From positions 18,998-82,997 of the forward strand of contig JAQVJV010000002.1 in assembly GCA_028695025.1 (NCBI GenBank): DNA of 64,000 bases, written 5' to 3'. How positions within the stretch are numbered: the first letter of the stretch is position 1; every line of letters starts with the position of its first letter. The DNA is from Candidatus Moraniibacteriota bacterium (lineage in GTDB: Bacteria; Patescibacteriota; Minisyncoccia; Moranbacterales; UBA11712). Of the stretch, positions 1 to 64,000 are shown piece by piece. The notes under the pieces are model-generated. The model saw nothing but the letters and a program-made list of their open reading frames with translations. It was not told the DNA's origin and did no database searches. Both the position numbers and the translations under genes were made by a program.

Positions 1-273
1 ATCTTGACTCGTAAAGCGTCAAGACCGCACATAGAGCAGGAAGTTTTGTGAAAATAACTAACCAAACCGTTATAATTTCGGCAATCTTTCAATTTCAGAC
101 TCATGACTTTCTCCCTGTTTAATTGATTTTTAAAGATCTATTGCTACAACTCGATCCCTTTTCGGTTTCTCATCGTAACAGCCAAGTATATCATTTTTGG
201 AGAGAATAGTCCATAGATACAGACAATAAAGAAAAATAGTTTCATGAAACATTGGGTTATAGTGGCTTATATA

Positions 274-302
274 TTGCAATATATTGCGGGATGTGCTATA
301 AT
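274..302 (+). promoter_or_regulatory. Putative sigma70 promoter for TrmB-like regulator 1 (TTGCAA, 17 bp, TATAAT)
   Basis: TTGCAA at 274-279 and TATAAT at 297-302 with a 17-bp spacer. Flanking sequence is homologous to the promoter upstream of the paralog at 14075-14103. Confidence 0.5.
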
Positions 303-327
303 AATTATGACGTCGGAAAAGATGACA

Positions 328-361
328 CCTCACCCCAACCCTCTCCTTATAAAGGAGAGGG
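328..361. repeat. Palindromic repeat element copy (CTCACCCCAACCCTCTCCTT-ATA-AAGGAGAGGG)
   Basis: 10-bp stem CCCTCTCCTT/AAGGAGAGGG with a short loop, lying in the 5' leader of the gene at 427. Same family as 2108, 26787, 38089, 63505. Confidence 0.8.
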
Positions 362-398
362 AGCCCAGCAAGAACATACTAATTGCTAAAAACTGATC

Positions 399-426
399 GC
401 CTTCTCCTTGGTAAGGAGAAGGAGGG
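399..426. repeat. Variant palindromic repeat (CCTTCTCCTT-GGTA-AAGGAGAAGGAGGG) immediately 5' of ATG 427
   Basis: Hairpin CTTCTCCTT/AAGGAGAAG with loop GGTA. Its 3' arm is the Shine-Dalgarno for the ATG at 427. Confidence 0.75.
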
Positions 427-1167
427 ATGAGGTTAAAATATATGCAAACAGAAGACCTAAAAAACGCTGGTTTAAGCCAAAATGAGGCAAAAGTGTACCT
501 CGCCGCTTTGGAATTGGGCGAAACAAGCATATACAGGCTTGCCAAGAAATCAGGCGTGAAAAGAACGACGACCTATTTGGCCGTCGAAACCCTCAAGGAA
601 AAAGGGCTTATTTCAAGCTATGAACGTGACAATACCTTAGTTGTTTATGCGGAAAATCCCAAAAAACTCACAGATCAGCTGGAAGAACGGAAAAGAGCCC
701 TTGAAAAAATCATGCCAGAGCTTCTCGCTTTCACGAACCTCATCGACAAAAAACCGAAAATTCGCTATTTCGAAGGGAAAGAGGCGTACAAAGAAGTATT
801 TGGCGATGTTTTGAATTATCCTGACAGTGAAACCCTGGTTACCTTCAATGAAAAATTCTGGGACTGGGATGGTTATTTTAAGACCTATTTCATGCCCAAA
901 CGAAAGGAGAAGAAGATTTGGGCTCGAATTCTTTTTCGTGACACGCCGGAATTGAGAGCTGTCGGAGCGCAAGCGGAAGAATATCTCTCACGCGCCAAGT
1001 TTGTTCCGTCTGAAAATTTCAAAATCGGGATTGAAATGGTTCTCTATGGGCGCGACAAGGTTGGGATGGTTTCTTATGAAGAAGAAATTGCCATCATCAT
1101 CGAAAGCAAGATGATATACGACACGCAAAAAAGTTTTTTTGAAGTGATTTGGGAGGGGGCGAAATAA
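427..1167 (+). CDS. TrmB-family transcriptional regulator (paralog 1)
   Basis: N-terminal wHTH LSQNEAKVYLAALELGETSIYRLAKKSGVKRTTTYLAVETLKEKGLIS plus a TrmB-type C-terminal domain. About 45% identical to the ORF at 14174-14926. Confidence 0.7.
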   Translation: MRLKYMQTEDLKNAGLSQNEAKVYLAALELGETSIYRLAKKSGVKRTTTYLAVETLKEKGLISSYERDNTLVVYAENPKKLTDQLEERKRALEKIMPELLAFTNLIDKKPKIRYFEGKEAYKEVFGDVLNYPDSETLVTFNEKFWDWDGYFKTYFMPKRKEKKIWARILFRDTPELRAVGAQAEEYLSRAKFVPSENFKIGIEMVLYGRDKVGMVSYEEEIAIIIESKMIYDTQKSFFEVIWEGAK

Positions 1168-1254
1168 AAAATCCGAAAGGTCATCCATGCTTGGCAAAAT
1201 AGTGATATGGTGATATAATTTCAGCAAAGGATAATCTTTCAAAAATTCACCAAC

Positions 1255-2091
1255 ATGAAAAAAGAAAAACATTTGGCCATATTTGACGGCAAAAAAATTA
1301 GAAGAGATTGGAATGAAAAAGAAGAGAGGTGGTATTTTTCAGTAGTGGATATTGTCGAAGTTCTCACGGATAGCGTCAACCCGCGAGATTATTGGTTCAA
1401 GATGAAAAAGCGGGTAAAAAGCGAAGATGGAGTTGAGTTGTCGACAATTTGCCGACAACTGAAAATGCGCTCCACGGATGGTAAATATTATTTGACGGAT
1501 GCAGCTGACACTGAAGCTATATTTCGCATTATCCAGTCGGTTCCGTCGCCAAAGGCTGAACCGTTCAAAAGATGGCTGGCCAGAGTCGGTTATGAGCGAA
1601 TCGAAGAAATCAATGATCCGGAACGGGCGCTAAACCGCAGCCGGGAATATTGGCGGCGGATGGGCAGGAGCGAAAAGTGGATCCAACAGAGAATGATGGG
1701 CCAGGAAGTGCGAAACAAGCTCACCGATTACTGGCGCGATCACGAGGTGACGGAGCAAGAAGAATACGCGATTCTCACCAATATCATCCACGAAGAATGG
1801 TCGGATTTCACCGTAAAAGAACACAAAAAGCTCAAGAAACTGAAAACGGAAAATCTGCGCGACCATATGTCGGACGCGGAATTGATCTTCACGGCGCTTG
1901 CGGAACTTTCCACCCGCCAAATTGCCGAAGTGGAGCAATCCCGCGGCTTTCAGGAGAACAAAATTCCGGCCAAACGCGGCGGCCGGATCGCCAAACGTGC
2001 CCGGATTGATCTGGAAAATAAAACAGGGAGAAAGGTTGTGACGGGGGAGAATTTCAAACTGCCTTCATCGCAGAAAAAACTGATAAAATAA
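1255..2091 (+). CDS. Bro-N / DinD-like (DNA-damage-inducible protein D family) protein
   Basis: N-terminus FDGKKIRRDWNEKEERWYFSVVDIVEVLTDSVNPRDYWFKMKKR fits the Bro-N pattern. The C-terminal region resembles the E. coli DinD C-domain. Pattern-level recognition only. Confidence 0.45.
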   Translation: MKKEKHLAIFDGKKIRRDWNEKEERWYFSVVDIVEVLTDSVNPRDYWFKMKKRVKSEDGVELSTICRQLKMRSTDGKYYLTDAADTEAIFRIIQSVPSPKAEPFKRWLARVGYERIEEINDPERALNRSREYWRRMGRSEKWIQQRMMGQEVRNKLTDYWRDHEVTEQEEYAILTNIIHEEWSDFTVKEHKKLKKLKTENLRDHMSDAELIFTALAELSTRQIAEVEQSRGFQENKIPAKRGGRIAKRARIDLENKTGRKVVTGENFKLPSSQKKLIK

Positions 2092-2107
2092 ATCCACTCC
2101 TCGTACA

Positions 2108-2143
2108 ACCTCACCCTGACCCTCTCCTTGGTAAGGAGAGGGA
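2108..2143. repeat. Palindromic repeat element copy (ACCTCACCCTGACCCTCTCCTT-GGTA-AAGGAGAGGG)
   Basis: Perfect 10-bp stem. The 3' arm AAGGAGAGGG sits 7 nt upstream of ATG 2151 and so acts as its RBS. Confidence 0.8.
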
Positions 2144-2150
2144 TTTGCGG

Positions 2151-2627
2151 ATGTTGCAGAAATACTATAATCTTCAATTTATGCAGCTGAAACTCTATAT
2201 CGAAGAGAACAATTTCATAAAACTCGCGCTTTTTGAGGGAAAAAAGGTGCTTGATAGCCTAGAATGGCAGGATGAGAACGATTTATCTCACAAACTTTTG
2301 GCGAATTTGGATAAAATTTTGAGGAAAAATAAGTTAGGACTTGACCCCGCCCCAATTTTGCGGGAAATAAATTTATCTTCAAAAGATGCAAAGAATAAAA
2401 AGCGAATACAGCTCGACGCTGGTCAAAAAGGCCGGGCTATTCGCCCGACGCGCCGAGCAGGTTTTCAGGGGCAAAATTGGAGCGGGGTTGACAAACTTGA
2501 TAAGTACAATATAATAAGTCAAGTGCCGCGGAAATGGACGACGTACCGGATCGCGGAAATTGCTTTTGAAACGCTAAAAATCGGAGAAAATTCAAGTCCT
2601 ATTGCCAAGAATAAGCAAGCATGTTAG
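2151..2627 (+). CDS. Hypothetical protein (weak TsaB/YeaZ-like N-terminal pattern)
   Basis: ORF track 2145..2627 with a TTG start; the ATG at 2151 is preferred. The N-terminus LKLYIEENNFIKLALFEGKKVLDSLEWQ...LDKIL loosely resembles TsaB. Not reliable. Confidence 0.3.
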   Translation: MLQKYYNLQFMQLKLYIEENNFIKLALFEGKKVLDSLEWQDENDLSHKLLANLDKILRKNKLGLDPAPILREINLSSKDAKNKKRIQLDAGQKGRAIRPTRRAGFQGQNWSGVDKLDKYNIISQVPRKWTTYRIAEIAFETLKIGENSSPIAKNKQAC

Positions 2628-2767
2628 AATCGAATCAAGATACAAATCTTTTCGGGTGAACCAATCAAACCAAGCATAACTAAATATTCTTAACTAAACC
2701 ACTTAGCCAAAACCAACCGCTTCCCAGAATTTGCCGAAGCGGAAATTTGGAGAGTGGCGTGTCTTTT

Positions 2768-5700
2768 ATGTCTCAAGAGGCCAAAACCCTCGGGGTGAAA
2801 GAGTCTTTCAGCCCGCAATCCTCTCTCCATAAGAGGAAATTTTTCAACCGGCGCGCAATGGTGTCCCTTCCGAACTTGATCGAAACGCAAACCATGTCAT
2901 ATGACTGGTTTCTCGCGGAAGGTATGCGTGAACTCCTCGATGAGGTTAACCCAATTGAGGATTTCACCGGAAAAGATTTGGAACTTTCTTTTGGAAAATA
3001 TTATCTTGACGAGCCGAAATACGACGAGAAAACGTCGAAAGAAAAAAATATCTCTTTTGAGGCGCCGCTCCGGTGCGCGGTGAGCCTTCTCAACAAACAG
3101 ACCGGGGAGGTGAAAGAACAGGAAGTTTATCTTGGAGACTTGCCGATCATGACCGACCGGGGAACTTTCATCATCAACGGCGTGGAAAGAGTGGTGGTGA
3201 GCCAGCTTATCCGAAGCCCGGGAGTCTTTTTCACGATGGAATATCAGAAGGGAAAGAAACTTTTCGGGGCGAAAATCATTCCGAACCGCGGAGCTTGGCT
3301 CGAAATGGAAACGGATCTTGACGGAGCCATTTGGGTGAAAATCGACCGCAAGCGAAAAGTGGCGATCACTTCTCTTTTGCGGGCTTTTGGCATTTCCACG
3401 GACGAGCTTTTGGCCAAAACTTTCGCCGATGTGAACAAAGGCGAGACGAATTATCTTGAAGCGACGATTGGGCGCGACGCGGCGAAGACCCAGGGAGATG
3501 GATTCAAGGAGGTTTACAAAAGAATTCGTCCGGGGGATCTCGCCTCCGTTGAAAACGCGCGGCAGATGATCGAATCGATGTTTTTCAATTTTGAGAGATA
3601 CGATTTCGGAAAAGTGGGGCGATACCGCTTGAACCAGCGTTTGGATGTGGATGAGCCGAATGACGAAGCGCATCGAATTTTGCGTCCGGAAGATTTGGTG
3701 CTGATCATCAAGGAAATTATCAATCTTAATAATAATCCGATGGCGGAGCCGGATGATATCGACCACCTTGGAAACCGGCGGGTGCGTTGTGTTGGGGAGC
3801 TTGTGCAAAACAAATTTCGGGCGGGACTTGCGCGCATGGTGCGAAATATCAAAGACCGGATGAGTACTTGCGATCTTGCCATAGTTGTTCCAGGTCAACT
3901 CGTAAACTCGCGTCCGGTGGCGGCGGCAGTCAAGGAATTTTTTGCTTCTTCCCAGCTTTCGCAATTCATGGATCAGGTGAATCCGCTGGCGGAACTTGAA
4001 CACAAGCGGCGGCTTTCCGCGATGGGGCCGGGCGGTCTCACCCGCGAACGGGCAAGCTTTGAAGTGCGCGATGTCCACCATTCCCACTACGGTCGGATTT
4101 GTCCGGTGCAGACGCCGGAAGGCCCGAACATCGGATTGGTGAATCATTTGTCTTGCTACGCGCGCATCAACGAGTTCGGTTTTCTCGAGACTCCGTATCG
4201 AAAAGTTGAGTTGAAGGACGGCAAGCCGTTTGTCACCAAAGATATTGAATATTTGAACGCGACCGTGGAAGATCGGAAAGTTATTGCTCACGCGGATATC
4301 CTGATTGACGACGATGGATATATCCAGGAAGAAAAAATTGAAGCGCGGGTGAAAGGGAAGCCGTCGGTGATTGAAGCGACGAAGGTTGACTATGTCGATG
4401 TTTCGCCGAAACAGTGTATTTCAATTGCCACTTCGCTCATTCCGTTCCTTGAGCACGACGATGCTCACCGGGCTCTCATGGGTTCAAACATGCAGCGCCA
4501 GGCAGTATCTTGCATTCTGCCGGATTCGCCGCTGGTGGGAACGGGGCTTGAAGACAAAGCGGCGGCTGATTCGGGACAGGTGATCCTTGCGCGCGAAGAC
4601 GGGGAAGTGGCGGAAGTGGATGCGGCACATATCACCCTCAAGACGGAAAAAGACGGAAAATCAACGAAGAAAATTTATTGGCTCCAGAATTTCGAACGCT
4701 CGAACGCTTTCACTTGTATGAATCAGATTCCGCGGGTTTCCCGGGGACAAAAAGTGGCGAAAGGCCAGCTTCTCGCGGACGGAGCTTCGACGGACAATGG
4801 GGAATTGGCGCTCGGCCAGAATGTTTTGGTGGCGCTCATGCCTTGGGAGGGGAACAACTTTGAAGACGCTATCATCATTTCTGAACGGTTGCTTCAGGCG
4901 GATCGCTATACTTCCATTCATATTGAAGATTTTTCAGTGGATATCCGTGATACGAAGCTTGGCCCGGAAGTGGTGACGCGAGATATTCCGAATATCGGTG
5001 AAGAGCGGCTCAAAAATCTTGACGATACGGGGATCATCCATATTGGAGCGGAGGTTTCTTCGGGAGATATTCTTGTCGGGAAAATTTCACCGAAAGGGGA
5101 AGGCGATCTCACCCCGGAAGAAAGATTGCTTCGCGCCATCTTCGGAGAAAAATCAAAGGACGTGAAAGATACTTCGCTTTATCTTCCGCACGGGGAACAT
5201 GGAAAAGTGGTGGATATCAAAATCTTTTCGCGCGAGCAGGGCGACAAGCTTCCGGCAGGAGTGATCCAGCAGATTCAGGTGAGTGTGGCGCAGCTTCGCA
5301 AAATTTCAGTGGGCGACAAGCTTGCCGGACGACACGGAAACAAGGGAGTGATTTCGAAAATTGCGGCGGTCGAAGATATGCCTTGCCTTCCGGATGGCCG
5401 ACCGGTGGATATCATACTCAATCCGCTTGGAGTGGCTTCGCGTATGAACATCGGCCAGATTCTTGAGGCGCATCTCGGTTGGGCGGCTTCCGAACTCGGA
5501 TACAAAATCGCAAGTCCCGCCCTTGACGGAGTGAGCGAACAGAACATAAAAGAGGAACTTAAGAAAGCGGGCCTTCCTGAAGACGGAAAGATGCGGCTTA
5601 TGAACGGAAAGACAGGAGAGTACTTCGACGAAAAAACCATGGTGGGATATATGTATATCATGAAGCTCAACCACTTAGTGGAAGACAAAATTCACATGCG

Positions 5701-6052
5701 TTCTATCGGACCGTACTCGCTCATCACCCAGCAGCCTCTCGGCGGAAAAGCCCAATTCGGAGGCCAGCGCTTCGGGGAAATGGAAGTGTGGGCGCTCGAA
5801 GGATACGGCAGTGCGCATACGCTTCAGGAAATGATGACAATCAAATCGGACGACCAGCTCGGCCGCTCGAAAGCCTATGAATCGATCATCAAGGGCGAAC
5901 GGATCAAGAGTCCGAACATCCCGGCTTCTTTCAACGTGTTAGTAAACGAACTCAAGGGGCTTTGCCTCAATATCGAATCGGTCGGCGAGAAAACGGAAGT
6001 TGACGAGGAAGAGAAAACCGGATCGGAGAGAAAGGATGACGGAGAGGAATAA
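2768..6052 (+). CDS. rpoB: DNA-directed RNA polymerase subunit beta
   Basis: Motifs [69 protein letters not shown]. The ORF track starts at TTG 2747. ATG 2768 with GGAGAG 13 nt upstream is preferred. Confidence 0.97.
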
Positions 6053-6084
6053 ATTTTTTAAACTTATTGGAAACTTAAAATTTA

Positions 6085-6140
6085 TTGATCCTTGATCCCC
6101 GCCTGCAGCGCTATGCGCAGCATTGCGGGCAGGTTTGATC
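6085..6140 (+). promoter_or_regulatory. GC-rich structured element in the rpoB-rpoC intergenic region
   Basis: CCCGCCTGCAGCGCTATGCGCAGCATTGCGGGCAGG carries interleaved complementary arms (CCCGC/GCGGG, CCTGC/GCAGG) and internal palindromes AGCGCT and TGCGCA. Confidence 0.3.
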
Positions 6141-6156
6141 ACTGATCGCTGAAAAT

Positions 6157-9100
6157 ATGAATCAACAAAATGCCACCAAAGTGAGCGACTTCGACGCAAT
6201 CCGATTGAAGCTCGCGAGTCCCGACGATATCCTCAATTGGTCCCACGGCGAGGTGACAAAGCCGGAGACAATCAACTATCGCACCCAAAGATACGAGCGC
6301 GACGGTCTTTTTTGCGAAAAAATTTTCGGACCAGCCAAGGACTGGGAATGTTACTGCGGAAAATACAAAAAAATCCGCTATAAAGGCATCATTTGCGACA
6401 AGTGCGGCGTGGAAGTAACACGCTCGATCGTCCGGCGGGAACGGCTGGGGCATATCAAGCTCGCGGTGCCGGTTTCTCATATTTGGTTTTTGCGGGGCGT
6501 GCCTTCCAAAATCGGCTTGTCGCTCGGCATGTCGGCGCAGGAATTGGAAAAGGTGGTTTACTTTGCGAGCTATATTGTCATGGAAGTGGATGAGGATGCC
6601 CGCAAGGAAGCGCTTGACCGGCTGGAAGCGGAATACAAAGGCAAGCAGAAGAAAAGCGAATCAGAAAAAGAGAATGAAGAACTCAAGGGCGCCTATCAAG
6701 CCGGCCGGGAAGAACTCAAGAGCCTTCGCCGGTTCCAGATCCTTTCCGAAGTGGAATATTTCAATTTGTCGCTCAAATATGGCCATGTTTTCAAGGCGGG
6801 AATCGGAGCGGAAGCAGTCCGGCGTATTTTGGAAGGGCTCAATATTGAAGAGGAGATCGCCCGGATCAACAAAGAGATTGAAGACGACAAAATTTCTGAC
6901 AAGAAAAAACTTTTAAAACAACTCAAATTGTTCCAGGGGTTCAGCCAGGCCGGCCTTCGTCCCGAATGGATGCTCCCAACCGTGATCCCGGTCATTCCGC
7001 CGGATCTTCGCCCGATGGTCCAGCTTGACGGGGGACGGTTTGCGACTTCGGATCTCAACGATCTCTACCGTCGTATCATCAACCGCAACAACCGGTTGAG
7101 AAAACTGATCGAGATCGGCGCGCCGGAAGTGATTTCCCGGAACGAAAAAAGAATGCTCCAAGAAGCGGTGGATGCGCTGTTTGATAACTCTGCCCGTCGG
7201 GGACAAACTTCGGTGGCGGCTTCAACTGGACAGAAGCGGGCCCTTCGGTCGCTGGCTGATATGCTCAAAGGAAAGCAAGGACGTTTCCGCCAGAACCTTC
7301 TTGGAAAGCGGGTGGATTATTCCGGTCGGAGCGTGATTGTGGTCGGACCGAAACTGAAACTCCATCAGTGCGGTTTGCCGAAGAAAATGGCTCTTGAACT
7401 TTTCAAACCTTTCATCATCAACAAGCTGATCGAAAGGGAATATGCCCACAACGTGCGAAGCGCTGGAAAAATGGTGGAATTCGAAGCGGAAGAAGCTTAT
7501 GAAATTCTTGACGATATCATCGAACATCACTATGTGCTTTTGAACCGCGCCCCGACCCTGCACCGTTTGAGTATCCAGGCTTTCCAGCCGGTGTTCATCG
7601 AAGGAAAAGCGATCCAGATCCATCCGATGGTATGTTCGGCTTTCAACGCGGACTTCGACGGAGACCAGATGGCGGTCCATGTGCCGCTCACCGAGGAAGC
7701 GCGCACCGAAGCGGGAAACATAATGCTTTCGGCGAAAAACCTTTTGAAGCCGGCGAGCGGAGACCCGATCACGATCCCGTCGCAGGACATGGTGCTCGGT
7801 TGTTACTATATGACCCATATCATGCCGGGCCGCACCGGAGAAGGAAAAATTTTTGCAACACCCGAAGAAGCGAAACTGGCCTATCATTTCGGAAGCGTTG
7901 ATCTCAAAGCGGAAATCGAAGTGGATTTTGGAACGGAAAGAAGGAAAACTTCTGTGGGCCGGATTCTTTTCAATGAAATCATGCCGGTGGAAATCGGTTT
8001 CGTGAATGAAGAAATGGACAAAGGAAAATTGAGAAAGATTGTGGCGCAGTGCCTTGAGATATCTGGACGGGACGAAACGGCCAAATTCGTGGACGAACTC
8101 AAAAATTTGGCATTCTCGCTTGTCACCCGTTCCGGAATCAGCTGGGGGATGGATGACCTTGCTGTTCCGGAAGAAAAGAAAAAGATCATGGAAGACGCTG
8201 AAGATCGGGTGGAGCTCATCAACAAGCAATATGGCATGGGGCTTCTCACCGACCGGGAAAGAAAAAGCCAGGTGATCGAGATTTGGAGCGAAGCGAAGAA
8301 TAAAATCACGGAAGCGGTGCGCGCTTCTCTCGACAAAGAAGGCCCGGTATATTCCATGGTATATTCCAAAGCGCGCGGCACGGAAGCGGTGGTGGTGCAG
8401 ATGACCGGAATGAAAGGGCTGGTGGCCGGTCCGACCGGGGAAACGATCGAACTGCCGATCAAATCATCGTTCAAAGAAGGTTTCAACGTCCTTGAATATT
8501 TCATTGCGACCCACGGAGCCCGGAAAGGTATGGCGGACACCGCCCTTCGGACGGCGACGGCCGGATACCTGACGCGGCGGCTTGTGGATGTGGCGCAGGA
8601 TGTCGTGGTTCGGGAAGTCGATTGCGGCGACGATCGGGGAAATTTCATGTATCGCGAAGACTCGGACGTGGTCGGCATCAGCTTTGCTTCCCGCATCACC
8701 GGACGCTATTTGATCGAAGATGTGGCTGATCCCAAGACGAAAAAAGCTATCCTCAAGGCGGGAGATCTCATCACGAAAGAAAAAGCGGAAGAGATTGAAA
8801 AAGCGAAAGTGGAAAAAATAAAGATCCGGTCTGTCGTCACTTGCCAGAGCCGGCGCGGAATATGCCAGAAATGCTATGGAATGGACCTGGGCCGGAACGA
8901 ACTTGTGCAGATCGGACAAGCGGTGGGAATCGTGGCGGCGCAGGCTATCGGAGAGCCGGGAACCCAGCTCACGATGCGTACTTTCCACATCGGAGGCGTC
9001 GCCGGAACGGATATCACCCAGGGACTTCCGCGCGTGGATGAAATTTTTGAATCCCGCCCGCCGAAAGGAGAAGCCGCCATTTCCGAAGTGGACGGGCAGG

Positions 9101-9723
9101 TGGTGGAAATCAAGGAAACGGAAAAAGAAAAAATTATCCGCATCGAAACCGCTCCTGACGAGAAAGGCAAAAAAGATACTCACGAATATGTTGTTTCCTC
9201 GGTCATGAACCTCGAGGTGGCAAAAGACGATCTCGTGGCCAAAGGGCAGGTGCTTTCCGAAGGGCATCTCGATCTCAAAAAACTTTTCAAGATTGAGGGT
9301 GAAGAAGCGGTCTACCGCTATATCATCAAGGAAGTGCAGGAAATATATTCCGCGCAAGGGGAAGGCATCAACGACAAGCATATCGAGGTGATCATCCGCC
9401 AGATGCTCTCGCGGGTGCGGATCCTTGATCCGGGCGACACGACCCTTCTTCCGGGAGACGTGGTGGAAGATGTCCAGCTTGTGGAAGCGAACGATATTGC
9501 GAAGAACGCCGGAAAAAATATCGCGACCGGCGAGAAACTGCTTCTCGGGATTTCGAAAGTGGCGCTTTCCACGGAAAGCTTCCTCTCGGCGGCATCTTTC
9601 CAGGAAACGGCGAAAGTTCTCATCAACGCGGCGGTCACCGGAAAGGAAGACAAACTTCGGGGCTTGAAAGAAAACGTAATCATCGGAAAACTGATCCCGG
9701 CGGGAACGGGATATCGGAAGTAG
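6157..9723 (+). CDS. rpoC: DNA-directed RNA polymerase subunit beta'
   Basis: [14 protein letters not shown] catalytic motif and the N-terminal zinc-binding region [29 protein letters not shown]. 1188 aa. Confidence 0.97.
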
Positions 9724-9754
9724 TGTTTTATTTGTTTATATTTTCCTTATAGTT

Positions 9755-9967
9755 ATGGATGAGTGGAAATTAATCGAAAAAACAAAACCTATTGAAAATA
9801 AGATCAATAATGCCCTTTCATATCTTCCTTCACTTAGAGAGGCTCGAGAAAAACATATACAAACATCGACAAGAAATTCAAACGCCAATGAGATTTGTTG
9901 GGAAGAGATGACGCGAGAATTTGTTGGACATTTAGGCAATATATTCAAAGAAGATTTCTTCGCATAG
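9755..9967 (+). CDS. Hypothetical small protein
   Basis: 70-aa ORF in AT-rich accessory DNA. Convergent with, and overlapping, a minus-strand small ORF. Coding status uncertain. Confidence 0.2.
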   Translation: MDEWKLIEKTKPIENKINNALSYLPSLREAREKHIQTSTRNSNANEICWEEMTREFVGHLGNIFKEDFFA

Positions 9968-10147
9968 TTTGGAAATTTCTTCAGCTTCCTTTTCGGCGCT
10001 TCGGACAATTTTTTTGTATTCGATCAGAATCAAATCATCTGTTTCTGAAGAACTTTTTTCATCTTTAGGTATAAGAGAAGAATCCATCATTTCCGGTGGC
10101 AGTTTTTTTCTTTGATCTGATTTTATTTTGTCAGTCAAAAATTCCAT
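9932..10147 (-). CDS. Hypothetical small acidic protein
   Basis: K/E-rich ORF (MEFLTDKIKSDQRKK...) directly downstream of the HEPN gene on the minus strand. The ORF track extends to 10231, overlapping HEPN. Confidence 0.25.
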   Translation of the reverse strand: MEFLTDKIKSDQRKKLPPEMMDSSLIPKDEKSSSETDDLILIEYKKIVRSAEKEAEEISKLCEEIFFEYIA

Positions 10148-10161
10148 GGCTGGAAAATATC

Positions 10162-10569
10162 CTATATCTTCAATCTCGCTTGTTTTCCGTGAAGCACCCG
10201 GTCGGCTTTTGAGAATATGGACTTGGTCCATTTTAAATATTCATCAGCCTCCTTTTTCGAAATTATTGCTCCGCCGCCATAAAGATCCCAATTTCTCTTT
10301 GCCCTCATTTCGTTGGCAAATACTTCGACTTCCGAATCGGAGAGGAGGCTGGAGAGTTTTTTGATGAGTTCGATGTGGTGGCCTCTTCTTGATTTCACCC
10401 GCAGATTTTGGCTGGCGCAAACCGCAATGGCCAGTTTGAGAAGCGCGTCGTAGCAAAAGCGAAAAGATACTTCGGCCACATTCGCTTCGCTGGCAATTCG
10501 AAAATCTCTTTGGGCGGATTTATGGTATTTTTCGATTTGTTTTCGGGAAAATTTGAAATGCTCGAACAT
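10162..10569 (-). CDS. HEPN-domain protein (HepT-like toxin of a HEPN/MNT pair)
   Basis: Rx4-6H motif in NLRVKSRRGHHIELI. 135 aa. Its start abuts the stop of the upstream nucleotidyltransferase (10569/10570). Confidence 0.7.
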   Translation of the reverse strand: MFEHFKFSRKQIEKYHKSAQRDFRIASEANVAEVSFRFCYDALLKLAIAVCASQNLRVKSRRGHHIELIKKLSSLLSDSEVEVFANEMRAKRNWDLYGGGAIISKKEADEYLKWTKSIFSKADRVLHGKQARLKI

Positions 10570-11115
10570 TCAAAATATTTTTATTGTTTTTTGCGAAAAT
10601 ATGTTTTTGATGAATTCATCTTTTTTCTTTCGGCGGATTTTCAGCTCGTTTCCCGTCATGTCCACGATATTCAGCTCCCGTCCCAATTTTTTCTCGAGCG
10701 GCAGAATCAAGCGCTTGGCCGAGAGGGAAGAGTGGCTTCCGACAAGCAGCAAATCAATGTCGCTTTCCTGCTGAAAAGAGTTTTTGGCGAAAGAGCCGAA
10801 AATCCAAGCCGATTCCAGCCCTTTTATTTTTTCCATTTCTTCTTTCAGGAGGTTCGCGACTCCGTATTTGGCATTATAGATTTGTTTTGTTTCCTTGAGA
10901 AGAGGATATTTTTCGTTGAGAAAAAAGTATTTTTGGTTTCCGGCCGCTTCCGAAAGCAAAATGCCTTCCTGTTCCAATTCCTTGAGCTTGCGAAAGAGAT
11001 TTCCCGGATCAGCTTCCAGAATTTCGGCCAGTTCGTTGATGTAATGTCTCCGGTGCGGATTGAGAAAGAAATATCCGAGCACTTTCACAGTGATTTTTGA
11101 GCGGAATTCAAGCAT
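10570..11115 (-). CDS. Minimal nucleotidyltransferase with N-terminal wHTH (MntA-like antitoxin)
   Basis: GSFAKNSFQQESDIDLLLV matches the GS-x(9-13)-DxD minimal NTase motif. N-terminal wHTH NELAEILEADPGNLFRKLKELEQEGIL. Confidence 0.75.
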   Translation of the reverse strand: MLEFRSKITVKVLGYFFLNPHRRHYINELAEILEADPGNLFRKLKELEQEGILLSEAAGNQKYFFLNEKYPLLKETKQIYNAKYGVANLLKEEMEKIKGLESAWIFGSFAKNSFQQESDIDLLLVGSHSSLSAKRLILPLEKKLGRELNIVDMTGNELKIRRKKKDEFIKNIFSQKTIKIF

Positions 11116-11165
11116 ATTATTGCAATTATTTACAATGATTATTGTATATATTCACAATAATATTG

Positions 11166-12614
11166 TCAAATTTCCCACACCTTCTCCAAAATATAATACA
11201 AATTCTCATCGCCCTTTCCGGTCGGGAGCTCCGCGCGCCGGGTTTCGATGATCTTGAATCCGGTGAGGCGGGCGAGGTTTTCGATGTCTTCAGGAGAATA
11301 GCAATAGCGGGTGGAAAAATGTTCTCCATTGGGAGAATCGTGAACTGTTCCTTCACGGATGTTGTATATGCCTTTCGCGTTCATCAATTTTTTGTATTCC
11401 CCGACATTTTCGGCATAAACCCCTTTTTCCCGGTCGGGTATGTCGAAGACAAATTTTCCTCCCGGCTTCAAGATGCGCGCGGCTTCGCGGAAAAGCCGGA
11501 CTTGCCCGGGAAGGGAGTATTCATGGAGGATGTTTCTTCCGAGCGAATAAACCGCGTCGAATTCCCGGTCTTCGTAGGGCGTATGGTGCCAGTCTTCTAT
11601 GGAAACGCGGGCGTTGGGGTCTTGTTTTTTTATCTCCTCGATATTTTCCGGTGTGATATCATATCCGGAAATTTCATAGCCGGCTTTTTTCATCTCAAGT
11701 AGCAGTCTTCCCGTTCCACATCCGGATTCGAGCACCTTGCTTCCCGGAGAAATGATTTCTTTGAGAAGAGAAACTTCTTTCTCATTGAGTTCCTTGTTGA
11801 GTTGGTGTTCTTTGATGTTGAATTTTCGATAAAAATCCTCAAGTTTTGCAAAAACCTCCTTGTCTTTGGTGGGGACGAGATAGGCGCGGGCGTTTTTCAA
11901 ATTTTCAGCCGCGTTTTGGTCATTTTCCTTTTCGCTCTTGATAATGAGGCCGTTGATTTTCTTGAGAGCCTCTCCCGCGCCGATGAGGTCGGTGAAGAGG
12001 ATAATGGTGAATTCATTTTTTTGTCCAAGAGGTTTTTGTTCGAGATGGCCAAGTAACTTTGTGGAAGAATATTCAGTGTCATAATCCATTATCAATTTGA
12101 TAAAAATTCTTTTCGTTCCGTCAATATCGCCCGGAAATGTTTCTATGAGCCTGGAAATTATGTCGATATTGTCTCTTCTCAAAGATGCGTTTTCCCGTTG
12201 AGATTGAAGCATTGCTCCAATAGACATTGTAAGCGGTCCTTCTCCACCGCGGTGGCGGTCATTTTTTTCCAAATCAAAATGTTTTGCGTAAGTCTCAATC
12301 GTTCTTTTCGCCATACCATAGCTGTCCAGTGGCGATTCTTTTCTGAAATAAACGTGCAATTTTTCCTCGAGAAAAAAGAGGAGCTTTGTTTTCCAGAATT
12401 TCATTGCGGCGATATCATGCGCCGCGTGTTCTCCCAAGGCATTTTTTGTCTTTTCATCAATTTCGAATTCAAGTATTCGGACCAAGAAATCCGGATCGTA
12501 TCTGACTTCAGAAGATTTTGCAATACTCTCTATCTTCCGCAGTTTCTCTTGAAAGTTTTCTATGATTGTTTTTGGAGAATCTATTTTGATTTTTTCCGGA
12601 TGTTCTTTTTCCAT
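11166..12614 (-). CDS. Two-domain protein: unknown N-terminal domain fused to a class I SAM-dependent methyltransferase
   Basis: C-terminal VLESGCGTGRLLLEMKKAGYEISGYDIT...DAVYSLGRNILHEY...LKPGGKFVF (motifs I, post-I, II). The first ~280 aa match no family I recognise; it contains a GEHAAHDIA motif. Confidence 0.7.
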   Translation of the reverse strand: MEKEHPEKIKIDSPKTIIENFQEKLRKIESIAKSSEVRYDPDFLVRILEFEIDEKTKNALGEHAAHDIAAMKFWKTKLLFFLEEKLHVYFRKESPLDSYGMAKRTIETYAKHFDLEKNDRHRGGEGPLTMSIGAMLQSQRENASLRRDNIDIISRLIETFPGDIDGTKRIFIKLIMDYDTEYSSTKLLGHLEQKPLGQKNEFTIILFTDLIGAGEALKKINGLIIKSEKENDQNAAENLKNARAYLVPTKDKEVFAKLEDFYRKFNIKEHQLNKELNEKEVSLLKEIISPGSKVLESGCGTGRLLLEMKKAGYEISGYDITPENIEEIKKQDPNARVSIEDWHHTPYEDREFDAVYSLGRNILHEYSLPGQVRLFREAARILKPGGKFVFDIPDREKGVYAENVGEYKKLMNAKGIYNIREGTVHDSPNGEHFSTRYCYSPEDIENLARLTGFKIIETRRAELPTGKGDENLYYILEKVWEI

Positions 12615-12644
12615 GATGCCATTATATCATTTTCGAAATAAAAA

Positions 12645-12682
12645 AAGGAGAAAGCCGGCGCGTGGTTGGCGCGAGCTTTCTC
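12645..12682 (-). terminator. Rho-independent terminator after the 126-aa ORF
   Basis: GGAGAAAGCCGGCGCGTGGTTGGCGCGAGCTTTCTCC hairpin. On the minus strand it is followed by a T-run (plus AAAAAAAGG at 12651-12659). Confidence 0.6.
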
Positions 12683-12782
12683 CCAAAACCCTAGTGGCTC
12701 GTTTTTGTTGAAGCGGATCCGATAACCGCTGAATTTTTCACGCGAAGTGTTTGCCATCAGGCTGGAGTCGCGACATCTCCTT

Positions 12783-13163
12783 CTATTTTTTCTGCCAACC
12801 TTCCGAAGGCGACCACTGCCAGCCGCCCTCAAAAGACTTGTTTTTCAGGAAAGGAACGTGATCCTCTATCTCGCTCCTTCCCTCCCAGACAAAGTCGGAA
12901 AGTTTGAGCTTTCCGGCTTTGTCTGAGTATTGATAAACTGTCGGGCGACGGTGGTCGCCCGGGGCACAATAGACGACGACTTCTATGTCGCCATCTATTG
13001 CCTCGAACTCGACCATGTCGAATGGCCGAGTTGACCCCTTTGTGGGGGTCGGGTTGGAACCGTCGGCACGGTATTCGTGCCGCCATACCCAATTCTTTAT
13101 TTCCGTAATCATTTTCCCTCCGCCCGCCGTCCGTGGCAGGCAACTTTTTTGAATTCTTTTCAA
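12783..13163 (-). CDS. Hypothetical protein
   Basis: 126-aa ORF in a locally GC-rich stretch. No recognisable motifs. Alternative start near 13112. Confidence 0.35.
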   Translation of the reverse strand: MKRIQKSCLPRTAGGGKMITEIKNWVWRHEYRADGSNPTPTKGSTRPFDMVEFEAIDGDIEVVVYCAPGDHRRPTVYQYSDKAGKLKLSDFVWEGRSEIEDHVPFLKNKSFEGGWQWSPSEGWQKK

Positions 13164-13291
13164 TTCCGCGCCAGTGTAAGTTTTCCTTTGCGCGGGATTG
13201 TTTCTTTCGGCGAATCGCCGCAGGAATTGTGAAAATGTTTTCGCAGCTCTTGCAGCGATTCACCCTTATTCAATTTTCAAAGATCTTTTCC

Positions 13292-13311
13292 TCCAGCACT
13301 AACTTTGGACT
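13292..13311. repeat. Left 20-bp perfect inverted repeat TCCAGCACTAACTTTGGACT
   Basis: Exact reverse complement of 13571-13590. Confidence 0.9.
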
Positions 13312-13322
13312 ATAATGCATTT

Positions 13323-13583
13323 ATGCATTATGTATATTTTCTAAAAAATGAATCTGGTGAAATATATATTGGATGCACTAGCGATTTGAGAAAAAGATTG
13401 ATCGAACACAATCGCGGTTATTCCAATTATACTCGCGGTCATCAATGGAAACTCGTTTACTATGAAGCCTACTTTTCAAGAATTGATGCCGAGACAAGAG
13501 AGAAAAGGCTCAAATATCACGGACAGGCTTTGGCTCAATTAAAGAGGCGCATAAAGAAAAGTTTCCTTTCAGTCCAAAGTTAG
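13323..13583 (+). CDS. GIY-YIG nuclease family protein (YhbQ/UPF0213-like)
   Basis: MHYVYFLKNESGEIYIGCTSDLRKRLIEHN carries the GIY-YIG signature. The ORF track starts at TTG 13305; ATG 13323 is preferred. The stop codon lies inside the right inverted repeat. Confidence 0.8.
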   Translation: MHYVYFLKNESGEIYIGCTSDLRKRLIEHNRGYSNYTRGHQWKLVYYEAYFSRIDAETREKRLKYHGQALAQLKRRIKKSFLSVQS

Positions 13584-13590
13584 TGCTGGA
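13571..13590. repeat. Right 20-bp perfect inverted repeat AGTCCAAAGTTAGTGCTGGA
   Basis: Exact reverse complement of 13292-13311. Confidence 0.9.
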
Positions 13591-13686
13591 TCCACAAAAA
13601 TGCCAATGAGTCGGGGATTGATAAGAAGAGAGTAAATAATCAATCACATGCCAACTCACTGGCATATTTGAGGCTCTCTTCTTGAG

Positions 13687-13812
13687 GCTTGTTTTTTTAA
13701 TAAGCCTGACCTCTTGCTCAACGAATTGAGCAAGAGAACCACTTATTACTTCCGGAACGGTTGCCGGAAGGCGAAGCAGTTTCGTTTCCGCACTCTTTAT
13801 CTCTCTTCTTGC
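13687..13812 (+). ncRNA. Candidate structured RNA region (hairpins; SRP-RNA-domain-IV-like GCC-GGAA-GGC...AAGCAG motif)
   Basis: No credible ORF in the ~560-bp span 13600-14170. Perfect 11-bp hairpin CTCTTGCTCAA-CGAA-TTGAGCAAGAG at 13711-13737. CGGAAC...GTTTCG helix enclosing TTGCC-GGAA-GGCGAAGCAG. Speculative. Confidence 0.2.
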
Positions 13813-14074
13813 TAGTCTGTTATAAAGAATGTTTGGGTATTCCCTCTGCTTCGTGGCCGTTGAAAGCCGTTTCATCAGAGGATATTCTTCCCTAAGAGCT
13901 TATTATCCTGCGATAAAACTGGACTATTTGATTATTTGCTGAAAGAACTCTCTTCTTAGCCAGCTGCTTTTTCAGCTTGACTGGGTAGTATAGCATTTTG
14001 TAGACGGATTGTCAAGATTAGGGTCAAAAATATTTGAGATTTGAGATGATAGTCTTGAGAAATGGGCTTATATA

Positions 14075-14103
14075 TTGACAAATATGGCTGTTTCTGCTAG
14101 AAT
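14075..14103 (+). promoter_or_regulatory. Putative sigma70 promoter for TrmB-like regulator 2 (TTGACA, 17 bp, TAGAAT)
   Basis: TTGACA 14075-14080 and TAGAAT 14098-14103. GCTTATATATTG... is homologous to the promoter region at 262-302. Confidence 0.55.
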
Positions 14104-14173
14104 ATAAATAACGACCTAAAGACCGACAAATATCGCATAACGCGTAACTCGTAACGCAAAACGCAACAAACGG

Positions 14174-14926
14174 ATGCTATCTAACGATCTCGAAAAACTG
14201 GGCTTGAGCGACAAGGAAGCCAAAGTATATTTGGCGGTTTTGGAGTTGGGGGAGGGAAATATCGCCCAAATTGCCAAAAAATCGGGCGTGAAGCGGACGA
14301 CAGTCTATGATATCGCGCTCTCGCTAAAAAGTAAGAATTTATTGCTGGAAACCATGAAAGGCAAAAAAAATATCTATTCCGCCGAAGATCCCCGGAAATT
14401 GGACGATGTCTATGACGAGCGAAAGGCGACGCTCAAAAAGATTTTGCCGGAACTGCTTTCAGTCATGAACGCGATTGAGAAAAAGCCGCGCATCCGATAT
14501 TTTGAGGGCGCGGAAGGAATCAAGGAAGTTTATAAAGACACGCTCAAATATCCCGACCAGGAAATCCAGGCTTGGGTGACGAGTGAAGCGATGACCAAAT
14601 TCGACGTTGAATGGCTCGAAAAATATTATGTGCCCAAGCGCCTTGAGAAAAAAATCTGGGCGCGGGTGATTGCGCCAAAAACAGAGGAGGTTGTCGATTA
14701 TCAAGAACGCGATGAAAAGTCTTTGCGGCAAACACGATTGGTCGACCCGAAAGAATTTCCCATGGAAGTGGAGATCAATCTCTATGGCGGGCGGAACATC
14801 GGGGTCATGGCTTTTGGCGAGCAGATGGGCCTTGTCATTGAGAGCCGGAAGATATACAAAACGCTTAAGAGCATATTTGAGCTTGGCTGGAAATCTCTCG
14901 AAAAATATGCTAAGATGAATCAGTAA
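14174..14926 (+). CDS. TrmB-family transcriptional regulator (paralog 2)
   Basis: LSDKEAKVYLAVLELGEGNIAQIAKKSGVKRTTVYDIALSLKSKNLL wHTH. The C-terminus aligns with paralog 1 (KKIWARV..., ...VIESRKIYKTLKSIFE). Confidence 0.7.
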   Translation: MLSNDLEKLGLSDKEAKVYLAVLELGEGNIAQIAKKSGVKRTTVYDIALSLKSKNLLLETMKGKKNIYSAEDPRKLDDVYDERKATLKKILPELLSVMNAIEKKPRIRYFEGAEGIKEVYKDTLKYPDQEIQAWVTSEAMTKFDVEWLEKYYVPKRLEKKIWARVIAPKTEEVVDYQERDEKSLRQTRLVDPKEFPMEVEINLYGGRNIGVMAFGEQMGLVIESRKIYKTLKSIFELGWKSLEKYAKMNQ

Positions 14927-14970
14927 ATAATATCTTTAAATTACTCTTATTCCTCCAATATTCCTCCAAA

Positions 14971-15006
14971 CCCCCTCTCTAGTCTCCCCCTTGGCAGGGG
15001 GAGAGG
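14971..15006. repeat. Palindromic repeat variant (CCCCCTCTCTAGTCTCCCCCTTGGCAGGGGGAGAGG)
   Basis: CTCCCCC/GGGGGAG stem with loop TTGGCA. Sits between trmB2 and ftsK. Related to the CCCCCTTT...AAAGGGGG subfamily. Confidence 0.6.
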
Positions 15007-15029
15007 ATATGGAGTAATTTATTTCTTAG

Positions 15030-17321
15030 ATGGGCAGAAAAAAGAAAAAAGACAAAGAAAAAAACGGGAACGGCGGCGGAAATGGAAATGGCGGCGGGCT
15101 ATCGGCCCTCAAAAGCGACACAAAGCGGTCCATCATCGCTGTTTTTCTGATTGCCTTTGCACTGCTTGCCGTTTTCAGCCTTTTCGGCGGAGCGGGAACT
15201 TTTGGAAAATATCTCGACAAAGGTTTGGGTCTTGCACTTGGAATCGGGCGGTATATTTTGCCGGTGCTTCTTATTGCGGTCGGGTTCCTTTATTTCCGCC
15301 GGGACGAGGAGGCGTATTACGTCTTTGTGGCGGTGGGCTTTTTTCTGTTCCTTGCGAGCATCCTTGGCACGGTCCATATTTTCTATCCTCTTGAAAAAAT
15401 GGTAGCGGCGGCAAAAGCCGGGCAGGGCGGCGGATTTTTGGGGGCGGCGCTTGCCTATCCCGCGCTCAAGTTTTTCGGCTTTTCGGCTAGCCTTATTGTT
15501 TTGGTAGCGGTGGCTCTTGCTTCGCTTCTTCTCGCGCTCAATATGCCGCTTCGGGCGCTTTTCCGGCCGATGGAATGGATGAAATGGAAGAAGGAGAATG
15601 ATGAGGAAGATGAACCGGCTGATGCCAAAGCCGCGGCGAGCAAAGAAAAAAAAGGGTCGGTATATATTGAAGAAAAACCTTCAACAGCGGCAAGAATCAG
15701 CGAGCTTCTCAAGCGAAAAACGGAAAAACCGGATGTTCCCGAAAGAAAAGCGCCGATGGTTGACCGGCAAAGGACGATCGCCGGATGGAAATTGCCGCCG
15801 CTTGACCTTCTTGAACGCTCGAGCGGGAAAGCGAAGCCCGGCGACATTGAAGCCAACGCCAAAACCATCCAGGAGACTTTTAAAAATTTCGGGATCGAAG
15901 TGGAGATCGGGGATATCAGCGTCGGTCCGTCCGTAACACAGTATTGTTTTAAGCCGGCGGCGGGGATCCGGCTTTCGAAGATCACCGGCCTCAACAATAA
16001 TCTGTCTCTCGCGCTCGCGGCGCATCCGATCCGGATCGAGGCGCCGATTCCCGGCAAGTCTCTTATTGGAATCGAAGTGCCGAACAAGACGTCGACGATG
16101 GTGCGCCTGCGCGATCTCATCGAAAGCGATGAATTTGCGGAGAGAAAATCGAATCTCACGCTTTGTCTTGGAAAAGACGTGGCCGGGAACTATATCTTGG
16201 GGGATCTCACTGAAATGCCGCACTTGATGATTGCCGGAGCGACCGGAACCGGAAAAAGTGTGGGGATCAATACGATCATTACGTCACTTCTCTATCAAAA
16301 CTCACCGGATGATTTGAAGCTCATTTTGGTTGACCCGAAGCGGGTGGAACTCACGGGATACAACGGCATTCCGCATCTTCTGACTCCGACGGTAGTAGAG
16401 AATGGGAAGGTGGCGAATGCTCTCAAGTGGGCGGTGGGAGAAATGGAGCGACGCTACAAAACGCTCCAGGAAGCCGGATCGAGGGATATCCATTCGTATA
16501 ACGGAAAAATCAGGGTCGGCCAGAAGAAAGAAATCATCGACGAAGAAACCGGAGAGGTGGTTGGCGAAGAGGAAGTGAAACGTTTGCCGTTCATTGTCAT
16601 CATCATCGACGAGCTGGCCGATATCATGGCCTCCCACTCGAAAGAAGTGGAGGCGGCGATCGTGCGCCTCGCGCAGATGGCGCGGGCGGTGGGAATCCAT
16701 CTCATTGTTTCGACCCAGCGGCCGTCGGTGGAAGTTCTCACCGGCCTCATCAAGGCCAACATCACGACGCGCATCGCTTTCCAGGTCGCGACACAGATCG
16801 ATTCGCGGACGATCCTTGATATGTCGGGAGCGGAAAAATTGCTCGGGAACGGGGATATGCTTTTCCTTTCCGCCCGGTCGCCCAAACCGCGGCGCATCCA
16901 AGGCGTTTTTGTTTCGGAATCGGAAGTGAAGCGGGTGGTGAAATCGATCAAGGGCCAATTGGAAGGAGAGGTGGAATATGACGATGAAGTGACGGCTCCC
17001 CAGCGGGTGAGTCTTGGCGGAAAAATGACGGGCGGGACGGGCGAAGAAGACGGGGATGATCTCTATGAAGATGCCAAAGACACGGTGGTGAAATCCGGGA
17101 AAGCCTCGGCCTCGCTTCTTCAGCGACGCCTTCGGGTGGGATATGCCCGGGCGGCGCGGCTTCTTGACCTTTTGGAAGCCAACGGCGTGATCGGGCCGGC
17201 GGACGGATCGAAAGCCCGGGAAATATTGGTTGATGGGCCGATGGCGCCTGCGTCTTCAGCCGAAGTTGAGTACGAGGACGAATTGGCCGACCAGTCAAAA
17301 AGGGACCGTTGGCAGATGTGA
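15030..17321 (+). CDS. ftsK: DNA translocase FtsK/SpoIIIE
   Basis: N-terminal Gly/Asn-rich tail and TM helices. Walker A GATGTGKSV. RLAQMARAVGIHLIVSTQRPS. C-terminal gamma (winged-helix) domain. Confidence 0.95.
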   Translation: MGRKKKKDKEKNGNGGGNGNGGGLSALKSDTKRSIIAVFLIAFALLAVFSLFGGAGTFGKYLDKGLGLALGIGRYILPVLLIAVGFLYFRRDEEAYYVFVAVGFFLFLASILGTVHIFYPLEKMVAAAKAGQGGGFLGAALAYPALKFFGFSASLIVLVAVALASLLLALNMPLRALFRPMEWMKWKKENDEEDEPADAKAAASKEKKGSVYIEEKPSTAARISELLKRKTEKPDVPERKAPMVDRQRTIAGWKLPPLDLLERSSGKAKPGDIEANAKTIQETFKNFGIEVEIGDISVGPSVTQYCFKPAAGIRLSKITGLNNNLSLALAAHPIRIEAPIPGKSLIGIEVPNKTSTMVRLRDLIESDEFAERKSNLTLCLGKDVAGNYILGDLTEMPHLMIAGATGTGKSVGINTIITSLLYQNSPDDLKLILVDPKRVELTGYNGIPHLLTPTVVENGKVANALKWAVGEMERRYKTLQEAGSRDIHSYNGKIRVGQKKEIIDEETGEVVGEEEVKRLPFIVIIIDELADIMASHSKEVEAAIVRLAQMARAVGIHLIVSTQRPSVEVLTGLIKANITTRIAFQVATQIDSRTILDMSGAEKLLGNGDMLFLSARSPKPRRIQGVFVSESEVKRVVKSIKGQLEGEVEYDDEVTAPQRVSLGGKMTGGTGEEDGDDLYEDAKDTVVKSGKASASLLQRRLRVGYARAARLLDLLEANGVIGPADGSKAREILVDGPMAPASSAEVEYEDELADQSKRDRWQM

Positions 17322-17404
17322 TATTATGAGGTATAATATCAAAAAACAAACACAAAATAAGAAAAGCAGGAATTTCCTGTTTTTATAGTGGGAAAAAATA
17401 AAAA

Positions 17405-17500
17405 GTCAAACGTCAAAAGTCAAAAATTCAAGTCAAAATTAAAAAATTTCTAGTTTTGCAACGTGATTTTGATTTTTGATTTTTGAACTTTGAATTTCTA
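17405..17500. repeat. Heptad-spaced direct repeats GTCAAA(A) x4 followed by TTTTGA(T/A) x3-4
   Basis: GTCAAA at 17407, 17414, 17421 and 17434. ATTTTGATTTTTGATTTTTGAACTTTGAATTT at 17468-17499. AT-rich region upstream of the rodZ-like gene. Confidence 0.6.
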
Positions 17501-17502
17501 TT

Positions 17503-18495
17503 ATGTTTCGTGGTTTTACCCAAAAAAAAGTGAATTCATATACTCTGGGCGAGCAACTTCGGAATTTGAGGAGCGAAGGGCGCGTGACGCTCCATGAGGT
17601 TTCGCGGGATACGAAGATCCCCATGAAATATCTGGAAAAGATTGAAAGCGGGTGTTATGAAGAATTGCCGCCGGATGTCTATGTGAAAGGGTTTCTTCGG
17701 GCGTATGCCGAGTTCCTGGGAGTCGATCCGAAAAAAATTATCAGCCTTTATGAACGGGAAAAGGAGATAAAAAGCAACCTTTGTTCCGAAGAAAAGAAAA
17801 CTCCGGTGAAGAAGGCCAAAAAACCGGCAAGTTTGGTCATCACTCCCCGCTATTTGGCGGTGGCGGTGATCGTCATTGCCATTGTTGGCGGATTTTCCTA
17901 TCTCTATAACCAAGTCGGGCGGTTTGCGGCGGTTCCGCGGCTGGTGATCACCTCTCCTGCCAGTGACGAATCCGTGCCCGGGAACTCAATTTCCGTTTCC
18001 GGCTTCACGGATGAAGATGCGAAGCTCACCATAAACGGCCAGCCGGTTTTGGTGAGCGACAGGGGAGAATTCAAAGAGGATATTCTTCTCCAAAACGGAG
18101 TGAACGCGGTGACGATTTCGGCCGAAAACCGTTTCGAGAAAAAAATATCAAAGATTTTGAATATCAAGTCGGACTACCAAGCGCCGGAAGTGGCGAACGG
18201 CGGCGATGAAAACGGAAAAGTGATCGGGGAGCAGGACGAAAAGAGGGAAGGGGTGAATATCACGGTGCGGGCGGATGCCAATCCAGTCTGGATTTCAGTG
18301 GAAGCGGATGGGAATTTGGTCTATTCCGGGACGATGCTCCCGGGGGCGGTCCAGGATTTCAAGGGGGACAAGGAAGTGCGGATCACCAGCGGGAAGGCCA
18401 ATCAGACTTTCATCAAAGTGAACGGAAAAGACGAAAAAGTGCTGGCCGATACGCCGGGAATCGTGAGAGATGTTGTGTTTGGACCAAATGACTAA
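17503..18495 (+). CDS. RodZ-like cytoskeleton protein (HTH_XRE + TM + C-terminal DUF4115-like)
   Basis: N-terminal HTH LGEQLRNLRSEGRVTLHEVSRDTKIPMKYLEKIESG, then a single TM helix and an extracytoplasmic domain. Confidence 0.6.
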   Translation: MFRGFTQKKVNSYTLGEQLRNLRSEGRVTLHEVSRDTKIPMKYLEKIESGCYEELPPDVYVKGFLRAYAEFLGVDPKKIISLYEREKEIKSNLCSEEKKTPVKKAKKPASLVITPRYLAVAVIVIAIVGGFSYLYNQVGRFAAVPRLVITSPASDESVPGNSISVSGFTDEDAKLTINGQPVLVSDRGEFKEDILLQNGVNAVTISAENRFEKKISKILNIKSDYQAPEVANGGDENGKVIGEQDEKREGVNITVRADANPVWISVEADGNLVYSGTMLPGAVQDFKGDKEVRITSGKANQTFIKVNGKDEKVLADTPGIVRDVVFGPND

Positions 18496-18522
18496 GCTAA
18501 AATTTTAAATTCATATATAGAC

Positions 18523-19518
18523 ATGACAAAAGAAACTGAAAACAAAGAAATCAAGCTTGAAGAAACCGTGAAAGAAATCAAAGATCGTTTTGGCGAGGGG
18601 TCGATTATGAAATTGGGGGAGGTGAAAAAAGTGGATATAGCGGCGATTCCGACCGGTTCGCCTTCGCTTGATATCGCCCTTGGGATCGGCGGAGTGCCGA
18701 GGGGGCGCATCATTGAAGTATATGGCCCCGAATCATCGGGGAAGACAACTCTTACTCTCCATATTGTTGCGAACGCCCAAAAGGCGGGCGGGTCGGCGGC
18801 TTTCATCGATGCCGAACACGCGCTTGATCCCGCGTATGCCAAAAAAATCGGCGTGAATTTGAACGACCTTTTAATCTCGCAACCGGACAACGGCGAACAG
18901 GCGCTTGATATTGTCGAGACGCTTGTGAAATCGAATGCGGTGGACGTGATTGTGGTTGATTCAGTGGCGGCGCTCACCCCCCAGGCGGAAATCGAAGGTG
19001 AAATGGGGGATTCGCACATGGGTCGGCAGGCCCGGCTCATGTCGCAAGCTCTTCGCAAGCTCACAGCGATCGGAGCGAAAAGCAACGTGACGATCATTTT
19101 CATCAATCAGATCCGGATGAAGATCGGAGTGGTGTTTGGGAACCCGGAAACGACGACTGGCGGAAACGCGCTCAAGTTCTATTCCTCCGTCCGCATCGAA
19201 GTGCGGCGCGCGGCCCAGATCAAGCAGGGAGACCAGATTGTGGGAAACCGGGTGAAAGTGAAAGTGGTGAAAAACAAAGTGGCGCCTCCTTTCCAGACGG
19301 CGGAGTTTGATATCATGTATAACGAAGGTATTTCAAAAGAGGGGGATCTTATTGATACGGGGGTGAAATACGGGGCGGTTGCGAAAACCGGAAATTCCTT
19401 TTCTTTCGGCGAGGTGAAACTTGGCGTCGGACGGGAAAAAGCGAAGCAATTTCTGCGGGATAACCCGAAAGTTTATAAGGAAATTGAAAAAGCGTTGAAA
19501 GAAAAGATCAAAGAATAA
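18523..19518 (+). CDS. recA: Recombinase A
   Basis: [13 protein letters not shown] Walker [35 protein letters not shown]. 331 aa. Confidence 0.97.
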
Positions 19519-19533
19519 AATTGAATGCCAATC

Positions 19534-19570
19534 AAAAAACTCCGGTTGCGAATGCGCCGGAGTTTTCTTG
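19534..19570. terminator. Bidirectional rho-independent terminator between recA and efp
   Basis: ACTCCGGTTGCGAATGCGCCGGAGT hairpin flanked by an A-run on the 5' side and a T-run on the 3' side. Confidence 0.6.
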
Positions 19571-20131
19571 TTACTTCGCCCGTTCCACGTATTCTCCCGT
19601 TTCCGTGTTGATGCGGATGACGTCGCCTTGTTTCACAAAAAGAGGGGTGTTGACTTTGACGCCGGTTTCAAGAGTCACTTGCTTTGACCCGCCGTCAGCA
19701 GTGTTTCCTTTGATGGCAGGCGGAGCCTCCACGACTTTGAAATCCATTTTTATCGGCAGTTCGATGTTGATCGGAGCCGTGTTGTAGATAATAAGGCTCA
19801 CTTCGGTGCCCTCGATAAGATAGTCAGTCAAATTTCCCAGAGCGCTTTTTGGGAGAGAAAATTGCTCATAACTTGCCGTATCCATAAAAACGAAATCGGT
19901 TCCGTCTTGGTACAAATATTGAGCTTTATTTTTGACTATCTCTGCTTCTTCGATTTTGTCTGCACCCTGAAAAGTTTTTTCCATTACAGCTCCGGTTTTG
20001 AGATTACGTAATTTGGTGCGTAACACTGCTCCGGCCCGTCCCATTTTGGAATGCTGGTGAAAAATGACGAGGTAAGGATTGCCGTTGAGGGATATGGTTT
20101 TTCCAGTTTTGATGTCGGAGATAGAAAGCAT
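19571..20131 (-). CDS. efp: Elongation factor P
   Basis: MLSISDIKTGKTISLNGNPYLVIFHQHSKMGRAGAVLRTKLRNLKTG, typical EF-P. The ORF track extends 7 codons upstream to 20152. Confidence 0.9.
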   Translation of the reverse strand: MLSISDIKTGKTISLNGNPYLVIFHQHSKMGRAGAVLRTKLRNLKTGAVMEKTFQGADKIEEAEIVKNKAQYLYQDGTDFVFMDTASYEQFSLPKSALGNLTDYLIEGTEVSLIIYNTAPINIELPIKMDFKVVEAPPAIKGNTADGGSKQVTLETGVKVNTPLFVKQGDVIRINTETGEYVERAK

Positions 20132-20245
20132 AACTCGGGAGCAGAAACACATTTGTCATCCTGGCTGTTGAGTATAGCGACGCAATATTTTGCGTCCCTA
20201 CTATTAGGATCCCATATTAAGTGCGGGATGATAAAACGTATAACT

Positions 20246-20485
20246 TTATTTAATCGTATAAGACAGCAACGCCATAGTCCTTGCCCGCTTGATGGCGTTT
20301 GTTACCATGCGCTGGTGTTTGGCGCAATTGCCCGTACGTCGCGGAGAAACGATTTTTGCGTGCGAGTTCATGAAGCGCCGCAAGAAAAGCGTGTCTTTGT
20401 AGTCGATTGCGTTGATATTGTTGGCGCAGAAAAAGCAATTTTTCGGCGCGGCGGGAGTCGGTTGGTTATTATTGGGCCTGTTCAT
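20246..20485 (-). CDS. rpsR: 30S ribosomal protein S18
   Basis: CFFCANNINAIDYKDTLFLRRF...RRTGNCAKHQRMVTNAIKRARTMALL. Confidence 0.9.
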   Translation of the reverse strand: MNRPNNNQPTPAAPKNCFFCANNINAIDYKDTLFLRRFMNSHAKIVSPRRTGNCAKHQRMVTNAIKRARTMALLSYTIK

Positions 20486-20622
20486 AAAAATAATTCAAAA
20501 TTAAAATATCAAAATAAAAAATGACAAATAAAATTTGAAATTTTAATGCAAAATTATTTTCAAATTAAATTTACTTTATACTTTGCACTGTCATTTTCAA
20601 TTTTGATTTTTGCATTTTTAAC

Positions 20623-21129
20623 TTAAAATGGTATATCCTCGATCTTCACTTCGTCCTGGCTGTCATCTATCTGGATGGTCGGGATTTCTTCCGGTTGGGC
20701 CGGCGCAACGGGGGCGGCAGGCGCGGGAGAAGGCTGGTTCATGCTGTTTGTCGGGGCTCCTTGGGGCGCAGCGGGCTGATAGGGCGAACCGCCTTGCGGT
20801 TTTCGATCGAGCATCTGGAGGGTTTCAGCGATAATTTCGGTCATGTAGCGCTTGTTGCCGCTTTGGTCCTGCCAGGAACGGGTTTGAAGGCGGCCTTCCA
20901 GGAAAATTTTGCTGCCTTTATGCAAATATTGGCCGGAAATTTCCGCGAGGCGTCCCCAGAGGACAATGTTGTGGAACTCGACGGCCTCTTTCCGTTCTCC
21001 GGATTGCTGGTCTTTCCAGACGCGATTAGTAGCAAGGCCGAAGTTGGCAACGGATTGGCCGGATCCGGTGGAGCGCAATTCCGGGTCGCGGGTGAGGTTT
21101 CCAATGAGGAGGACTTTATTAAGGCTCAT
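20623..21129 (-). CDS. ssb: Single-stranded DNA-binding protein
   Basis: OB-fold N-terminus MSLNKVLLIGNLTRDPELR...FHNIVLWGRLAE, and an acidic C-terminal tip ending DIPF. Confidence 0.9.
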   Translation of the reverse strand: MSLNKVLLIGNLTRDPELRSTGSGQSVANFGLATNRVWKDQQSGERKEAVEFHNIVLWGRLAEISGQYLHKGSKIFLEGRLQTRSWQDQSGNKRYMTEIIAETLQMLDRKPQGGSPYQPAAPQGAPTNSMNQPSPAPAAPVAPAQPEEIPTIQIDDSQDEVKIEDIPF

Positions 21130-21169
21130 AGGTTTGAATTTAAAATTTAAATTTTAAAGTTTGAAATTA

Positions 21170-21640
21170 TTATTCCGGGTTTTCTTCGAGAATTTCTGTC
21201 AGTTTTTCGTCGAGGTCGGAAATTTCCACCTTAGGTTTTGTTTCCGGAGCAACCGCCGGTTCTTTCGGTCTGGCTTCTGTTTTTTTATTAACTTTTTCTT
21301 CCGGTTTTTCTTCCCGAACCTTTTGTTCGCTCATCGGCTTTCCAATTTCATCGGCGCGGACGATCAAGTGGCGCATCACTTTGTCGTTGAGGACCATGCG
21401 CCGGTTGATTTCCGTCAGATTCTCTTTTTCTTCGAGGGTGAAGCGGCAGAAGCTGAAAAATCCGTGGGTTTGCTTCTTGATCGGATGGGCGAATTTCCGT
21501 TTTCCGATGTCGGAAAAATCCGCGGAAATTTTTCCGCCGCGGCCGATGATTATCTCCTCAATCTCCCTTTTGATTTCAGGGATCCTTTCTTCATTGGCGA
21601 GAGAGGTGAAGAATAACAGTTCGTATTCCATGTTTTTCAA
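21170..21640 (-). CDS. rpsF: 30S ribosomal protein S6 with K/E/P-rich C-terminal extension
   Basis: MEYELLFFTSLANE...GFFSFCRFTL...VMRHLIVRAD. The rpsF-ssb-rpsR gene order is classic. Confidence 0.85.
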   Translation of the reverse strand: MKNMEYELLFFTSLANEERIPEIKREIEEIIIGRGGKISADFSDIGKRKFAHPIKKQTHGFFSFCRFTLEEKENLTEINRRMVLNDKVMRHLIVRADEIGKPMSEQKVREEKPEEKVNKKTEARPKEPAVAPETKPKVEISDLDEKLTEILEENPE

Positions 21641-21945
21641 TTAAATTAACAAATAAAATCCGCTAAAGAAAGCCCTGTTCAGCGGAATTTTTCTCTCTAT
21701 TCCCGTGAGAATGCGAGACGGAGAGAATATGGACTTTCTTGATTGTTTACCCTGTTGAATTCGCTCCGCGAAATTTTGCGAAGCAAAATTATTCAACTGG
21801 GTAGAAGTAGCCTACCATAGCGATCCATTTTTGGCAAGCTCTATATCTTAAACTCAATTACCCCGTAAAATTTTGCTTTGCAAAATCACGGGGCAGGCCC
21901 CGTATAGTCGCTTTGCTCCCATGGGGCAGGCATCTCCATGCAGAA
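21641..21945 (-). promoter_or_regulatory. Long structured 5' leader of the rpsF-ssb-rpsR operon (candidate S6:S18 autoregulatory leader)
   Basis: 305 bp with no ORF. Contains GTTGAAT...ATTCAAC, two AAATTTTGC...GCAAAAT motifs and two GGGGCAGGC copies. Confidence 0.35.
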
Positions 21946-22995
21946 TTAAATCTTGAACTCAATCACATCACCATCTTGGACAATATAATCTTTTCCTTCC
22001 GTGCGGAGCGTTCCCAATTCGCGGGCGCTGGCCCACGATCCGGCCTCGAGCAACTTTTCCCAGCTGATCACATCCGCGCGGATGAATTTTTCTTCGAAAT
22101 CGGTGTGGATGGCGCTTCCGGCCTGTGGGGCGCTTGAATTTTTCTTCACTGTCCAGGCGCGGGTTTCGTCGGGACCGGTGGTGAGGAAAGTGATGAGCCC
22201 TAAAATTTCATAGGCTTTGAGAATCAACTGATCAAGATTTGATTTCATGCCAAGTTCTTTGGCTTCCTCCACCGACATTTCGGAAAGTTCTTCTTCTATT
22301 TTGACATCGATAGGAACAGTATTTTCGAGAAGATTCAATCTTCGGTCTCCGAAGGTTGAACCTTCAGAAATATTCGTATTCAAGACAAACAACATCGGCT
22401 TCCAGGTGAGAAGCTGTATGTCGCGGACAAGCGAAAAATCCTCTTCTGATAATTTCAGTTCGCTGGCCAGTTTCCCCCCATCCAAAATATTTTTGATATT
22501 TTTCACAATTTCAAGCGCTTTTGCGGCAACTTTATCTTGTCCGCGGGCTTCTTTTTCAAGTCTCGCTATTCTTTTTTGCACGGTTTCAATGTCGGCGAGA
22601 ATGAGTTCGGTGTTGATCACTTCGACATCGCTCTCGGGATCAATCTTATTGTGAACGTGGGTGATGTCGCTATTCTCGAATCCGCGAACGACTTGCGCGA
22701 TTGCGTCCACCTCCCGAATATGCGAAAGGAATTTGTTTCCCAAGCCCTCGCCTTCGGCCGCGCCGCGGACCAGTCCCGCGATGTCGACAAACTCAACCAC
22801 CGTCGGGACGATTTTCGCCGAGCCTGACATTTTCGCCAGTTTTTCGAGGCGCTCATCGGGCACGCGAACAACACCGACGTTCGGTTCGATGGTGCAAAAA
22901 GGATAATTGGCAATATCCACCGGATTTTTGGTGAGAGCTTTGAACAATGTCGATTTCCCGACATTTGGAAGCCCTACGATTCCGACCCGAAGCAT
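21946..22995 (-). CDS. ychF: Ribosome-binding ATPase YchF
   Basis: GIVGLPNVGKSTLFKALT G1 motif. NTEL...TGPDETRAWTV TGS domain at the C-terminus. 349 aa. Confidence 0.92.
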   Translation of the reverse strand: MLRVGIVGLPNVGKSTLFKALTKNPVDIANYPFCTIEPNVGVVRVPDERLEKLAKMSGSAKIVPTVVEFVDIAGLVRGAAEGEGLGNKFLSHIREVDAIAQVVRGFENSDITHVHNKIDPESDVEVINTELILADIETVQKRIARLEKEARGQDKVAAKALEIVKNIKNILDGGKLASELKLSEEDFSLVRDIQLLTWKPMLFVLNTNISEGSTFGDRRLNLLENTVPIDVKIEEELSEMSVEEAKELGMKSNLDQLILKAYEILGLITFLTTGPDETRAWTVKKNSSAPQAGSAIHTDFEEKFIRADVISWEKLLEAGSWASARELGTLRTEGKDYIVQDGDVIEFKI

Positions 22996-23046
22996 AGATT
23001 TATTTGAAATTGAAATTGTTTATTGCTAAACTATTATTGCAATAAA
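22982..23046. repeat. 65-bp perfect direct repeat copy 1 (includes the real ychF start codon and upstream region)
   Basis: CCGACCCGAAGCATAGATTTATTTGAAATTGAAATTGTTTATTGCTAAACTATTATTGCAATAAA, identical to 25406-25470. Confidence 0.95.
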
Positions 23047-23207
23047 ATTAACTAAAATCAAGATTTTGACAAAACCGAAGAAAAGGGCGGCGGCAAGGAT
23101 AATATCGCCACAGTCAAACTCATTGAGGTTCTAGATAATGCTGATTTATATATCGAAGAAAAATCTTCTAGTCTAGAGCCATTGAAAATATTTTACAGGA
23201 AATAGAT

Positions 23208-23669
23208 TTGCTCTTGAAGAAGAAAGATAATCTGGCGGGCAAGTATTTGTTTGGTGCCTTTCAAAATGTGCGCAAGCAATTGATGCGGGCATTGATGTTT
23301 AAAAACCTCATCACGGAAGGGCATATCTCAAATTTGGCAAGATTCTCAACGATTGCCAAACTTATTCACCAAGCAAAACAGATTGAATGAATTGGATCGG
23401 GCCAAGCGGATTTTCTTGTTGAGACAACAAAGGGCCACTTTCTCGTGGTAGAGGTGAAATCAAACCGGGAAAAAGAAGGCTACGAAAAGAACAAGGAGCA
23501 ATACAAAGGAAAAGCCGAGCAACTTTTCAGCGAGGTGTTTGCCAAAGAAATCGGTTTCAAAGAATTTCAACAAGCCAACAAAAACTTTGAATATCGCATC
23601 ATCTTTGATGCTTCGCTCCAGAAAAGGCAGCAGGAGCTTCTGCAGGGCATTGAAAAATTTGAAAAATAA
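23208..23669 (+). pseudogene. PD-(D/E)xK (YraN/UPF0102-like) nuclease-fold ORF interrupted by an in-frame TGA at 23388-23390
   Basis: The two ORF-track pieces 23208-23390 and 23445-23669 are in one frame. ...LIHQAKQIE*IGSGQADFLVETTKGHFLVVEVKSNREKEG shows the D...EVK signature spanning the stop. Confidence 0.4.
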
Positions 23670-23700
23670 ATCAAGAAATCAAAATTGAAAAATAAAATCC

Positions 23701-23748
23701 GCCAGTCTGCGATGTTCTGCAAACTGGCGGTTCTTTTTACGCCTTTGA
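23701..23748. terminator. Bidirectional terminator hairpin, copy 1 of an identical 48-bp repeat
   Basis: AATAAAATCCGCCAGTCTGCGATGTTCTGCAAACTGGCGGTTCTTTTT. 12-bp stem with one mismatch, followed by a T-tail. Confidence 0.7.
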
Positions 23749-23757
23749 ACGCTCGGT

Positions 23758-24618
23758 TTAGGCCGTTTGTTGCCGCATAGCGTCGAACTGCGGCCAGGGG
23801 TCAAACTGCGAACCGATGCCGGGGATGATGTGCTCTTGCCTGCCCTCACCCATATAGCACCGAACTTTGGCGTTGCCTTCCGCATCCAGGTCAAAGCGGT
23901 CAACGATTTTCTTGCCGCCGCATCCACAGGGGCAGTCAACTTCAATCTGTATGACCGGGAAAAGAGGCCTCCCGTCTTCCCCGATGGGATATTTTGGGAT
24001 AGAACCCTCACGGCGACCGAAGGAATTGAAGTTTTCGTGGTTGATATGTTTGGCCATCTTCTGGAGGTCAGCCATAGGGTAGTTGGGAAATTCATCGCCG
24101 GGAAGGTCTGCCCCCATAATGCGGTTCATCAGCTCAATGAGCCTGTGGCTGCCCGCAGTGCGAGCATCGTGATTGAAAAAGGAGTAGAGGGCCTTGCCTT
24201 CCTGAACCAGGGAGAGGTCTTTCGGACGGGAGAAAATCATTTCCGCCCCGCCGTAGTCCATAACTATCTGGTAAATGAAGGTTTTGTCCGCGGGGCAACG
24301 CTTCCGGATTTTGTTGACTAGGTTTTGGACGATGTCCTTTTCTTGGGCTACCGACCAGACCATAATGAGGAAAACTGCCACGGCTTCTTCGGCTTCCCGG
24401 ATGCGGCGGATGAGCCCGCCCTTCAATTTGCCGATTTTCCGTATGAGGCCTTTCCTTTTTTTAAGGCCAACATAGGAGACAACTTGCGGGTGAAAGCTGT
24501 TGAAGCCGCGATACATCCAGAACCCCGACATAAGCTCCTCTATATCAGAGCCGTCGTAGGTTCGTTGCCCGATAAAAACGGGCAGAGCCGAAACCTCTTC
24601 TTTTTTGAAAGTCCTCAT
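23758..24618 (-). CDS. Hypothetical protein with C-terminal CPCGCGG zinc-ribbon-like motif (main cargo ORF)
   Basis: 286 aa, in GC-rich DNA. ...IQIEVDCPCGCGGKKIVDRFDLDAEGNAKVRCYMGEG. No family recognised. Confidence 0.5.
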   Translation of the reverse strand: MRTFKKEEVSALPVFIGQRTYDGSDIEELMSGFWMYRGFNSFHPQVVSYVGLKKRKGLIRKIGKLKGGLIRRIREAEEAVAVFLIMVWSVAQEKDIVQNLVNKIRKRCPADKTFIYQIVMDYGGAEMIFSRPKDLSLVQEGKALYSFFNHDARTAGSHRLIELMNRIMGADLPGDEFPNYPMADLQKMAKHINHENFNSFGRREGSIPKYPIGEDGRPLFPVIQIEVDCPCGCGGKKIVDRFDLDAEGNAKVRCYMGEGRQEHIIPGIGSQFDPWPQFDAMRQQTA

Positions 24619-24735
24619 CCTGCTTCCTCCTCAAAGCTGAATTTTACGCTGAAACATCGCATTCTCTGTTAGGAAAAGCGATAAATCATTAAAGCAATAA
24701 ATGTCCCTGATGTCAATCTGGGCCATTTTTCAGTA

Positions 24736-24783
24736 AATAAAATCCGCCAGTCTGCGATGTTCTGCAAACTGGCGGTTCTTTTT
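24736..24783. terminator. Terminator hairpin, copy 2 of the identical 48-bp repeat
   Basis: Identical to 23701-23748. Confidence 0.7.
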
Positions 24784-24919
24784 GTGATTTTAGTCGATAG
24801 TCAAGCTATCGAGAACCCAACTTTCCAACGCTTTGTTTGGAAACTCCTTGATTTCCTCGCGGTCTTCGCATTCGGATATTCGGGCCTTGTTGGCTACGAT
24901 AACTTGCATTGGAGTATAT

Positions 24920-25180
24920 TCACTCATTACCACGCTCTCGGTAAGCACGCAGCAGGTGTTTGAGCTTCGTGCATTCCGCCTTGAACCAGCGAGGGTCGAG
25001 CCAAGTGCGGTTTAGGCCAAGAATATCGTCGATGTATTCCCGGGCCTCTTCAGGCGTGGTATCGTCCTCTTCCCGCAATTCCCAGATGAGTGCTTTGATA
25101 TGAGGCAAGTCATCTTTCTTTGGGAATAGCTTCAAATGCTTGCAGATCGGCATCAGAGTGAAAACCGGATGTATCGGCAT
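24920..25180 (-). CDS. Hypothetical small protein
   Basis: 86-aa charged ORF. Its TGA overlaps, in ATGAGTGA, the start of a further 45-aa ORF (24790-24927, minus). Confidence 0.35.
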   Translation of the reverse strand: MPIHPVFTLMPICKHLKLFPKKDDLPHIKALIWELREEDDTTPEEAREYIDDILGLNRTWLDPRWFKAECTKLKHLLRAYRERGNE

Positions 25181-25269
25181 AATTTCCCCCTTGATTGTAA
25201 AATGGCTTCAGAATAGGCTACCAACAAAAAGTTTTAGTGTCAATAATCGTTATTCAAACGGCACTGACC

Positions 25270-25350
25270 GCATAATTCTTCCTTTTTAATTTCAAGCCAC
25301 GATTATTCGCTCATACTGCGGCGGTGGCAGTTTTATCGTGAAAGCGAAAG
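25270..25350. repeat. ~75-bp imperfect direct repeat, copy A
   Basis: ...CACGATTATTCGCTCATACTGCGGCGGTGGCAGTTTTATCGTGAAAG, about 80% identical to 26630-26705. Confidence 0.6.
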
Positions 25351-25405
25351 GGATGATTTTTTCAGAATTGCCGTTTGTGAAATGTCTGATAGCGTTCGCT
25401 CCGTG

Positions 25406-25470
25406 CCGACCCGAAGCATAGATTTATTTGAAATTGAAATTGTTTATTGCTAAACTATTATTGCAATAAA
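25406..25470. repeat. 65-bp perfect direct repeat copy 2 (carries a dead-end duplicate of the first 14 nt of ychF)
   Basis: Identical to 22982-23046. Similarity continues degenerately for ~30 bp (TAAAATCAAGATTTT present in both). Confidence 0.95.
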
Positions 25471-25658
25471 GCGGTTAAAAATCAAGATTTTATAAAAAAT
25501 GGACACATACTGGTAATTTCTAACGAAAATCATATGGGCATCAAAGTTGAGTTCAATCCCGATTTGGCACTCCGTGACATTTCGGGAAAAAATTGACAAT
25601 CAGCTGGATATTCTGTAATTTTTCACAAAAGCAATTTTCTCTTGAGAGGGGGAGAAAT

Positions 25659-25814
25659 ATGACCGGCGAACAGATAAAAAAGGCTATGGACGAGTATAGA
25701 GCGTTCTTTGAAAAAATGGGAGCTCCTAAAATCGATTATCCTCACGAAAAACTTCTTGACGTTCCCGTGCGGGGTTTAGCTCATTGCCACGGGATGCTGG
25801 ATAAAATGGAATAA
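25659..25814 (+). CDS. Hypothetical small protein followed by an in-frame TAA and a further 38-codon open frame
   Basis: RBS GAGAGGGGGAG, then MTGEQIKKAMDEYRAFFEKMG...MLDKME*FLKEGRIEKAMRWLCFIQGCLWSNGYYTIGQLADHKRGE. Possibly a nonsense-disrupted gene. Confidence 0.3.
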   Translation: MTGEQIKKAMDEYRAFFEKMGAPKIDYPHEKLLDVPVRGLAHCHGMLDKME

Positions 25815-25937
25815 TTTTTGAAAGAGGGCCGCATTGAAAAGGCGATGCGGTGGCTCTGCTTCATTCAGGGATGCCTCTGGTCAAACGGCTATTATACCAT
25901 TGGCCAATTGGCCGACCATAAACGAGGGGAGTGAAAG

Positions 25938-26315
25938 ATGACATATTACGAGGGATACGAAGTGAAAACCTGCACGCCAGCCGACTTTCAAGACACGATT
26001 TGCGACTGCCTGTGCGACGTTATGGTTTCCGAAGCCGATGAAAAACCGGGATGCATCGTAATCCCGACCAATCTCAACTTGCGGTATTCGGAAAAAGGCG
26101 GATTGGGCCTCGCCATTGCTGGCTTCTATGTGGCCATCCCCAGTTTTGAAAATCCGCCGAAACGGGAAGAAACCATCAAAATTATCCGGGAGGCATACGA
26201 GACTATGGTTCAGTCAATCGCGGCTCTTCCGATGAGAATTGGAGAAATACGGGAAATCCCAATTGTTCCGGACGCGGAATACAACCTCGAAATTGAACTT
26301 CATCATCTGCAATAA
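25938..26315 (+). CDS. Hypothetical protein
   Basis: 125-aa ORF. No recognised motifs. Confidence 0.4.
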   Translation: MTYYEGYEVKTCTPADFQDTICDCLCDVMVSEADEKPGCIVIPTNLNLRYSEKGGLGLAIAGFYVAIPSFENPPKREETIKIIREAYETMVQSIAALPMRIGEIREIPIVPDAEYNLEIELHHLQ

Positions 26316-26337
26316 AGACCAAGGGAGGGCTCTGGAG

Positions 26338-26538
26338 ATGAGAAAATCAGAATTGAAGCCGGGAATGAAGGTCAAGAACAAAATTTCCGGCCGGGTCGGC
26401 GAAGTCAAGGGCCTTCCCGATGGCGAATTGGGTTGTGCCGATTGGTGCGTGTCAATTCGTGCTCGCACGATGTCGGGCAAGCACAAAGGGAAGTGGGATT
26501 ATCCCATCTGGAACGTAGCAAGCCTCGAAGCTGCCTAA
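26338..26538 (+). CDS. Hypothetical small protein
   Basis: 66 aa, MRKSELKPGMKVKNKISGRVGEVKGL..., reminiscent of KOW/SH3-like small proteins. Confidence 0.35.
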   Translation: MRKSELKPGMKVKNKISGRVGEVKGLPDGELGCADWCVSIRARTMSGKHKGKWDYPIWNVASLEAA

Positions 26539-26629
26539 ATTTCGCCGGAGGCCACAAATGGCCAATAAAACAAGACCTCAAGTCTCGCGACAAGGGGTCT
26601 TTTCTTTTATTCAATCGGGACAGAATTTA

Positions 26630-26705
26630 TTATCCTGCCTTTTTCATTGCAGGACACGATTATCCGCTCGTAGCGAGATGGGGGCAGTTTTATCGTGAAG
26701 GTGGC
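26630..26705. repeat. ~75-bp imperfect direct repeat, copy B
   Basis: ...CACGATTATCCGCTCGTAGCGAGATGGGGGCAGTTTTATCGTGAAGG. Confidence 0.6.
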
Positions 26706-26750
26706 TGAAAAATCTTTGCGCGATACTTGCGTGATTTTTGGACTTCAAAA

Positions 26751-26786
26751 AAGGCGGATACAAAATGTGTCCGCCTTGATTTTTTA
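26751..26786 (+). terminator. Rho-independent terminator
   Basis: AAGGCGGATACAAAATGTGTCCGCCTT followed by GATTTTTT. Confidence 0.6.
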
Positions 26787-26825
26787 ACCTCACCCCGTCC
26801 CTCTCCTTATCAAGGGAGAGGGAGT
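26787..26825. repeat. Palindromic repeat element copy (ACCTCACCCCGTCCCTCTCCTT-ATC-AAGGGAGAGGGAG)
   Basis: Same family. Lies immediately 3' of manC on the minus strand. Confidence 0.8.
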
Positions 26826-27901
26826 TACAAATTCTTAATCTTGCCTTCGCCTTCGAGTTTTTTGACGACGTCGGAAACGAGTTGGGATTTGTTTTTGTCG
26901 GCGATGAGGATCGCGTCGGGCGTGTCGACTATTATCAAATCTTTTACGCCGATAGTGGTGATCAGTTTTTCCGATCCATAGACCAAGAGATTCTCGCTAT
27001 CGAAATCAAGGTGTTCGCCTTTTACGTTTACCAAATGTTCCTTGTTATTTCCGACCAAAGTTTCCTTGAGGGCGGTCCAGCTTCCGACATCGCTCCATTC
27101 CAACTCCAAGGGAATAACAGCGACGTTTTTTTCGTTTTCCAGAATGGCATAGTCGATGCTGTTTTTGTCCATTTCGGGAAATTCTTTTGCGAGCACTTTG
27201 GCAAAATTATTATTTTTCACGCTGTCGCGGATTTTCACAAGCCGTGCATAATCATCCGGGACATAGCTTTTGAATTTTTCGATGATCGTTTTGGTTTTCC
27301 AAAGGAACATTCCGCTGTTCCAGAAGTAGTTTTCTGATTCGAGGTATTTCTTGGCTGTTTCAAAATCCGGTTTTTCCACGAATTTTTCGGCGTGGAAAAT
27401 TTCCAAACCGTTTTTTTCGAGAGAGCCGTCCTTTTGGATATAGCCGTATCCCGTTTCCGGCGCGCTGGGCGTGATGCCGAATGTCAAAAGATATTCTTCA
27501 TGATTTTTCAAAAATTCCACGCCTTTTCGGATAGCTTCAAGAAGAACTTCCGGATTTTGGATAAAATGGTCGGCGGGGAAAACTCCCATGATTTCTTCTT
27601 CGTCATTTGCGGCAATCACGGCGGCGGCGAGAGCCACAGAGGGTGCGGTGTTTCGCCCTACCGGTTCAGCCAAGATATTCTCTTTTGGAAATTCAAGGAT
27701 TTCTTTTTCCACTTCGCTCACATATTCCTGGTTGGTGGCGACGTATATATCTTCCGGTTCGGCGATTTTCCGCAGGCGCAGGTAGGTTTCCTGAAGCATG
27801 GTTTTGTCGGAGGTGAGGCACTGGAATTGTTTCGGTTTGTTTTTCCGGCTCACGGGCCAAAGGCGGGTTCCTTTTCCGCCGGCCATGATGACGAGTTTCA
27901 T
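26825..27901 (-). CDS. manC: Mannose-1-phosphate guanylyltransferase
   Basis: MKLVIMAGGKGTRLWPVSRKNKPKQF and the nucleotidyl-transferase fold. The ORF track extends to 27937 across a tandem GTGATCAGTGA repeat. Confidence 0.85.
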   Translation of the reverse strand: MKLVIMAGGKGTRLWPVSRKNKPKQFQCLTSDKTMLQETYLRLRKIAEPEDIYVATNQEYVSEVEKEILEFPKENILAEPVGRNTAPSVALAAAVIAANDEEEIMGVFPADHFIQNPEVLLEAIRKGVEFLKNHEEYLLTFGITPSAPETGYGYIQKDGSLEKNGLEIFHAEKFVEKPDFETAKKYLESENYFWNSGMFLWKTKTIIEKFKSYVPDDYARLVKIRDSVKNNNFAKVLAKEFPEMDKNSIDYAILENEKNVAVIPLELEWSDVGSWTALKETLVGNNKEHLVNVKGEHLDFDSENLLVYGSEKLITTIGVKDLIIVDTPDAILIADKNKSQLVSDVVKKLEGEGKIKNL

Positions 27902-28020
27902 GTTTTCGGTGATCAGTGAACAGTGATCAGTGATCAATATCCAATGAAATTAATTGATAAGATATGATATACTCTGATACAATATTAGCGGAGGGCAGTT
28001 AATTTGTAAAACCAAAGAAT

Positions 28021-29367
28021 ATGGGTGAAATTAATCCGAAAATTTTCAAGGCCTATGATATCCGGGGGGTTTATCCGGAGGAAATAAACGAGGAAGCGGC
28101 GTATAGCATCGGCCGGGCTGCGGTCCAATATCTCGATGCCAAAAGGGTCGCGGTGGGCCGCGACATCAGGGAATCGAGCTCGGCGCTTTTTGAAAATCTG
28201 GCGAAAGGCATTACCGACCAGGGGGCGGATGTGTATGACTTGGGGCTTGCTTCCACGCCGATGGTTTATTTCGCTTCGGGGAAATTGGGGGTTGACGGCG
28301 CGATTGCTCTCACGGCTTCCCATAATCCGGCGGAATATAACGGAATGAAAATTTGCCGGGCGGAAGCGGTTCCGGTCGGAGAAAATAGCGGCTTGTTTGA
28401 TGTCCGGGATCTTGCGATTGCCGGAAAATTTCCAGAAGCTTCTCGAAAAGGGGAAATCATAAACAAAGAAGAAATCAAAAAAGAATACGTCGAATATTTT
28501 TCCGGGTTTGCCAAGCTGGGCGGGCGGAAGTTCAAGATTGTGATTGATTTTGCGAACGCGATGGGAATTTTGGAAAAAGAAATATACGGAAAATTTCCCG
28601 AAAATCTTGAAATAACGCCGCTCTATGAAAATTTTGACGGAAAATTTCCCAATCATGAGGCCAATCCCTTGAAGACGGAAACGCTTGCCGAACTTCAGGC
28701 GAAAGTGGTTGGAACGAATGCCGATTTGGGAATTGCTTATGACGGGGATGCCGATCGGGTCGGCTTTGTCGATGAGACGGGGCAAATCGTGCCGATGGAT
28801 CTCGTCACCGGGCTCATTGCCAAAATTGTCCTTGAAAAAAAACCGGGCGCGAAAATTTTCTACGACCTTCGTTCTTCAAAATCGGTGAAGGAATATATTG
28901 AAGAAAACGGAGGAGTGGCGCTTGAGTGTCCGGTGGGGCACGCGAATATCAAGAAAATCATGCGTAACAAAGGCGGCGTTTTTGCCGGCGAGCTTTCGGG
29001 GCACTATTATTTCCAAGAAAATTTCATGGCGGAGGCCTCGACGCTTGCGGCGCTTATGCTTTTGGGCGTGATGGCGGAAACGGGCGGGAAAATGTCGGAT
29101 CTTGTGAGAGGCATCAAGCGTTATTTCCACTCGGGGGAAATTAATTCCGAAGTGGCAGATAAAGATGCGGTTATTGCGGCGCTCAAGGAAAAATATTCGG
29201 ACGGAAAAATTTCAGAACTTGACGGCGTGAAAATCGAATATCCCGATTGGTGGTTTAATGTCCGGCCGTCGAACACCGAGCCGGTCTTGCGCCTCAATTT
29301 GGAAGCGGACACGGAGAAGTTGATGGAAGAGAAAAGGGATGAAGTGCTGGGATTGATCCGGGGGTGA
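28021..29367 (+). CDS. Phosphomannomutase/phosphoglucomutase
   Basis: Active-site TASHNPAEYNGMKI, metal-binding DGDADR. 448 aa. Confidence 0.9.
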   Translation: MGEINPKIFKAYDIRGVYPEEINEEAAYSIGRAAVQYLDAKRVAVGRDIRESSSALFENLAKGITDQGADVYDLGLASTPMVYFASGKLGVDGAIALTASHNPAEYNGMKICRAEAVPVGENSGLFDVRDLAIAGKFPEASRKGEIINKEEIKKEYVEYFSGFAKLGGRKFKIVIDFANAMGILEKEIYGKFPENLEITPLYENFDGKFPNHEANPLKTETLAELQAKVVGTNADLGIAYDGDADRVGFVDETGQIVPMDLVTGLIAKIVLEKKPGAKIFYDLRSSKSVKEYIEENGGVALECPVGHANIKKIMRNKGGVFAGELSGHYYFQENFMAEASTLAALMLLGVMAETGGKMSDLVRGIKRYFHSGEINSEVADKDAVIAALKEKYSDGKISELDGVKIEYPDWWFNVRPSNTEPVLRLNLEADTEKLMEEKRDEVLGLIRG

Positions 29368-29370
29368 TAG

Positions 29371-29460
29371 GCCCCTCTCCTTTTCCTAAAGGGAGAGTTG
29401 GAGAGGGTTTATTTATAACAAAAATCCCCCTTTAATCCCCCTTTATTAAAGGGGGAAAAT
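29371..29460. repeat. Two adjacent palindromic repeat copies (CCCCTCTCC...GGAGAGGG and CCCCCTTTATTAAAGGGGG)
   Basis: Both subfamilies of the hairpin repeat lie directly after the pmm stop. Confidence 0.7.
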
Positions 29461-29474
29461 CTCGAATTTTTAAA

Positions 29475-29514
29475 AGCCCCGTCGCTGTTTTCCAGCCGGG
29501 GCTTTTGTTTTTTT
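29475..29514. terminator. Rho-independent terminator (bidirectional candidate)
   Basis: AGCCCCG-TCGCTGTTTTCCAGC-CGGGGCT followed by TTTGTTTTTTT. Confidence 0.65.
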
Positions 29515-29527
29515 GCTTAGTGCGTTA

Positions 29528-29830
29528 TTAAATTGTTCTGTCTCTGCAGTCATAACATTTGCCACAGTTAGAGCATTTTTTGTCACAATTACCGCCGTAA
29601 AGCAGAAAATATTGCTTACTTTTGCATTTAGGGCATTCTCCATGCGAGTTCCAAAGAGGTTCATTGATATCTTCCGCGCTTTTTTGCAGGAATTTTTGAT
29701 GTTGATCAATGAACTGTTGGAATTTTCCATCCGAATTTATTGGGGTTTTCGGCTTCATCACTTCAATCTCTGCATGTTGGCCAAAAAGATTGATTTCTTC
29801 AAGGGGAATTCTTTTTTCGGTCATGATCAT
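29528..29830 (-). CDS. Hypothetical Cys-rich protein (C-terminal CxxC...CxxxCxxCxxCxxC cluster)
   Basis: CPKCKSKQYFLLYGGNCDKKCSNCGKCYDC. Last gene of the trpS-pgsA-like minus-strand string. Confidence 0.4.
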   Translation of the reverse strand: MIMTEKRIPLEEINLFGQHAEIEVMKPKTPINSDGKFQQFIDQHQKFLQKSAEDINEPLWNSHGECPKCKSKQYFLLYGGNCDKKCSNCGKCYDCRDRTI

Positions 29831-29883
29831 TCTCCTTCTGCAGTATATTTTTTCAATTGTTAATCGACTTTTTTTGTCGATCT

Positions 29884-30522
29884 TTAGTATCCTCCGAAAA
29901 ATCGAATATTTAAACCCTTTAGGTTATTCCAGCCAATTCCGGTATATTCCCAAACATAGGAGAATAAACTGAAAATTGCCAAAACGGTCGTAATCAGCAA
30001 AAGAACCTGAATAATAAACAAAATGACCCAAGAATAGAGAAACTCTTTGAGATATGGTGTGAAGATAAATGAGGAAATAAAAATCATCAAAGCGCATTCA
30101 AATCCAAATTTCCATTTTCCCACCCTTCTGGATTCTACGCTTAGGTTGAGCAAGTAACCGATAACGGAAAGAAACATCAGGGAGAGCTCTATCCTGATAA
30201 TAATTTTCAGTGGCGTTGTAATGATAAAATCTTCCACGGCCGGATTCTGAAGACTGTCCCAAGCGATATACATCAAAGCCAGAAACAAATATTTGTCAGC
30301 AAAGCGGTCCAATGCGCCGCCGAATTTTGTTGCTCCGTTTATACGGGCAACTTTACCATCGATAAAATCAGTGGTGATGGCGCAAAGAAGGCAGATAAAT
30401 GCAACTGCCGGATAATCTTTGCAGGTTAACAAGATAACAGTCGTTAAGATTATGCGACTGAATGTAATTTGGTTTGCCCTATTTTTAATCCGATCCAGCC
30501 AAACAGTTATTAAGGTGCCCAC
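29884..30522 (-). CDS. CDP-alcohol phosphatidyltransferase family protein (PgsA-like)
   Basis: DFIDGKVARINGATKFGGALDRFADK matches D-G-x2-A-R-x8-G-x3-D-x3-D. Multi-TM. Confidence 0.7.
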   Translation of the reverse strand: MGTLITVWLDRIKNRANQITFSRIILTTVILLTCKDYPAVAFICLLCAITTDFIDGKVARINGATKFGGALDRFADKYLFLALMYIAWDSLQNPAVEDFIITTPLKIIIRIELSLMFLSVIGYLLNLSVESRRVGKWKFGFECALMIFISSFIFTPYLKEFLYSWVILFIIQVLLLITTVLAIFSLFSYVWEYTGIGWNNLKGLNIRFFGGY

Positions 30523-30550
30523 GGCCTACCCCCCTATAATTTTTGAGAAT

Positions 30551-31531
30551 TTACTGCAAAAACCCAACCTTCTCCCGCACGTCCTCCATTTTTTTTGCGG
30601 CGAGGGATTTGCCTTTTCCCCGTCCGGTTTCGAGGATATCAAGAACATCCTTGTCGTTGATATCATTGTATTTTGCCTGGAAATTGCCCAAGAAGTCAAC
30701 TATGACCTCCGCTAGGTCGTTTTTGAACTCGGCATAGCCTTTCCCTTTGTAAGATTGCTCGATATCCTCCGGTTTGGCGTTGTCGAGGAGGGCGTAAATA
30801 TTGATGAGGTTCCGGATGGCCGGCTTGTCGTCGGCATAGCGGATGCTTTTTCCGCTGTCAGTGACGGCGCGCCTCACTTTTTCACGGATTTTTTCGGGGG
30901 AATCGGTGAGGGCGATGTAATTCAATTCCGAGGAAGCGGATTTTGACATTTTTTTTGCTGGATCGTCGAGGCCCATGATACGCATGCCTTCCTTCACGAT
31001 AAAAGCTTCGGGAACAGTGAAAGTTTCCCTGAACTGGTGATTGAACCGGCGAGCCAGCGTGCGGGCGAGTTCCACATGTTGGAGCTGGTCTTCTCCGACT
31101 GGTACGACATTGGTATCATACAGCAAGATATCCGCGGCCATGAGGACGGGATAATCAAAAAGCCCGGCATTGATATTTTCCCGATGCTCTTGGGATTTGT
31201 CTTTGAACTGGGTCATTTTGTCGAGTTCGGGCATTTTGGTGAGTGTGTTCAAAATCCAGCCGAGTTCGGCGTGTTCGGAAACCTGCGACTGAACGAAAAT
31301 TGTGGCACTCTGCGTATCAATTCCCGAAGCGATATAGGTTTTGGCCAGTTCAAGCGTATTGCGGCGAAGCTCTTCCGGATTTTGCGGGACGGTGATGGCG
31401 TGAAGGTCGACGATGCAAAAAATGGAATCGTATTCTTTTTGGAGCGCCACCCAATTTTTGACCGCGCCCAGATAATTTCCAAGATGGAGGTTGCCGGACG
31501 GCTGGATGCCGGAAAAAATGCGTTTTTTCAT
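30551..31531 (-). CDS. trpS: Tryptophan--tRNA ligase
   Basis: FSGIQPSGNLHLGNYLGA (HIGH-type) and KMSKS. 326 aa. Confidence 0.95.
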   Translation of the reverse strand: MKKRIFSGIQPSGNLHLGNYLGAVKNWVALQKEYDSIFCIVDLHAITVPQNPEELRRNTLELAKTYIASGIDTQSATIFVQSQVSEHAELGWILNTLTKMPELDKMTQFKDKSQEHRENINAGLFDYPVLMAADILLYDTNVVPVGEDQLQHVELARTLARRFNHQFRETFTVPEAFIVKEGMRIMGLDDPAKKMSKSASSELNYIALTDSPEKIREKVRRAVTDSGKSIRYADDKPAIRNLINIYALLDNAKPEDIEQSYKGKGYAEFKNDLAEVIVDFLGNFQAKYNDINDKDVLDILETGRGKGKSLAAKKMEDVREKVGFLQ

Positions 31532-31680
31532 ATATATTTGATAAGAGTTTATTCTCGGATTATAATGTATTTAAATAGTAATTTGTAATCGGCGATTAGT
31601 AAAGGGGATTGGCCCTTATTCCGGTTGCAAAGACTTTGACTTTTTTCGGACTTGTGCTAATCTCTTCTGTATTCTAAAAT

Positions 31681-32031
31681 ATGCTACGCCTCATCATCCA
31701 CATTCTTTCCAACGCAGTCGGGATCTGGGCCTCGGCGCGGCTGGTGCCGGGGATATATTTTGACGGCGATTGGACTTGGCTGATCCTTGCAGGTGCGGTT
31801 CTGGGAGCAATCAATTTTTTCGTGAAGCCGGTGGTGAAGATAATCTCCCTTCCGCTCATCTGGATCACGCTTGGCCTTTTCACGATTGTCATCAATGTAT
31901 TGATGCTTATCCTGGTGTCCCATATTGTTTCGGCGCTCGTGATTGAAACTTGGACGGCTGCTTTCTGGGCGGTGGTTGTGATCAGCATTGTCAACTTTTT
32001 TGTATCATCAGTAATAAACGAAAATGATTGA
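31681..32031 (+). CDS. DUF360/holin-4-like small membrane protein
   Basis: Four predicted TM helices, 116 aa. Confidence 0.45.
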   Translation: MLRLIIHILSNAVGIWASARLVPGIYFDGDWTWLILAGAVLGAINFFVKPVVKIISLPLIWITLGLFTIVINVLMLILVSHIVSALVIETWTAAFWAVVVISIVNFFVSSVINEND

Positions 32032-32257
32032 AAAAATTCTCATTTGGGCCCAAATAGCCGTATCCGTCCTTCTTGCGGTTTCCATTTTGTTGCAAAATCG
32101 CGGAGCCGGCCTTTCCGCTTCATTCGGCGGCGACTTTGGGGGATATTACACCAAACGGGGGATGGAAAAATTCCTCTATTGGGCATCGGTATTTCTTTCG
32201 GCGGTCTTTTTAGGACTGGCGGTGGCGAATATCTATTTCAGCTCGAAGGGAGCATAG
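32024..32257 (+). CDS. secG: Preprotein translocase subunit SecG
   Basis: LLAVSILLQNRGAGLSASFGG...KFLYWASVFLSAVFLGLA, a two-TM SecG pattern. Confidence 0.6.
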   Translation: MIEKILIWAQIAVSVLLAVSILLQNRGAGLSASFGGDFGGYYTKRGMEKFLYWASVFLSAVFLGLAVANIYFSSKGA

Positions 32258-32267
32258 TTCATAGATA

Positions 32268-33950
32268 ATGAACAGAAACTTTTGGCAAAAATTTTCTCGG
32301 GTTTTTTCCGCCAAAGAGCGGATGACCGTTTTTTCGTTGGTCCTTTTGGTGGCGATTTCCCTTATTGCTACGGTTTTGGGAATTTATTATTCCCTCACAA
32401 AACCCATTCCGGTTCCGGGCGGGGAATATTCCGAAGGGATCATCGGCCAGCCGATGTATATCAATCCGGTTTTGGCGGCCGGAAATGAAGCGGATGCCGA
32501 TCTCACCCGGCTTATCTATTCCGGACTTTTCAAATATGACAGTGATGGGAAAATCGTGCCTGACCTTGCGGAAAACTACGAGGTTTCCGGGGATGGATTG
32601 GAGTATACGGTGCATCTCAAAAGAGACATCAAATGGCACGACGGCGAACCTTTCGGTTCCGACGACGTTATTTTTACGATTCAAGCTATTGAAGATCCGG
32701 CTTTCAAAAGTCCTTTGCGCCAGAATTGGCAAGGGGTGGGAGTTGAGCAGATTGATGAAAATACGCTGAAGTTCATCTTGCCGGCGGCCTATGCCTTTTT
32801 TCCAAATAACCTCACGGTTGGGATTATTCCGAAACATGTTTGGGAAACGGTGGCTCCGGCCAATTTCTCCCTTGCGGAATATAACTTGCGTCCGGTAGGA
32901 ACCGGTCCCTATGAATCCGTCGATTTTTCCAAGGATTCGGGCGGCATGATTCTCTCCTACAAGCTGGCGGCCAATCCGGAATATTTTTCTGCGAGTCCCT
33001 ATATCAAAACCATTACTTTCCAATTCTATCCCGACGAAGATTCAATGATTGAGGCGTATAACAACAAACAGATTTTCGGGACGAGCTCTCTTTCTCCGGA
33101 CAAATTGAAAGACGTGAAAAGCCAGCGAAGCGCGAATATAATTTCAGCGACTCTTCCGCGCTATTTCGCCGTTTTTTTCAATCAGCAAAAAAATAAAGCG
33201 ATCGCCGACCGGGATGTGAGAAAAGCGCTCTCGCAAGCGGTTGACCGGGCGGATATCGTGGGGAAAGTTTTTGAAGGGCAGGGCCGGGAAATTTTTTCGC
33301 CGCTTCCGCCGGGAGCTTTGGGCGCGACTGATGACGTGAAAAAGTTTGATTTCAATATTGAAGACGCCAAAAAAACGCTCGACGAAGCCGGCTGGAAAGC
33401 GGGGGATGACGGTTTTCGGGTGAAAAGCGGGGAGCCGCTTGAATTTACGCTTGTCACCACCGACTGGCCGCAACTGGTGGACACGGCCAATATTCTCAAA
33501 AGCGAGTGGGAAGCGATCGGCGCCAAAGTGGATATTGATTTTGAAAGTATTGGTGACATCCAGCAAAATTTCATCCGTCCCCGCGAATACGACGCGCTTC
33601 TTTTCGGGCAGAGCTGGCCGATGGCCGAGCCGGATCCCTATTCTTTTTGGCATTCCTCGCAAACCAAGGATCCGGGATTGAATCTCTCACTTTACTCCAA
33701 TCCGGATGTCGACAAAATTCTGGAAAAATTGCGCGCGGAAAACGACGAAGAAAAACGGGAGGAACTGTATGGCGATTTTCAAAGGGAGCTCACGGACGAT
33801 ATTCCGGCCATTTTCCTTTACAGTCCAAACTATTTGAGCGTGATGAATAAAAAAGTACAGGGAGTAGATGTTACCTCGCTGGTTTCATCGGATCAAAAGT
33901 TTGCCAATGTCACTGAGTGGTACATGAAGACGAAGAGGGTAAGAAAGTAA
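32268..33950 (+). CDS. ABC-transporter family-5 (Opp/Dpp-like) substrate-binding protein, orphan, N-terminal membrane anchor
   Basis: LTRLIYSGLFKYDSDGKIVPDLAENYEVSGDGLEYTVHLKRDIKWHDGEPF. No permease or ATPase adjacent. Confidence 0.75.
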   Translation: MNRNFWQKFSRVFSAKERMTVFSLVLLVAISLIATVLGIYYSLTKPIPVPGGEYSEGIIGQPMYINPVLAAGNEADADLTRLIYSGLFKYDSDGKIVPDLAENYEVSGDGLEYTVHLKRDIKWHDGEPFGSDDVIFTIQAIEDPAFKSPLRQNWQGVGVEQIDENTLKFILPAAYAFFPNNLTVGIIPKHVWETVAPANFSLAEYNLRPVGTGPYESVDFSKDSGGMILSYKLAANPEYFSASPYIKTITFQFYPDEDSMIEAYNNKQIFGTSSLSPDKLKDVKSQRSANIISATLPRYFAVFFNQQKNKAIADRDVRKALSQAVDRADIVGKVFEGQGREIFSPLPPGALGATDDVKKFDFNIEDAKKTLDEAGWKAGDDGFRVKSGEPLEFTLVTTDWPQLVDTANILKSEWEAIGAKVDIDFESIGDIQQNFIRPREYDALLFGQSWPMAEPDPYSFWHSSQTKDPGLNLSLYSNPDVDKILEKLRAENDEEKREELYGDFQRELTDDIPAIFLYSPNYLSVMNKKVQGVDVTSLVSSDQKFANVTEWYMKTKRVRK

Positions 33951-33978
33951 TATGAGTATATAAATTAGCATTACAAAT

Positions 33979-35007
33979 ATGAATACAAATATCGACAAAG
34001 AAAATCTCTACGATGTAATTAAGAACATTCCCAACCAGCTGGTGGCGGGGCTGGATTTGGCAAGAGATGTGAAAATCGATGGCGATTTCAAATCGATTGT
34101 CGTTTCCGGGATGGGCGGATCGGCTCTTCCAGCCAATCTTCTCCGGATCTATCTCCATGACCTTTTTGCCCGGGATCCCGAAGCCAACCACCGTTTTGGA
34201 ATTTTCCAAAACCGTTTTTATGCCCTTCCTCCGGAGGCCTATGGCCATTGTCTTAATATCATTTCTTCTTATTCCGGAAATACCGAAGAGACGGTTTCTT
34301 CTTTTTCGGAAGCGCTTGGAAACAATCTTCCCTCTGTGGCTATCGCTTCTGGCGGAAAGGTGGTTGAAATGTGTGAAGCGCATGATGTTCCGTACGTGAA
34401 AATGCCGCCCCCGGAGGTTGTTCTTCAGCCGCGGATGGCCAATGGCTATAATTTTGCCATTCTTTTCCAGATTTTGGTGAATTCAGGGATGGTGAAGGAT
34501 CAAAGGGCTGAATTTGAATCAGCGGCGGCCAAACTCAAAGAAACAGCGGATAAGTTTGAGGAACTTGGGAAAAAATTAGCTGGGGAGTTGGCGGGCAAAA
34601 CACCGGTCATATACGGGTCAACCCGGTTCAAATCGCTCGCGATGATTTGGAAGATTATGTTCAACGAAAATGCCAAAACCCCGGCTTTTTGGAATTTCTT
34701 CCCGGAACTCAACCACAATGAAATGGTTGGCTTCACCAAGCTTCAGGGAGGTTTCCATATAGCAGTTCTGAAAGACGGGAATGATCATCCGCGTAATTTG
34801 AAACGTATCGAAGCCACGCTCTCAATCCTCGAGGGCTATGGTGTCAGCTCATCAGTTGTTGAAATACCTGAAGGAAATATTCTTTTTCGAATTTTTGCCA
34901 CTTTGCAAATCGGCTGTTGGGCATCATACTATCTCGCGCTAAAATATGGGATCGATCCGACTCCGGTCGATATGGTGGAGAAATTGAAGGTTGAATTGAC
35001 AAAATAG
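33979..35007 (+). CDS. Bifunctional phosphoglucose/phosphomannose isomerase (SIS-domain, archaeal-type PGI/PMI)
   Basis: SYSGNTEET SIS motif. 342 aa. Confidence 0.6.
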   Translation: MNTNIDKENLYDVIKNIPNQLVAGLDLARDVKIDGDFKSIVVSGMGGSALPANLLRIYLHDLFARDPEANHRFGIFQNRFYALPPEAYGHCLNIISSYSGNTEETVSSFSEALGNNLPSVAIASGGKVVEMCEAHDVPYVKMPPPEVVLQPRMANGYNFAILFQILVNSGMVKDQRAEFESAAAKLKETADKFEELGKKLAGELAGKTPVIYGSTRFKSLAMIWKIMFNENAKTPAFWNFFPELNHNEMVGFTKLQGGFHIAVLKDGNDHPRNLKRIEATLSILEGYGVSSSVVEIPEGNILFRIFATLQIGCWASYYLALKYGIDPTPVDMVEKLKVELTK

Positions 35008-35191
35008 CCGATTGGGTGTATAATTTGAAAATTGGAGTGTCTTCTTCATCAAATATAGATAAAAAATACTTTATATAAGCCTTTTTATTGAATAAACGAT
35101 TTTGACGGGACATTGATTCTCGTTATTTGGGGATGCAGACCCCGCAATATTTCGCTTCGCTCAATAGGCGGGGCAGGCACGTAGCTGTAAA

Positions 35192-35275
35192 GCCTTGGTG
35201 GCGGAACTGGCAGACGCGCTAGCTTCAGGAGCTAGTGAGAGCAATCTCGTGGGAGTTCAAATCTCCCCCAAGGCA
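35192..35275 (+). tRNA. tRNA-Leu (anticodon CAG)
   Basis: GCCTTGG acceptor stem. CTAGC-TTCAGGA-GCTAG anticodon arm. Long variable arm. GGGAG-TTCAAAT-CTCCC T arm. 84 nt, no CCA encoded. Confidence 0.9.
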
Positions 35276-35366
35276 CGAAGTTATATCTTTTCTAATAATT
35301 AACAAACGGGATTTTGTTTTTGAGGTTCAGCCTTGAAAATACAAAATTCCCAAGATAAACTTTTCT

Positions 35367-37268
35367 ATGAAAAAAACAACAAGGCCGGTAGACGGAGTTT
35401 CCGCCCAGACCGGCCGAAAAAAGGAAATCCGCTCCAAAAGCGGACAAAGTGTTCGGCGCCGCCGCCGGTTCAATCCGGCGAAGAAAAAAATGGCTGCGCC
35501 GAGTCCTGAAGAAAATGTGCTCCGTCTCACTTCAAGCCCCGCTTTCCAAAAAGCGCTTGCGAGGAAGGCGGAATCACAGAAAAGCGCTCCTTCAAGGAGC
35601 AATACTCTTCGCATCATCCCTCTCGGGGGGCAGGAAGAAGTCGGCCGCAACATGACGGTTTTTGAGTATGGCGAAGATATCGTGGTCCTTGATATGGGAC
35701 TCCAATTTCCGGAAGAAGATATGCCGGGGATTGACTATATCGTTCCGAATACGAACTATCTCAAAGGCCGGGAAAAAAATATCCGCGGGGTGATTTTGAG
35801 CCACGGACATCTTGACCACATCGGGGCGGCGCCGATCCTCCTCAAAAAACTGAATTATCCGCCGGTGATCGGGCGTGATCTCACCTTGGCGCTTGTGAAA
35901 AAGAAGCTCGACGACCATGAAAAAGGTTCGGCCCAGAAACTCAAAGCGATGCGGGTGAATTCGATCCGTGACAAAATCCGCCTTGGAAAATTTGAAGTGA
36001 ATTTCTTTGATGTCGAGCATTCCATCATGGACGCGGTCGGAGTGATTCTCAAAACTCCCTCAGGAACGGTTATCCACCCGGGCGACTGGACGATGGGGAA
36101 AGATTCGATGAGCGGAAAAATGATCACCTACCATCATCTTGCGAAACTTCCGAGCCCGCGCATCGTGATGCTCGAGAGTTTGGGCGCGGTGGATACGCGT
36201 ACGGTAACGACTACGGACAAGGAAATGTATGAAAATATCGAAAGGTTGATTTCCAAAGCCCGGGGCCGGGTGATCATCGGCACGTTTTCCTCGCAGATCC
36301 GCCGTATCGGGCATATCATTGAATACGCCGGGAGCATCGGAAAAAAAGTGGCGCTTGACGGATACAGCATGAAGACGAATATCGAAATCGCAAAAGAACT
36401 CGGATATGTGAAAGCTCACAGGGAAACGCTCATTCCCATCTCGGAGATCCATAACTATCCCGAGAATAAGATTGTTGTGATTTGCACGGGGGCGCAAGGC
36501 GAAGGGAATGCGGTACTTTCCCGCATCATCACGGACAACCACCGCTACGTCAAAATCCAAAAAGACGACACAGTGATATTCTCTTCCTCGGTGATTCCCG
36601 GGAATGAACGGACGATCCAGCGGCTGAAGGATAACTTGTATCGCAAGAGCGACAATGTGATCCATAGCGACATCATGGATGTCCATACAAGCGGACACTC
36701 GAACGCGGAGGATATCAAAAATATTCTTCGCCAGATGAAGCCGGATTTCTTTTTGCCGGTCTATGCCAACCACTATATGCTCAAGGAAGCGGCGCGGCTG
36801 GCTCGCGAGATCGGGATCAAAAAAGAAAATATATTTGTGCTCGACAACGGGGATCTCATTGAATTTGAAAAAGGAAAAGCGCGGGTCCAACCCCGGAAAG
36901 CCGACACGAGCTACGTCATGGTGGACGGGCTCGGAGTGGGCGACATCGGCCAGGTGGTCCTTCGCGACCGCCAGCTCCTTGCTCGTGACGGGATGTTCAC
37001 GATCGTGACGATCATTGATTCGAAAACGAAGCGCGTTATCGGCGAGCCGCAAGTGACAAGCCGCGGGTTCATCTACGTCAAGGAAAATTTCGACCTGGTG
37101 AACGCGACCAAGCGCAAAGTGAAGGAAGTGGTGCACAACGCGACGGCGAAAGATGAATCGATCGATTGGAATTATGTCCGTGACCAGATCCGCGACACAG
37201 TCGGCCAGTTCCTCTTCCAAAAAACCGAACGCCGGCCGATGGTTTTGCCGGTGGTGATTGAAGTGTAA
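35367..37268 (+). CDS. rnj: Ribonuclease J with ~85-aa basic N-terminal extension
   Basis: HGHLDHIGA metallo-beta-lactamase motif, beta-CASP and C-terminal domains. N-terminal K/R-rich tail. Confidence 0.92.
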   Translation: MKKTTRPVDGVSAQTGRKKEIRSKSGQSVRRRRRFNPAKKKMAAPSPEENVLRLTSSPAFQKALARKAESQKSAPSRSNTLRIIPLGGQEEVGRNMTVFEYGEDIVVLDMGLQFPEEDMPGIDYIVPNTNYLKGREKNIRGVILSHGHLDHIGAAPILLKKLNYPPVIGRDLTLALVKKKLDDHEKGSAQKLKAMRVNSIRDKIRLGKFEVNFFDVEHSIMDAVGVILKTPSGTVIHPGDWTMGKDSMSGKMITYHHLAKLPSPRIVMLESLGAVDTRTVTTTDKEMYENIERLISKARGRVIIGTFSSQIRRIGHIIEYAGSIGKKVALDGYSMKTNIEIAKELGYVKAHRETLIPISEIHNYPENKIVVICTGAQGEGNAVLSRIITDNHRYVKIQKDDTVIFSSSVIPGNERTIQRLKDNLYRKSDNVIHSDIMDVHTSGHSNAEDIKNILRQMKPDFFLPVYANHYMLKEAARLAREIGIKKENIFVLDNGDLIEFEKGKARVQPRKADTSYVMVDGLGVGDIGQVVLRDRQLLARDGMFTIVTIIDSKTKRVIGEPQVTSRGFIYVKENFDLVNATKRKVKEVVHNATAKDESIDWNYVRDQIRDTVGQFLFQKTERRPMVLPVVIEV

Positions 37269-37311
37269 TTCGTGTAACACGAAACGCATAATTCAAAACT
37301 AAATTAAAAAA

Positions 37312-37341
37312 CCCGATGCCAACTTGCAGCGTCGGGTTTTT
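37312..37341 (+). terminator. Rho-independent terminator after rnj
   Basis: CCCGATGCCAACTTGCAGCGTCGGG followed by TTTTT. Confidence 0.7.
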
Positions 37342-37361
37342 GGTTGGCATATTTTTTTTGG

Positions 37362-37390
37362 TTGCGGGTTATTCTTTGTTGGGATATAAT
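37362..37390 (+). promoter_or_regulatory. Putative sigma70 promoter (TTGCGG, 17 bp, TATAAT)
   Basis: TTGCGG at 37362-37367 and TATAAT at 37385-37390. RBS AGGGGGAG precedes ATG 37450. Confidence 0.45.
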
Positions 37391-37449
37391 GTTGTCAATA
37401 AAAGCTCTTTTAAATTTATTTTTTTATATCATAGAACAGGGGGAGAAAA

Positions 37450-37980
37450 ATGAAACCCAAAAGAAAGAATAGGTTGTTTTTCTTTACGCTAGCAACTATA
37501 GGTTGTGTTGTAGGCGCCTGTCTGATTTGGTGCGATTTAGGGCAGAAAACATCTTTGCAAGAGCAGGTTATCGGGGATGTGCCTGAAGGTGTTCAAGTCC
37601 ATCCATACCAAATGTGCGGGAAGCAAGAAGAATACCAATGCCCTTTATCATCTAACCAAATGCAAAATGTTGGATCCTTGGATAATCTCAAAAAAATCGC
37701 TGAAAAAAAACCAATTTATCTGATGGTTTGCGTTAGGCCTGAAAATAAAAAAGTCACACTTCGGTATGTTACTGTCGATGGCTGTAGTGCGTATTCAGTT
37801 GATCAGTCGCTGAATAAGGAATTTGACTCCAGTTGTGGTTTTGGCTGGAAGTACAAAGTTGACAATGGCAAACTTGTCGCCCAGTCGATAAATTGTCATT
37901 ATTTGGCAGTTGCTGGAGTCGTCATTATTTTATTGGCCTCGATGACAATTATCATTCCAGTCAATCTAAGGGGGGCATAA
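37450..37980 (+). CDS. Hypothetical Cys-rich secreted/membrane protein (possible lipoprotein)
   Basis: N-terminal signal MKPKRKNRLFFFTLATIGCVVGAC, C-terminal hydrophobic anchor. Confidence 0.45.
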   Translation: MKPKRKNRLFFFTLATIGCVVGACLIWCDLGQKTSLQEQVIGDVPEGVQVHPYQMCGKQEEYQCPLSSNQMQNVGSLDNLKKIAEKKPIYLMVCVRPENKKVTLRYVTVDGCSAYSVDQSLNKEFDSSCGFGWKYKVDNGKLVAQSINCHYLAVAGVVIILLASMTIIIPVNLRGA

Positions 37981-38088
37981 TTATGCCAAAAAATATTACC
38001 CCGGAGCTTTGCTAACAATAGCAAGATAAGTTCCGGGGTTTACTTTTTTTACTTTATCCTTTACAATACAAACTTAGTTTGGGCTTTT

Positions 38089-38133
38089 AACCTCACCCCG
38101 ACCCTCTCCTTATATAAGGCGAAGGAGACGAGG
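38089..38133. repeat. Palindromic repeat element copy, degenerate 3' arm, directly 5' of the uvrA ATG
   Basis: AACCTCACCCCGACCCTCTCCTTATATAAGGCGAAGGAGACGAGG. AAGGAG at 38120-38125 serves as the uvrA RBS. Confidence 0.7.
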
Positions 38134-38138
38134 AATAT

Positions 38139-40967
38139 ATGAAAAAATCTCACTTAATTATCAAAGGCGCGCGGGTGAATAACCTCAAAAACGTCGACGT
38201 GAAAATTCCCCGCGACAAAATTGTGGTCGTCACCGGCCTTTCTGGTTCGGGAAAATCGTCCCTTGCTTTTGACACGATATTTGCGGAAGGGCATCGCCGC
38301 TATGTTGAAAATCTTTCCGCCTATGCCCGCCAGTTTTTGGCTTCGGTAAAAAAGCCGGAAATCGAAAAAATTGAAAATTTGTCGCCGGTGATCGCGATTG
38401 ACCAGACAAATGTGAACCGTTCCCCGCGCTCGACGGTTGGGACGATGACGGAGCTTTATGATTGGCTACGGATTCTCTTTGCTCGTCTCGGGAAACCGCA
38501 TTGTCCGAAATGCGGCCGGGAACTCACTCAGCGGACCGCTTCGGAAATTGCCGACGAAATCCTGGCGGAAAAAGAAGAAATAAAATCGCAAATAGCGATC
38601 CTTGCGGGCGCGAAAGATAAAAGCAAACCGTTGAAAGAGAAATTGTCCTCATTTGAGCAGATGGGGTACGCCCGGGTGCGGCTCGGCGAGAAAACAATTC
38701 CCGTTTCGCAAGCGCGTTTTGAAATCGGAAAAATGCCGGAGAATAGCCAGATAGAAGCGGTGATCGATCGGGTGATGATTGACGGGAAATTTCATGACCG
38801 CGAACGGCTGGTGGATTCCATTGAAACGGCGATGAAGGCGAGCGGCGGGGAAGTGGCCATCGCTATTCCCGGAAAGGAAGACCGGAAATACAACCGCTAT
38901 CTCATTTGTTCCGATTGCGGCATTTCCATTTCCGAAATCACGCCCCGGAATTTTTCTTTCAACAATCCGGAAGGGGCATGCCTCGCTTGCGCGGGACTCG
39001 GGACGAAGCTCGAAGTGGATGTTTCCCAGGTGATTCCCAACAGAAACTTGAGCGTCCGCGAGGGAGCCATCAAGCCCTGGAACTTGGCGAGCGCGCGAAA
39101 CGGGAATGCGACCAAGATCGAACAGATGCTTGAAAAAATTTCCAAAGAATCCGGTTTTTCTTTGGATGTTCCGGTGAAAAAACTTGATCCCGAATTTTTG
39201 GACATGTTGATTTATGGCACCCGGGATTTTGAAGGAGCGGTGACTATGCTTGAGCGCAAATACAAGGAAGCGAACTCCGATTTCTCCCGCGGAGAGGCGG
39301 AAAAGTATATGATCATGAAGACCTGTCCCATTTGCAAAGGCCGGCGCCTCAAAAAAGAATCACTCGCCGTGAAAATCGCCGGAAGTTCCATCGCCGATTT
39401 TTCCGAAACGCCGCTTGATATGCTCAAGGAAAAAATGTCAGCCATCCGGGGCATCCCGCAGCTTCCCGCTTTCGGGAAAAAACTGCTTGCCGAGATTTTG
39501 GGAGAAGTCGAAAAGACCATCGGCAACCTTTGCGAAGCGGGCCTTGGATACCTCACGCTGTCTCGGAGTGCCAATTCGCTTTCGGGCGGTGAGTCGCAGA
39601 GAGTGAGGCTTGCGGTGCAGATCGGATCGGGACTCACGGGGATCCTCTATGTACTAGACGAGCCGTCCATAGGCCTTCACGAGCGGGATACTGAAAAATT
39701 GGTCGGGGTTTTTGAAAAATTGAGAGACGAGGGAAACAGCGTGGTCGTGGTTGAGCACGACGCGCAAATCATGAAAAAAGCGGATTGGATAATCGACATG
39801 GGGCCGGGAGCGGGGGAAAACGGAGGAGAGATAATTTTTTCCGGAACTCCTCAAAAAATGCGCGCGGCCAAAACGGAAACGGCGCAGTTCTTGGGCGGGA
39901 AGAAAAAGATTTTTGAAAAGAAAAAACCTGCCCGAAATGCTTCGCGTAGCGATGCAGGCGGGTATCGCAAAGGCAATGGAAGAAAGATTACGGTTGTCGG
40001 CGCCGGGGAGCATAACCTCAAAAACATCGATGTTGATTTTCCTCTCGGGAAAATGATTGTCCTCACGGGCGTGTCGGGTTCGGGGAAGAGTTCTCTTGTG
40101 AGTGACATATTGGGGAAAGCTTTGAGCCGGCATTTTTACAAAGCGAAAGATCCGGCCGGGAAACATAAAGCAGTCAAAGGACTCGGGAATATTTCCAAAG
40201 TGATTGAGATTGACCAGTCTCCGATCGGGCGTACGCCGCGGTCGAACGCCGCGACTTATACGGGAGTTTTTTCCCATATCCGGGATATTTTTGCGTCTCT
40301 TCCGGAAGCAAAGAAACTGCATCTCAATGCCACGCATTTCAGTTTCAACATGAAGGGCGGGCGCTGCGAAGTTTGCCAGGGAGAGGGGCAGAAAAAAATC
40401 GAAATGCATCTTTTGCCGGATATCTATGTCCCTTGCGAGGCTTGCGGCGGGACGCGGTTCAGCCAAAAAGTTTTGTCGGTGGAATATCAGGGGGCGAACG
40501 TGGCCGATGTTCTTGACATGAGCGCGGATTATGCCTGGCGGTTCTTCCAAAACCATCCGCTGGTGGCTGAGAAATTGGAGACTCTCAACCGGGTGGGGCT
40601 CGGATATCTAAAATTGGGCCAGTCGGCGATGCATCTTTCCGGCGGGGAGGCGCAGCGCATCAAACTGGCGACGGAACTTTCGCGGCGCACGAACGGGAAG
40701 GCTTTTTATATCCTCGACGAGCCGACGATCGGTCTTCATTTCGGCGATGTGGCGCGGCTTCTCAAGATTTTGGACGAGTTGGTGGAAAAAGGGAATACGG
40801 TTCTTATTGTCGAACATAATCTGGATGTCATTCGTTCAGCTGATTGGGTGATTGAGCTCGGTCCCGAAGGCGGGGCATACGGCGGAGAGATTGTTTTTGA
40901 AGGAACGCCGAAAGAAATGGTGAAGGCGAAAACATGGACGGCGAAATATCTAAAAAATAAAAACTAA
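38139..40967 (+). CDS. uvrA: Excinuclease ABC subunit A
   Basis: Two ABC modules ([30 protein letters not shown]), LSGGE signature motifs and zinc-finger cysteines. 942 aa. Confidence 0.97.
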
Positions 40968-40990
40968 AATCGAAAAACTGCAAATAAGAA

Positions 40991-41953
40991 TTGAATATCA
41001 GATTTAAAGCATTGCTTTTAAGTTTTATATTTTCGGTTTTAGTTATGAATCTTCAAAAAAATATTATTCAAACAATTATATATTATGATATCTTGGATTT
41101 CCCTCTCACTTCTTTTGAGATTTGGAAGAATTTGATTGGCGAACGAAAGTGTTCTCTTGGCGAAATAACTGAAACGCTTGAAAGTAGCGAGCTTGAAAAT
41201 CGTATTGAAGAATATAACGGTTTTTATTTTCTCCACGGACGTAAAGAGCTTGTCGCGTGGCGGATCCAGGCGGACAAAGACGCGGGATTGAAATTTGAAA
41301 TTGCCGAAAAGGCGGCCAAGTGGCTCCGATTTGCGCCTTATGTCCGCATGGTTGCGCTCACGGGGACGCTCGCGATGAAAAACTGCGAAAAAGATTCAGA
41401 CATTGATTTTTTTGTGGTTCTTGAAAAAGGGCGTATTTTCACCGGACGGCTTCTGGCGACGGCGATGACGCACGTTTTGGGCCGCCGGCGATATGGGAAA
41501 AAAGTGAAAAACCGAATATGCCTCAATTATTTTGTCGCTACTGACAGCTTGAAAATCGAACGCCAAGATCTTTTCGCGGCAAATGAGTATACTTTTGTTT
41601 TTTTGTTGTTTAGCGGGTCGGCGGGTCGGGATTTCTATCGAGCCAATTTCGACTGGATCAAAAAATTCAAGCCCAATTGGGAAATTCCGGAGCTTGCGCC
41701 CGCGCGGTATCATGTTGACCCAACCTCAATCAGCCGGTTTGCCCAAAAGGCGCTTGAGCGCTTGATAAATTCTCTCGGAGGCGATAGAATAGAAACCTGG
41801 CTCAAGTGTGTGCAAATCGCGCGCATCGGGCGGAATCCCCTGACACGCAAGGACGGCGCTTATGTCCGTGCCAACGAAAAAAATTTGATATTCCTTCCCG
41901 ATCCGCAAGGCGTGCGGATTGAGAAGGAGTGGCAAAAGAGAATCAAATCTTGA
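40991..41953 (+). CDS. Hypothetical nucleotidyltransferase-fold protein
   Basis: LTGTLAMKNCEKDSDIDFFVV resembles the GS...DxD NTase motif. Family uncertain. Confidence 0.35.
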   Translation: MNIRFKALLLSFIFSVLVMNLQKNIIQTIIYYDILDFPLTSFEIWKNLIGERKCSLGEITETLESSELENRIEEYNGFYFLHGRKELVAWRIQADKDAGLKFEIAEKAAKWLRFAPYVRMVALTGTLAMKNCEKDSDIDFFVVLEKGRIFTGRLLATAMTHVLGRRRYGKKVKNRICLNYFVATDSLKIERQDLFAANEYTFVFLLFSGSAGRDFYRANFDWIKKFKPNWEIPELAPARYHVDPTSISRFAQKALERLINSLGGDRIETWLKCVQIARIGRNPLTRKDGAYVRANEKNLIFLPDPQGVRIEKEWQKRIKS

Positions 41954-42028
41954 CACCCTGACTGTATTTCCTATAATAACAATTGGCAGTCAAACACTAA
42001 GAGTGCTAATTTAAAATTAATAATTTAA

Positions 42029-43801
<1,773 letters not shown>

Positions 43802-43828
43802 GATCATATAAATCCAAAGAAATTGAAA

Positions 43829-43856
43829 AAGAGGCCGTGTTCGCGGTCTCTTTTTC
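43829..43856 (+). terminator. Rho-independent terminator after groEL
   Basis: GAGGCCG-TGTTCG-CGGTCTC followed by TTTTT. Confidence 0.6.
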
Positions 43857-43924
43857 GCATTCCCCCCTTTTTGTATTTATGCTATAATTTTTGCAGGATA
43901 ATTCTTATTCCCGAACAAAAACAC

Positions 43925-44887
43925 ATGTTTTCGAAATTTCTTAGTGGGATCAATTTCATTGCCCGGTGCCGGAAATACGGGTTGGGCCTTTGGGAGTGCC
44001 CCAATTTTTTGTTCATTGTGATGGGGGTTGTCACGATAGTAACGATGGTGGGGACATATTTCCTTTCCCGCCAGTTTTCTGACGAAGGGATAACCATCAT
44101 GAGCGTGACAGTGGAAGCTGTCCTTATTGTGACAATCGGAAGTTTTGTGATAAGCGGGGTGGAAAAAGTGGCGGAAGCCAATATTTTGAAAACGGAATTC
44201 GTTTCCATCATTTCCCATCAGCTCTGCACGCCGCTTTCCGCCATCAAATGGAGCATGGAAGTATTGGAAACGGAAAGAGAGGCTGATTGCAAATTTTCGG
44301 AAAAGCAAAAAATGTTTCTTGGCAACATTAAGAAATCCAACGAGCAGATGCTCAAAATGGTAACGGATCTTTTGGAGGTGGCTCGGATCGACCAAGGAAG
44401 GGCCATTTTCGAGGACAAGGAGCTGGATCTTTCCAATCTGGTCGAAGAATCAGTGGCCGGGCTCATGCGGAGCGCAAAAGAAAAAAATGTCCAAATAAGC
44501 TTGAGGATTGAGCCGGGTTTGAGCCGGGTTTGCGTCGATGAACGGAAAATAAAGGTGGTTTTGGACAATTTGATCGGGAATGCGGTCAAATATTCAAAAA
44601 ATGGGGGGAAAGTGGAAGTCGGTTTGAAGGAGGAAAATAGACGGATAGTTTTTTCCGTCCAGGACTGGGGAGTTGGGATTCCAAAATTCCAGCATAGCCG
44701 GGTGTTTGAAAAATTCTTCCGATCAAGAAATGACTCCCGATATCGGACTGACGGAGTAGGGATCGGGCTGTATCTTGCCAAAGCCATTCTCAAACATTGC
44801 GGTGGAGAGGTTTGGTTTGACAGTGAAGCTGAAAAAGGGTCAACTTTCTATTTTCGGATTCCGGTTCCGGCCGCCAAGAATGCCTGA
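43925..44887 (+). CDS. Sensor histidine kinase (HisKA + HATPase_c)
   Basis: H-box ISHQLCTPLSAIKWSMEVL. N/G boxes LDNLIGNAVKYS, GVGIGLYLAK. The ORF track starts at 43823; ATG 43925 (after the terminator) is preferred. Confidence 0.85.
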   Translation: MFSKFLSGINFIARCRKYGLGLWECPNFLFIVMGVVTIVTMVGTYFLSRQFSDEGITIMSVTVEAVLIVTIGSFVISGVEKVAEANILKTEFVSIISHQLCTPLSAIKWSMEVLETEREADCKFSEKQKMFLGNIKKSNEQMLKMVTDLLEVARIDQGRAIFEDKELDLSNLVEESVAGLMRSAKEKNVQISLRIEPGLSRVCVDERKIKVVLDNLIGNAVKYSKNGGKVEVGLKEENRRIVFSVQDWGVGIPKFQHSRVFEKFFRSRNDSRYRTDGVGIGLYLAKAILKHCGGEVWFDSEAEKGSTFYFRIPVPAAKNA

Positions 44888-44921
44888 CTTATTTGGCGTA
44901 ATAATTAAATAAAATATTTTT

Positions 44922-45305
44922 ATGGATAACCCGGAAAAGAAAAAAATTCTCATCGTTGAAGATGATCGGGCGCTTCAAGCCGCCCTCGAAGAAACCCTGG
45001 AACAAGAAGGTTTTGAAACGGTCGGCGCTTTTGACGGAGAAGAGGGAACTCAAAAAGCGAAGGATGAAAAGCCGGATCTGATCCTGCTTGACATCATTCT
45101 TCCCAAGAAAAACGGCTACGAAGTTCTGGCCGATCTCAAAAATGGGGAAGAGCAGGATATACCTGTCATGATCATGACCAATCTTGAAGAAATTGACAAC
45201 ATCCAAAAAGCTTTGGATTTGGGCGCGAAAACTTTCATGATCAAATCCGATTTCAGCTTGAAGGACATTGTTGAAAAGATAAAAGAATATTTTTCGAAAA
45301 AATAA
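44922..45305 (+). CDS. Response regulator, receiver domain only (CheY-like)
   Basis: KKILIVEDDRALQAAL...PDLILLDIILPKKNGYEVL...K in a 127-aa receiver domain. No output domain. Confidence 0.85.
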   Translation: MDNPEKKKILIVEDDRALQAALEETLEQEGFETVGAFDGEEGTQKAKDEKPDLILLDIILPKKNGYEVLADLKNGEEQDIPVMIMTNLEEIDNIQKALDLGAKTFMIKSDFSLKDIVEKIKEYFSKK

Positions 45306-47045
45306 ATGCGAGTTGACAATGAGAGGCTAAAAAGTTTCGCGCTGGATTCCGGCATTATGTCTGAAGAACAGCTGAACCAGGCTTCGGAGGAAGCGGAGAG
45401 CGAAGGGAAAAATCTTGGCGATGTCCTGGTTAAAAAGAAGATAATTACTTCCGACCAGATGCGGCAGCTGGTTTCCTATATTCTGGGAATTCCTTTTGTG
45501 AATATTGAAAAAGAAATTATTCCGAAAGAAATACTGCAGATTATTCCCGAAGCCATCGCCAAAAAATATAAAGTGGTGGCTTTCAAAAAAACCGGAACAG
45601 AGCTCAAGGTGGCTATGCTCAATCCGGATGATATTCAGACAGTTGATTTTATCCGGAAAAAGACCGGCCTCAAAGTTTCACCCTGCGTGACAACGGAACT
45701 GGGGATTGAAAACGCGCTCAAGCAATACGAGCAGAGCCTCAAGGCGGAGTTCGGAGATATCATCGAAAAAAACGCGCCGGGAGTTTCGCAGGATGACTCC
45801 TTGGAAAAAGTGGCGCAGGAATTGCCGGTGATCCGCATCGTGGAAGCGCTTCTCAAGCATGCTATCCTTCAGGATGCGAGCGATATCCATATAGAACCGG
45901 ATGAAAAAGAAGTGCGTGTCCGCTACCGCATCGACGGGATGCTCCATGACGCGATGAATTTGCCGCGCACGGTCCTTGCCGGAATTGTCGCCCGCATAAA
46001 GATTCTTTCCAACCTCAAGCTGGACGAACACCGCCTGCCCCAGGACGGACGGTTCAAAATCGAACAAGACGGGAGAAGGACCGCTTTCCGGGTTTCCATC
46101 TTGCCGGTCTATTCCGGAGAAAAAATCGTGATGCGCCTCTTGGACGAATCTTCCAAGGGCCTTACGCTTGAAGCGATGGGCCTTTGGGGCGCGGCGCTTG
46201 AAAAAATACACCAAGCCATCCAAAAGCCGAACGGCATGATTCTCGTCACCGGCCCGACCGGATCGGGAAAAACGACTACGCTTTATACTATAATGGACAT
46301 CCTCAATACTCCGAAGGTGAATATTTCCACTGTGGAAGACCCGATCGAGTACAAGATGTCGAGGATCAACCAGACGCAAGTCAATCCGCAGATAGGACTT
46401 ACTTTTTCCCAAGGTTTGCGGGCGCTCCTTCGCCAGGATCCGGATATCATCATGGTAGGGGAAATTCGGGACAAAGAAACGATGGAAATTGCCGTCCACG
46501 CGGCGATGACCGGCCACTTGGTGCTTTCCACGCTGCATACCAACGACGCGCCGGGAACGATACCCCGTCTCATTGACATGGGCGCGGAGCCGTTCCTCAT
46601 CGCTTCGACGGTGAATGTGGTGATGGGGCAACGGCTGGTGAGAAAGCTTTGCAGCGATTGCCGCCAGAGCTACAAGCTTGACAAGGCCCTTTTGGATTCT
46701 TTGAGCAAAGAAATTGATCTTGATCAGCTTTTGGATATTGCCGCAAAAAGCAACTTCATAGACAAGGAAGTTGCCGTGTCCCGGGATTGGTCAAAAATTG
46801 ATTTTTTTCACTCGGTTGGTTGCGAGCGCTGTTCCCAGGAAGGTTATAAAGGGCGGGTGGGAATATATGAAGTGATGGAAGTTGACGAGGAACTGGCCAA
46901 AATGATCAGTGCGCGCGCGGACAGCAATGAGATAGGGAAAAAAGCCAAAGAAAAAGGGATGATGAATATGTTTGAGGATGGGATGATAAAAGCCATTCAA
47001 GGAGTTACTTCCATTGAAGAAATTCTACGGGTTACGAAGAATTGA
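45306..47045 (+). CDS. pilB: Type IV pilus assembly ATPase PilB/GspE
   Basis: N-terminal GSPII_E_N domain. Walker A GPTGSGKTTTLY. Tetracysteine CSDCRQSYK...CERCSQEGYKGRVGIYEVM. Confidence 0.93.
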   Translation: MRVDNERLKSFALDSGIMSEEQLNQASEEAESEGKNLGDVLVKKKIITSDQMRQLVSYILGIPFVNIEKEIIPKEILQIIPEAIAKKYKVVAFKKTGTELKVAMLNPDDIQTVDFIRKKTGLKVSPCVTTELGIENALKQYEQSLKAEFGDIIEKNAPGVSQDDSLEKVAQELPVIRIVEALLKHAILQDASDIHIEPDEKEVRVRYRIDGMLHDAMNLPRTVLAGIVARIKILSNLKLDEHRLPQDGRFKIEQDGRRTAFRVSILPVYSGEKIVMRLLDESSKGLTLEAMGLWGAALEKIHQAIQKPNGMILVTGPTGSGKTTTLYTIMDILNTPKVNISTVEDPIEYKMSRINQTQVNPQIGLTFSQGLRALLRQDPDIIMVGEIRDKETMEIAVHAAMTGHLVLSTLHTNDAPGTIPRLIDMGAEPFLIASTVNVVMGQRLVRKLCSDCRQSYKLDKALLDSLSKEIDLDQLLDIAAKSNFIDKEVAVSRDWSKIDFFHSVGCERCSQEGYKGRVGIYEVMEVDEELAKMISARADSNEIGKKAKEKGMMNMFEDGMIKAIQGVTSIEEILRVTKN

Positions 47046-47171
47046 AAGGCTAAAATCAAAAAACTTTAGCTTTTAGCTTTTAGAATTTAGACTTTCTAAA
47101 ATCAGGGTCTCGTTTGACTCTTTTTTTTATGTTATAATAAAAGTGTAAATATCAAGTAAAAACAAAATTTT

Positions 47172-48383
47172 ATGCCGGTTTTCGAGTTTACGGCCAAGAA
47201 CATAAACGGAGAGGTCAAAAAAGGGAAAATAGAGGGAAAAGACGAGCGATCTGTCGCAGAATCATTGCGGTCAAGCGGATATTTTACCACGAAAATTGAA
47301 GAAAAAAAGGAAAAAGGGGGACAAGGTTCCGCAAGGTTCAATTTTTTTTCGCGGATTTCCATAAAAGACAAAATGATGTTTGCCCGTCATTTGGGAGTGA
47401 TGCTTTCATCGGGCCTTTCGATCCCGCGGGCTTTGGATGTCATATCCAACCAGACAAAAAGCAAAAAATTCAAAGATATCCTGCTTCAGATAAGCGAGGA
47501 TGTGAAAACCGGAAACACCCTTGCGGATGGATTGGCCAAATCCGGCGTTTTTGATGATTTATCGGTGAATATGGTGAGGGTGGGAGAGGTGAGCGGAAAC
47601 CTGGAAAATGTCCTCAAGCTTTTGGCGGACCAGTTGGAAAAAGAGCACAATTTAATCAGCAAGGTACGCGGAGCGATGTATTACCCGTCAGTCATTTTGG
47701 TCGTCATGGTCGGAATTGGAATTGCGATGATGACCTACGTGGTTCCCCAACTCACCTCCGTGTTTTCCGATGTCGATGCTTCTCTTCCGGCTTCAACCCA
47801 GTTCATAATCAATACGAGCAACTTTATGGCGGCTCACAAGCTGTTGGTTTTTGGATTGGCCATCCTTACGGTTTTTCTGCTTGTTGTTTTTTTCAAGACC
47901 AAGACGGGGAAGAGAGCGGTGTCTTTCATGTCCATCAAGATTCCTGTTGTGAAAAATATCGTCATCCAGGTGAATAATGCCCGGTTTGCCCGTATTTTCA
48001 GTTCGCTCATCCAAAGCGGTGTTCCTGTTGTCGAATCGCTGAAAATAATTTCGGAAACTCTCACCAACCGATATTACCAAGAGGCTTTCCGTGCGGTAAG
48101 CAATGATGTCCAGAAAGGAAAAACCATCCATGAGGAACTTGCCATTTTCCCGAAACTTTTTCCGACTTTAATGGTGCAAATGGTGGAGGTGGGGGAGGAG
48201 ACCGGAAAGACGGCGGATGTCCTTTTGGATTTGGCGAGGTTTTATGAAGAAGAAATTGACCGGGTCACCAAGAATCTTTCTTCGATAATCGAGCCGGTGC
48301 TGATGGTGATAATCGGTTCGGCAGTCGGATTTTTTGCCATATCCATGATCACGCCGATGTATTCCGTGATGGAAAATATATAA
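47172..48383 (+). CDS. pilC: Type IV pilus inner-membrane platform protein PilC/GspF
   Basis: Duplicated T2SSF domains. 403 aa. Confidence 0.9.
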   Translation: MPVFEFTAKNINGEVKKGKIEGKDERSVAESLRSSGYFTTKIEEKKEKGGQGSARFNFFSRISIKDKMMFARHLGVMLSSGLSIPRALDVISNQTKSKKFKDILLQISEDVKTGNTLADGLAKSGVFDDLSVNMVRVGEVSGNLENVLKLLADQLEKEHNLISKVRGAMYYPSVILVVMVGIGIAMMTYVVPQLTSVFSDVDASLPASTQFIINTSNFMAAHKLLVFGLAILTVFLLVVFFKTKTGKRAVSFMSIKIPVVKNIVIQVNNARFARIFSSLIQSGVPVVESLKIISETLTNRYYQEAFRAVSNDVQKGKTIHEELAIFPKLFPTLMVQMVEVGEETGKTADVLLDLARFYEEEIDRVTKNLSSIIEPVLMVIIGSAVGFFAISMITPMYSVMENI

Positions 48384-48452
48384 TTTCAGCTAAAAAGAAG
48401 AGACGCTGGTTATTGTGATATAATAAAAAAATAATAATCAAACTCCAGAAGA

Positions 48453-48839
48453 ATGAAAAAAGGAGAAAAAACAGGATTTTCCATATTGGAAGTATTTATT
48501 ACGATATTCATCATCGGTGTCATTTTGATTTTATATCAAGCTTCTTTATCTGGTTTTTATATTATTCGGACGGTAAAAGATCAAGAGATAGCCTTGCGTG
48601 TGGCGAATAATAAGCTGGAAGAACTGCGATCGGCGGGATATGATAATATTCCATCCACTGGCTCTTTTAATAATCCTCAATTATCTGATTTTTTGGATAA
48701 ATCATCCATACTAACCGTTGAAGATTTTAATGCCGAGACAAAGCAAATAACGGTCACCATCAATTGGCGTGAAAAAGCGGGCGCACCTTTCAAAAATGTT
48801 TCTTTAACTACTCTTGTGACGAAAAATGGAGGAATTTAA
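48453..48839 (+). CDS. Prepilin-type N-terminal cleavage/methylation domain protein (candidate major pilin)
   Basis: KTGFSILEVFITIFIIGVILIL, a class III signal of the GF(S/T)LxE type. Confidence 0.7.
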   Translation: MKKGEKTGFSILEVFITIFIIGVILILYQASLSGFYIIRTVKDQEIALRVANNKLEELRSAGYDNIPSTGSFNNPQLSDFLDKSSILTVEDFNAETKQITVTINWREKAGAPFKNVSLTTLVTKNGGI

Positions 48840-48845
48840 TATTTT

Positions 48846-49412
48846 ATGAAGAGATATAATTTTTTTAAAAAAGGCTTTACATTTATTGAAGCAATCGCGG
48901 CTGTTGCGATTTTTATCTTTATTTCTGTGGCGATGGTTACGATATACGTAAACTATGTCAAAGCTTTCAATTACAACCAAGCGGTAATGAAATTGGCCGG
49001 ATCAGCCCGTTCAGTAAGCAGCGAGGTGGAAAAGATGGTGCTTCAATCAAATCAGATTATTGATAGCCATATTTTTTCTGGAAATGTGTATACTACAAAC
49101 TCTGACACCTTAGTGTTGGAGTTGCCGTCTATCGATAATTCAAAGAATATAGTAAACGGGAAGTATGATTATATTGTTTTTTACATTGAAGGAAGTGGTT
49201 TTTATGAATTGATTCAGGCTGATGCTGACAGCAGTCGAGTTTCAATTGAAAGGCAAATTGCTGAATCGGTGAAGAATATTGTTTTTACCTATGACAATTC
49301 GAATGTGGTTGAGGCCAAAAGGGTTGATTTAACCCTTGATATGCAAGAAACCGTAAACAATAAAATGGCTCAATATCGTCTTGATCAAGAAATATATTTG
49401 AGAAATAAATAA
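48846..49412 (+). CDS. Pseudopilin / minor pilin
   Basis: KKGFTFIEAIAAVAIFIFISVAMV prepilin signal. Confidence 0.65.
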   Translation: MKRYNFFKKGFTFIEAIAAVAIFIFISVAMVTIYVNYVKAFNYNQAVMKLAGSARSVSSEVEKMVLQSNQIIDSHIFSGNVYTTNSDTLVLELPSIDNSKNIVNGKYDYIVFYIEGSGFYELIQADADSSRVSIERQIAESVKNIVFTYDNSNVVEAKRVDLTLDMQETVNNKMAQYRLDQEIYLRNK

Positions 49413-51227
49413 ATGAAAAAAAATATCTACCAAAATCAAAATGGGCAAATTATCATGATCGGATTGGTTTTTTTTGCGATTATTCTTATTTTTTCTAGTT
49501 CTCTTATTGCCTATACTTCATCTCAAGTAAGGCTGGGACGTCAAAATATCGCTAAATCACAAGCGCTTCGGATCGCCGAAGCCGGCCTCGACCAAGCCGT
49601 TTATCAGCTCAATCAGAGCAGTAATTATGACGGAGAAACAAGCACAAATTTGGGAAACGGCGTTTTTACGGTAACGGTTTCGAGTGTAAACAGCAATATA
49701 AAGGAAATTGTTTCGACTGGTTATGTTCCGGATAGCGCCAATCCAATCGCTGTCAGGACAGTAAAATCAACTTTTACTATCAGCGATTCCATTATCTCGT
49801 TCAATTACGGAGTGCAGGCGGGAAATGGCGGATTCGTCATGAGTGGGGGATCAGTAGTCAATGGAAACATATACTCCAACGGAAATATTGTGGCTACTAG
49901 CGGGGTGCATATAACGGGAAGCGCAACAGCAGCCAATTCCCCCTCTGCTTACGCCGATCAGGTAAATGATTCACCGGATTCCATAAACTCTTGCACTAGC
50001 TCTTCTTGCATTACATTTGCAAATTCCAGCGGAACACAGGATTTTGCTCAAAGCTTTAGATTATCAGATGGATTAACCCTGAACAATATTCAATTTTACA
50101 TAAAAAAAGTCGGATCGCCTTCAAATATAACCTTACGAATTGTTAATGATAATGGAGGGAACCCGGGAACAGATGTTTTGATGACCGGAACATTAAACGC
50201 GTCTACCGTTACGTCCAGTTTTGGCTGGGTGACAGTAACTTTACCATCCACGCCCGTCTTAAATTCCGGACAAACATACTGGATGGTTTTAGATGCCTCT
50301 TCCAACTCTTCAAAATATTATATTATCGGTGCCAATAGCAGCTATTCCAATGGAATTGGAAAAATTGGTAAATATGGAACGAGCTGGTCCGACACTTCAC
50401 CGGCGGGATTGGATGGATATTTCAGGATTTTTTTAGGAGGGGCTACCTCAACTATTGGAGGAAGTACTTATGTTGGCGGTGTGTATATTGGCACAACAAG
50501 CTCTGATATTGCCTGGGCTCATTCAATAATTGGCGCTTCAACTACCGGGACATTGTATTGCAAGAGTGGCAGCTATAACAATAAGGCTTGCGATTCCAGT
50601 CGATCAGATCCAGATCCGCAGCCAATGCCTCTGTCAGATGGAAATATTCAGGGCTGGAAAAACGAAGCAGAGGCGGGCGGAGTAATTTCGGGGGACTATC
50701 ATGTTGGATGGGCGGGGGCGACACTAGGTCCAAAAGTGATCACAGGGGATCTCCTGATCGACGGAGGTGGAATTCTAAATGTCACGGGAACGCTTTATAT
50801 CAAGGGAGACTTCACTCTAACAAGCGGGGGAAGAGTGAAATTGGATGAGAGCTATGGAGAAAGCAATGGAATTATTATTGTCGATGGAAATGTTTCTTTG
50901 ACGGGCGGTTCTAATTTTTCCGGTTCGGGTCAGGAAGGAAGCTATCCTTTTCTAATAACAACAAGTTCCTGTCCGACAGCTCCAGGATGTAATGGGGATA
51001 ATGCTATTTATTTATCAGGCGGAGCAGGAACGGTGGCTCTTATCGCCCAGGATGGAAATGCGCTAATAAACGGAGGTTCTGCGCTTAAGGAAGTCACAGC
51101 CAAGCAAATCACCATGTCGGGAGGGGCTCAATTGATTTATGACAGCGGCTTAGTGAATGCCAATTTCTCCAGTGGTCCGGGAGGGTCTTGGGAGTATAAG
51201 CCGGGGACTTATGTTATTGTGAAATAA
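49413..51227 (+). CDS. PilX-N-domain large minor pilin / putative tip adhesin (Gly/Ser/Thr-rich)
   Basis: N-terminal TM helix, then QALRIAEAGLDQAVYQL (PilX_N-like). 604 aa with a G/S/T/N-rich body. Confidence 0.55.
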   Translation: MKKNIYQNQNGQIIMIGLVFFAIILIFSSSLIAYTSSQVRLGRQNIAKSQALRIAEAGLDQAVYQLNQSSNYDGETSTNLGNGVFTVTVSSVNSNIKEIVSTGYVPDSANPIAVRTVKSTFTISDSIISFNYGVQAGNGGFVMSGGSVVNGNIYSNGNIVATSGVHITGSATAANSPSAYADQVNDSPDSINSCTSSSCITFANSSGTQDFAQSFRLSDGLTLNNIQFYIKKVGSPSNITLRIVNDNGGNPGTDVLMTGTLNASTVTSSFGWVTVTLPSTPVLNSGQTYWMVLDASSNSSKYYIIGANSSYSNGIGKIGKYGTSWSDTSPAGLDGYFRIFLGGATSTIGGSTYVGGVYIGTTSSDIAWAHSIIGASTTGTLYCKSGSYNNKACDSSRSDPDPQPMPLSDGNIQGWKNEAEAGGVISGDYHVGWAGATLGPKVITGDLLIDGGGILNVTGTLYIKGDFTLTSGGRVKLDESYGESNGIIIVDGNVSLTGGSNFSGSGQEGSYPFLITTSSCPTAPGCNGDNAIYLSGGAGTVALIAQDGNALINGGSALKEVTAKQITMSGGAQLIYDSGLVNANFSSGPGGSWEYKPGTYVIVK

Positions 51228-51230
51228 TTT

Positions 51231-52313
51231 TTGTATATCATGAATTTTTTTACCCATAATTTATTCAGTTCGAAATATAGGGCATTTGGACTTGAGATAA
51301 AAAGCAGTTCGATAAAAGCAGCTTGGCTTAAAAAGAAAAAAAATAAATTTCGCCTTATGGCCTGTGGAAGGAAAATTCCTTCCCGTGAAAATGTTCAATC
51401 CGATCGCGTTATAAATCCACAAAAGTTAGCTGAGGAAATAAGGTATCTTCTGGAATCAGCTCAGCCAAAACCCATAAAAATAAAAAATGCTATCGTTTCA
51501 ATTCCGGAAGCGAGGGCTTTTATACGCACGATTCAAATACCAAAAATGAGTTACAATGAGGCAAAAGAAGCGGTTAAATGGGAAACTGAAGCAAATATTC
51601 CGATATCAGTTGATCGAGTTTATATTGATTGGCAAGTGATTTCGACTAATGTCGATAAGGAAGATGTTTTGGTGGCGGCGGTTCCCAAGGATGTGGTTGA
51701 TTCATACTTTGAAACTGTAAGATTGGCTGGCCTTTCCCCGTTGGTAATGGAAATCGATGCTATTGCCACAATTCGCAGTCTCACGAGGAATATTAATACT
51801 GAAGCACCTGTTTTAATTGCTGATATAGGTGCGGGGAGTACAAGTTTTGCTATTTGTCAAAACCAGATACCATATTTCACTTCGAGTATTCCCCTAAGTG
51901 GCGATTCTTTTACGGAAGTATTGCAAAAAGAATTAGGTGTGGGGTGGGAAAAAGCAGAAGAGATAAAATTTCAATTCGGAGCGGGAAAAGAAAACACGAA
52001 TGATGTTCATGATAAGTTGCTTGATCCTCTTATTGAAAATTTAGCTGCGGAGATTGAGAAGTCGATTATTTTTTACTCTGAGTCTATATGCAAAGTCGAA
52101 AAAGTTCAGAAGGTTATTTTGTCAGGTGGGGGAGCACTTCTCCATGGATTGCCAAAAAAATTAGAAGAAAGACTGAAAATAGAAGTTGTTATGGGTGATC
52201 CAGCCTATCAAATAGACACAAAGAGCTTTCCATATGAAGTTTCACCTCGAGATCTATTGTCCTATTCAACAGTTTTAGGGCTAGCTCTGCGAGAAATTAA
52301 CTATGGACGTTAA
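51231..52313 (+). CDS. pilM: Type IV pilus assembly protein PilM (actin-like ATPase fold)
   Basis: IVSIPEARAFIRTIQIPKMSYNEAKEAVKWETEANIPISVDRVYIDWQV. Confidence 0.7.
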   Translation: MYIMNFFTHNLFSSKYRAFGLEIKSSSIKAAWLKKKKNKFRLMACGRKIPSRENVQSDRVINPQKLAEEIRYLLESAQPKPIKIKNAIVSIPEARAFIRTIQIPKMSYNEAKEAVKWETEANIPISVDRVYIDWQVISTNVDKEDVLVAAVPKDVVDSYFETVRLAGLSPLVMEIDAIATIRSLTRNINTEAPVLIADIGAGSTSFAICQNQIPYFTSSIPLSGDSFTEVLQKELGVGWEKAEEIKFQFGAGKENTNDVHDKLLDPLIENLAAEIEKSIIFYSESICKVEKVQKVILSGGGALLHGLPKKLEERLKIEVVMGDPAYQIDTKSFPYEVSPRDLLSYSTVLGLALREINYGR

Positions 52314-52848
52314 TATAAATATCCTACCCGATTATCAAAAAGAAAAAATAGAAAAAGAACAAAAGGATAGATTGGTAGTTAAAATCTTCGTTTCAGTTAT
52401 TTTGGCGCTTATTATTGTTAATGTTATCCTTGTCCTTATGTATTTTGTCCTAAACATTGAGTATCAGGCAGGAAAAAAATCATCTGATTCTTTCAACCAG
52501 AATAACATTGACAAGGAAATAGGGCTCGAGAAAATATTTCAGGAGGCCGATAAGCAGGTTCTTGCTCTATCAAAAATAAGTCAAAATTCTTCTGATTGGG
52601 CCAAAGTATTGACTAGAATTGCCGTTCTGACACCAGATGGAGTGAAAATTAGTCAAATTTCTGCGAATGGAACAAATTTGAAAATTTCCGGATTTTCCAA
52701 AACTAGGGACGATTTTTTGGTTTTTCAAGATAATCTTGCTTCTGATGGATTGCAATTTCCCGTAGATATTTCAAATCTAGTCTCAGCGGATAATTTAAAT
52801 TTTGACTTAGATATGGAGATTCCCAAGGAGTATTTGATGAGAAAATGA
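52303..52848 (+). CDS. PilN-like bitopic pilus assembly protein
   Basis: N-terminal INILPDYQKEK followed by a single TM helix. Position after pilM. Confidence 0.5.
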   Translation: MDVNINILPDYQKEKIEKEQKDRLVVKIFVSVILALIIVNVILVLMYFVLNIEYQAGKKSSDSFNQNNIDKEIGLEKIFQEADKQVLALSKISQNSSDWAKVLTRIAVLTPDGVKISQISANGTNLKISGFSKTRDDFLVFQDNLASDGLQFPVDISNLVSADNLNFDLDMEIPKEYLMRK

Positions 52849-53552
52849 ATTTTATGAAAAGTTGGATAGACAAAAAAATAATATTTTTCATGGTTATTGC
52901 TATCATAGCAGCAGCAGGTCTTTCTTGGTTGGCTTTTTTTTGGCAATTCGGGAAGATAAAAACCACCTCCGATATGATTCAGGAGCAACAACTTAGCTCA
53001 CAAGTGGATCAAGAGAGAAGGCAAAAAATCCTTGAGCTTGGCAAGGAATTGGTAGACATTGAAAACAATACAAACGAAATGAAAAATATGTTAGTCGATA
53101 AGAATAACGCCGTCCCTTTTCTGGAGGCCCTGGAGAATATTTCAAGCAGTACTGGAAATTCGATTGTGATCAGCGTTGTGGATCTTTCGAAAGCCGTCGC
53201 TCAAAACACCAAAAAGCCAGTAGCTTCTGAAGACGATTCGGATGCGGATTCTAACTCAAAAACCAGCCCTGCGAAGAAGGCAACCGCTAAAAGTGCAAAG
53301 CCAGATTATTCTAATCAACTCGGATTTTCACTATCCATAAATGGAACTTTTCCATCATTGATTAATTTTCTCAATAAAATCGAAAATATTCCGTATTTTA
53401 TCCAGGTTTATGATTTCAAGATAGCTCCGATTTCAAAAAATCAATCCGCGAAAACGGAAAATTCCGATTCTTCGCAAGACGATCAAAATAAACTGGAAAA
53501 TAGCTTGAACACGATGATAACTATTGGAGTTTATTCAAATGGAACAAAGTAG
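52845..53552 (+). CDS. PilO-like bitopic pilus assembly protein
   Basis: Single TM helix then coiled-coil. Position and overlap coupling only. Confidence 0.4.
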   Translation: MNFMKSWIDKKIIFFMVIAIIAAAGLSWLAFFWQFGKIKTTSDMIQEQQLSSQVDQERRQKILELGKELVDIENNTNEMKNMLVDKNNAVPFLEALENISSSTGNSIVISVVDLSKAVAQNTKKPVASEDDSDADSNSKTSPAKKATAKSAKPDYSNQLGFSLSINGTFPSLINFLNKIENIPYFIQVYDFKIAPISKNQSAKTENSDSSQDDQNKLENSLNTMITIGVYSNGTK

Positions 53553-53865
53553 CGAAAAAAGAAAACTAATCTCAGATAAATTAAGAAATATTTTTGAGAA
53601 GATATGCTCATTTTTCTTAAGATGGTTTCCTCTTTTCTCTCTATTGTTAGCAGCAGCTTTTTGTGTCTTTGTGTGGTATTATTATGTATGGAAATCAGAC
53701 TGGAGCGCTGAGAAAAAACAGCAGTATATTAGCGAGCAAGCCAAGTTCACTTTCAACAAAACTGGCTATCAAAAAATGGTGGAAATTATGAATTCGCGTC
53801 GGGAAAAACTTCTCGATACTCCGGCCTTCGACGGCAAGGACATATTTTTTCCGACTGGATTCTGA
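53524..53865 (+). CDS. Hypothetical membrane protein, last gene of the pilus string
   Basis: 113 aa with one TM helix. Overlaps the previous ORF. Confidence 0.35.
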   Translation: MEFIQMEQSSEKRKLISDKLRNIFEKICSFFLRWFPLFSLLLAAAFCVFVWYYYVWKSDWSAEKKQQYISEQAKFTFNKTGYQKMVEIMNSRREKLLDTPAFDGKDIFFPTGF

Positions 53866-53958
53866 ATGCAATAATCAGTGAACAAAGATCAACAATCAAT
53901 ATATTTTTTTGGATATTATTGACCGAATGGTCTTTTTTTGTTATCTTAGCGAAGCCCC

Positions 53959-54031
53959 GCCCCGATAGCTCAATGGATAGAGTGTCTGGCTTCGGACCAG
54001 AAGGTTAGAGGTTCGAGTCCTCTTCGGGGCA
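53959..54031 (+). tRNA. tRNA-Arg (anticodon TCG)
   Basis: GCCCCGA acceptor. TCTGG-CTTCGGA-CCAGA anticodon arm. AGAGG-TTCGAGT-CCTCT T arm. 73 nt. Confidence 0.9.
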
Positions 54032-54035
54032 CAAA

Positions 54036-54059
54036 AATCCCGCTTGACGCGGGTTTTTG
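54036..54059. terminator. Rho-independent terminator (bidirectional candidate)
   Basis: CCCGCTTGACGCGGG followed by TTTTTG. Confidence 0.65.
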
Positions 54060-54084
54060 TGTTGCTGGTGAATAAATTGATATT

Positions 54085-55113
54085 TTATTTGGCTTTTGCG
54101 GTTTGCTCTGGGACGGTAACAACGAATGATGTTCCCTGGTTTTCGATGCTGTCGACAAGAATTTTTCCTCCATGACGATCAATAATTTTCTTCACCATAT
54201 AAAGTCCGAGGCCGGTTCCGGAGGTTTGAACTCCTACTGCATTTTCAGCCCGGAAGAATTTGGTAAAAAGGCGGTTCTTCTGGCTTTTGGGAATTCCTAT
54301 TCCGGAATCTTGAATCACAGCCTTGATTGAGCCTTGCTCCTGAGAAATATTGAAATCAATTCTTCCGCCATTGGGAGTGTATTTCACGGCATTGTCCAAA
54401 AGATTAGCAAAAACCAATTCCATTTTGTCGGCATCGATATTGGTTTCAGGAAATCCGGCGTCTTCTGGAATCTCAATAAAAAGGCTAATTTTCTTTTCAT
54501 CAGCCATCAATTTGATTCCTTCAACCGCTTTTCTAGCGAGAGGTAAAATCGGCTGGCGTTTGATATGGAATTCCATTTTTCCTTCTTCGATATGGGCGAC
54601 ATTGAGAAGATCGTTGATGAGATCAATTGTATTGCTGATGGAAGCCAGGCCTTTTTCAATGATTTCTTTTTGGTCGGGATTGAGCGGACCGGTATCGGGG
54701 TCGAGAAGGGCCGTGTAGGACCATTTGATGCCGGTGAGGGGAGTGCGAAGCTGGTGGGCGGCCACGGAAACAAAATCGGATTTGGCTTTGTCGAGTTCCG
54801 CCAATTTTTGGTTGGCACGATTCAGTTCCAACTCGCGTTTCACAAGTTGGCGGGTAATTTGGTCAAAATCTTCAATTTGTTTTTCTTTTTGCTTTGTTTC
54901 GGTGCCCATTTCCTCTATGTTTTTTCGAAAGTAAAAAAACAGATATCCAAAAAAAAGAGAGTTGGCCGCAAGAAGAGCGATCATCATCGCTATTCCTGGA
55001 ACAAGAAAAAATTTAAAAAAAGCGAGTATGATAACCGCCAAAGTAAAAGTAATCTGAAAAAACCAGATTGTTTTTGCGAGGGGGATTTTTTTCGTTTTTG
55101 TTTCGACTTCCAT
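54085..55113 (-). CDS. Sensor histidine kinase (second; HisKA + HATPase_c)
   Basis: H-box SVAAHQLRTPLTGIKWSYTAL. GTGLGLYMVKKIIDRHGGKILVDS. Confidence 0.85.
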   Translation of the reverse strand: MEVETKTKKIPLAKTIWFFQITFTLAVIILAFFKFFLVPGIAMMIALLAANSLFFGYLFFYFRKNIEEMGTETKQKEKQIEDFDQITRQLVKRELELNRANQKLAELDKAKSDFVSVAAHQLRTPLTGIKWSYTALLDPDTGPLNPDQKEIIEKGLASISNTIDLINDLLNVAHIEEGKMEFHIKRQPILPLARKAVEGIKLMADEKKISLFIEIPEDAGFPETNIDADKMELVFANLLDNAVKYTPNGGRIDFNISQEQGSIKAVIQDSGIGIPKSQKNRLFTKFFRAENAVGVQTSGTGLGLYMVKKIIDRHGGKILVDSIENQGTSFVVTVPEQTAKAK

Positions 55114-55502
55114 TATTTTTCCAATATGCCGGTGACCTTTTGGACGATTTCGCCCGGAGTGGTATGGGCTTTTACGATATAATCGATTGCCCCTTCAGCG
55201 AGGCCCCGGTCAATTTCTTCCTGGCTCCCCAAATTGGAGGATATGATTACGGGAATATTCTTGGATTGCGGATTGAGTTTTAGTTCTTTCAAAAAGGTGA
55301 TTCCATCAGTTCCCGGAAGAATAATATCGAGCAAAATTATGCCGATAGGTTCGCTCTCAATGATTTTTCGGGCATCGTCGACGTTGGTTGCTCTTTTGAT
55401 CTGCAGGTCTTGCTGCTGGAATTTCCGCTCCAAGAGACTGCCCATAAAAGCGTCATCTTCGACGATAAGGACTGTTTTTTGGTTATTTTGGTTTGGATCC
55501 AT
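55113..55502 (-). CDS. Response regulator, receiver domain only (second)
   Basis: KTVLIVEDDAFMGSLL...IGIILLDIILPGTDGITFLKELK. 129 aa. Its stop overlaps the histidine-kinase start. Confidence 0.85.
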   Translation of the reverse strand: MDPNQNNQKTVLIVEDDAFMGSLLERKFQQQDLQIKRATNVDDARKIIESEPIGIILLDIILPGTDGITFLKELKLNPQSKNIPVIISSNLGSQEEIDRGLAEGAIDYIVKAHTTPGEIVQKVTGILEK

Positions 55503-55562
55503 ATTTTTTTGGTTAATAATGCTTCTATTTTAGCTTATTTTTTGAAAAATGGTCAAATAAAA

Positions 55563-55592
55563 ACGCCCCATTACATAGGGACGCTTTTATTC
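55563..55592 (-). terminator. Terminator downstream of the minus-strand tRNA cluster
   Basis: Minus-strand hairpin AAGCGTCCC-TATGTAAT-GGGGCGTTT followed by TTATTTG. Confidence 0.5.
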
Positions 55593-55596
55593 GTGG

Positions 55597-55667
55597 GCGA
55601 TCACTGGGAATCGAACCCAGGTTCTTGGGACCACAACCCAATGTCCTGCCATTGAACGATGACCGCC
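55597..55667 (-). tRNA. tRNA-His (anticodon GTG, with G-1)
   Basis: TTGGG-TTGTGGT-CCCAA anticodon arm. CTGGG-TTCGATT-CCCAG T arm. Extra 5' G pairs with C73. Confidence 0.85.
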
Positions 55668-55697
55668 ATGTCTATTTTTTTCTAAATAAATTATATG

Positions 55698-55770
55698 TGC
55701 GTCGTGCAGGGATCGAACCTGCGACCGTTGGCTTAAGAGGCCACTGCTCTACCGGCTGAGCTAACGACGC
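55698..55770 (-). tRNA. tRNA-Lys (anticodon CTT)
   Basis: Reverse complement GCGTCGTTAGCTCAGCCGGTAGAGCAGTGGCCTCTTAAGCCAACGGTCGCAGGTTCGATCCCTGCACGACGCA, very close to the E. coli tRNA-Lys frame. Confidence 0.85.
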
Positions 55771-55815
55771 ATTCACAAGTGTCCTCGGCAGGAATTTCAC
55801 CCCGCACCATTTCAT

Positions 55816-55887
55816 TCTCCTCGGCAGGAATCGAACCTGCATAACCAGCTTAGAAGGCTAGTGTTCTATCCGTTGAACTACGAGGAG
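55816..55887 (-). tRNA. tRNA-Arg (anticodon TCT), flanked by the 13-bp inverted repeat CCCCGCACCATTT/AAATGGTGCGGGG
   Basis: CTCCTCG acceptor. CTAGC-CTTCTAA-GCTGG anticodon arm. GCAGG-TTCGATT-CCTGC T arm. Leader and trailer are complementary. Confidence 0.85.
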
Positions 55888-55909
55888 GATAAATGGTGCG
55901 GGGGGCGGG

Positions 55910-55961
55910 CCTGCATAACCAGCTTAGAAGGCTAGTGTTCTATCCGTTGAACTACGAGGAC
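55910..55961 (-). pseudogene. 52-nt duplicate of the 5' part of tRNA-Arg(TCT), truncated after the 5' T-stem
   Basis: Identical to 55836-55887 except the first nucleotide. Followed by CCCGCCCCCC instead of the T-loop. Confidence 0.6.
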
Positions 55962-55997
55962 ATCACTTGAAGATTATAATGGATTCGGCGGAAAAAG

Positions 55998-57305
55998 TCA
56001 ATTCATCCCGTTGGCTTTTTTGTAGGCTTTCCATTGTTTTACGGACCAGTTGTCCGGTTTTTCAGTGATTTTTTCCTCTCCCGGGTGGGGATAAAGGGAA
56101 GGAGATTTGTAGTTGCTCTTGAAAGTGTCCTTGCGGATCAAATTGCCGTCCGAGTCATAAACTTCTTGATAAGCAACGGTTTTCATTGATCCGTCGCCGT
56201 TTTTCTCCAAAACTTCCGGGCCGATGATTTTGGTTTCGCGGCCGTCGCTTGTCCCATAAAAATCAAAAAATAGCTGGGTGCCTTCAACGCGCGTTTCGAC
56301 GAGAATATAATTGGGCGTGTTGTTTATGAACTTGAGATCCGGCTTGGGGATGTAGACTGTGGCATCAAGCCCTTGCGGGTTGTAGTAGGACACCGGATAG
56401 GCGTGATTGGTGCGGGCGGTTACTTCAAGCCCGGCGTTGAGAGCCGCCCGGAACATAGTGGTGGAAACCTGGCACATACCTCCTCCGTATTCGGGAACGG
56501 TTTTGTCCGTTTTGATGACGAGTTCGGGGAGATATCCGGTGGACGCGTCAACTGGTCCCAAAGCCTCAATGAAAGAAAATTCTTCGTTGGGTTTGATGAG
56601 GACGCCGTCGAATTTCGAAGCACCAGTAGTGACATTGTGGATCCGATTTTTGGGAGAGCCGCGGAAATTGGAAACGCCTTCGCCGACGAGCTCTTTTATG
56701 CCGTACTTGTCAAGATCGGTGCTGGTCACTTCCGGCTTCAAGATGTCGGTTGGAAGTGTGATATCTTTGGCGGACGGATCGTTTGCAAGGGCTTGTTCTA
56801 CATCGGAAAGGCTTTGATCACTGTTGATTTCATAGCCGTCTTTTGAAAGGGAGAAGGCGCTCACATCTCCTCCGGAAAAAGACAATTTTGCGTCTTCTGC
56901 CGGGACGCGCGTGTCATCTTTCACTTTTTCCAGGTAGGTTTTTAATTGGTCGGTGTCGATGGTGAGGCGGTTGGAAAGACGGACATGGGTGCGGCTTTGG
57001 TCCAAATCGATAAAGCGAAAAAATATTTGAAGGGCCGGTTCGGAAGCGGCGGGAGAATAGTTGATATTTGTCGCTTCGGCGCTCCAGCTGGCATCAAAAG
57101 CCAGGGAGGAACGGATTTTCAGCCATCCGGAAAGCGTATTCTTGTCGGCGGTTATGGTTTTGTCCTGGACATGAAAGTTGATTGGCCCGCCGATGATTTT
57201 TTGAATTTCATCTGCGGAAAAATTGCCGAGAATTTTTTCTTCGGCCCGAACTGAAAAAGGCAAAACAAAAAAAACTATTTGGATGATGAGAAAAATCCGT
57301 TTCAT
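55998..57305 (-). CDS. VanW-domain secreted protein
   Basis: Signal peptide MKRIFLIIQIVFFVLPFSVRA. VanW core GGGMCQVSTTMFRAALNAGLEV. Confidence 0.65.
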   Translation of the reverse strand: MKRIFLIIQIVFFVLPFSVRAEEKILGNFSADEIQKIIGGPINFHVQDKTITADKNTLSGWLKIRSSLAFDASWSAEATNINYSPAASEPALQIFFRFIDLDQSRTHVRLSNRLTIDTDQLKTYLEKVKDDTRVPAEDAKLSFSGGDVSAFSLSKDGYEINSDQSLSDVEQALANDPSAKDITLPTDILKPEVTSTDLDKYGIKELVGEGVSNFRGSPKNRIHNVTTGASKFDGVLIKPNEEFSFIEALGPVDASTGYLPELVIKTDKTVPEYGGGMCQVSTTMFRAALNAGLEVTARTNHAYPVSYYNPQGLDATVYIPKPDLKFINNTPNYILVETRVEGTQLFFDFYGTSDGRETKIIGPEVLEKNGDGSMKTVAYQEVYDSDGNLIRKDTFKSNYKSPSLYPHPGEEKITEKPDNWSVKQWKAYKKANGMN

Positions 57306-57349
57306 TGACTTAAGAATAACCCAAAAGGCGGTGTTTTACAAGGTTATAA

Positions 57350-57376
57350 AAACGAGCCGTACGGCCCGTTTAAAAT
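57350..57376 (-). terminator. Rho-independent terminator after the hsp20 gene
   Basis: AAACGAGCCGTACGGCCCGTTT palindrome, with a T-run on the minus strand. Confidence 0.55.
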
Positions 57377-57397
57377 TGCTTTTTTGGATTGATCAGC

Positions 57398-57961
57398 CTA
57401 GAATCCTCGCACCTGGATCCTCTTGCTTTTAGTCGTATCAGCTTTGGGAAGGCGGATAGTGAGGATGCCGTTTTTCATAGCCGCTTCGGCTTTGTCGGCG
57501 ATCACTTCCACGGGAAGGATGACGGATCGGGAAAAGGTTCCCCAATAACATTCCTGATAATAATAATTTTCGGTTTCCACCGCCTCGTCATTTTTGCGGT
57601 CGCCGCGGATTGTCACCATATCGTTGTTGATCGACACATCCAGATCCTCCGGTTTCACGCCGGCAATAGTGGACTTGATCACAATTTCGTTGTCGGTCTG
57701 ATAGACATCGATAGTGAGCTGGCCTTCCGAATCACCGGCCCAGCTTTCTTCCGGTTCTTGGGCGGGGGGATTTTGGGTCATCGGTTCGACATCATAATCA
57801 CCTTGCGGAAAATTCTGGGTCTGGATCGGTTGAGGATTCATATCTCGCGGCTGTTGCTGGGGCTGATAGTTGAATTGCTGGCTTTGGGAACGGTAAGAAT
57901 TTTCTTCTGGAATATTGCGGGATCCGGTGAGCCTTTCAAAAAATGATTTTTTTTCTTTCAT
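57398..57961 (-). CDS. Hsp20/alpha-crystallin small heat-shock protein with Q/P-rich disordered N-terminus
   Basis: GQLTIDVYQTDNEIVIKSTIAGVKPEDLDVSI...GTFSRSVILPVEV...NGILTIRLPK alpha-crystallin domain. Confidence 0.85.
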   Translation of the reverse strand: MKEKKSFFERLTGSRNIPEENSYRSQSQQFNYQPQQQPRDMNPQPIQTQNFPQGDYDVEPMTQNPPAQEPEESWAGDSEGQLTIDVYQTDNEIVIKSTIAGVKPEDLDVSINNDMVTIRGDRKNDEAVETENYYYQECYWGTFSRSVILPVEVIADKAEAAMKNGILTIRLPKADTTKSKRIQVRGF

Positions 57962-58037
57962 GGTTTTTGCGAAATACGAATTAAGCGAAAATACGAAAAG
58001 TTATTTTGCTTTTTTTAGTATATAACTAGTTATGCGG

Positions 58038-58643
58038 TTAGGCAAGTTTGCGAAAATTGAACGCCAGAATAGCAATGCCTATAAAGTAAAAAACAGAAAG
58101 TGAAATAACAACAAGATAGTTTGTGAAATTGCCCTTTTGGATGACGAGAAAATTATAAAGCAGGTGGTTGAGAACAGGGAAGAAGAGAATTTTGACCGGT
58201 TTTAAAGGGGTAGAAAAAGTGTTTGAGGAAATAAAAACGCCCATCAAAAAAGCGGTGAGGGTGTGAAGGGCAAGGATTGATCCCAGGGAAAATAATATCT
58301 GCGGCTCATGGATCCGGAAGGCTTGGAAAACTTCCGGATTGGCATAAAATATCAAGCCGATTTCGGAAAGCCCCCAAAATGCGCCGAGGAAAAAAGAAGC
58401 AATGGCAAGCTTCACCCCGGAAAGTTCGATTTTTTTCCGGATAACAAAAAATATTGCCCAAAATTTGGACAGTTCTTCAATGATCACGGAAACAGCCAGA
58501 AAACAGGTGAGGTTTTGATAAAAATTGGAAACTATTTCCCGTTGCCAAAAAACGTCGGCGGCCACGGCAATAATCTGCTCCAAAAATACGGCTATGGCGG
58601 CAGAAACAACGGCGAGAATGATGATTTTTATTGCGGTTTTCAT
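58038..58643 (-). CDS. Polytopic membrane protein, possible PrsW/CPBP-type intramembrane protease
   Basis: IIEELSKFW (EExxK-like) in TM1; about 6 TM helices. The ORF track extends to 58697, overlapping tsaD. Confidence 0.35.
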   Translation of the reverse strand: MKTAIKIIILAVVSAAIAVFLEQIIAVAADVFWQREIVSNFYQNLTCFLAVSVIIEELSKFWAIFFVIRKKIELSGVKLAIASFFLGAFWGLSEIGLIFYANPEVFQAFRIHEPQILFSLGSILALHTLTAFLMGVFISSNTFSTPLKPVKILFFPVLNHLLYNFLVIQKGNFTNYLVVISLSVFYFIGIAILAFNFRKLA

Positions 58644-58647
58644 TTTT

Positions 58648-59760
58648 TTATAGGGCCAATCCTGCGTCGGCCTCCAGATTTTTCCAGTTGGTTTCAAATT
58701 TCTTTTTGTTTTTGGCGAGAGTGTATTGGAAGTATCCGGCGACGGCGATCATGGCGGCGTTATCGAGCGAGTATTGAGTATCGGGCATGAAGTATAGAGT
58801 ATTTTTCAGATTATTTTTGATGGCTTCTCCGAGCTGTTTTCGCAGTTCTTCATTCGCGGAGACTCCGCCGCCAAGCAAAATCGTTTTCGGCTTGTATTTT
58901 TTTGCCGCTTTCAAAGTTTTTGCCACTAAAACGTCAATGACGGCTTGCTGAAATTCGGCACAAAGCGCGGTGGTCATTTTTTTGTCTTTCAATATCACCG
59001 GATTTTTTTTCACAGCATAAAGAGCGGCGGTCTTGAGGCCGGAAAAAGAAAAATTGAGATTATTCGAATTAAGCATCGGCCGGGGGAGCCGAAGGCTCAA
59101 CCTTCGGCGGTCCGAAGGTTGAGCCTTCGGATTTGCGGATTTTTGCGCGGTCAAAATTTTTTCAGCTTCAGCCGCAACTATCGGTCCGCCGGGATAACCA
59201 AGATTCAAAATTTTCGCCACTTTATCAAAAGCCTCGCCAGCCGCATCATCCAGGGTTTCTCCGATAATCCGAAAGTCCATGTGTTTCTTCATGAGTATGA
59301 GCTGTGTATGCCCGCCGGAGACAATTAAGGCTAAAACCGGAAATTTGATAGATTTGGAATTTGGAATTTGGTTATTGGAATTTTCGCGAACAAAGTTCGC
59401 GTATATGTGTCCCGCAATATGATGCGCTCCGACAAGCGGTACGCGCCAGGCGTAGGCGAGAGCCTTCGCCGAATTGGTGCCGATGAGAAGCGCCGGGATG
59501 AGCCCCGGACCCTGGGTGACGGTGATGATATCAATGTCTTTCGGCGCAAGTTTGTTTTCCCGGATGGTTTTTTTCAGAAGAAGCGGCAGGTTTTTAAGAT
59601 GCTCCCGGGCGGCAAGATTGGGGACAACTCCGCCGAAAGGAGCGTGGATTTTCACTTGCGATGACACTAGGTCGGAAAGCACCTGAAAGCGGCCTTTTTC
59701 GGCTTTCACGAGAGCGACGGCGGTTTCATCGCAGGAAGTTTCAATGGCGAGGATATTCAT
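58648..59760 (-). CDS. tsaD: tRNA N6-adenosine threonylcarbamoyltransferase TsaD, with a 14-aa palindrome-encoded insertion
   Basis: MNILAIETSCDETAVAL. AHHIAGH metal site. GGGVSAN. Insert ...KAQPSDRRRLSLRL... encoded by the 59089-59130 palindrome. Confidence 0.9.
   Translation of the reverse strand: MNILAIETSCDETAVALVKAEKGRFQVLSDLVSSQVKIHAPFGGVVPNLAAREHLKNLPLLLKKTIRENKLAPKDIDIITVTQGPGLIPALLIGTNSAKALAYAWRVPLVGAHHIAGHIYANFVRENSNNQIPNSKSIKFPVLALIVSGGHTQLILMKKHMDFRIIGETLDDAAGEAFDKVAKILNLGYPGGPIVAAEAEKILTAQKSANPKAQPSDRRRLSLRLPRPMLNSNNLNFSFSGLKTAALYAVKKNPVILKDKKMTTALCAEFQQAVIDVLVAKTLKAAKKYKPKTILLGGGVSANEELRKQLGEAIKNNLKNTLYFMPDTQYSLDNAAMIAVAGYFQYTLAKNKKKFETNWKNLEADAGLAL
59089..59130. repeat. GC-rich 19+4+19 nt palindrome CCGAAGGCTCAACCTTCGG-CGGT-CCGAAGGTTGAGCCTTCGG inside tsaD
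   Basis: Each 19-mer is itself a 7-bp-stem hairpin, and the two are exact reverse complements. In-frame, 42 nt. Confidence 0.9.
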
Positions 59761-59846
59761 GAGATAAGTATAGAGTATTTAGTATAATGTATAAAGTTTT
59801 TCTTCTGCCAACCAAAAACCGCCCAAGAGAGGGAGGTTTTTTAAAT

Positions 59847-59921
59847 TGGTAGCCCCAAGGGGAGTCGAACCCCTCTTTTCAGGATGAAAACCTAATGTCC
59901 TAACCGATAGACGATGGGGCC
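59847..59921 (-). tRNA. tRNA-Glu (anticodon TTC), CCA encoded
   Basis: GGCCCCA acceptor (G1-U72 wobble). TTAGG-TTTTCAT-CCTGA anticodon arm. AGGGG-TTCGACT-CCCCT T arm. ACCA 3' end. Confidence 0.85.
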
Positions 59922-60040
59922 GCTTGATGCGGCGATACGCTGGATATCATAGCAAAAATGGGTGAATTCGTCAAGAATTGCGGATCCAGGCAAATTCCGG
60001 ATGCTTTGAAAAATCCAGCCGATTTGATATAATCGGCTAT

Positions 60041-60385
60041 ATGAAAAAGGTTGAGAAAAATATCTCTTTAGGCGAGCTTCGGCAGATGGCTGAAAATATG
60101 TTTGGCAACCTGGTGAAAGCGGTGGTTGATGTCGAAAAAGGAACCATGGCGGTTGACGCGGAACTCCATGCCGATGAGGAAGCTTTTCTTTTGGAAAAAG
60201 GTTCACAACAAAAAAATCTTTGGGGAATCAATCTTTATCCGGAATTTTTCGGCCAAGATGATTTTGTGGAATTCGATTCGATGGTCAATCTGCGCCCTTC
60301 GCAGGAAAATCGCAGCCGGGGAGTGGAAAATCCGGAAATTCGAAAAAAAATCCGGGAAATAATCGCTAATTTAGTCACGAAATGA
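60041..60385 (+). CDS. Hypothetical protein
   Basis: MKKVEKNISLGELRQMAENMFGN... The ORF track starts at 59978. No motif recognised. Confidence 0.4.
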   Translation: MKKVEKNISLGELRQMAENMFGNLVKAVVDVEKGTMAVDAELHADEEAFLLEKGSQQKNLWGINLYPEFFGQDDFVEFDSMVNLRPSQENRSRGVENPEIRKKIREIIANLVTK

Positions 60386-60714
60386 AGCCCCAGCATCAAC
60401 AATTGGCGGATGGAAAATGGGAGAGTATGGACTTTTTTCAGCAAATGGCCAATGTCGGCAGTGAAGTGGAGCGGGCGATCAGATGGAACGAAAAGAAAAA
60501 CGCGGCTTATGGCCGGATGGCCTTTGAAAGGTCTCTTGAGCTTCTGGATTTCACGATTGCGGACAGAAAAAACAGGAAGAGGCTGAAAGAACTCTTGAGA
60601 TTGAGAGAATTTTTGGCCGATTATTTCTTTTTCGGGAATATTTATCGGTCAACAAAAAAAAGCTGGCAGAACTATTTTTTCAGTTTCAATTATGCCGCCA
60701 GGCTCGGACGCTGA
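60382..60714 (+). CDS. Hypothetical protein
   Basis: 110 aa. ATGA start/stop overlap with the upstream ORF. Confidence 0.4.
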   Translation: MKPQHQQLADGKWESMDFFQQMANVGSEVERAIRWNEKKNAAYGRMAFERSLELLDFTIADRKNRKRLKELLRLREFLADYFFFGNIYRSTKKSWQNYFFSFNYAARLGR

Positions 60715-60737
60715 AACGTGAAATCATGCTCCGCTTG

Positions 60738-60766
60738 ACAAGATATTGCAAAAAGTCCAATATTTT
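60738..60766 (+). promoter_or_regulatory. Putative sigma70 promoter for hup (TTGCAA, 17 bp, TATAAT)
   Basis: TTGCAA at 60738-60743 and TATAAT at 60761-60766. Confidence 0.5.
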
Positions 60767-60816
60767 GCTATAATTCAAGAAGTTAAGCTCGAAATTAACA
60801 TTAACCGCAAAATTCC

Positions 60817-61089
60817 ATGAAGAAAAAAGAACTCGTGGAGGCAATCGTCAAGAAGACGGAGCTTGCCAAAAAAGACGTCGTTCTCGTCCTTGAGACGATG
60901 GCGGAAGTGGTGAAAAGCCATGTCGCCAAAGAAGCCGTCGAGATTCCGGGGCTTGTGAAAGTCGAGAAAAAGCATCGGGCCGCCCGCATGGGCCGCAACC
61001 CGATGACCGGTGAATCGATCCAGATTCCGGCCAAGTCCGTCCTGAAAGCCCGCGTGCTGAAGAAGCTCAAAGACGCGGTGATGAAATAA
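60817..61089 (+). CDS. hup: DNA-binding protein HU
   Basis: MKKKELVEAIVKKTELAKKDVVLVLETMAEVV...RMGRNPMTGESIQIPAKSVLKARVLKKLKDAV. Confidence 0.9.
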   Translation: MKKKELVEAIVKKTELAKKDVVLVLETMAEVVKSHVAKEAVEIPGLVKVEKKHRAARMGRNPMTGESIQIPAKSVLKARVLKKLKDAVMK

Positions 61090-61228
61090 GACGAACCATA
61101 TCTTTCAAAAAATTCCTCCATAGCGGGGGATTTTTTGATTTTTGGGTCGGATATGATACGATTAGCTTGCCATGGAAAGAAAAAAAATCGCAAAACCCCG
61201 AAATATCTTTTTTAAAGAGAAGAATGAT

Positions 61229-61928
61229 ATGGGCATATTGCTTCTTCACGGCTGGACGGCGCCGGCCGATGTTTTTTTGCCCATGGCGGAATATTTCAAT
61301 TCGCTTGGCTTCACCGGTCTCCGCGCCGTTTCTGCGGGGCCATGGGACGGTGCCTGAAGATCTCGAGGGGGTGGTTTGGCGGGATTGGCTGGAGGACGTG
61401 CAGGAAGCGTTCCGTGACTTAAAAAAAGAATCTTCAAAAATTTTTATTGCAGGTTCATCAATGGGCGGGGATCTTGCCATGCTTCTTTCCGAAGAAAAGG
61501 ATGTTTCCGGGGTTATTTCTCTTGGAACTCCCATTGAATTTCATTTTCAGTTTTTGGCGGAATCTGCACTTCGAATCCTTGGCGCTTTTAAAACTTATCG
61601 CCGGAAATATTATCCTCCCTGGGTGTCGAAAGACGCGATTGATCCTCGACTGTATCCGTATTATCCGATTGCGAGTGCGCAGGAGGTAGTGAAGCTAGCA
61701 AAATACACAGGGGAATGTTTACTCTGGGTCACAAAGCCAATTTTGATAGCTCAATCTACAAGCGACCACCTTGTCTCCAAAAAATCTCCGCAAATAATTT
61801 TTGACCGAAGCAGTTCCTCTCAAAAGGAAATATATTGGGTTGAAAACGGGCACCATGTTTTTGTGGAAAAAGAGGAAATATGGAAGAAGATTGAAGATTT
61901 TATAAAATTAGCGAGTCAAGACAATTAG
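61229..61928 (+). pseudogene. Alpha/beta-hydrolase (esterase/lipase, GSSMGG nucleophile elbow) with a +1 frameshift near 61314-61318
   Basis: N-terminus MGILLLHGWTAPADVF...NSLGFTG is in the frame of ORF 61172-61357. The rest, ...SAPFLRGHGTVPEDL...FIAGSSMGGDLAM..., is in the frame of ORF 61167-61928. Deleting one G in ACCGGTC restores a single ORF. Confidence 0.6.
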
Positions 61929-62031
61929 TTTCGGCTATATTTCAACTTTATTTCTATTGCATTTCAGAAATACGGAAGAAATAAACCCGCCTTACTTGCG
62001 AAATAAGTTGAGATTTAGGAATATATTTTCA

Positions 62032-63186
62032 ATGAAAATTGCAATCTTCACCAACAACTATCTTCCCAATCCTTTCGGCGTTTCCGGTTCAATTGAAAGT
62101 TTCCGGAAAGTTTTTGAAAAAAAAGGCCACACAGCCTATATTTTCGCGCCGTATTGGAAAGGTTATACCGACTCAAATCCGAATGTTTTCCGCTATCCGG
62201 CTTTGAAATTTTCCTCGAAAGGAATCAAGTATCCTTTGCCACTGCCATATTCGAAAAAAATGAATGGGATTATCAAAAAGATGGAATTTGACATCATCCA
62301 TGCCCAGCATCCGAATCTTCTGGGGGCGGCAGGGGCGCATTGGGCAAAAAAGAAAAATGTCCCGCTTGTTTTCACCTGGCACACCCTCTATGACCAATAT
62401 GCTCACTTTGTCCCGCTTGTTCCGCGTAAGATGGCGGCCGCTTGGGCAATTGGAAACGCACGAAAATATGCCAATCGAGCCGATCAAGTAATTGTTCCAA
62501 CGCCTTCGGTCGGCGAAATCATCAAAAATTGGGGCGTGACGAACGAAAATATCGAAGCAGTTCCGACCGGAGTGGAAGAAGATCAATTCTCAAATCTGGA
62601 TAAGGAAATTATCCGTGAAAAATATGGCATAAAAAAAGATGAAATACTACTTTTTGTGATGACGCGCCTCACAGAGGAGAAAAATGTTTTGTTTTTGTTT
62701 GACGCGGCGGTCGGAATTCTGGAAAAAAATCCGAAAACGAAATTCATGATCTGCGGGGACGGGGGGTTGAAGAAGGAGATAGCGAAAAAAATTGACGGGC
62801 TGGGGCTTCGTGAGCGGATCATTTTAGCGGGGATAGTCTCGAGCGATGAGAAAAAAAATTATTATGCCGCGGGAGATATTTTTGTTTATGCCTCGAAATC
62901 GGAAACGCAGGGGATGATTCTTACGGAAGCGATGTATTCCGGACTGCCGATTGTTGCGGTGCGGACAACGGGCGTAAAAGACGTTGTCGAAGACGGACGG
63001 ACGGGGTTTTTGACGGAGGAAGATCGGGAAGAATTTTCCGAAGCGGCGCAAAAATTGATCGATGACGCGGAGTTACGCCGGAATTTTGGCGAAGAGGCGG
63101 CGCGAACGGCGCGGGAAAAATATACGGCGACGGTTTGCGGGGAAAGGATGCTGGGGGTATATGAGAGAGTGATAAATAAAAAATAA
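62032..63186 (+). CDS. Glycosyltransferase family 4 (GT-B, group 1)
   Basis: MKIAIFTNNYLPNPFGVSGSIESF. C-terminal EX7E-like region ...FVYASKSETQGMILTEAMYSGLPIVA. The ORF track starts at 61957. Confidence 0.75.
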   Translation: MKIAIFTNNYLPNPFGVSGSIESFRKVFEKKGHTAYIFAPYWKGYTDSNPNVFRYPALKFSSKGIKYPLPLPYSKKMNGIIKKMEFDIIHAQHPNLLGAAGAHWAKKKNVPLVFTWHTLYDQYAHFVPLVPRKMAAAWAIGNARKYANRADQVIVPTPSVGEIIKNWGVTNENIEAVPTGVEEDQFSNLDKEIIREKYGIKKDEILLFVMTRLTEEKNVLFLFDAAVGILEKNPKTKFMICGDGGLKKEIAKKIDGLGLRERIILAGIVSSDEKKNYYAAGDIFVYASKSETQGMILTEAMYSGLPIVAVRTTGVKDVVEDGRTGFLTEEDREEFSEAAQKLIDDAELRRNFGEEAARTAREKYTATVCGERMLGVYERVINKK

Positions 63187-63187
63187 T

Positions 63188-63784
63188 TTGAAAATATTAA
63201 GCCGCCGATTCTATTCTCAAAACACAATCAAGATTGCCCAAGAACTTCTGGGTTGTTTTCTTGTCCGGGAATATCGCGGAAAAATTATGAAAGTGATAAT
63301 CACGGAAACAGAAGCCTATATTGGGGAAAATGATTTGGCGTGTCATGCGTCGCGCGGTCGGACGCCGCGGACGGAAGTGATGTATGGCGTGCCGGGGCAT
63401 GCCTATGTATATATGATCTATGGGATGTATCATTGCCTGAATGTTGTGACGGAAGAAAAAGATTTTCCCGCGGCGGTTTTGATCCGGGGCGGGATAAATC
63501 CCTCTCCAGCTCTCCCTTTAGCAAAGGGAGAGAGTCCGGGTTTCCCCCTTTGGCAAAGGGGGACTAAGGGGGATTTAAACGGTCCCGGAAAACTCTGCCG
63601 GTTTTTGAAAATTGACCGAAAACTTAATACATGGGATCTCACAAAAAGCGAGAAATTGTGGATTGAGGAACGAGATTCGAAAATAAAATTGCCGAAAGTG
63701 ATAAAGTCTCGGCGTATTGGCATCGATTATGCGAAACATTGTAAAGAATATTTATGGAGATATTCCCTGTCATCCCGCACTTGA
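63188..63784 (+). CDS. mpg: DNA-3-methyladenine glycosylase (Mpg/AAG family) carrying an in-frame palindromic-repeat insertion
   Basis: ETEAYIGENDLACHASRGRTPRTEVMYGVPGHAYVYMIYGMYHCLNVV...AVLIRGG[INPSPALPLAKGESPGFPLWQRGTKGDL]NGPGKL...RIGIDYA. The bracketed segment is encoded by two hairpin repeats. Confidence 0.8.
   Translation: MKILSRRFYSQNTIKIAQELLGCFLVREYRGKIMKVIITETEAYIGENDLACHASRGRTPRTEVMYGVPGHAYVYMIYGMYHCLNVVTEEKDFPAAVLIRGGINPSPALPLAKGESPGFPLWQRGTKGDLNGPGKLCRFLKIDRKLNTWDLTKSEKLWIEERDSKIKLPKVIKSRRIGIDYAKHCKEYLWRYSLSSRT
63505..63575. repeat. Two palindromic hairpin repeats inside mpg (CTCTCCCTTT-AGCA-AAGGGAGAG and CCCCCTTTG-G-CAAAGGGGG)
   Basis: Same repeat family as the intergenic copies. 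Located in a surface-loop position of Mpg. Reading frame preserved. Confidence 0.85.
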
Positions 63785-63854
63785 TGCGGGATCCAGAGAT
63801 ATATCTAGTTATGTTTTCTGGATCCCGGCTCAAAGGCCGGGATGACATAATCTA

Positions 63855-64000
63855 ATGAATCTAAATATAAATAGTCAAATCAATATCTCAAGTGATGAAA
63901 CCGCCTTTTCCGAAATCGTAGATGATTATCTCAAGCCGATATATAACTTCACCTATCGCCTGGTAGGCGACAAAGACACGGCCGAGGATCTCACGCAGGA
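63855..64000 (+). CDS. RNA polymerase sigma-70 family factor (ECF-like), 5' partial
   Basis: ...FSEIVDDYLKPIYNFTYRLVGDKDTAEDLTQ matches the sigma region 2.1/2.2 pattern. Continues beyond the window. Confidence 0.55.
   Translation, partial: MNLNINSQINISSDETAFSEIVDDYLKPIYNFTYRLVGDKDTAEDLTQ

What the first reader, a model, noticed from the sequence alone, without database searches (positions are those of the whole stretch)
23758..24618. Main cargo ORF: 286-aa protein with C-terminal CPCGCGG zinc-ribbon-like motif and no recognisable family
This is the only long intact ORF of the inserted segment. It is GC-rich, with a Cys cluster ...VDCPCGCGGKKIVDRFDLDAEGNAKVRCY... near the C-terminus, and lies between two identical terminator hairpins. 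I cannot assign it to an integrase, a Rep protein or a defence family from sequence. Its function could be replication, partition or host interference.
Basis: seen in the sequence. Interest (0 to 1): 0.5.

Follow-up and report, generated by a model that had tools for sequence, protein, structure and literature searches.

The report
Orphan accessory protein in decayed island
The 286-residue ORF is a real, selected gene from a small, previously uncatalogued protein family, carried in a horizontally acquired, decaying island next to ychF in a Moranbacteria genome; its biochemical function is still unknown.

Summary
ORF 23758-24618 (-) is intact and has its own RBS, promoter-like site and terminator. 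It sits between two identical 49-nt terminator hairpins.

It is a real gene. dN/dS is 0.13 against an 84%-identical relative. A full HMMER scan of 1.84 billion representatives found 72 related clusters. The AlphaFold model has pLDDT 92 and pTM 0.90.

The model shows three parts:
- a CheY/flavodoxin-like alpha/beta domain;
- a strongly conserved Arg/Asp/Glu/Lys/Tyr-rich segment (residues 151-223);
- a C-terminal zinc ribbon, found only in a Parcubacteria/Moranbacteria subgroup.

Pfam, NCBIfam, PHROGs, PADLOC, PDB (sequence and fold) and BFVD give no specific relative.

The gene block is younger than its flanks: dS is 0.69, against about 2 or saturated for ychF, S6, SSB and EF-P. It lies inside a 2.4-kb segment bounded by a perfect 65-bp direct repeat that includes the ychF start. 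That segment has no integrase, so it resembles a decayed att-flanked element (CIME-like). Related genomes carry 5'-truncated copies at the same site.

Across about 25 loci there is no conserved partner. The recurrent neighbours are Fic/Doc, integrases, NYN and toxin-antitoxin genes.

Best reading: a stand-alone accessory ("conflict-type") ligand- or partner-binding protein, not the element's recombinase or replicase. Function is inferred only. Interest is modest.

The parts
23758..24618 (-). 286-aa ORF (NCBI 'hypothetical protein PHF35_00785', Candidatus Moranbacteria). Founding window member of an uncatalogued family.
24169..24618 (-). Residues 1-150: five-stranded beta-alpha domain, CheY/flavodoxin-like. 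G17 is 98% conserved; R19 and D25 about 75%. The loop at residues 121-140 is variable and has low pLDDT.
23950..24168 (-). Residues 151-223: the most conserved segment of the family (two helices plus an extended arm). D151-A-P-T-A-G, R159, R166, G169, D171, F177, P178, Y180, E195, F197, N198, K209, Y210 and P218 are invariant or nearly so.
23761..23949 (-). Residues 224-286: zinc-ribbon module (C229/C231/C233, C254, H263) plus the conserved tail FDPWPxF. Present only in the Moranbacteria/Parcubacteria-type subgroup.
24625..24630 (-). Shine-Dalgarno GGAGGA, 6 nt upstream of the ATG.
24688..24716 (-). Sigma-70-like promoter candidate TTGACA-17-TTTAAT, between the upstream hairpin and the ORF. 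Consensus match only.
   Evidence: read from the sequence; the scanner requires A at position 2 of the -10 hexamer and so skipped it
23690..23738 (.). Hairpin copy 1: bidirectional intrinsic terminator just downstream of the ORF, shared with the convergent nuclease remnant.
   Evidence: 47/48 identical in L001, where the surrounding DNA is 84-86% identical
24735..24783 (.). Hairpin copy 2: identical 49 nt, 117 nt upstream of the ORF start. Terminates the 86-aa ORF.
22982..23046 (.). 65-bp perfect direct repeat, copy 1. Contains ychF codons 1-5 (14 nt) and 51 nt upstream with divergent promoter-like sites. att-like left boundary of the 2.4-kb segment.
25406..25470 (.). 65-bp perfect direct repeat, copy 2: att-like right boundary. 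Weaker similarity continues to 25498.
   Evidence: D2, D7
23409..23669 (+). 3' remnant of a TnsA-like PD-(D/E)XK nuclease gene ('DFLVETTKGHFLVVEVKS'), convergent with the ORF. Intact ~271-aa homologues in other candidate-phyla-radiation (CPR) contigs sit next to an FtsK/SpoIIIE gene.
24920..25180 (-). 86-aa orphan ORF upstream of the family gene, inside the repeat-bounded segment. No hit in any library.

Best explanation
**Shown**
- The ORF is a functional, monocistronic gene with its own promoter-like site, RBS and strong terminator.
- It encodes a soluble protein of a small, sporadically distributed and uncatalogued family.
- The protein has a CheY/flavodoxin-like alpha/beta domain, then a nearly invariant 70-residue Arg/Asp/Glu/Lys/Tyr-rich segment. 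In this subgroup a C-terminal zinc ribbon follows.
- It is cargo of a horizontally acquired block next to ychF. The block is bounded by a 65-bp att-like repeat, has no recombinase of its own, and contains gene remnants. That matches a decayed, non-autonomous integrated element (CIME-like).

**Inferred**
- The protein is not the element's replication or integration enzyme.
- It is a stand-alone accessory protein of the flexible genome, most likely with a conflict-type role (defence, addiction or interference).
- It probably works by binding, and perhaps modifying, a phosphorylated small ligand or a partner macromolecule. The binding site would lie at the C-terminal edge of the beta-sheet (G17-x-R19 loop and D151-APTAG loop) and be capped by the invariant R159/R166/D171/Y180/E195/N198/K209/Y210 segment.
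- The zinc ribbon would add a nucleic-acid or protein docking surface.
For: **Real gene under selection.** dN/dS is 0.13 over 166 codons. There are 72 homologous clusters, 64 of them below E 1e-10. The AlphaFold model has pLDDT 92.3 and pTM 0.90.

**Architecture.**

**Insulated transcription unit.**

**Horizontal origin.**
- dS is 0.69 for the gene, and the downstream non-coding DNA is 86% identical. ychF has dS 1.96, SSB 2.09, EF-P 2.11, and S6 is saturated.
- A 65-bp perfect repeat includes the ychF start.
- No integrase hit was found in the segment or seen in the window.
- A TnsA-like remnant is present. Its intact relatives neighbour FtsK/SpoIIIE genes.
- Two different 5' truncations of the gene occur at the same locus in relatives L001/L002 and L003.

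**Accessory, conflict-type context.**
- Hosts are scattered: Moranbacteria, Daviesbacteria, Parcubacteria, Gammaproteobacteria metagenome-assembled genomes and Bdellovibrionales.
- There is no conserved partner gene.
- Among 94 non-redundant neighbours the only recurrent Pfam families are Fic/Doc (3), phage integrase (2) and NYN (2). HicAB and MazF are also adjacent in single loci.

**Definition used.** CIME as defined in PMC5704250.
Against: - PADLOC gives only two marginal hits among 64 members, so no link to a known defence system exists.
- The neighbour enrichment is small (about 9 of 25 loci) and was not tested against a background.
- I had no coordinates of the model, so the spatial clustering of the conserved residues is assumed, not shown.
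- The att interpretation rests on one repeat pair. No empty site or excision junction was observed. L022 has a family gene about 3 kb from ychF, which could also mean old regional residence.
- No copies were found in phage, plasmid or IMG/VR collections, so the vehicle that moves it is unknown.
Confidence: 0.5

Rival explanations
1. The protein is the mobility enzyme of the repeat-bounded segment: a novel site-specific recombinase, or a replication or partition protein. This is what the first reader suggested.
For: It is the only long intact ORF between the 65-bp repeats. It has invariant Arg, Lys and Tyr residues (R159, R166, K209, Y180, Y210) and a zinc ribbon that could bind DNA. The gene is also flanked by a 49-nt perfect repeat, and by a 36-nt imperfect repeat in L030.
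Against: - No Pfam, NCBIfam or PHROGs hit to integrase, resolvase, HUH-Rep, transposase or ParA/B, for it or for 64 relatives.
- There is no conserved Ser at the beta1 end and no HUH motif.
- Most family members lack the zinc ribbon. They sit singly among housekeeping genes without flanking repeats.
- Where elements are recognisable (L013/L030, L011), a separate tyrosine integrase is present.
Confidence: 0.05
2. It is a lineage-specific resident gene, a metabolic or salvage enzyme useful to host-dependent bacteria. The repeats around it are local duplications of promoter and terminator DNA, not traces of mobility.
For: Purifying selection. An enzyme-like alpha/beta fold with conserved loop motifs. 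The hosts are mostly host- or prey-dependent lineages: candidate-phyla-radiation (CPR) bacteria and Bdellovibrionales. Many loci are surrounded purely by housekeeping genes. L022 also has a copy about 3 kb from ychF. The 65-bp repeat carries promoter-like sites that could simply have been duplicated.
Against: - dS is three-fold lower than for all four flanking genes, and the adjacent non-coding DNA is 86% identical.
- The family is extremely rare: 72 clusters in 1.84 billion representatives, and 7 of 185,579 species representatives by pattern scan.
- There is no conserved synteny.
- The gene has been truncated twice independently in close relatives.
- It has the highest GC3 in the window.
Confidence: 0.2
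3. It is a regulatory pseudo-receiver: a CheY-like domain without the phospho-acceptor. It would act as a protein-protein switch or, through the zinc ribbon, as a nucleic-acid-binding regulator of neighbouring island genes.
Against: - No Response_reg Pfam hit, and none of the receiver residues is conserved: the acidic pair after beta1, the Asp after beta3, the Thr/Ser after beta4 or the Lys after beta5.
- The part under strongest constraint is the non-receiver segment 151-223.
- There is no conserved target gene or kinase nearby.
- Most members lack any DNA-binding module.
Confidence: 0.15
4. It is a dying gene or an annotation artefact with no present function.
For: The surrounding island is full of remnants: the TnsA-like fragment and a small ORF with an in-frame stop. 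The closest relatives are truncated. In the window copy the second zinc knuckle has lost its CxxC.
Against: The reading frame is intact with RBS, promoter-like site and terminator. dN/dS is 0.13. All family-invariant residues are retained. Four Cys plus one His are still available for zinc. The fold prediction is confident.
Confidence: 0.07

Closest known systems
CheY-like receiver / flavodoxin-like three-layer alpha/beta/alpha domains (e.g. PDB 6xvu, 3kht)
   Different: 8-13% identity and no Pfam Response_reg hit. None of the phosphorylation residues is conserved. It carries an extra invariant 70-residue segment and a zinc ribbon. Creatininase, SGNH esterases, periplasmic binding proteins and VWA domains score almost as well, so only the fold class is shared.
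Zinc-ribbon modules (Pfam Zn_ribbon_Elf1, Zn_Ribbon_TF, Zn_ribbon_3 and similar)
   Same: A CPxC knuckle, then 20-24 residues, then a second Cys knuckle on a small four-stranded beta module. A few relatives give weak hits to these Pfam models.
   Different: In the window protein the second knuckle is C254...H263 rather than CxxC, with an extra Cys (C231) in the first knuckle. The ribbon is followed by a conserved FDPWPEF helix. It is absent from most of the family.
CIMEs (cis-mobilizable elements): decayed integrative elements that keep attL/attR but have lost integration and transfer genes (PMC5704250)
   Same: A 2.4-kb segment flanked by a perfect 65-bp direct repeat overlapping the end of a conserved gene (ychF). 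It has no recombinase, contains gene remnants and is younger than its flanks.
   Different: The repeat covers the 5' end and promoter of a protein gene rather than a tRNA or 3' end. No parental ICE or IME, integrase or excision product has been seen. The host is a candidate-phyla-radiation (CPR) bacterium, where such elements are not characterised.
Single-gene accessory or defence cargo of genomic islands (as catalogued in PADLOC)
   Same: Stand-alone, sporadically distributed and horizontally moved. It is insulated by terminators and neighbours Fic/Doc, HicAB, MazF, NYN and integrase genes.
   Different: No credible match to any of 5027 PADLOC models. No phenotype is known.

Membership tests
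Response regulator receiver (Pfam PF00072) | Profile match above the gathering threshold | tested here: not met
   No hit for the query or for any of 64 relatives at E <= 0.1.
Response regulator receiver (Pfam PF00072) | Conserved acidic pair after beta1, phospho-acceptor Asp after beta3, Thr/Ser after beta4, Lys after beta5 | tested here: not met
   After beta1 the conserved residues are G17-x-R19. No position after beta3 (79-86) or beta4 (113-121) reaches 60% conservation as Asp, Thr or Ser (with the secondary structure).
Response regulator receiver (Pfam PF00072) | (beta-alpha)5 fold | tested here: met
Zinc ribbon | Two Cys/His knuckles on beta-hairpins providing four zinc ligands | tested here: inconclusive
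   C229, C233 and C254 are invariant in 15 ribbon-bearing members, but the fourth ligand varies between C and H. The window protein has C229/C231/C233/C254/H263. The model shows four beta-strands. Metal binding cannot be tested here.
Tyrosine recombinase (Phage_integrase PF00589) | Profile match; R-K-H-R-H/W plus Tyr catalytic set in a mainly helical catalytic domain | tested here: not met
   No Pfam, PHROGs or NCBIfam hit. The fold is alpha/beta and CheY-like. Genuine integrases occur as separate genes in L013/L030.
Serine recombinase (Resolvase PF00239) | Profile match; catalytic Ser at the end of beta1 of an alpha/beta domain; DNA-binding domain | tested here: not met
   No profile hit. No conserved Ser near beta1. 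Most members have no DNA-binding module.
HUH rolling-circle Rep/relaxase | HUH metal-binding motif plus catalytic Tyr motif | tested here: not met
   No HUH motif in the alignment. The only semi-conserved His is H191, in the context H-I-N. No profile hit.
Known anti-phage defence proteins (PADLOC-DB 2.0) | Match to a system component model | tested here: not met
   0 hits for the query. Only 2 of 64 relatives hit PDC-M14A, best E 0.0017, and 1 hits PDC-M19B. These are at the level expected from 64 searches.
Type II toxin-antitoxin module | Conserved two-gene operon of a small antitoxin and a toxin | tested here: not met
   No conserved adjacent partner in about 25 loci. TA genes nearby (HicAB in L008, MazF in L032) are complete or foreign modules, not partners.
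CIME / decayed integrative element (for the 23047-25405 segment) | attL and attR direct repeats retained | tested here: met
   65-bp perfect direct repeat at 22982-23046 and 25406-25470, overlapping the ychF start.
CIME / decayed integrative element (for the 23047-25405 segment) | No integration or transfer genes inside | tested here: met
   All ORFs of the segment lack hits in Pfam, PHROGs, NCBIfam and PADLOC. No integrase-like ORF is seen in the 64-kb window (by inspection).
CIME / decayed integrative element (for the 23047-25405 segment) | Derived from an ICE or IME, and mobilisable in cis by a related element's integrase | not testable with these tools
   The only hint is the TnsA-like remnant, whose intact homologues lie beside FtsK/SpoIIIE genes in other candidate-phyla-radiation (CPR) contigs. 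No excision junction or parental element was found.
Integron gene cassette | attC site with R''/L''-L'/R' cores (RYYYAAC ... GTTRRRY) after the gene; integron integrase nearby | tested here: not met
   The 49-nt repeat is a simple GC stem plus U-run and has no such cores. No integrase is in the window.

The most novel reading that the evidence does not exclude
The family could be the first sighting of an undescribed single-protein conflict or effector system. It would have a CheY-like scaffold with a new invariant R/D/E/K/Y active site, sometimes fused to a zinc ribbon. It would circulate as terminator-insulated one-gene cassettes among host-dependent bacteria such as candidate-phyla-radiation (CPR) lineages and Bdellovibrionales. 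The hairpin is more conserved than the gene itself (47/48 against 84-86% identity), so it might play a part in moving the cassette.
Probability: 0.12. Interest if true: 0.6.

Novelty: new variant of a known kind. Interest (0 to 1): 0.3.

Why it matters
Candidate-phyla-radiation (CPR) genomes are small, and most of their accessory genes are 'dark'.

This work defines one such family precisely: about 70 clusters, a confident fold, a set of invariant residues, and an optional zinc ribbon. It also shows the family travels horizontally into a specific site beside ychF.

That gives two concrete handles:
- a candidate att site and decayed integrative element in a phylum where mobile elements are barely described;
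- a compact, well-folded protein that could be expressed and screened for ligand, toxicity or anti-phage activity.

Without a function, it remains one of many orphan families.

Tried and rejected
- **Profile libraries.** Pfam, NCBIfam, PHROGs and PADLOC on the ORF, on 64 relatives and on the other island ORFs gave nothing specific.
- **PDB sequence profiles.** The full-length profile and the profile of residues 143-223 gave only E of about 0.08-0.1 noise. One hit was a CbbX lid segment, 'EFPDYSxEEL', which I treat as chance.
- **Phage, plasmid and viral searches.** tblastn against phages and plasmids, plus pattern and profile scans of IMG/VR, found no relatives. The hairpin has no IMG/VR match. 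The three matches to the 17-mer of the 93-nt repeat are chance.
- **Rfam on 22500-27500.** Nothing above noise. The 93-nt repeat does not fold better than shuffles.
- **Conserved neighbour or operon partner.** None found.
- **Flanking repeats as a family trait.** Seen only in the window and in L030, and as a cassette-like array in L005. Absent from most loci.
- **tRNA integration sites.** None in any locus.
- **Empty-site variant through an exact YchF look-up.** Not on record.
- **Integron attC, recombinase, Rep and TA readings.** Rejected; see the membership tests.
- **Alignment-driven locus search.** It failed for lack of a conserved 7-10-residue stretch. A hand-made degenerate DNA pattern was used instead.

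Full report
**1. Observation**

The window carries an uninterrupted 286-codon ORF at 23758-24618 on the minus strand. It contains the quoted Cys cluster: C229, C231, C233, C254 and H263. GGAGGA lies 6 nt before the ATG. TTGACA-17-TTTAAT lies about 70 nt upstream.

A perfect 49-nt direct repeat flanks the gene at 23690-23738 and 24735-24783. On the gene's strand the repeat is a 12-bp GC-rich stem followed by a U-run, with dG -24.3 kcal/mol and z = -5.9. An independent read-level assembly (Logan, SRR22315504) contains a 1056-nt unitig that is 100% identical to 23709-24764. That is exactly the interval between the two hairpin copies plus 30-nt overlaps, as expected for a true repeat.

GC content is 53.0% against 46.1% for the window. 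GC3 is 0.652, the highest of 43 ORFs of at least 150 aa but only about 1.6 sd above their mean.

**2. It is a real gene of an uncatalogued family**

The identical protein is deposited as 'hypothetical protein PHF35_00785 [Candidatus Moranbacteria bacterium]'.

- A word-indexed search of 5.8 billion clusters found only 4 relatives.
- An exhaustive HMMER scan of 1.84 billion representatives found 72 (64 below E 1e-10), mostly 210-290 aa.
- Against the closest relative (84% identity, contigs L001-L003), dN/dS is 0.13 over 166 codons.

None of the following gives a hit to the query, and 64 relatives give only weak zinc-ribbon or marginal hits:
- Pfam-A
- NCBIfam
- PHROGs
- PADLOC

PDB sequence profiles give only noise.

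**3. Structure**

With the 64-sequence alignment, AlphaFold2 gives pLDDT 92.3 and pTM 0.90. The model has three parts.

- **Residues 1-150** form a (beta-alpha)5 domain.
- **Residues 151-223** form two helices and a long extended arm.
- **Residues 224-286** form a four-stranded zinc-ribbon-like module plus a terminal helix.

Conservation is concentrated outside the receiver-like part:
- R166, G169 and P178 are invariant.
- R159, D171, F177, Y180, E195, F197, N198, K209, Y210 and P218 are at least 91% conserved.
- G17 is 98% conserved. R19, D25 and D151 are about 75% conserved.
- The receiver phosphorylation residues are absent.

The zinc ribbon and the FDPWPEF tail occur only in the window protein, its truncated relatives, L005, L014 (Parcubacteria) and L015. 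Most members stop 11 residues after the PKY motif. In the window protein the second knuckle has lost its second Cys, but an extra Cys in the first knuckle and H263 remain.

**4. Genomic setting in the window**

The flanks are ordinary chromosome of a candidate-phyla-radiation (CPR) bacterium:
- rpoB/C, recA, efp, rpsR, ssb, rpsF and ychF on the left;
- a sugar-nucleotidyltransferase and a phosphomannomutase-type gene on the right (identified by inspection).

Between ychF and the next housekeeping gene lie about 3.8 kb of orphan ORFs.

A perfect 65-bp direct repeat (22982-23046 and 25406-25470) contains the first 14 nt of ychF plus 51 nt upstream. That upstream stretch carries divergent promoter-like sites. 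The repeat bounds a 2.4-kb segment. Inside the segment are:
- a 3' remnant of a TnsA-like PD-(D/E)XK nuclease gene (23409-23669, +), convergent with the family gene and sharing the bidirectional terminator;
- the family gene itself;
- the second hairpin copy;
- an 86-aa orphan ORF.

Intact homologues of the nuclease (about 271 aa) lie next to FtsK/SpoIIIE genes in other CPR contigs, which do not carry the family gene.

No integrase is present in the segment, and none was seen in the 64-kb window. [quoted passage not shown] Its derivation and mobility could not be tested.

**5. The block is younger than its surroundings**

Contigs L001-L003 come from related Moranbacteria. They carry the same arrangement next to ychF: family gene, hairpin, nuclease remnant.

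| Region compared with L001 | Result |
|---|---|
| Family gene | dS 0.69 |
| 194 nt of non-coding/remnant DNA downstream | 86% identical |
| ychF | dS 1.96 |
| SSB | dS 2.09 |
| EF-P | dS 2.11 |
| S6 | saturated |

The hairpin itself is 47/48 identical. Hence the block was exchanged, or integrated at the same site, after the host lineages diverged.

In these relatives the gene is 5'-truncated at two different junctions: L001/L002 at the position of window 24318, and L003 at 24289. So it is dispensable there.

**6. Distribution and neighbours**

A degenerate DNA pattern built on invariant residues recovered 7 true loci among 185,579 species-representative genomes. These were two Daviesbacteria, one Parcubacteria, two Gammaproteobacteria metagenome-assembled genomes, one Bdellovibrionales and one unclassified bacterium. 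It also recovered about 21 loci in JGI metagenomes and none in IMG/VR. tblastn found none in phage or plasmid collections.

All-against-all comparison of neighbours shows no conserved partner. Among 94 non-redundant neighbours within three genes, the only recurrent Pfam families are Fic/Doc (3), phage integrase (2) and NYN (2). HicA/HicB (L008) and MazF (L032) are directly adjacent in single loci. The rest are unrelated housekeeping genes.

Flanking repeats are not a family trait, and no locus contains a tRNA gene.

**7. Interpretation**

*Shown:*
- The gene is real and selected.
- Its family is absent from curated libraries.
- The fold class is common, but there is no specific structural relative.
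- The gene is horizontally acquired cargo in a decaying, att-flanked, recombinase-less segment beside ychF.

*Inferred:*
- It is a stand-alone accessory protein, probably of the conflict type.
- It would act through a ligand- or partner-binding site formed by the beta1 and beta5 loops and the invariant 151-223 segment, with the zinc ribbon as an added docking module.

Replication, partition or recombination roles are unlikely (see the membership tests). The biochemical activity remains unknown. The steps that would settle it are listed under decisive next steps.

**8. Verdict**

- cargo of an insertion: yes;
- no recognisable family: yes;
- replication or partition: no;
- interference: possible.

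This is a well-defined orphan family in a CIME-like island of a CPR genome. It is useful as a lead but not in itself surprising. Interest 0.3.

Noticed in passing
window 25250-25342 and 26607-26699: A 93-nt direct repeat, 76% identical, with both copies ending in the identical 17-mer GGCAGTTTTATCGTGAA. One copy lies just inside the right end of the 65-bp-bounded segment. The other lies at the right end of the small-ORF cluster. It does not fold better than shuffles and has no Rfam hit. It might mark the ends of two tandem insertions.
   Followed up: partly
window 25659-25934 (+): A small ORF with a good RBS is interrupted by an in-frame TAA at 25812-25814 ('...HCHGMLDKME*FLKEGRIEKAMRWLCFIQGCLW...'). 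It looks like another decaying gene. The merged sequence has no Pfam hit.
   Followed up: partly
window 25938-26315 and 26338-26538 (+): Two further orphan ORFs (125 and 66 aa) with strong RBSs. They lie downstream of the second copy of the promoter-bearing 65-bp repeat. No hit in Pfam, NCBIfam, PHROGs or PADLOC.
   Followed up: partly
window 23409-23669 (+); loci L040-L043: Remnant of a TnsA-like PD-(D/E)XK nuclease gene. Intact ~271-aa homologues (78% nt identity) sit immediately upstream of a 300-350-aa FtsK/SpoIIIE gene in several candidate-phyla-radiation (CPR) contigs. This may be a small transfer module of a CPR mobile element.
   Followed up: partly
L001 1-125, L002 1-127, L003 1-33: The truncated family genes abut different foreign sequences. 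In L001/L002 an opposite-strand ORF starts 'MSTPKIGHRVSREVREQILKRIREE' and runs off the contig end. That would fit a repeated (IS-like?) element breaking the assembly.
   Followed up: no
L005 6684-8428: The island upstream of the family gene is built of small orphan genes separated by repeated intergenic blocks: a 31-nt perfect repeat spaced 1009 nt apart and a 54-nt repeat at 78%. This cassette-array-like organisation is reminiscent of the hairpin-bounded unit in the window.
   Followed up: no
L022 1262-1287 and 2142-2167; L026 1996-2021; L035 1081-1106 and 6334-6359: The same 26-nt intergenic motif, GAGTTTTTGGAGGTGGGTGGATTTGG, recurs in contigs from different metagenomes. It lies next to the family gene on either side. 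It is probably a lineage-specific intergenic repeat or promoter/RBS block.
   Followed up: partly
L032 1127-2325 (-): A PemK/MazF toxin gene lies 56 nt upstream of the family gene on the same strand, with no obvious MazE-like antitoxin ORF before it.
   Followed up: no
family residues 177-221 vs PDB 3zuh/3syk (CbbX) residues 193-246: Weak similarity (E about 0.09) between the invariant 'FPxYsxxxLxxIAxHI' stretch and the start of the lid domain of CbbX-type AAA+ proteins ('EFPDYSDEELFEIAGHML'). There is no Walker A or B motif and no AAA+ fold match, so I treat it as chance.
   Followed up: partly
window 60039-60680 vs L040 3890-4529: A pair of small genes, one of them DUF5674 in the L040 annotation, is conserved at 65% nt identity between this genome and the CPR contig that carries the intact TnsA-like gene. 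This probably just reflects relatedness of the hosts.
   Followed up: no

Follow-up and report, generated by a model that had tools for sequence, protein, structure and literature searches.

Locus Organization and Boundaries

A type IV pilus locus occupies positions 43925–53865 of the window, the 64 kb stretch of DNA analyzed here (Table 1). Its genes form one plus-strand, transcription-unit-like block in the order hk1-rr1-pilB-pilC-[three pilin-like genes]-pilM-pilN-pilO-p113, and in this uncultured, ultra-small bacterium (Candidatus Moranbacteria) they supply the cytoplasmic-membrane part of a monoderm-type type IV pilus machine. An earlier note on this DNA had attributed the locus to the type IV pilus of a CPR bacterium, an attribution borne out by the 100% identity of the window with a Candidatus Moranbacteria MAG at the protein level; all of the ORFs listed in that note are present where it had placed them. 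Gene identities were assigned by Pfam and NCBIfam profile searches of the window ORFs, with the domain scan of the 64 kb covering ORFs of at least 80 aa except for a few short ORFs and two large ORFs at 2747–9723.

A terminator hairpin that follows groEL delimits the block at its 5′ end, and a tRNA and a terminator do so at its 3′ end. The RNA fold of the 5′ hairpin reaches −21.1 kcal/mol (z = −6.2, with an equally good fold in 0 of 200 shuffles), and the element is probably an intrinsic terminator parting groEL from the pilus operon. Between it and the first kinase gene lies a promoter-like sequence, TGcTATAAT, which is a putative promoter for hk1. At the other end, the tRNA-Arg previously placed 3′ of the pilus genes was confirmed, and a terminator-like hairpin follows.

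Table 1. Features of the pilus locus and its flanks, numbered from the first letter of the window
Feature	Position	Strand	Evidence or remark
Hairpin between A-run and T-run, immediately 3′ of the GroEL stop	43824–43857		Fold and sequence
Extended −10 promoter-like element, TGcTATAAT	43880–43888	+	Consensus match in the sequence; 37 nt 5′ of the HK1 ATG
HK1, class I (HisKA) histidine kinase	43925–44887	+	HisKA 1.8e-14, HATPase_c 2e-26 (Pfam)
RR1, stand-alone receiver domain, 127 aa	44922–45305	+	Response_reg 4.9e-24
PilB-type extension ATPase, 579 aa, N-terminal MshEN/GSPII domain	45306–47045	+	T2SSE 8.6e-136 (453 bits), MshEN 1.5e-16
PilC platform protein, 403 aa	47172–48383	+	T2SSF 1.1e-61, two stretches
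128-aa prepilin, motif G/FSILE at 48474	48453–48839	+	Motif scan
188-aa prepilin, motif G/FTFIE at 48873	48846–49412	+	Motif scan
604-aa PilX/GspK-class cap pilin, ComZ-like architecture	49413–51227	+	Fold match
PilM, actin-like cytoplasmic alignment protein	51231–52313	+	PilM_2 3e-48
PilN, N-terminal INILP motif, single transmembrane helix at 20–56	52303–52848	+	PilN 7.3e-7
PilO-like bitopic protein	52845–53552	+	PilO E 3.2e-4, 21.3 bits vs cutoff 22 (borderline); position after PilN kept in relatives
p113, small single-pass membrane protein, last operon gene	53524–53865	+	After PilO in most Moranbacteria loci
tRNA-Arg (TCG)	53959–54032	+	ARAGORN and Rfam
GC-rich hairpin, T-runs on both strands, bidirectional terminator-like	54039–54053		Between pilus operon plus tRNA and HK2
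HK2, second HisKA kinase, two transmembrane helices, ~50-aa coiled linker	54085–55113	−	Pfam HisKA and HATPase_c
RR2, second receiver-only regulator, 129 aa	55113–55502	−	Response_reg, residues 11–123 of 129

A second histidine kinase/response regulator pair lies beyond this hairpin. HK2 is 36% identical to HK1 and RR2 is 33% identical to RR1 (BLASTP), and RR2 carries residues equivalent to the acidic pocket, phospho-acceptor Asp, Thr/Ser, and Lys of RR1. A promoter scan placed a promoter-like site for RR2 at 55556–55527 on the minus strand. The locus had been described as bracketed by two such pairs, which is literally so in this genome; the downstream pair, however, forms its own convergent unit and is not conserved, with HK2 found downstream of the pilus locus in only 5 of 43 relatives and VanW directly after the operon in 20 of the 43. 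HK2-RR2 is an independent, clade-restricted neighbor behind the tRNA and terminator. An annotation error is thereby corrected: the adjoining second pair is not part of the pilus locus.

The Pilus Machine

PilB is 62–83% identical in 80 Moranbacteria species. The PilM-PilN-PilO alignment subcomplex is present (PilO as a borderline match) in a gene order conserved in relatives. The terminal gene product, p113, shows 25–52% identity among Moranbacteria loci and matches no Pfam or NCBIfam family.

Among the window ORFs scanned, all 80 aa or longer, neither Peptidase_A24 (PilD) nor a secretin was matched. A PilD-like membrane ORF bearing the GxGDxK motif and a second PilB/PilT-type (T2SSE) ATPase are likewise absent, both from the window and from the 10 kb on either side of pilB in 80 relatives. 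The profile scan of the window therefore agrees with the earlier note that the locus holds no secretin, prepilin peptidase, or retraction ATPase, and the view that the lack of a secretin suits a CPR envelope is sound, a missing secretin being a known CPR condition (PMC6744442). PilD is reported to be widespread in CPR (PMC6744442). What does not stand is the word "complete": PilD and PilT are absent, and the major pilin probably is as well. The type IV pilus locus is real but incomplete, and the major pilin, PilD, and any PilT would be encoded outside it.

Similar monoderm PilB/C/M/N/O sets without PilQ are known from the wider CPR repertoire and from Saccharibacteria, including T4P-1 and T4P-2 of TM7x (PMC11623550, PMC9894109, PMC6744442). 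One TM7x locus also lacks PilT and has its major pilin in another locus (PMC11623550, PMC9894109). A difference lies in the regulators, as two-component genes of the Saccharibacteria loci are not reported in the searched portion of this literature, where "response regulator" has 0 occurrences.

The 604-aa Protein, a Probable Pilus Cap

The third pilin-like gene encodes a 604-aa protein composed of an N-terminal helix (residues 9–68), a pilin β-sheet (74–123), a "choice-of-anchor R" β-sandwich (~200–325), and an ice-binding-protein-type β-solenoid. Its sole above-threshold match is to NCBIfam "choice-of-anchor R" (residues 201–324, E 1.9e-13). It had been introduced as a PilX-N-domain protein; the PilX/GspK class is upheld, but the PilX_N domain itself falls below threshold here (E 0.01; 16 bits vs a cutoff of 25.5), and one family member (P0208) passes that threshold with 28 bits. 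Large PilX-type minor pilins of Saccharibacteria are without a canonical signal peptide (PMC11623550, PMC9894109).

A GspK-like pilin domain together with a large β-solenoid of the DUF3494 type is the make-up of a ComZ-like tip pilin, and in structure comparisons the 604-aa protein matches the DNA receptor ComZ best over its full length, at a sequence identity of only 17%. In Thermus thermophilus, ComZ-PilA2 forms the DNA receptor at the tip of the competence pilus (PDB 6QVI; PMC6561018). As in that system, the 604-aa protein adjoins two small pilins; the differences, beyond the low identity, are the extra "choice-of-anchor R" β-sandwich and the monoderm CPR organism in which it occurs. The protein only fits at the tip because it is too bulky for other pilus positions.

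Across Moranbacteria, Paceibacterota, Kaiserbacteria, and Doudnabacteria, the protein is 56–72% identical over its full length, and Parcubacteria-wide its identity of ~61% is higher than that of PilB (53%) or PilC (37%) at equal distance. Among the type IV pilus components of Patescibacteria, pilins otherwise show the weakest conservation (PMC11623550), and those of Saccharibacteria are poorly conserved, in contrast to the 604-aa protein. These values bear on the earlier proposal that the protein is a tip adhesin for host-cell attachment; an adhesin of this kind would use the β-sandwich to bind a host surface glycan. The tip-type PilX/GspK pilin remains a sound part of that proposal, and host adhesion keeps a real, if minority, chance of being correct. 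Conservation above PilB and PilC is nonetheless unexpected for a host-specific adhesin and so disfavors a lineage-specific one; the structural match to a DNA receptor points the same way. By analogy, the protein is closer to a known pilus cap that binds DNA than to an adhesin specific for a host. The ligand of such a ComZ-like cap would be conserved, DNA and a common glycan being the most plausible choices. DNA binding is an extrapolation from fold similarity at the low identity given above, and the authors of the ComZ study describe no obvious transferable DNA-binding surface signature (PMC6561018).

Two Small Prepilins and a Probable Tip Triad

The 128-aa and 188-aa proteins carry class III signal peptides (G−1, E+5, hydrophobic helix), and their cleavage motifs are the only two such prepilin motifs in the 64 kb window. 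Family matches are weak throughout (E 0.005–0.09), pointing to PilV/GspI for the 128-aa protein (E ~0.03) and to ComGF, ComGE, and GspJ for the 188-aa protein. The latter is the middle gene of a triad with the 604-aa protein and is kept in other Parcubacteria. The 128-aa protein, whose structure model is poor (pLDDT 58), is probably a GspI/PilV-like minor pilin encoded by the first triad gene, and the 188-aa protein is probably a GspJ/PilW/ComGF-like minor pilin. Together, the three pilin-like genes would form a GspI/J/K-like priming and tip complex. In comparison with the GspI-GspJ-GspK and core minor-pilin priming complexes (PDB 3CI0, 5VTM), the assignments of the two small proteins are weak and the system is secretin-less. 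As the three genes resemble a set of minor pilins for the tip, the gene for the major pilin probably lies at another site.

Alternatively, the 128-aa protein, encoded next to the platform gene as ComGC/GspG is, may serve as major pilin, with the 188-aa and 604-aa proteins as minor pilins and the locus assembly-complete except for PilD. The gene order ATPase-platform-small pilin parallels comGA-comGB-comGC, the protein has the size of a major pilin and a canonical G/FxxxE motif, and its NCBI name is merely "type II secretion system protein". We give this arrangement a modest chance, as most Moranbacteria carry at the same position a ~460-aa modular pilin (CarboxypepD_reg plus PEGA domains) with whose N-terminal part the 128-aa protein aligns, and as the Doudnabacteria triad is free-standing, apart from pilB and pilC. 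The best family matches, though weak, are to PilV and GspI, and Saccharibacteria provide the precedent of a major pilin in a separate locus (PMC11623550).

The HK1-RR1 Pair

HK1 displays the H-box DHp and HATPase_c catalytic domain of class I two-component kinases. A short conserved cytoplasmic motif at its N-terminus is followed by two transmembrane segments (~24–49 and ~54–83 by hydropathy) with ~8 aa of loop between them, and TM2 runs straight into the DHp helix. HAMP, PAS, and periplasmic sensor domains are all absent according to Pfam, hydropathy, and an alignment of 71 orthologues, across which both the architecture and the SHQL H-box are conserved. Intramembrane-sensing histidine kinases of the BceS/LiaS type in Mascher's classification possess two transmembrane helices, a very short extracytoplasmic loop, and otherwise no input domain, a layout that HK1 fits. 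No BceAB-type ABC transporter or LiaF partner is found in the locus, the neighbors of HK1 being pilus genes.

The Response_reg domain of RR1 spans residues 9–120 of 127 and thus leaves no room for an output domain. E13/D14, D57, T86, and K108 are each at least 90% conserved (76 sequences). PF00072 is the sole domain in all of the best 120 homologues, the top database homologues are all receiver-only proteins of 120–157 aa (mostly 124–133 aa), and the closest solved relatives are OmpR-family receivers and Spo0F. The lack of output domains reported earlier for both response regulators is confirmed, with Response_reg filling RR1 and RR2 and the phospho-acceptor residues intact.

In 70 of 71 Moranbacteria species loci, the two genes that immediately precede pilB are hk1 and rr1. 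The earlier note had named, as a finding that would refute it, pairs without linkage to pilus loci in relatives; this condition does not hold for the upstream pair but does hold for the downstream one. The gap between the RR1 stop and the pilB start has a median of 24 nt, with an overlap in 16 of 75 cases; in the window it is 0 nt, the RR1 stop codon adjoining the pilB ATG. The gene upstream of HK1 varies among 45 loci (GroEL, NTase, UvrA, in one locus PilC, and other genes in 24 of the 45), so the HK1-RR1-pilB junction persists although the genes before it change. The module is dispensable, since a single species (L063) has pilB without it, and it represents a Moranbacteria addition to the pilus operon, because the pilB-pilC-triad arrangement also occurs in Kaiserbacteria and Paceibacterota, at loci that have neither HK-RR nor pilMNO. 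As a reading of gene order, the adjacency points to co-inheritance and probable co-transcription only, and part of it may be non-functional because CPR genomes are compact and syntenic.

Comparison with Known Pilus Regulators

The closest functional parallel is EmvR from Xanthomonas oryzae, a single-domain regulator of the ColS branch whose binding to PilB reduces the ATPase activity of this motor (PMC11973254). Like RR1, EmvR consists of a receiver alone, conserves the phospho-acceptor Asp, and receives its input from a classical HisKA kinase. EmvR is an orphan, unlinked to pilB, and its kinase is shared with a DNA-binding regulator, whereas HK1 and RR1 are a dedicated pair in the pilB operon, the link between RR1 and PilB here being purely one of operon linkage.

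In the Pil-Chp system of Pseudomonas aeruginosa, the CheY-like single-domain regulators PilG and PilH set where and when PilB drives extension (PMC11656802, PMC10519157). Pil-Chp employs a CheA-type kinase (ChpA), an MCP (PilJ), and CheW; HK1 and HK2 are HisKA class I kinases, and CheA, CheW, and MCP domains are absent among the window ORFs scanned, so membership in this system was rejected. PilS-PilR was rejected as well. PilS, which has no periplasmic sensor domain, is described as using its transmembrane segments to gauge the pool of PilA (PMC6058289; Kilmury and Burrows 2016 cited therein), and HK1 resembles it in lacking such a domain and in being genetically linked to pilus genes. However, PilS has six transmembrane segments and HK1 two, and PilR is a DNA-binding, NtrC-type sigma-54 activator controlling pilA transcription, whereas RR1 and RR2 are receiver-only, with no AAA+ or HTH domains.

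Proposed Control of the Pilus

The reading that we consider probable, with moderate confidence, is of a pilus operon with HK1→RR1→PilB gating, a GspI/J/K-like tip, a ComZ-like cap, and an independent HK2-RR2 neighbor. HK1 would read a signal in or at the membrane, for which the condition of the pilus machine and the supply of pilin helices (compare PilS and PilA) are candidates, and would phosphorylate RR1. The phosphorylated receiver, RR1~P, would then gate pilus extension at the post-translational level, with PilB as its most probable target in the machine. That it acts directly on PilB, via protein-protein contact, is an inference with an experimental precedent in EmvR (PMC11973254).

A phosphorelay role for RR1 is equally compatible with its sequence, as OmpR-family receivers and Spo0F are its closest relatives of solved structure. 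RR1 could thus be a Spo0F-like relay intermediate or a PilH/CheY2-like phosphate sink, with a DNA-binding regulator or other effector encoded elsewhere as output and the pilus operon merely carrying the sensor. The scores of RR1 against Spo0F and the single-domain RR468 are about equal to those against OmpR-family receivers, it is devoid of an output domain, and a second receiver-only regulator with its own kinase 9 kb away shows that the lineage uses several stand-alone receivers. We judge this role unlikely, given that a one-kinase, one-receiver set is joined to pilB in nearly every species and that the 64 kb window yielded neither an Hpt-type protein nor a DNA-binding response regulator; for a sink, moreover, another receiver would have to compete for the kinase, and the relatives conserve no such receiver, RR2 itself being so rarely retained. 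That HK1-RR1 is instead a general envelope or stress system caught between groEL and pilB in a conserved order without functional coupling is highly unlikely, for although synteny upstream often extends to GroEL, NTase, and UvrA and HK1 is similar to WalK/PhoR-class kinases with envelope functions elsewhere, the junction outlasts shifts in upstream context, its spacers are very short or overlapping, and a terminator and promoter-like site stand between groEL and hk1.

Implications for Parcubacteria

CPR type IV pili are of a known kind; the undescribed feature is a two-component switch placed within the pilB operon. Among the interfaces of CPR/Patescibacteria cells with hosts or environment, type IV pili have the best support, and in these tiny, regulator-poor cells HK1-RR1 is a concrete candidate for post-translational pilus control, with both proteins small enough for direct biochemistry. 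A direct RR1-PilB switch, if true, would matter in a lineage without a PilT linked to the machine.

ComEA occurs in only 31% of CPR genomes, and the DNA-binding step of nucleotide scavenging has been flagged as missing by genome surveys (PMC6744442). The 604-aa protein, at ~60% identity in several Parcubacteria lineages, is a candidate for this step; should it bind a glycan instead, a shared host-surface ligand would be implied. More tentatively, a minimal phospho-switch in the motor operon, in which a sensor-less kinase feeds a receiver that binds PilB to start, stop, or even reverse polymerization, may combine with a ComZ-like cap serving as the missing extracellular DNA receptor of Parcubacteria, the majority of which have no ComEA, to yield a regulated DNA-capture or attachment device.

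Organization of the Pilus Locus

The gene list and coordinates set down in an earlier note were confirmed by a mechanical ORF listing and domain scans (table below). Exact protein matches place the window on a 90,118-bp contig of a Candidatus Moranbacteria MAG. From the hairpins at its boundaries, the promoter-like sites, and the short internal gaps (34 nt between HK1 and RR1, 0 nt between RR1 and PilB, and overlapping PilM/N/O), the stretch from hk1 through p113 reads as a single operon that does not include rr2-hk2, which reads as a convergent unit of its own; co-transcription of hk1-rr1 with pilB is accordingly the probable arrangement on this layout. A motif search found only two prepilin motifs across the 64 kb window, in the 128-aa and 188-aa ORFs, and an Rfam search for RNA-based regulation of the pilin genes, such as a riboswitch, matched tRNAs only. 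The other window ORFs scanned with Pfam are housekeeping genes only (FtsK, RecA, EF-P, SSB, RNase J, UvrA, TsaD, and others).

Features of the pilus locus and its surroundings in window coordinates
Feature	Position	Strand	Basis or remark
Two TrmB-family regulators and a Bro-N domain protein	427-2091 and 14174-14926
GroEL	42041-43801	+	ORF listing and domain scan
Hairpin between A- and T-runs, 3′ of groEL stop	43824-43857		-21.1 kcal/mol, z = -6.2
Putative extended -10 element TGcTATAAT	43880-43888		37 nt 5′ of HK1 ATG; sequence inference
HK1	43925-44887	+	HisKA and HATPase_c
RR1	44922-45305	+	Response_reg, residues 9-120 of 127
PilB	45306-47045	+	T2SSE 8.6e-136, MshEN
PilC	47172-48383	+	ORF listing and domain scan
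128-aa ORF	48453-48839	+	Prepilin motif G↓FSILE
188-aa ORF	48846-49412	+	Prepilin motif G↓FTFIE
604-aa ORF	49413-51227	+	ORF listing
PilM, PilN, PilO (borderline)	after 604-aa ORF	+	Domain scan
p113, 113-aa membrane ORF	53524-53865	+	Last gene, after pilO
tRNA-Arg(TCG)	53959-54032	+
GC hairpin with T-runs on both strands, beyond tRNA	54039-54053
HK2	54085-55113	minus
RR2	55113-55502	minus
RR2-HK2 promoter-like site TTGACC-18-TAAAAT	55556-55527	minus
16-pair terminator-like hairpin, after His/Lys/Arg tRNA cluster	55593-55554
tRNA cluster His-GTG, Lys-CTT, Arg-TCT	55595-55887	minus	Between RR2 and VanW gene

GC content is 0.36-0.42 over the pilin and pilMNO genes (48001-54000) versus 0.45-0.50 on either side. 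A short low-GC minus-strand block, which includes a 482-aa methyltransferase-domain protein, occupies 10-14 kb of the window. The single-pass membrane protein p113 has no family assignment; most Moranbacteria loci retain a copy behind pilO (25-52% identity), and it may be an uncharacterized component of the pilus machine.

The earlier note had called the pilus locus complete, a word that proved unwarranted. No Peptidase_A24, second secretion ATPase, or secretin was found by Pfam among the window ORFs scanned. Secretin absence is a known condition of CPR bacteria (PMC6744442) and calls for no separate account. Searches of the window for a further, PilT-like ATPase and for a PilD-type motif found neither; within 10 kb of pilB in 80 related loci, there was likewise no such ATPase and no credible PilD match, the lone GxGDxK match lying in a 507-aa ORF (locus L034) unlike a prepilin peptidase. 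As judged from these loci, the lineage as a whole lacks PilT and PilD at this locus.

Linkage of the Two-Component Pairs to the Pilus

The 80 related loci were retrieved by a PilB scan (one genome per species, PilB identity 62-83%), and each window protein was compared with them by tblastn. Their titles are mostly Moranbacteria, Moraniibacteriota, or Parcubacteria. Several (L001, L009, L014, L017, L018, and others) bear titles of the kind ‘Candidatus Bathyarchaeia archaeon’, ‘uncultured Bdellovibrionales’, or ‘uncultured Eubacteriales’, yet show PilB identity of 75-84% and full Moranbacteria synteny; they are probably mis-binned or mislabeled MAG contigs.

The earlier note had the pilus genes bracketed by two kinase/receiver-only regulator pairs, a picture that survives comparison with relatives for the upstream pair only. 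Of 71 loci in which the sequence extends 1.5 kb or more upstream, 70 have HK1 and RR1 immediately 5′ of pilB, with a median of 24 nt from the RR1 stop to the pilB start (overlapping in 16/75). The gene upstream of HK1 varies (GroEL in 10 loci, GroEL and NTase in 4, NTase and UvrA in 4, NTase in 2, PilC in 1, and others in 24), and the hk1-rr1-pilB junction has therefore outlived repeated rearrangement. The sole exception is L063 (JBAQNM010000004.1, about 8200-11740), the only Moranbacteria species in the set in which groEL is followed directly by pilB without HK1-RR1, a natural deletion of the pair. In L055, pilC lies 5′ of HK1 instead of behind pilB.

Downstream, HK2 (with RR2 where the sequence allows) was found 3′ of the pilus operon in just 5 of 43 loci having at least 1.8 kb of downstream sequence; VanW/HSP20 directly follows the operon in 20, and neither arrangement occurs in 18. 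HK2-RR2 was rejected as half of a bracketing control system on this count, and also given its convergent orientation, its own promoter-like site, and the intervening tRNA and terminator. The two pairs are not the product of a recent duplication, since HK1 and HK2 share 36% identity and RR1 and RR2 33%. Judged by gene order, the upstream pair is part of the pilus locus and the downstream pair is a clade-restricted neighbor.

Anatomy of HK1 and RR1

In RR1, the acidic pocket (E13, D14), the phospho-acceptor D57 (LLDIxLPKK), T86, and K108 are kept at ≥90% across 76 sequences. No cryptic output domain was found on RR1, whose receiver leaves little of the chain unaccounted for (see table) and whose database homologues (120-157 aa, mostly 124-133 aa) carry PF00072 as the sole domain. 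The nearest solved structures are OmpR-family receivers (PhoP, YycF, CpxR), Spo0F, RR468, and CheY, and the contact partner is therefore not readable from the RR1 sequence alone.

Across 71 orthologues, HK1 comprises a conserved cytoplasmic N-terminal motif and two TM helices linked to each other by ~8 residues, the second running directly into the DHp helix, with no HAMP or PAS domain. This layout is shared with intramembrane-sensing kinases, although the accessory transporter of BceS-type systems is absent here. Residues 1-85 (window 43925-44180) hold the conserved juxtamembrane motif (N/D)DxN...LG(V/I)x(V/I)WQ(T/C)P(S/G/N)FLF, and an acidic residue (E) lies within TM2 in most orthologues; both are candidate contact sites for whatever HK1 senses. 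The HK1 N-terminus was also considered as a prepilin (RKYG↓LGLWE followed by a hydrophobic stretch), a reading rejected as position +5 is mostly Q or R in the 71 orthologues and the motif belongs to the conserved juxtamembrane segment.

Proposed Control of the Pilus by HK1-RR1

The pair thus consists of a dedicated kinase and a receiver-only regulator with an intact phosphorylation site, co-inherited with pilB. It does not constitute a Pil-Chp system, because HK1 is not CheA-like and MCP and CheW are absent from the window, nor a PilS-PilR system, because RR1 is not NtrC-like. Functional coupling of HK1-RR1 to the pilus is, in our estimation, quite likely. One main rival is that the hk1-rr1/pilB adjacency is non-functional synteny.

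Without an output domain, RR1 would act through protein contacts, and the nearest conserved targets would be PilB, encoded by the abutting gene, PilM, and PilC. A precedent is EmvR, a single-domain regulator of Xanthomonas oryzae that binds PilB and lowers its ATPase activity non-competitively, an effect requiring its phospho-acceptor Asp (PMC11973254). PilG and PilH direct PilB localization, with direct interaction unreported (PMC11656802). By analogy, we tentatively infer the key mechanistic step, direct action of RR1 on PilB, and rate it somewhat below an even chance; the other main rival is that RR1 serves as a Spo0F-like relay or a phosphate sink, Spo0F being among its nearest solved structures. 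For the input, HK1 may sense pilin in the manner of PilS, which detects PilA via its transmembrane segments (PMC6058289); the analogy is plausible because membrane helices are the sole non-catalytic parts of HK1. Binding of c-di-GMP at the PilB N-terminus was considered and set aside, as both MshEN-type motifs appear degenerate by eye: the first has K in place of G, and in the second N replaces R and K replaces G.

A Pilin Triad with a Probably Exchangeable Cap

Three pilin-like genes, encoding the 128-aa, 188-aa, and 604-aa proteins, occupy the slot between pilC and pilM. Weak family matches of the 128-aa protein to PilV and GspI, of the 188-aa protein to ComGF, ComGE, and GspJ, and of the 604-aa N-terminus to GspK fall in the order expected of a GspI/J/K-like set. 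In most Moranbacteria, the slot is filled by another triad of a ~463-aa prepilin (N_methyl, CarboxypepD_reg repeats, PEGA), a ~217-231-aa prepilin, and a ~515-aa protein. The 128-aa protein aligns with the N-terminal pilin part of the ~460-aa proteins, and the 604-aa and ~515-aa proteins are alike only over the N-terminal 155 residues (24% identity, E 3e-8). The window slot (48453-51227) was compared with those of L010 (13107-16695) and L043 (13021-16678); others sampled carry the ~463/217/515-aa set. The 128-aa and 188-aa pilins were seen only in the window's sub-clade (L001-L004), with the 604-aa protein detected in L002 and L004 alone; L001 gave no match and L003 ends too early. The occurrence of two triads within Moranbacteria looks as if one cassette had replaced another in an unchanged slot.

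The same triad was located in other Parcubacteria by way of 604-aa protein homologues. Kaiserbacteria and Paceibacterota loci display the order pilB-pilC-128/129 aa-185/187 aa-601/605 aa, with TIM and PGK next in line, and lack HK and RR genes upstream as well as pilMNO downstream; in Doudnabacteria, the triad is found on its own, apart from pilB and pilC. Conjugation or type IV secretion-like genes, PrgI and TraC-like, neighbor the pilB-pilC-triad module in the Kaiserbacteria and Paceibacterota loci (L081, 17476-21784; L085, 18847-21737); the Paceibacterota locus adds a TraG P-loop gene, and the Kaiserbacteria locus a ComEC gene (PF03772) at ~6 kb from its triad. Taken together, these arrangements suggest that the genes between pilC and pilM specify a priming and tip complex in which the cap can be exchanged. 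The major pilin, which forms the fibre, probably lies at another locus, as in one Saccharibacteria system (PMC11623550). As to whether the 128-aa pilin is major or minor, a homologue search gave two sequences only, the AF2 model (pLDDT 58) had no Foldseek match below E 0.27, and a profile search of the PDB matched the N-terminal helix alone.

In an AlphaFold2 model of the 604-aa protein (mean pLDDT 82, 55 homologues as input), an N-terminal helix of 60 residues and a pilin sheet of four strands are accompanied by a beta-sandwich and a beta-solenoid, the latter flanked by a helix. Its top Foldseek match in the PDB is Thermus thermophilus ComZ (6QVI, E 4.5e-4), with which the modeled protein shares the pair of similarities named in the published description of ComZ, a GspK-like pilin domain and an FfIBP-like solenoid. 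ComZ fits solely at the pilus tip, binds DNA, and partners PilA2 (PMC6561018). Residues 201-324 match NCBIfam ‘choice-of-anchor R’ (E 1.9e-13), and PilX_N is sub-threshold in the protein itself and at threshold in one family member.

The earlier note had proposed a PilX-like tip protein serving as a host adhesin; the class is right, and the adhesin role is doubtful because full-length identity reaches 56-72% in at least four Parcubacteria lineages. This conservation would be better explained by an invariant ligand, for instance DNA or a widespread glycan, or by recent transfer of the cassette than by a host-specific adhesin. ComEA is present in only 31% of CPR genomes, and an alternative DNA-binding mechanism has been suggested (PMC6744442). 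At near range, the 604-aa protein diverges faster than PilB (72% versus 82% identity with L004); at far range, against the Kaiserbacteria and Paceibacterota loci, it is less diverged (61% versus 53%). The 128-aa and 188-aa pilins flatten alike (about 50% to 38% and 47% to 35%, respectively), and PilC drops from 71% to 37%. The 604-aa genes compared with that of the window lie at 10001-11806 (L081), 10001-11818 (L085), and 10001-11806 (L083). The divergence pattern is compatible either with a triad cassette that spread horizontally among Parcubacteria or with a core under very strong constraint.

Relation to Known Systems

Type IV pili of CPR bacteria, with no PilQ, scattered pilin loci, and large PilX-type minor pilins, are well documented (PMC6744442, PMC9894109, PMC11623550). 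We encountered no account of a ComZ-like cap that is conserved in Parcubacteria, a point not specifically targeted in the literature search. Single-domain regulators acting on PilB are known from Proteobacteria and cyanobacteria. In the full-text literature, of which coverage was incomplete, we found no earlier account that ties a two-component system to CPR pili, nor any of a CPR pilB operon in which a classical kinase and its receiver-only partner are a fixed part. The association of HK1-RR1 with pilB in this lineage is a testable finding.

Follow-up and report, generated by a model that had tools for sequence, protein, structure and literature searches.

Single-copy tRNA genes are essential, hence the puzzle of how lineages come to exchange them. 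The window (the whole stretch of DNA analyzed here, 64 kb in length, to which all coordinates refer) contains a tRNA-Arg(UCU) locus that raises this puzzle in concrete form. An intact gene is bracketed there by an inverted repeat and preceded by a near-perfect copy of its own 5' part. A 51-nt exact repeat together with a 13-bp perfect inverted repeat cannot be the product of chance. We asked how the arrangement arose, which of its parts works, and where each part came from.

One tRNA gene inside another

ARAGORN and Infernal agree on the intact 72-nt tRNA-Arg(tct) gene on the minus strand that the original prediction had described, with an Infernal score of 68.2 bits. The 52-nt copy upstream of it, said to be identical except for its first nucleotide, matches nt 2-52 of the tRNA at 51 of 51 positions (55910-55960) and has G at 55961 where nt 1 of the tRNA is C. 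As had also been noted, the copy ends right after the 5' strand of the T-stem and runs on into a C-rich tract, CCCGCCCCCCGC. The 13-bp inverted repeat exists and is perfect; one arm had been placed correctly at 55891-55903, and the other lies at 55800-55812 rather than 55798-55810. We judge the proposed base-pairing of leader and trailer in the precursor to be right. What had been missed is a 3' fragment (55780-55795), so that the copy does not, as had been claimed, retain the 5' portion only: together, the 5' and 3' fragments make up a single older gene that was broken in two at its T-loop. Read along the transcript, the 3' fragment (55795-55780) starts 4 nt beyond the downstream repeat arm, and 14 of its bases equal the 3' end of the intact tRNA, which gives a 14-nt direct repeat between 55782-55795 and 55818-55831. 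The earlier observation was thus real but incomplete, and its interpretation was partly supported.

The acceptor strands of the two outer fragments, GTCCTCG in the 5' fragment and CGAGGAC in the 3' fragment, are exactly complementary with a G1-C72 pair, and those of the inner gene are CTCCTCG/CGAGGAG with a C1-G72 pair. The sole T-loop bases absent between the outer parts are TTCG (T54-G57), and when the outer 5' part, TTCG, and the outer 3' part were joined, ARAGORN called a normal 72-nt tRNA-Arg(tct). Because the outer acceptor strands pair and the TTCG-joined fragments form a valid tRNA, the locus amounts to one complete tRNA gene set into the T-loop of the gene that preceded it. An alternative in which the upstream fragment and the sequence downstream of it form a complete tRNA of their own found no support, since ARAGORN made no call, the Infernal score was 25 bits against a 29-bit threshold, and there is no acceptor 3' strand.

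The insert consists of 114 bp that replace TTCG and comprise, in order, CCCGCC, a 13-bp arm, ATC, the complete C1-G72 tRNA-Arg(UCU), ATG, the complementary arm, and TGAA (Table 1). With a slash at each boundary, its junctions read GCAGG/CCCGCC and GGGGTGAA/ATTCC, and the nested unit as a whole spans 182 nt (55961-55780). The right boundary of the insert is uncertain by a few nucleotides, because the locus L022 of a relative carries GTGCGGGGTAAAT at the equivalent place. Searched against Rfam, the insert matched no family beyond tRNA; at E<=1, cmscan returned besides tRNA only sub-threshold hits to Plastid-ycf2 and TPP, and no group I model. A group I intron was accordingly rejected, there being no model match and the insert being 114 nt long and situated in the T-loop.

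Table 1 Features of the tRNA-Arg locus, its operon, and a second repeat-bounded element in the window.
Feature	Position	Strand	Details
Second inverted-repeat-bounded element, CCCCGCCCCAATTTTG ... CAAAATTGGAGCGGGG	2345..2487	.	111 nt of non-tRNA sequence between arms
Intrinsic-terminator-like hairpin and T run, end of operon	55554..55593	-	
tRNA-His(GUG), operon gene 3	55595..55666	-	G-1 encoded
tRNA-Lys(CUU), operon gene 2	55697..55770	-	ARAGORN and Infernal
Outer tRNA-Arg, 3' part, ATTCCTGCCGAGGAC-A	55780..55795	-	A58 to C72 plus discriminator A73
Junction TGAA	55796..55799	-	Between downstream repeat arm and outer 3' part
Downstream inverted-repeat arm, AAATGGTGCGGGG	55800..55812	-	3 nt (ATG) past inner tRNA
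Inner intact tRNA-Arg(UCU)	55816..55887	-	C1-G72 pair; no encoded CCA; presumed working gene
Upstream inverted-repeat arm, CCCCGCACCATTT	55891..55903	-	3 nt (ATC) ahead of inner tRNA
Junction of outer T-stem and upstream repeat arm	55904..55909	-	CCCGCC; unpaired, one side of 6x7 internal loop in predicted fold
Outer (ancestral) tRNA-Arg(UCU), 5' part	55910..55961	-	nt 1-52, G1 to last base of T-stem 5' strand
Sigma-70-type promoter of Arg-Lys-His tRNA operon, TTGACT-17 nt-TATAAT	55973..56001	-	11/12 consensus positions

The nested unit is the first gene of an Arg-Lys-His tRNA operon. The -10 box of the operon promoter ends 11 nt ahead of the outer G1, which places the predicted start site about 4-6 nt upstream of G1, and the promoter together with a trailing 'cttcaagtg' is conserved across syntenic relatives. 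The locus is neighbored by genes for VanW, HSP20, and TsaD on one side and by those for the response regulator and histidine kinase of a two-component system on the other; the neighbors also include PilM/N/O-type pilus-assembly genes. Among the neighboring ORFs none encodes an integrase, transposase, recombinase, invertase, or endonuclease. An archaeal origin of the DNA was rejected on the basis of the gene content, the sigma-70 promoter, the intrinsic terminator, and the Moranbacteria homologues, VanW included, all of which identify a bacterium (CPR, Patescibacteria). The VanW protein shows 100% identity to one encoded by a metagenome-assembled genome of Candidatus Moranbacteria. A phage origin was rejected as well: the tRNA pattern had no match in viral contigs, and the matches to the two repeat patterns there were by chance only, in phage DNA that was unrelated or high in GC, and none of them enclosed a tRNA.

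The predicted minimum-energy fold of the 182-nt composite is a double cloverleaf (-81.6 kcal/mol, z = -7.0), in which the outer acceptor, D, anticodon, and T stems are followed by a 6x7 internal loop, a helix of 13-16 bp, and then the inner cloverleaf; the same topology was predicted for the single-stranded DNA. In the mechanism that we propose, the old promoter would drive a transcript that starts with the dead outer 5' part, and the 13-16-bp leader-trailer helix would let the inner tRNA fold without interference from the near-identical outer sequence. The inner tRNA would then be freed by RNase P and a 3' endonuclease of the RNase Z type and completed by the CCA-adding enzyme, as no CCA is encoded, whereas the outer halves would go to waste. 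We infer that the inner tRNA is the working decoder of AGA/AGG, which would be transcribed from the old promoter, and that the outer gene became a pseudogene only very recently. For a role of the partial copy as a processing decoy, which had been suggested earlier, no support was found, and the equivalent outer pieces in relatives are decaying.

Ancestry of the outer and inner genes

We scanned one genome per species with an anticodon-arm pattern and fetched syntenic loci through VanW homologues. Each of the 16 CPR species found in the scan has one uninterrupted tRNA-Arg(UCU) gene, in all cases with a G1-C72 pair, and the exact outer acceptor stem GTCCTCG/CGAGGAC is carried by two of them. The acceptor strand GTCCTCG also occurs in the uninterrupted genes of the loci L023, L026, L027, L029, L008, and L012. 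At L026, L027, L029, and L023, which represent empty sites, the conserved promoter and 'cttcaagtg' lead into a single uninterrupted GTCCTCG...CGAGGAC-A tRNA-Arg gene, followed by those for tRNA-Lys and tRNA-His. With an uninterrupted G1-C72 gene behind the same promoter in four plain syntenic relatives, synteny shows the outer gene to be ancestral in type, position, and promoter. Neither any of the 16 species representatives nor any plain syntenic relative has the nested arrangement. The arrangement is thus not universal among relatives, as it might have been if it served a function; the genes at L023, L026, L027, and L029 are uninterrupted.

The inner gene is identical at 72 of 72 positions to the sole tRNA-Arg(UCU) gene at the syntenic locus L021, and its C1-G72 pair is also found in L032. 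The L021 and L032 lineages stand farther from the window than the G1-C72 group does, with VanW identities of about 62% and 70-75%, respectively. Being the only tRNA-Arg(UCU) sequence of L021, the inner sequence serves as a working allele in another lineage, from which or from whose like it may have been imported. One observation counts against our best explanation of the locus: the T-stem of the outer gene, GCAGG/CCTGC, agrees with that of the inner gene, and the nearest relatives have GGAGG/CCTCC. It would call for gene conversion or lineage-specific variation, and because of it a local duplication with a flip of the 1:72 pair would fit equally well. An argument from co-conversion, with donor-type markers near the break and a recipient-type pair at the distal 1:72 position, was weighed and is not relied on here. 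No relative of the window organism closer than 72-75% VanW identity was found, and an exact 26-mer matched two metagenome contigs only.

Several relatives carry arrangements that resemble the one in the window. In L024 and L025, loci of two JGI samples with 1 mismatch between them over 1371 nt, one tRNA-Arg is nested in another: nt 1-12 of an old tRNA-Arg, a GC hairpin, a different intact tRNA-Arg, and nt 51-73 of the old gene follow one another, and in the old pieces U8 has become C, another 28 nt have been inserted, and the acceptor has a substitution. L028 has 12-nt 5' fragments and GC hairpins ahead of an intact tRNA-Arg and ahead of an intact tRNA-Lys. In L022, an intact, divergent tRNA-Lys lies between the remnants of the resident tRNA-Lys, which contain two acceptor-strand substitutions and an anticodon-loop insertion. 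In the more distant CPR loci L007 and L013, broken copies of tRNA-Lys and tRNA-His genes with GC-rich D-loop or T-loop insertions stand upstream of intact ones. The outer copies in the analogous arrangements of L022 and L024 are, judging from their substitutions and insertions, decaying.

The clusters of relatives hold other sequences of note, among them a 79-aa GIY-YIG ORF in the tRNA cluster of one relative (P0005 contig) and a 243-aa ORF that is common in these clusters and in which an HTH domain and no nuclease fold was found. The junctions in L024 and L028 differ from that in the window (they fall after nt 12) and lack its repeat, so that more than one process may act. From this comparison, the window locus is, in our reading, one instance of a recurrent process of disruption and replacement at CPR tRNA clusters, with builds that differ among relatives.

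Origin of the insert

Among 74 tRNAs in all the sequences collected, the next-best GC-rich complementarity of leader and trailer was 9 bp, at a homologous element, and no other exceeded 6 bp; with the repeat that bounds the insert present at 2 of the 74, the idea that it is a general flanking feature of tRNAs in these bacteria was rejected. The motif CCCCGCNCCA occurs twice per strand in the window, compared with 0.07 per strand expected, and both sites are inverted-repeat pairs. It is the terminal motif common to the upstream arm of the Arg insert, the second element in the window (2345-2487), and the tRNA-Lys cassette of L022. The second element is intergenic, directly before a TTGACA/TATAAT promoter, has a fold z of -4.3, and gave no match against Rfam. 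In L022, the inner tRNA-Lys is bracketed by CCCCGCAC/GTGCGGGG, whose core is identical to that of the repeat around the Arg insert. The L022 repeat takes an extended form, ACCCCGCAC...GTGCGGGGT, whose added AT-rich bases differ from those in the window and are still complementary. The six termini of the three elements agree in (A/C)CCCCGC-N-C(C/G)A followed by AT-rich sequence, and the repeat termini form what looks like a small family. The paired termini of such elements can be written CCCCGCNCCA...TGGNGCGGGG. A repeat of about 90 nt found in the tRNA leaders of relatives has no copy in the window.

Our best explanation, to which we assign a probability of roughly 0.55, is that a repeat-bounded tRNA cassette, or DNA captured during the repair of a break, replaced the resident gene, leaving an inner gene that works and an outer gene that is a fresh pseudogene; in the structural and evolutionary reading of the locus, our confidence is high. 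The resident first gene of the operon, a G1-C72 tRNA-Arg(UCU), would have been interrupted in the DNA that codes for the T-loop, with TTCG exchanged for the 114 bp. The insert would belong to the small family of elements bounded by inverted repeats with (A/C)CCCCGC-N-C(C/G)A and AT-rich termini, and, having brought along an entire tRNA gene into the resident gene of the same identity, would have disrupted and complemented that gene in a single step. Such an element might move by a transposase or recombinase of its own, or might be captured when a double-strand break in the T-loop is repaired. The exact loss of 4 nt would also fit end-joining at a staggered break. We class the locus with DNA, whether mobile or from repair, that targets tRNA genes and makes good the damage it does.

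Whether the insert is a dedicated mobile cassette is a narrower matter, and here our assessment is tentative at best. Repeat-bounded elements were seen three times in two genomes (two in the 64-kb window and one in L022), and one of the three is without a tRNA, which limits the case for mobility. Against the best explanation stands also the lack of a target-site duplication, as no direct repeat was found at the flanks of the insert (GCAGG CCCGCC/ and /TGAA ATTCC), as does the lack of a transposase, recombinase, or endonuclease gene nearby; nor does the explanation give a reason for a cassette to choose its cognate gene. We consider it somewhat unlikely that CPR genomes harbor an undescribed class of miniature inverted-repeat cassettes with CCCCGCNCCA and AT-rich termini, each with a complete tRNA gene and each inserting into a cognate tRNA gene. 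If the cassette reading is true, a cassette that destroys the host copy of a tRNA gene and supplies its own in the same step cannot be lost.

A rival account, possible though on balance doubtful, has no mobile element and sees in the locus the scar of a local repair. A double-strand break in the T-loop, with 4 nt lost, would have been filled with DNA copied from the same gene, a sister copy, or a foreign one; synthesis by fold-back or template switching would have produced the inverted repeat incidentally, and the structure would be functionless and destined to decay. The account is consistent with the absence of exactly TTCG at the junction and with the identity of outer and inner genes at 51 + 14 positions, the two differing only at the terminal 1:72 pair, as expected if homology ends there. 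The inner-type T-stem of the outer gene argues for it as well, as do the GIY-YIG ORF and the many tRNA fragments in the clusters of relatives, and there is a precedent in the phage T4 homing endonuclease SegB, which drives conversion and segmental amplification of tRNA genes (PMC2330249, PMC13096335). A one-off fold-back, however, leaves unexplained why the same terminal motif surrounds the tRNA-Lys of L022 and the non-tRNA segment of the window. Moreover, there is no endonuclease gene near the site in the window, and no nuclease fold was found in the 243-aa ORF of the relatives.

That the outer gene is functional too is, in our estimate, highly improbable. The insert would in that case be an intervening sequence of the T-loop, from which RNase P and RNase Z would excise the inner tRNA. 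The 13-bp helix would hold the outer halves in place for ligation or for service as a split tRNA, so that each transcript would yield two tRNA-Arg. The model draws on the predicted double cloverleaf with its intact outer acceptor, D, anticodon, and T stems, on the undecayed state of the outer pieces, which keep the compensatory G1-C72 pair, and on the 13-bp GC-rich complementarity of leader and trailer, which is like that of archaeal split tRNAs (PMC4390854). The joined exons would nevertheless lack a canonical T-loop, as TTCG is absent and the loop would read UGAAAUU. Nor is there a bulge-helix-bulge motif: the junctions lie in the 6x7 internal loop (CCCGCC / UGAAAUU), where no 4-bp central helix is possible. 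The host is bacterial, and we know of no tRNA splicing endonuclease from bacteria. Furthermore, the four plain syntenic relatives do without the insert, and the equivalent outer pieces are mutated in L022 and L024.

We find it equally hard to credit that the locus is the scar of a tRNA-targeting integrative element, an island that duplicated the tRNA 3' end upon integration at the T-loop and later lost nearly all of its DNA. The original prediction had taken the partial copy as a mark of past recombination, and this holds insofar as DNA was rearranged at a tRNA gene; it does not hold for an integrase att scar, given that there is no integrase or cargo, that 114 bp separate the halves, and that the 5' part is duplicated. 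The 14-nt direct repeat of the tRNA 3' end, from T-loop to acceptor, just downstream of the gene does have the usual att geometry, and a repeat of this classic kind, with 17 nt of 3' sequence, is found near a tRNA-Ser in L008. The 5' 52 nt are duplicated too, however, and TTCG has been lost, unlike in conservative site-specific recombination; the 3' repeat is a mere 20 nt away from the tRNA, and the inverted repeat would have no explanation.

An assembly artefact, in which reads of two strains with G1-C72 and C1-G72 alleles were threaded through a shared 70-nt tRNA core, is similarly improbable. The window does come from a metagenome-assembled genome, and this repeat interrupts a Logan assembly built from the same run. 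In that assembly (SRR22315504), an identical upstream VanW gene and promoter are joined to GTCCTCG, and the contig stops at the first 31-mer common to both copies, short of the insert; this confirms the outer 5' junction and indicates that the 5' part of the tRNA has two read contexts. Strain mixing, in turn, cannot make two novel in-register junctions that flank the T-loop and reconstitute a tRNA, and comparable nesting is present in independent JGI (two near-identical samples), NCBI, and Logan assemblies. Least plausible of all is an invertible switch, in which the 13-bp inverted repeats would be recombinase sites flipping a 78-bp segment and so toggling the only tRNA-Arg(UCU): perfect inverted repeats do tightly flank a functional unit downstream of a fixed promoter, but there is no invertase gene in the neighborhood, 78 bp is very little for a recombinase to invert, the locus would lose its only AGA/AGG decoder in the off state, and the outer tRNA halves would be left unexplained.

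Place among known tRNA-gene rearrangements

Elements that integrate into tRNA genes reportedly carry a replacement 3' end, with an att-site duplication of the 3' part, an account associated with Williams and the year 2002. The window locus shares with them the presence of DNA inside a tRNA gene at the T-loop, which is the classic crossover site, the preservation of a functional tRNA, and an old 3' fragment downstream. It differs in that a whole tRNA was brought in, that both old halves are kept in a nested arrangement with 4 nt lost, and that the 114-bp insert has a terminal inverted repeat and neither integrase nor cargo. Miniature inverted-repeat elements, of which the Rickettsia palindromic elements are an example, are able to insert in RNA genes. 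The insert resembles them in size (about 100-150 bp), in its inverted-repeat ends, in the lack of an ORF, in the occurrence of more than one element per genome, and in that such elements can sit within stable-RNA genes, whereas there is here no target-site duplication, the copies are very few, and two of the three members contain a complete tRNA gene. A complete tRNA as cargo has, to our knowledge, not been described for such elements.

Disrupted tRNA genes are known from archaea, where non-canonical introns and split tRNAs occur in Nanoarchaeum, Caldivirga, and others (PMC4390854). The likeness extends to an interruption outside the anticodon, to GC-rich complementarity of about 13 nt that joins the halves, and to a reduced genome of the symbiont type in the host (PMC4390854). 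The window, by contrast, belongs to a bacterium and shows no bulge-helix-bulge motif; what intervenes here is a complete tRNA with the identity of the gene it interrupts, joining the exons restores no T-loop, and the outer copies of relatives decay. Within the same phylum, group I introns have been reported in the anticodon loop of tRNA genes of Patescibacteria, and such interrupted genes are likewise missed by annotation tools (PMC13011429); those introns are self-splicing ribozymes of at least 200 nt in the anticodon loop, as opposed to a 114-nt insert in the T-loop.

The closest analogy at the level of process is tRNA turnover of the SegB type. SegB is a free-standing homing endonuclease in the tRNA gene cluster of phage T4 (PMC2330249, PMC13096335). 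There too, breaks, gene conversion, and the segmental duplication of entire tRNA genes are concentrated in the tRNA cluster, and the relatives of the window locus hold small mobile-looking ORFs in the cluster, the GIY-YIG ORF among them. The analogy is limited in that the window has no endonuclease gene and that the products of SegB are tandem amplifications rather than T-loop nesting. In the literature, we found no description of tRNA-in-tRNA nesting such as this.

The locus seems to catch the replacement of an essential single-copy tRNA gene in progress: the new tRNA-Arg occupies the T-loop of a predecessor that is still free of decay and whose promoter it has taken over, and the relatives would represent later stages. 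In CPR genomes, nested and fragmentary tRNA genes of this kind cause assemblies to break and tRNA annotation to go astray. The double-cloverleaf transcript predicted here would also be a ready natural substrate on which to test RNase P and RNase Z with a paired leader and trailer. If the insert is mobile, we would be dealing with a selfish element of very small size, one that ensures that it is kept by taking the place of an essential gene. A class of such cassettes, if true, would provide CPR bacteria with a route for the horizontal replacement of essential single-copy tRNA genes.

Inverted repeats and GC-rich hairpins

The window holds a second inverted-repeat element besides the tRNA-Arg cassette, the 114-bp insert that carries the intact tRNA-Arg(UCU); the terminal motif CCCCGCNCCA is common to both (see table for coordinates). 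The 111 nt enclosed by the second repeat pair are not a tRNA but are structured (fold z = -4.3), and this core matched no Rfam family. The element is intergenic and adjoins a TTGACA-17-TATAAT promoter.

Broken tRNA copies at three loci syntenic with the window (L022, L024 and L028) and two in more distant CPR genomes (L007 and L013) contain short GC-rich hairpins with the consensus (T/C)CCNCC-NNN-GGNGG(A/G), inserted at structural positions that recur: following nucleotide 12, within the D-loop or the anticodon loop, and at the T-loop position TTC^GA. In these five loci, hardly any such hairpins were seen outside the tRNA clusters. In the window, tRNA-Leu(CAG) lies ~20 nt downstream of a CCCCGC...GCGGGG hairpin. 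The L020 contig ends in what looks like another pair of broken and good tRNA-His copies, the second being cut by the contig end.

Features in the window and related loci
Feature	Locus	Position	Remark
Inverted-repeat pair CCCCGCCCCAATTTTG / CAAAATTGGAGCGGGG	Window	2345-2487	
CCCCGC...GCGGGG hairpin	Window	35140-35172	6-bp GC stem, 22-nt loop
GC-rich hairpins in broken tRNA copies	L022; L024; L028; L007; L013	3990-4004, 4154-4168; 4021-4035, 5098-5112; 4061-4075, 4202-4216; 361-376; about 1510-1540	
tRNA-His-like sequence, GGCGGCCATCGTTCAATGGTAGGAC...	L020	1-190(-)	Degenerate; ahead of tRNA-His 5' start GGCGGGTATCGTTCAATGG
tRNA-Arg(UCU) with C1-G72	Window; L021; L032	55816-55887; 1741-1813; 1409-1481	
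~243-aa family genes	L020; L024; L025; L031; L032	255-986(-); 4243-4974; 3594-4325; 1501-2229; 1501-2253	
~75-90-nt repeat	L029; L027; L028; L023; L022	3943-4033, 5890-5962(-); 4124-4185; 3979-4048; 1694-1724; about 4200-4295	
16-nt direct repeat of tRNA-Lys 3' end, TCCCTGCACAGCGCAC	L027	4201-4216	Downstream of intact tRNA-Lys
17-nt copy of tRNA-Ser(CGA) 3' end	L008	115-131	~100 nt downstream of gene

tRNA-Arg(UCU) and the adjacent protein family

The first pair of tRNA-Arg(UCU) is an unusual C1-G72 in some Moranbacteria lineages; the nearer relatives have G1-C72, as does every one of the 16 representative CPR species recovered with the anticodon-arm pattern. A gene for a ~243-aa protein, of a family that counts at least 668 homologues in Parcubacteria-type CPR, was found between tRNA-Arg(UCU) and tRNA-Lys(CUU) in all retrieved contexts, and the 5' end of tRNA-Lys often contains its final codons and stop. 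Contigs of ~1 kb carry many of the homologues. The protein has an HTH domain at its N-terminus and, at its C-terminus, an alpha/beta domain for which structural comparison gave no convincing match. In a relative with 72% VanW identity to the window (P0005; JGI 3300075153), the annotation places a 79-aa ORF with a GIY-YIG domain within the tRNA cluster near VanW.

Repeats flanking tRNA genes

In several Moranbacteria, tRNA genes or tRNA fragments lie directly 3' of a ~75-90-nt repeat with the pattern ggaaaggggtcgggaaaacggg...caaggtttcaaggag..gcgacgac, of which L029 has two copies. The window has no copy of this tRNA-leader repeat, and Rfam returned no family match for it. In L027, also syntenic with the window, the ~90-nt repeat element separates the intact tRNA-Lys from the repeat of its 3' end, an att-like geometry. 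In the CPR locus L008, the tRNA-Ser(CGA) repeat is a 3' duplication of the classic att type, whose two copies have hardly any sequence between them.

Follow-up and report, generated by a model that had tools for sequence, protein, structure and literature searches.

A palindromic hairpin doublet inserted in frame in tsaD of a Moranbacterium and its probable origin from RAYT-like transposases of CPR bacteria

The 64-kb stretch of DNA analysed here (hereafter the window) comes from a Moranbacterium with a tiny genome, annotated as a Candidatus Moranbacteria metagenome-assembled genome, and contains the essential tRNA-modification gene tsaD (protein accession MDD3486937.1), a 370-aa open reading frame (ORF) on the minus strand (58648–59760) that matches Pfam PF00814 and whose best match in the PDB is the TsaD of T. 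maritima (E 3e-74). Embedded in this gene is a 42-nt palindrome (59089–59130), equivalent to 14 codons and comprising two hairpins and a short spacer. Arm 1 (CCGAAGGCTCAACCTTCGG, 59089–59107) reads CCGAAGG-CTCAA-CCTTCGG and is followed by the 4-nt spacer CGGT (59108–59111) and by arm 2 (CCGAAGGTTGAGCCTTCGG, 59112–59130), which reads CCGAAGG-TTGAG-CCTTCGG and is the exact reverse complement of arm 1. A preliminary description of this DNA had proposed such a double hairpin, and both the sequence and a repeat search of the window agree with it: the palindrome is a perfect 19-bp inverted repeat whose arms, 19 nt long, 100% complementary and 4 nt apart, are themselves hairpins with a perfect 7-bp stem (8 bp including the flanking base) and a 5-nt loop. 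The flanks of the 19-mer simply lengthen the palindrome (T...A). As had also been claimed, its GC content is far above the local value (64% compared with 45% in the surrounding 2 kb). The doublet is in frame, and its peptide (PKAQPSDRRRLSLR, residues 211–224) is positioned between ...AAEAEKILTAQKSAN and LPRPML.

Dinucleotide shuffles of the window gave an expectation of 0.00 for the 19-mer at three or fewer mismatches. The coding-strand RNA of the doublet is predicted to fold into a single 19-bp stem (-43.3 kcal/mol, z = -6.8), and 0 of 200 shuffles were equally stable. As DNA, the minimum-energy fold is again a single 19-bp stem (-29.2 kcal/mol, z = -6.3). Features of an intrinsic terminator are absent at the doublet, which has no T-run and lies mid-gene with the ORF running on beyond it, and an Rfam scan of positions 58000–60500 at a permissive threshold returned just the adjacent tRNA and one weak chance match. 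The possibility of a DNA uptake sequence was considered and rejected, as CCGAAGG/CCTTCGG occurs 16 times in 128 kb (both strands) against approximately 8 expected and no 7- to 10-mer is strongly over-represented. The identical tsaD gene and element were also present in a separate Logan assembly of run SRR22315504, made by a different assembler from reads that may be shared.

The element was originally placed in a variable segment of TsaD, to which it was thought to add about 14 residues, and an orthologue alignment with 120 relatives (58–78% identity) bears out both statements. The segment running from GYPGGP...A to LPRPM is hypervariable in length and sequence, ranging from ~17 to >50 residues with no conserved sequence, and the peptide PKAQPS...RRLSLR was found in 0 of the 120 relatives. 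In the window the segment is 32 residues long, or 18 once the 14 codons are subtracted, and the shortest relatives have 17; the loop of T. maritima TsaD is 17 residues shorter than that of the window. The reading of the element as an intragenic palindromic insertion is therefore supported both by its absence from all 120 relatives and by the return to the usual minimal loop length upon its removal. An equivalent insert in all relatives without palindromic DNA, which would have indicated a conserved loop, was not what the alignment contained. The private status of the insert is judged against relatives of up to 78% identity, the closest of which is too distant to supply an empty site at the DNA level. 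In an AlphaFold model of TsaD, both variable loops are of low confidence (residues 125–135 and 216–224, with pLDDT <50 at 216–224), and the insert is likely to be neutral for the protein, occupying what would be a tolerant surface loop.

It is extremely improbable that such a structure arose by chance or through faulty assembly, or that it is no more than a loop peculiar to the lineage. The loop is indeed variable in all relatives, and chimeric reads can create palindromes, but no shuffle reaches the element, the Logan assembly contains it, the ORF is intact and the same element is present in many other assemblies (see below). The tsaD element is a real, in-frame palindromic insertion and not the product of chance or assembly, nor is it a conserved loop.

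The loops of TsaD relatives hold other palindrome-derived elements. Peptides that back-translate to inverted repeats include QGSTF...RSNL, KARLFP...GIPQSQAL, CHCEERSDEAI...SLRSLAMT and PPKADQPLAEK. At the DNA level, one relative (P0024) contains one and the same ~57-nt inverted-repeat element in each of its two loops, whilst two others (P0007 and P0004) have a common double hairpin lying between AAAATTC direct repeats. With this in mind, the TsaD loops are recurrent landing sites for palindromic DNA. The tsaD doublet, with its perfect arms and its restriction to this lineage, is young.

A search for the 19-mer elsewhere, as the preliminary description had suggested, recovered a decayed doublet in the window as well as many copies in other CPR genomes. 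The sole other match in the window (22349–22367, 2 mismatches) falls within a doublet of the same family, GAGAAGATTCAATCTTCGG-TCT-CCGAAGGTTGAACCTTCAG (22327–22367), which is in frame in ychF (21946–22995, minus strand, 349 aa) and encodes EGSTFGDRRLNL in a variable linker. This peptide is common to 2 of 120 YchF relatives, the two closest (83–84% identity). One of these, P0122 (84% identical), has an intact doublet at the corresponding site, GAAGGTTCAACCTTCGG-AAA-CCGAAGGTTGAACCTTC, and in P0142 the site is occupied by a doublet built from another hairpin. Since it is common to two relatives and its arms have decayed, the ychF doublet is older than that of tsaD and inherited. It does not lengthen the linker in comparison with other relatives or solved YchF structures, which a simple insertion does not predict; we tentatively ascribe this to a deletion that later compensated for the insert, or to replacement of the original sequence. 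A doublet in AtpD of another genome (see below), compared with solved structures, lies in a variable segment where the net length gain is small or nil. As the YchF and AtpD doublets bring little or no gain in length, a pure insertion is clean for tsaD only. Copy number appears to be low, with two doublets in the 64 kb (0 expected) and the heptamer CCGAAGG at roughly twice its expectation. Hairpins whose loop fits the family motif YTSAR and whose stem is 5 bp or longer number 6 in the window, against 0.48 expected.

The GTDB, represented by one genome per species, was scanned for CCGAAGGYTSARCCTTCGG and at least 117 loci were found. Approximately 45 of these are from low-GC metagenome-assembled genomes of CPR type, namely Moraniibacteriota, Parcubacteria, Nomurabacteria, Taylorbacteria, unnamed bins and some labelled Bdellovibrionales. 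Matches from high-GC bacteria, among those listed, are mostly single, terminator-like hairpins. All perfect doublets among the matches listed, the window's included, are in frame within ORFs of 254–792 aa (8/8), unlike single hairpins, which among the same matches are mostly intergenic. Pfam analysis of five of the host proteins identified PheT, a TilS-like PP-loop ATPase, MetRS, LigA and an ABC ATPase (L064); two more hosts, outside the Pfam run, are another ABC ATPase (L017) and a membrane ORF of 663 aa (L106). Two further doublets, each with one degenerate arm, also keep the frame of their hosts, one being a MiaB-like radical-SAM gene (L011) and the other AtpD (L108). The doublet is thus dispersed among essential genes. 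The hairpin can be read through in five of its six frames, and the frame in use varies from gene to gene (PKVEPS, EGSTFG, RRLNLR and others).

The doublets themselves are not uniform. Spacers found elsewhere are agaa, ctaa, agca, aatt, att and gaa, and most doublets are inverted, with that of L017 being direct (i.e. both copies in the same orientation). Two doublets of one genome (L059 and L063) differ in both spacer and arm order; therefore, the doublet with its spacer has no obvious replicating master copy, unlike classical REPINs. It may be that doublets form locally instead of moving as a unit. No doublet with these stems was found in viral contigs.

Among the matches listed, a gene of ~225 aa adjoins the hairpin at 5 loci that were retrieved by the hairpin alone. 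Its product scores 32.8 bits against Pfam Y1_Tnp (cutoff 23), which places it in the IS200-like family, and contains an HUH motif (NPNHYH) and a conserved Y...N region. The sole NCBIfam match is to REP_Tyr_transpos and is weak (22–25 bits against a cutoff of 80). There are 1,483 relatives of this protein, mostly from Moranbacteria and Parcubacteria; some are named 'REP element-mobilizing transposase RayT' by JGI, and one is named 'transposase IS200 like' by NCBI. On these profile scores the family is distant from the curated RAYT models, and its sequence profile had no match among PDB chains. For an AF2 model of the protein (pLDDT 82, pTM 0.83), the top fold match in the PDB is E. coli RAYT in complex with a REP hairpin (4er8_A, E 1e-5, TM 0.63 on target), with the TnpA proteins of IS608 and ISDra2 being lower matches (~5e-3). 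The protein is accordingly a predicted Y1 (HUH) transposase whose modelled fold best matches E. coli RAYT. A tblastn search did not find the RAYT-like gene in the 64-kb window; we infer that the source genome encodes one.

To these genes belongs a recurring architecture of hairpins. A metagenome scan recovered 473 relatives, and the best 80 of the 473 loci were examined. In the layout common to most of them (74 further loci), a perfect hairpin is found ~30–50 nt before the start codon and is followed by a TATAAT-like box. A second hairpin, or an inverted doublet, lies in frame ~180–205 nt into the gene and directly before the HUH strand, and a third hairpin or doublet lies 5–20 nt past the stop codon. 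The stem and loop vary between loci (at least 27 stem types) and agree within a locus. Upstream and internal stems are identical in 41 of 73 loci, and all three are identical in 33 of 71, against 4.2% between loci; hairpin sequence and transposase gene therefore co-vary. Flanking hairpins are direct in some loci (L060, L136) and inverted in others. Neither a GTAG/CGTC tag nor any other asymmetric flank was present in at least 60 hairpins beside RAYT genes. Homologues from runs SRR22388274 and SRR22387921 (P0242 and P0244) repeat the hairpin architecture.

The hairpin of the window is itself one of the repeats found at such loci, a link that the preliminary description does not make. CCGAAGG-CTCAA-CCTTCGG occurs exactly (19/19) before, inside and after the gene in four loci (L060, L123, L205 and L206), and in two of these (L123 and L206) a CTCAA/TTGAG doublet lies directly downstream of the gene. 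In Bacterium BMS3Abin15, the gene with its three hairpins (L060) is accompanied by an intragenic doublet of the same hairpin (L106). Cognate hairpins are also found kilobases away from RAYT-like genes, with 22 copies in 272 kb, several of them in long ORFs.

The size of the hairpin-gene-hairpin unit, ~750 bp and close to that of IS200, raises the question of whether these loci are autonomous, mobile insertion sequences (IS) of IS200/IS605 type, from which the doublet would be a miniature derivative (of MITE or PATE type) joining a left-end to a right-end remnant. The co-oriented hairpins of several loci (L060 and L136), which resemble IS200/IS605 ends, would fit such an origin, as would the IS200-like Pfam family, the NCBI name of one member and the direct doublet of L017. 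However, the fold is nearer to RAYT than to the TnpA of IS608 or ISDra2, and doublets are mostly inverted rather than direct. Moreover, the same downstream neighbours, i.e. a P-type ATPase-like gene ('M.KQIYNLS'), Fpg ('MPELPEV') and LigA, recur across loci with different hairpins, as would be expected of genes passed on vertically at constant sites. The paralogues L170 and L195, which share a contig, have different hairpins and are not identical IS copies. We consider an origin from such an IS, which would be a close variant of a REPIN served by a domesticated, single-copy RAYT, unlikely.

The doublets could also have arisen in place without a transposase, if template switching during replication copied a single hairpin into its own reverse complement, recurrently, in mutation-tolerant loops. 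The arms are exact reverse complements, spacer and arm order vary even within one genome, the ychF doublet replaces sequence rather than adding to it, and the TsaD loops of relatives hold simple heptamer repeats, indicating slippage-prone DNA. Yet template switching leaves the source of the first hairpin unaccounted for, and likewise the recurrence of one 19-mer in unrelated genes and genomes and the way in which hairpin sequence tracks with the transposase clade. As the whole explanation it is improbable, whilst a contribution to the formation of doublets may exist.

Lastly, a selected cis-acting signal in tsaD, acting in RNA or DNA (for instance an RNase III site, a translation pause or a protein-binding site), was weighed. 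The very stable structure of the mRNA (-43 kcal/mol) is compatible with such a role, and the in-frame copy that RAYT-like genes keep at a fixed position hints at a regulatory use. Against this, the element is in 0 of 120 TsaD relatives, the doublet occurs at non-homologous places in at least 7 unrelated housekeeping genes, there is neither an Rfam match nor a T-run for termination and the copy in ychF is in decay. Its absence from all relatives, together with the presence of the same element in many unrelated genes, makes a signal specific to tsaD unlikely, and the chance that selection for a signal accounts for the doublet is very slight.

Taken together, these data indicate that the tsaD element is probably a REP/REPIN-like inverted doublet of a 19-nt hairpin that is cognate to CPR-specific, RAYT-like Y1 (HUH) transposases, by which it was dispersed, and that it has been kept where it is translatable and harmless. 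The palindrome is most likely selfish DNA, since it consists of two copies of a hairpin repeat that, in related genomes, lies on either side of a gene for a presumably hairpin-specific transposase. If the RAYT-like transposase moves the hairpins, as seems likely, it would recognise the hairpin folded on single-stranded DNA, as modelled on the studied RAYT and IS200/IS605 enzymes, cut beside it and rejoin it elsewhere, which would leave single hairpins and doublets scattered through the genome. Because such genomes consist almost entirely of coding sequence, many copies would land in genes, where they would persist only if the frame is kept, the stop-containing frame (one of six) is avoided and a surface loop is tolerant. 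The tsaD doublet, as we read it, either arrived in a permissive loop or formed within it, and has since survived selection.

The system has parallels to the REP/REPIN-RAYT systems (Bertels & Rainey 2011, PMC3116915). Both have a short palindromic unit (19 nt here) that often forms an inverted doublet able to fold into one long hairpin, and in both the repeat flanks a Y1 HUH gene, which in the present case has a fold closest to RAYT and was seen in other genomes, with one repeat type per transposase clade. Like RAYTs, these transposases have conserved neighbourhoods and are apparently inherited vertically at fixed sites. The differences are equally clear. The CPR units are merely 19 nt long and are perfect palindromes with a 5-nt loop and no GTAG/CGTC tag; their copy number appears low and the spacers (3–5 nt) are not conserved. 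Unlike extragenic REPs, both doublets of the window and 8/8 listed perfect doublets are in frame inside ORFs. The CPR transposase gene, moreover, carries an in-frame copy of its cognate hairpin immediately ahead of the HUH strand. REP-RAYT systems have reportedly also been studied by Nunvar in 2010 and Ton-Hoang in 2012, and 4ER8 is a RAYT structure. We found no description of REP/RAYT in Patescibacteria/CPR, nor of an in-frame hairpin inside a transposase gene, in the searchable literature, although both absences are weak evidence.

Palindromic repeats within genes have precedents. Intragenic REPs have been found in frame in known proteins, where more than half are dimers and 20–30 residues are encoded; they are often located in replication, repair and RNA-related genes and, lying in loops or linkers, have been regarded as neutral (Di Nocera et al. 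2013, PMC3733652). Those REPs are GTAG- or CGTC-tagged, come from Proteobacteria, Opitutus and Rickettsia and are outnumbered by extragenic copies (PMC3733652). The present elements differ in their CPR host, in their smaller unit (14 residues per doublet) and in that 8/8 listed perfect doublets are intragenic. The classic case of palindromic selfish DNA inside genes is that of the Rickettsia palindromic elements (RPEs), which interrupt essential genes of no common descent in a reduced genome while keeping the reading frame, in positions compatible with fold and function (reviewed in PMC10969869). The present doublets resemble them as in-frame palindromic inserts in unrelated protein genes. However, RPEs are ~100–150 bp in length, encode a conserved peptide of ~30–50 residues and have no known transposase, whereas the CPR element is 42 nt long, uses five frames, has a candidate transposase and resides in a Moranbacterium. 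The RPEs were reportedly the subject of work by Ogata et al. in 2000. With IS200/IS605 the system shares a Y1 HUH transposase (Pfam Y1_Tnp) with subterminal hairpins, which in IS200/IS605 are recognised on single-stranded DNA, but the fold match to TnpA is weaker than that to RAYT, there is no sign of identical full units in multiple copies and the doublets are mostly inverted.

A wider proposal is put forward tentatively, and we regard it as plausible but somewhat doubtful: Moranbacteria and Parcubacteria may have a CPR variant of REP-RAYT suited to almost wholly coding genomes. In this variant the transposase gene would carry its own in-frame hairpin before the HUH strand, possibly for autoregulation or self-targeting. 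Doublets of ~14 residues would be found mainly in essential genes, where they would repeatedly remodel the same surface loops (TsaD loops 1 and 2 and the YchF linker) and mark rearrangement breakpoints, and they would be a major source of CPR lineage-specific insertions.

Lineage-specific insertions of unexplained origin are a known feature of CPR (Patescibacteria) proteins, and REP/RAYT biology has so far been studied mainly in Proteobacteria. RAYT-linked in-frame hairpins offer a concrete and testable source for some of the CPR protein insertions, and extend REP/RAYT biology to ultra-small genomes. Young and old inserts together offer a natural series for how proteins absorb selfish DNA. Such inserts also inflate the apparent divergence of marker genes, e.g. 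TsaD and YchF, whilst the hairpin that the transposase gene carries in frame points to a form of regulation open to direct test. More than the single copy in tsaD, it is the family-wide picture that holds the most promise.

A decayed doublet of the tsaD hairpin family was found at 22327-22367 of the window, within ychF (21946-22995, minus strand). The closest YchF relative carries an intact doublet at the same site, whilst in another relative this site is occupied by a doublet of a different hairpin. Despite the doublet, the ychF linker shows no net change in length, a constancy that simple insertion does not predict. A single hairpin with the family loop, gctcc-TTCAA-ggagc, is located at 35586-35600 within a 643-aa ORF and may be a remnant or a chance occurrence.

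The first variable loop of TsaD (loop 1, window 59331-59390) is made up of AAATTCC heptamer repeats, with AAAGTCA heptamers in loop 1 of relatives, and an inverted array of similar heptamers lies at 17397-17502. In the TsaD homologue P0024 (L120, 8066-9226), each of the two variable loops contains a copy of one inverted-repeat element of approximately 57 nt (AAGGTTCGACCTT...AAGGTCGAACCTT). The double hairpin TCCGCCAGAGGCGGA-TCAGCCTATGGCTGA is shared by two further homologues, P0007 and P0004 (L119 and L121); the AAAATTC direct repeats on either side of it may represent a target duplication. Directly upstream of tsaD is a tRNA gene (59850-59921, minus strand; Rfam, 56 bits). In addition to its doublet, the LigA ORF of locus L091 (about 5330-7600) encodes a CHSRPDREAS...SRLRGNDN-type peptide, similar to the CHCEERSDEAI...SLRSLAMT inserts in loop 1 of several TsaD relatives; this peptide probably derives from yet another family of palindromic elements.

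Locus L017 (849-2207 and 3802-4101) contains two ABC-ATPase paralogues, one of which is a 99-aa 5′ fragment whose end directly follows a single hairpin. In the full-length paralogue, a doublet that is direct rather than inverted occupies the codon position matching the hairpin of the fragment. Therefore, the hairpin marks a breakpoint of duplication or rearrangement.

The window also contains palindromes of other kinds. A second GC-rich family, CCCTCTCCTT-NNN-AAGGAGAGGG and variants, is present in eight copies across the 64 kb (339-361, 400-422, 2120-2142, 14983-15004, 26798-26823, 29436-29456, 63510-63532 and 63543-63563), some of them within ORFs of 150-200 aa. Moreover, a 48-nt terminator-like hairpin, AAATAAAATCCGCCAGTCTGC...GCAAACTGGCGGTTCTTTTT, occurs as two identical copies spaced 1,045 bp apart (23689-23738 and 24734-24783) with unrelated flanks, and is another dispersed palindromic repeat.

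Lastly, the RAYT-like gene, which encodes a Y1 (HUH) transposase in other CPR genomes, contains its own cognate hairpin in frame, as a single copy or an inverted doublet (loci L060, L039, L021, L072, L091, L123-L202, L205 and L206). The position of this internal copy is fixed, at about +180 to +245 nt of the gene and shortly ahead of the HUH strand. No description of such an arrangement was found in the literature searched. This internal hairpin could function in autoregulation or self-targeting.
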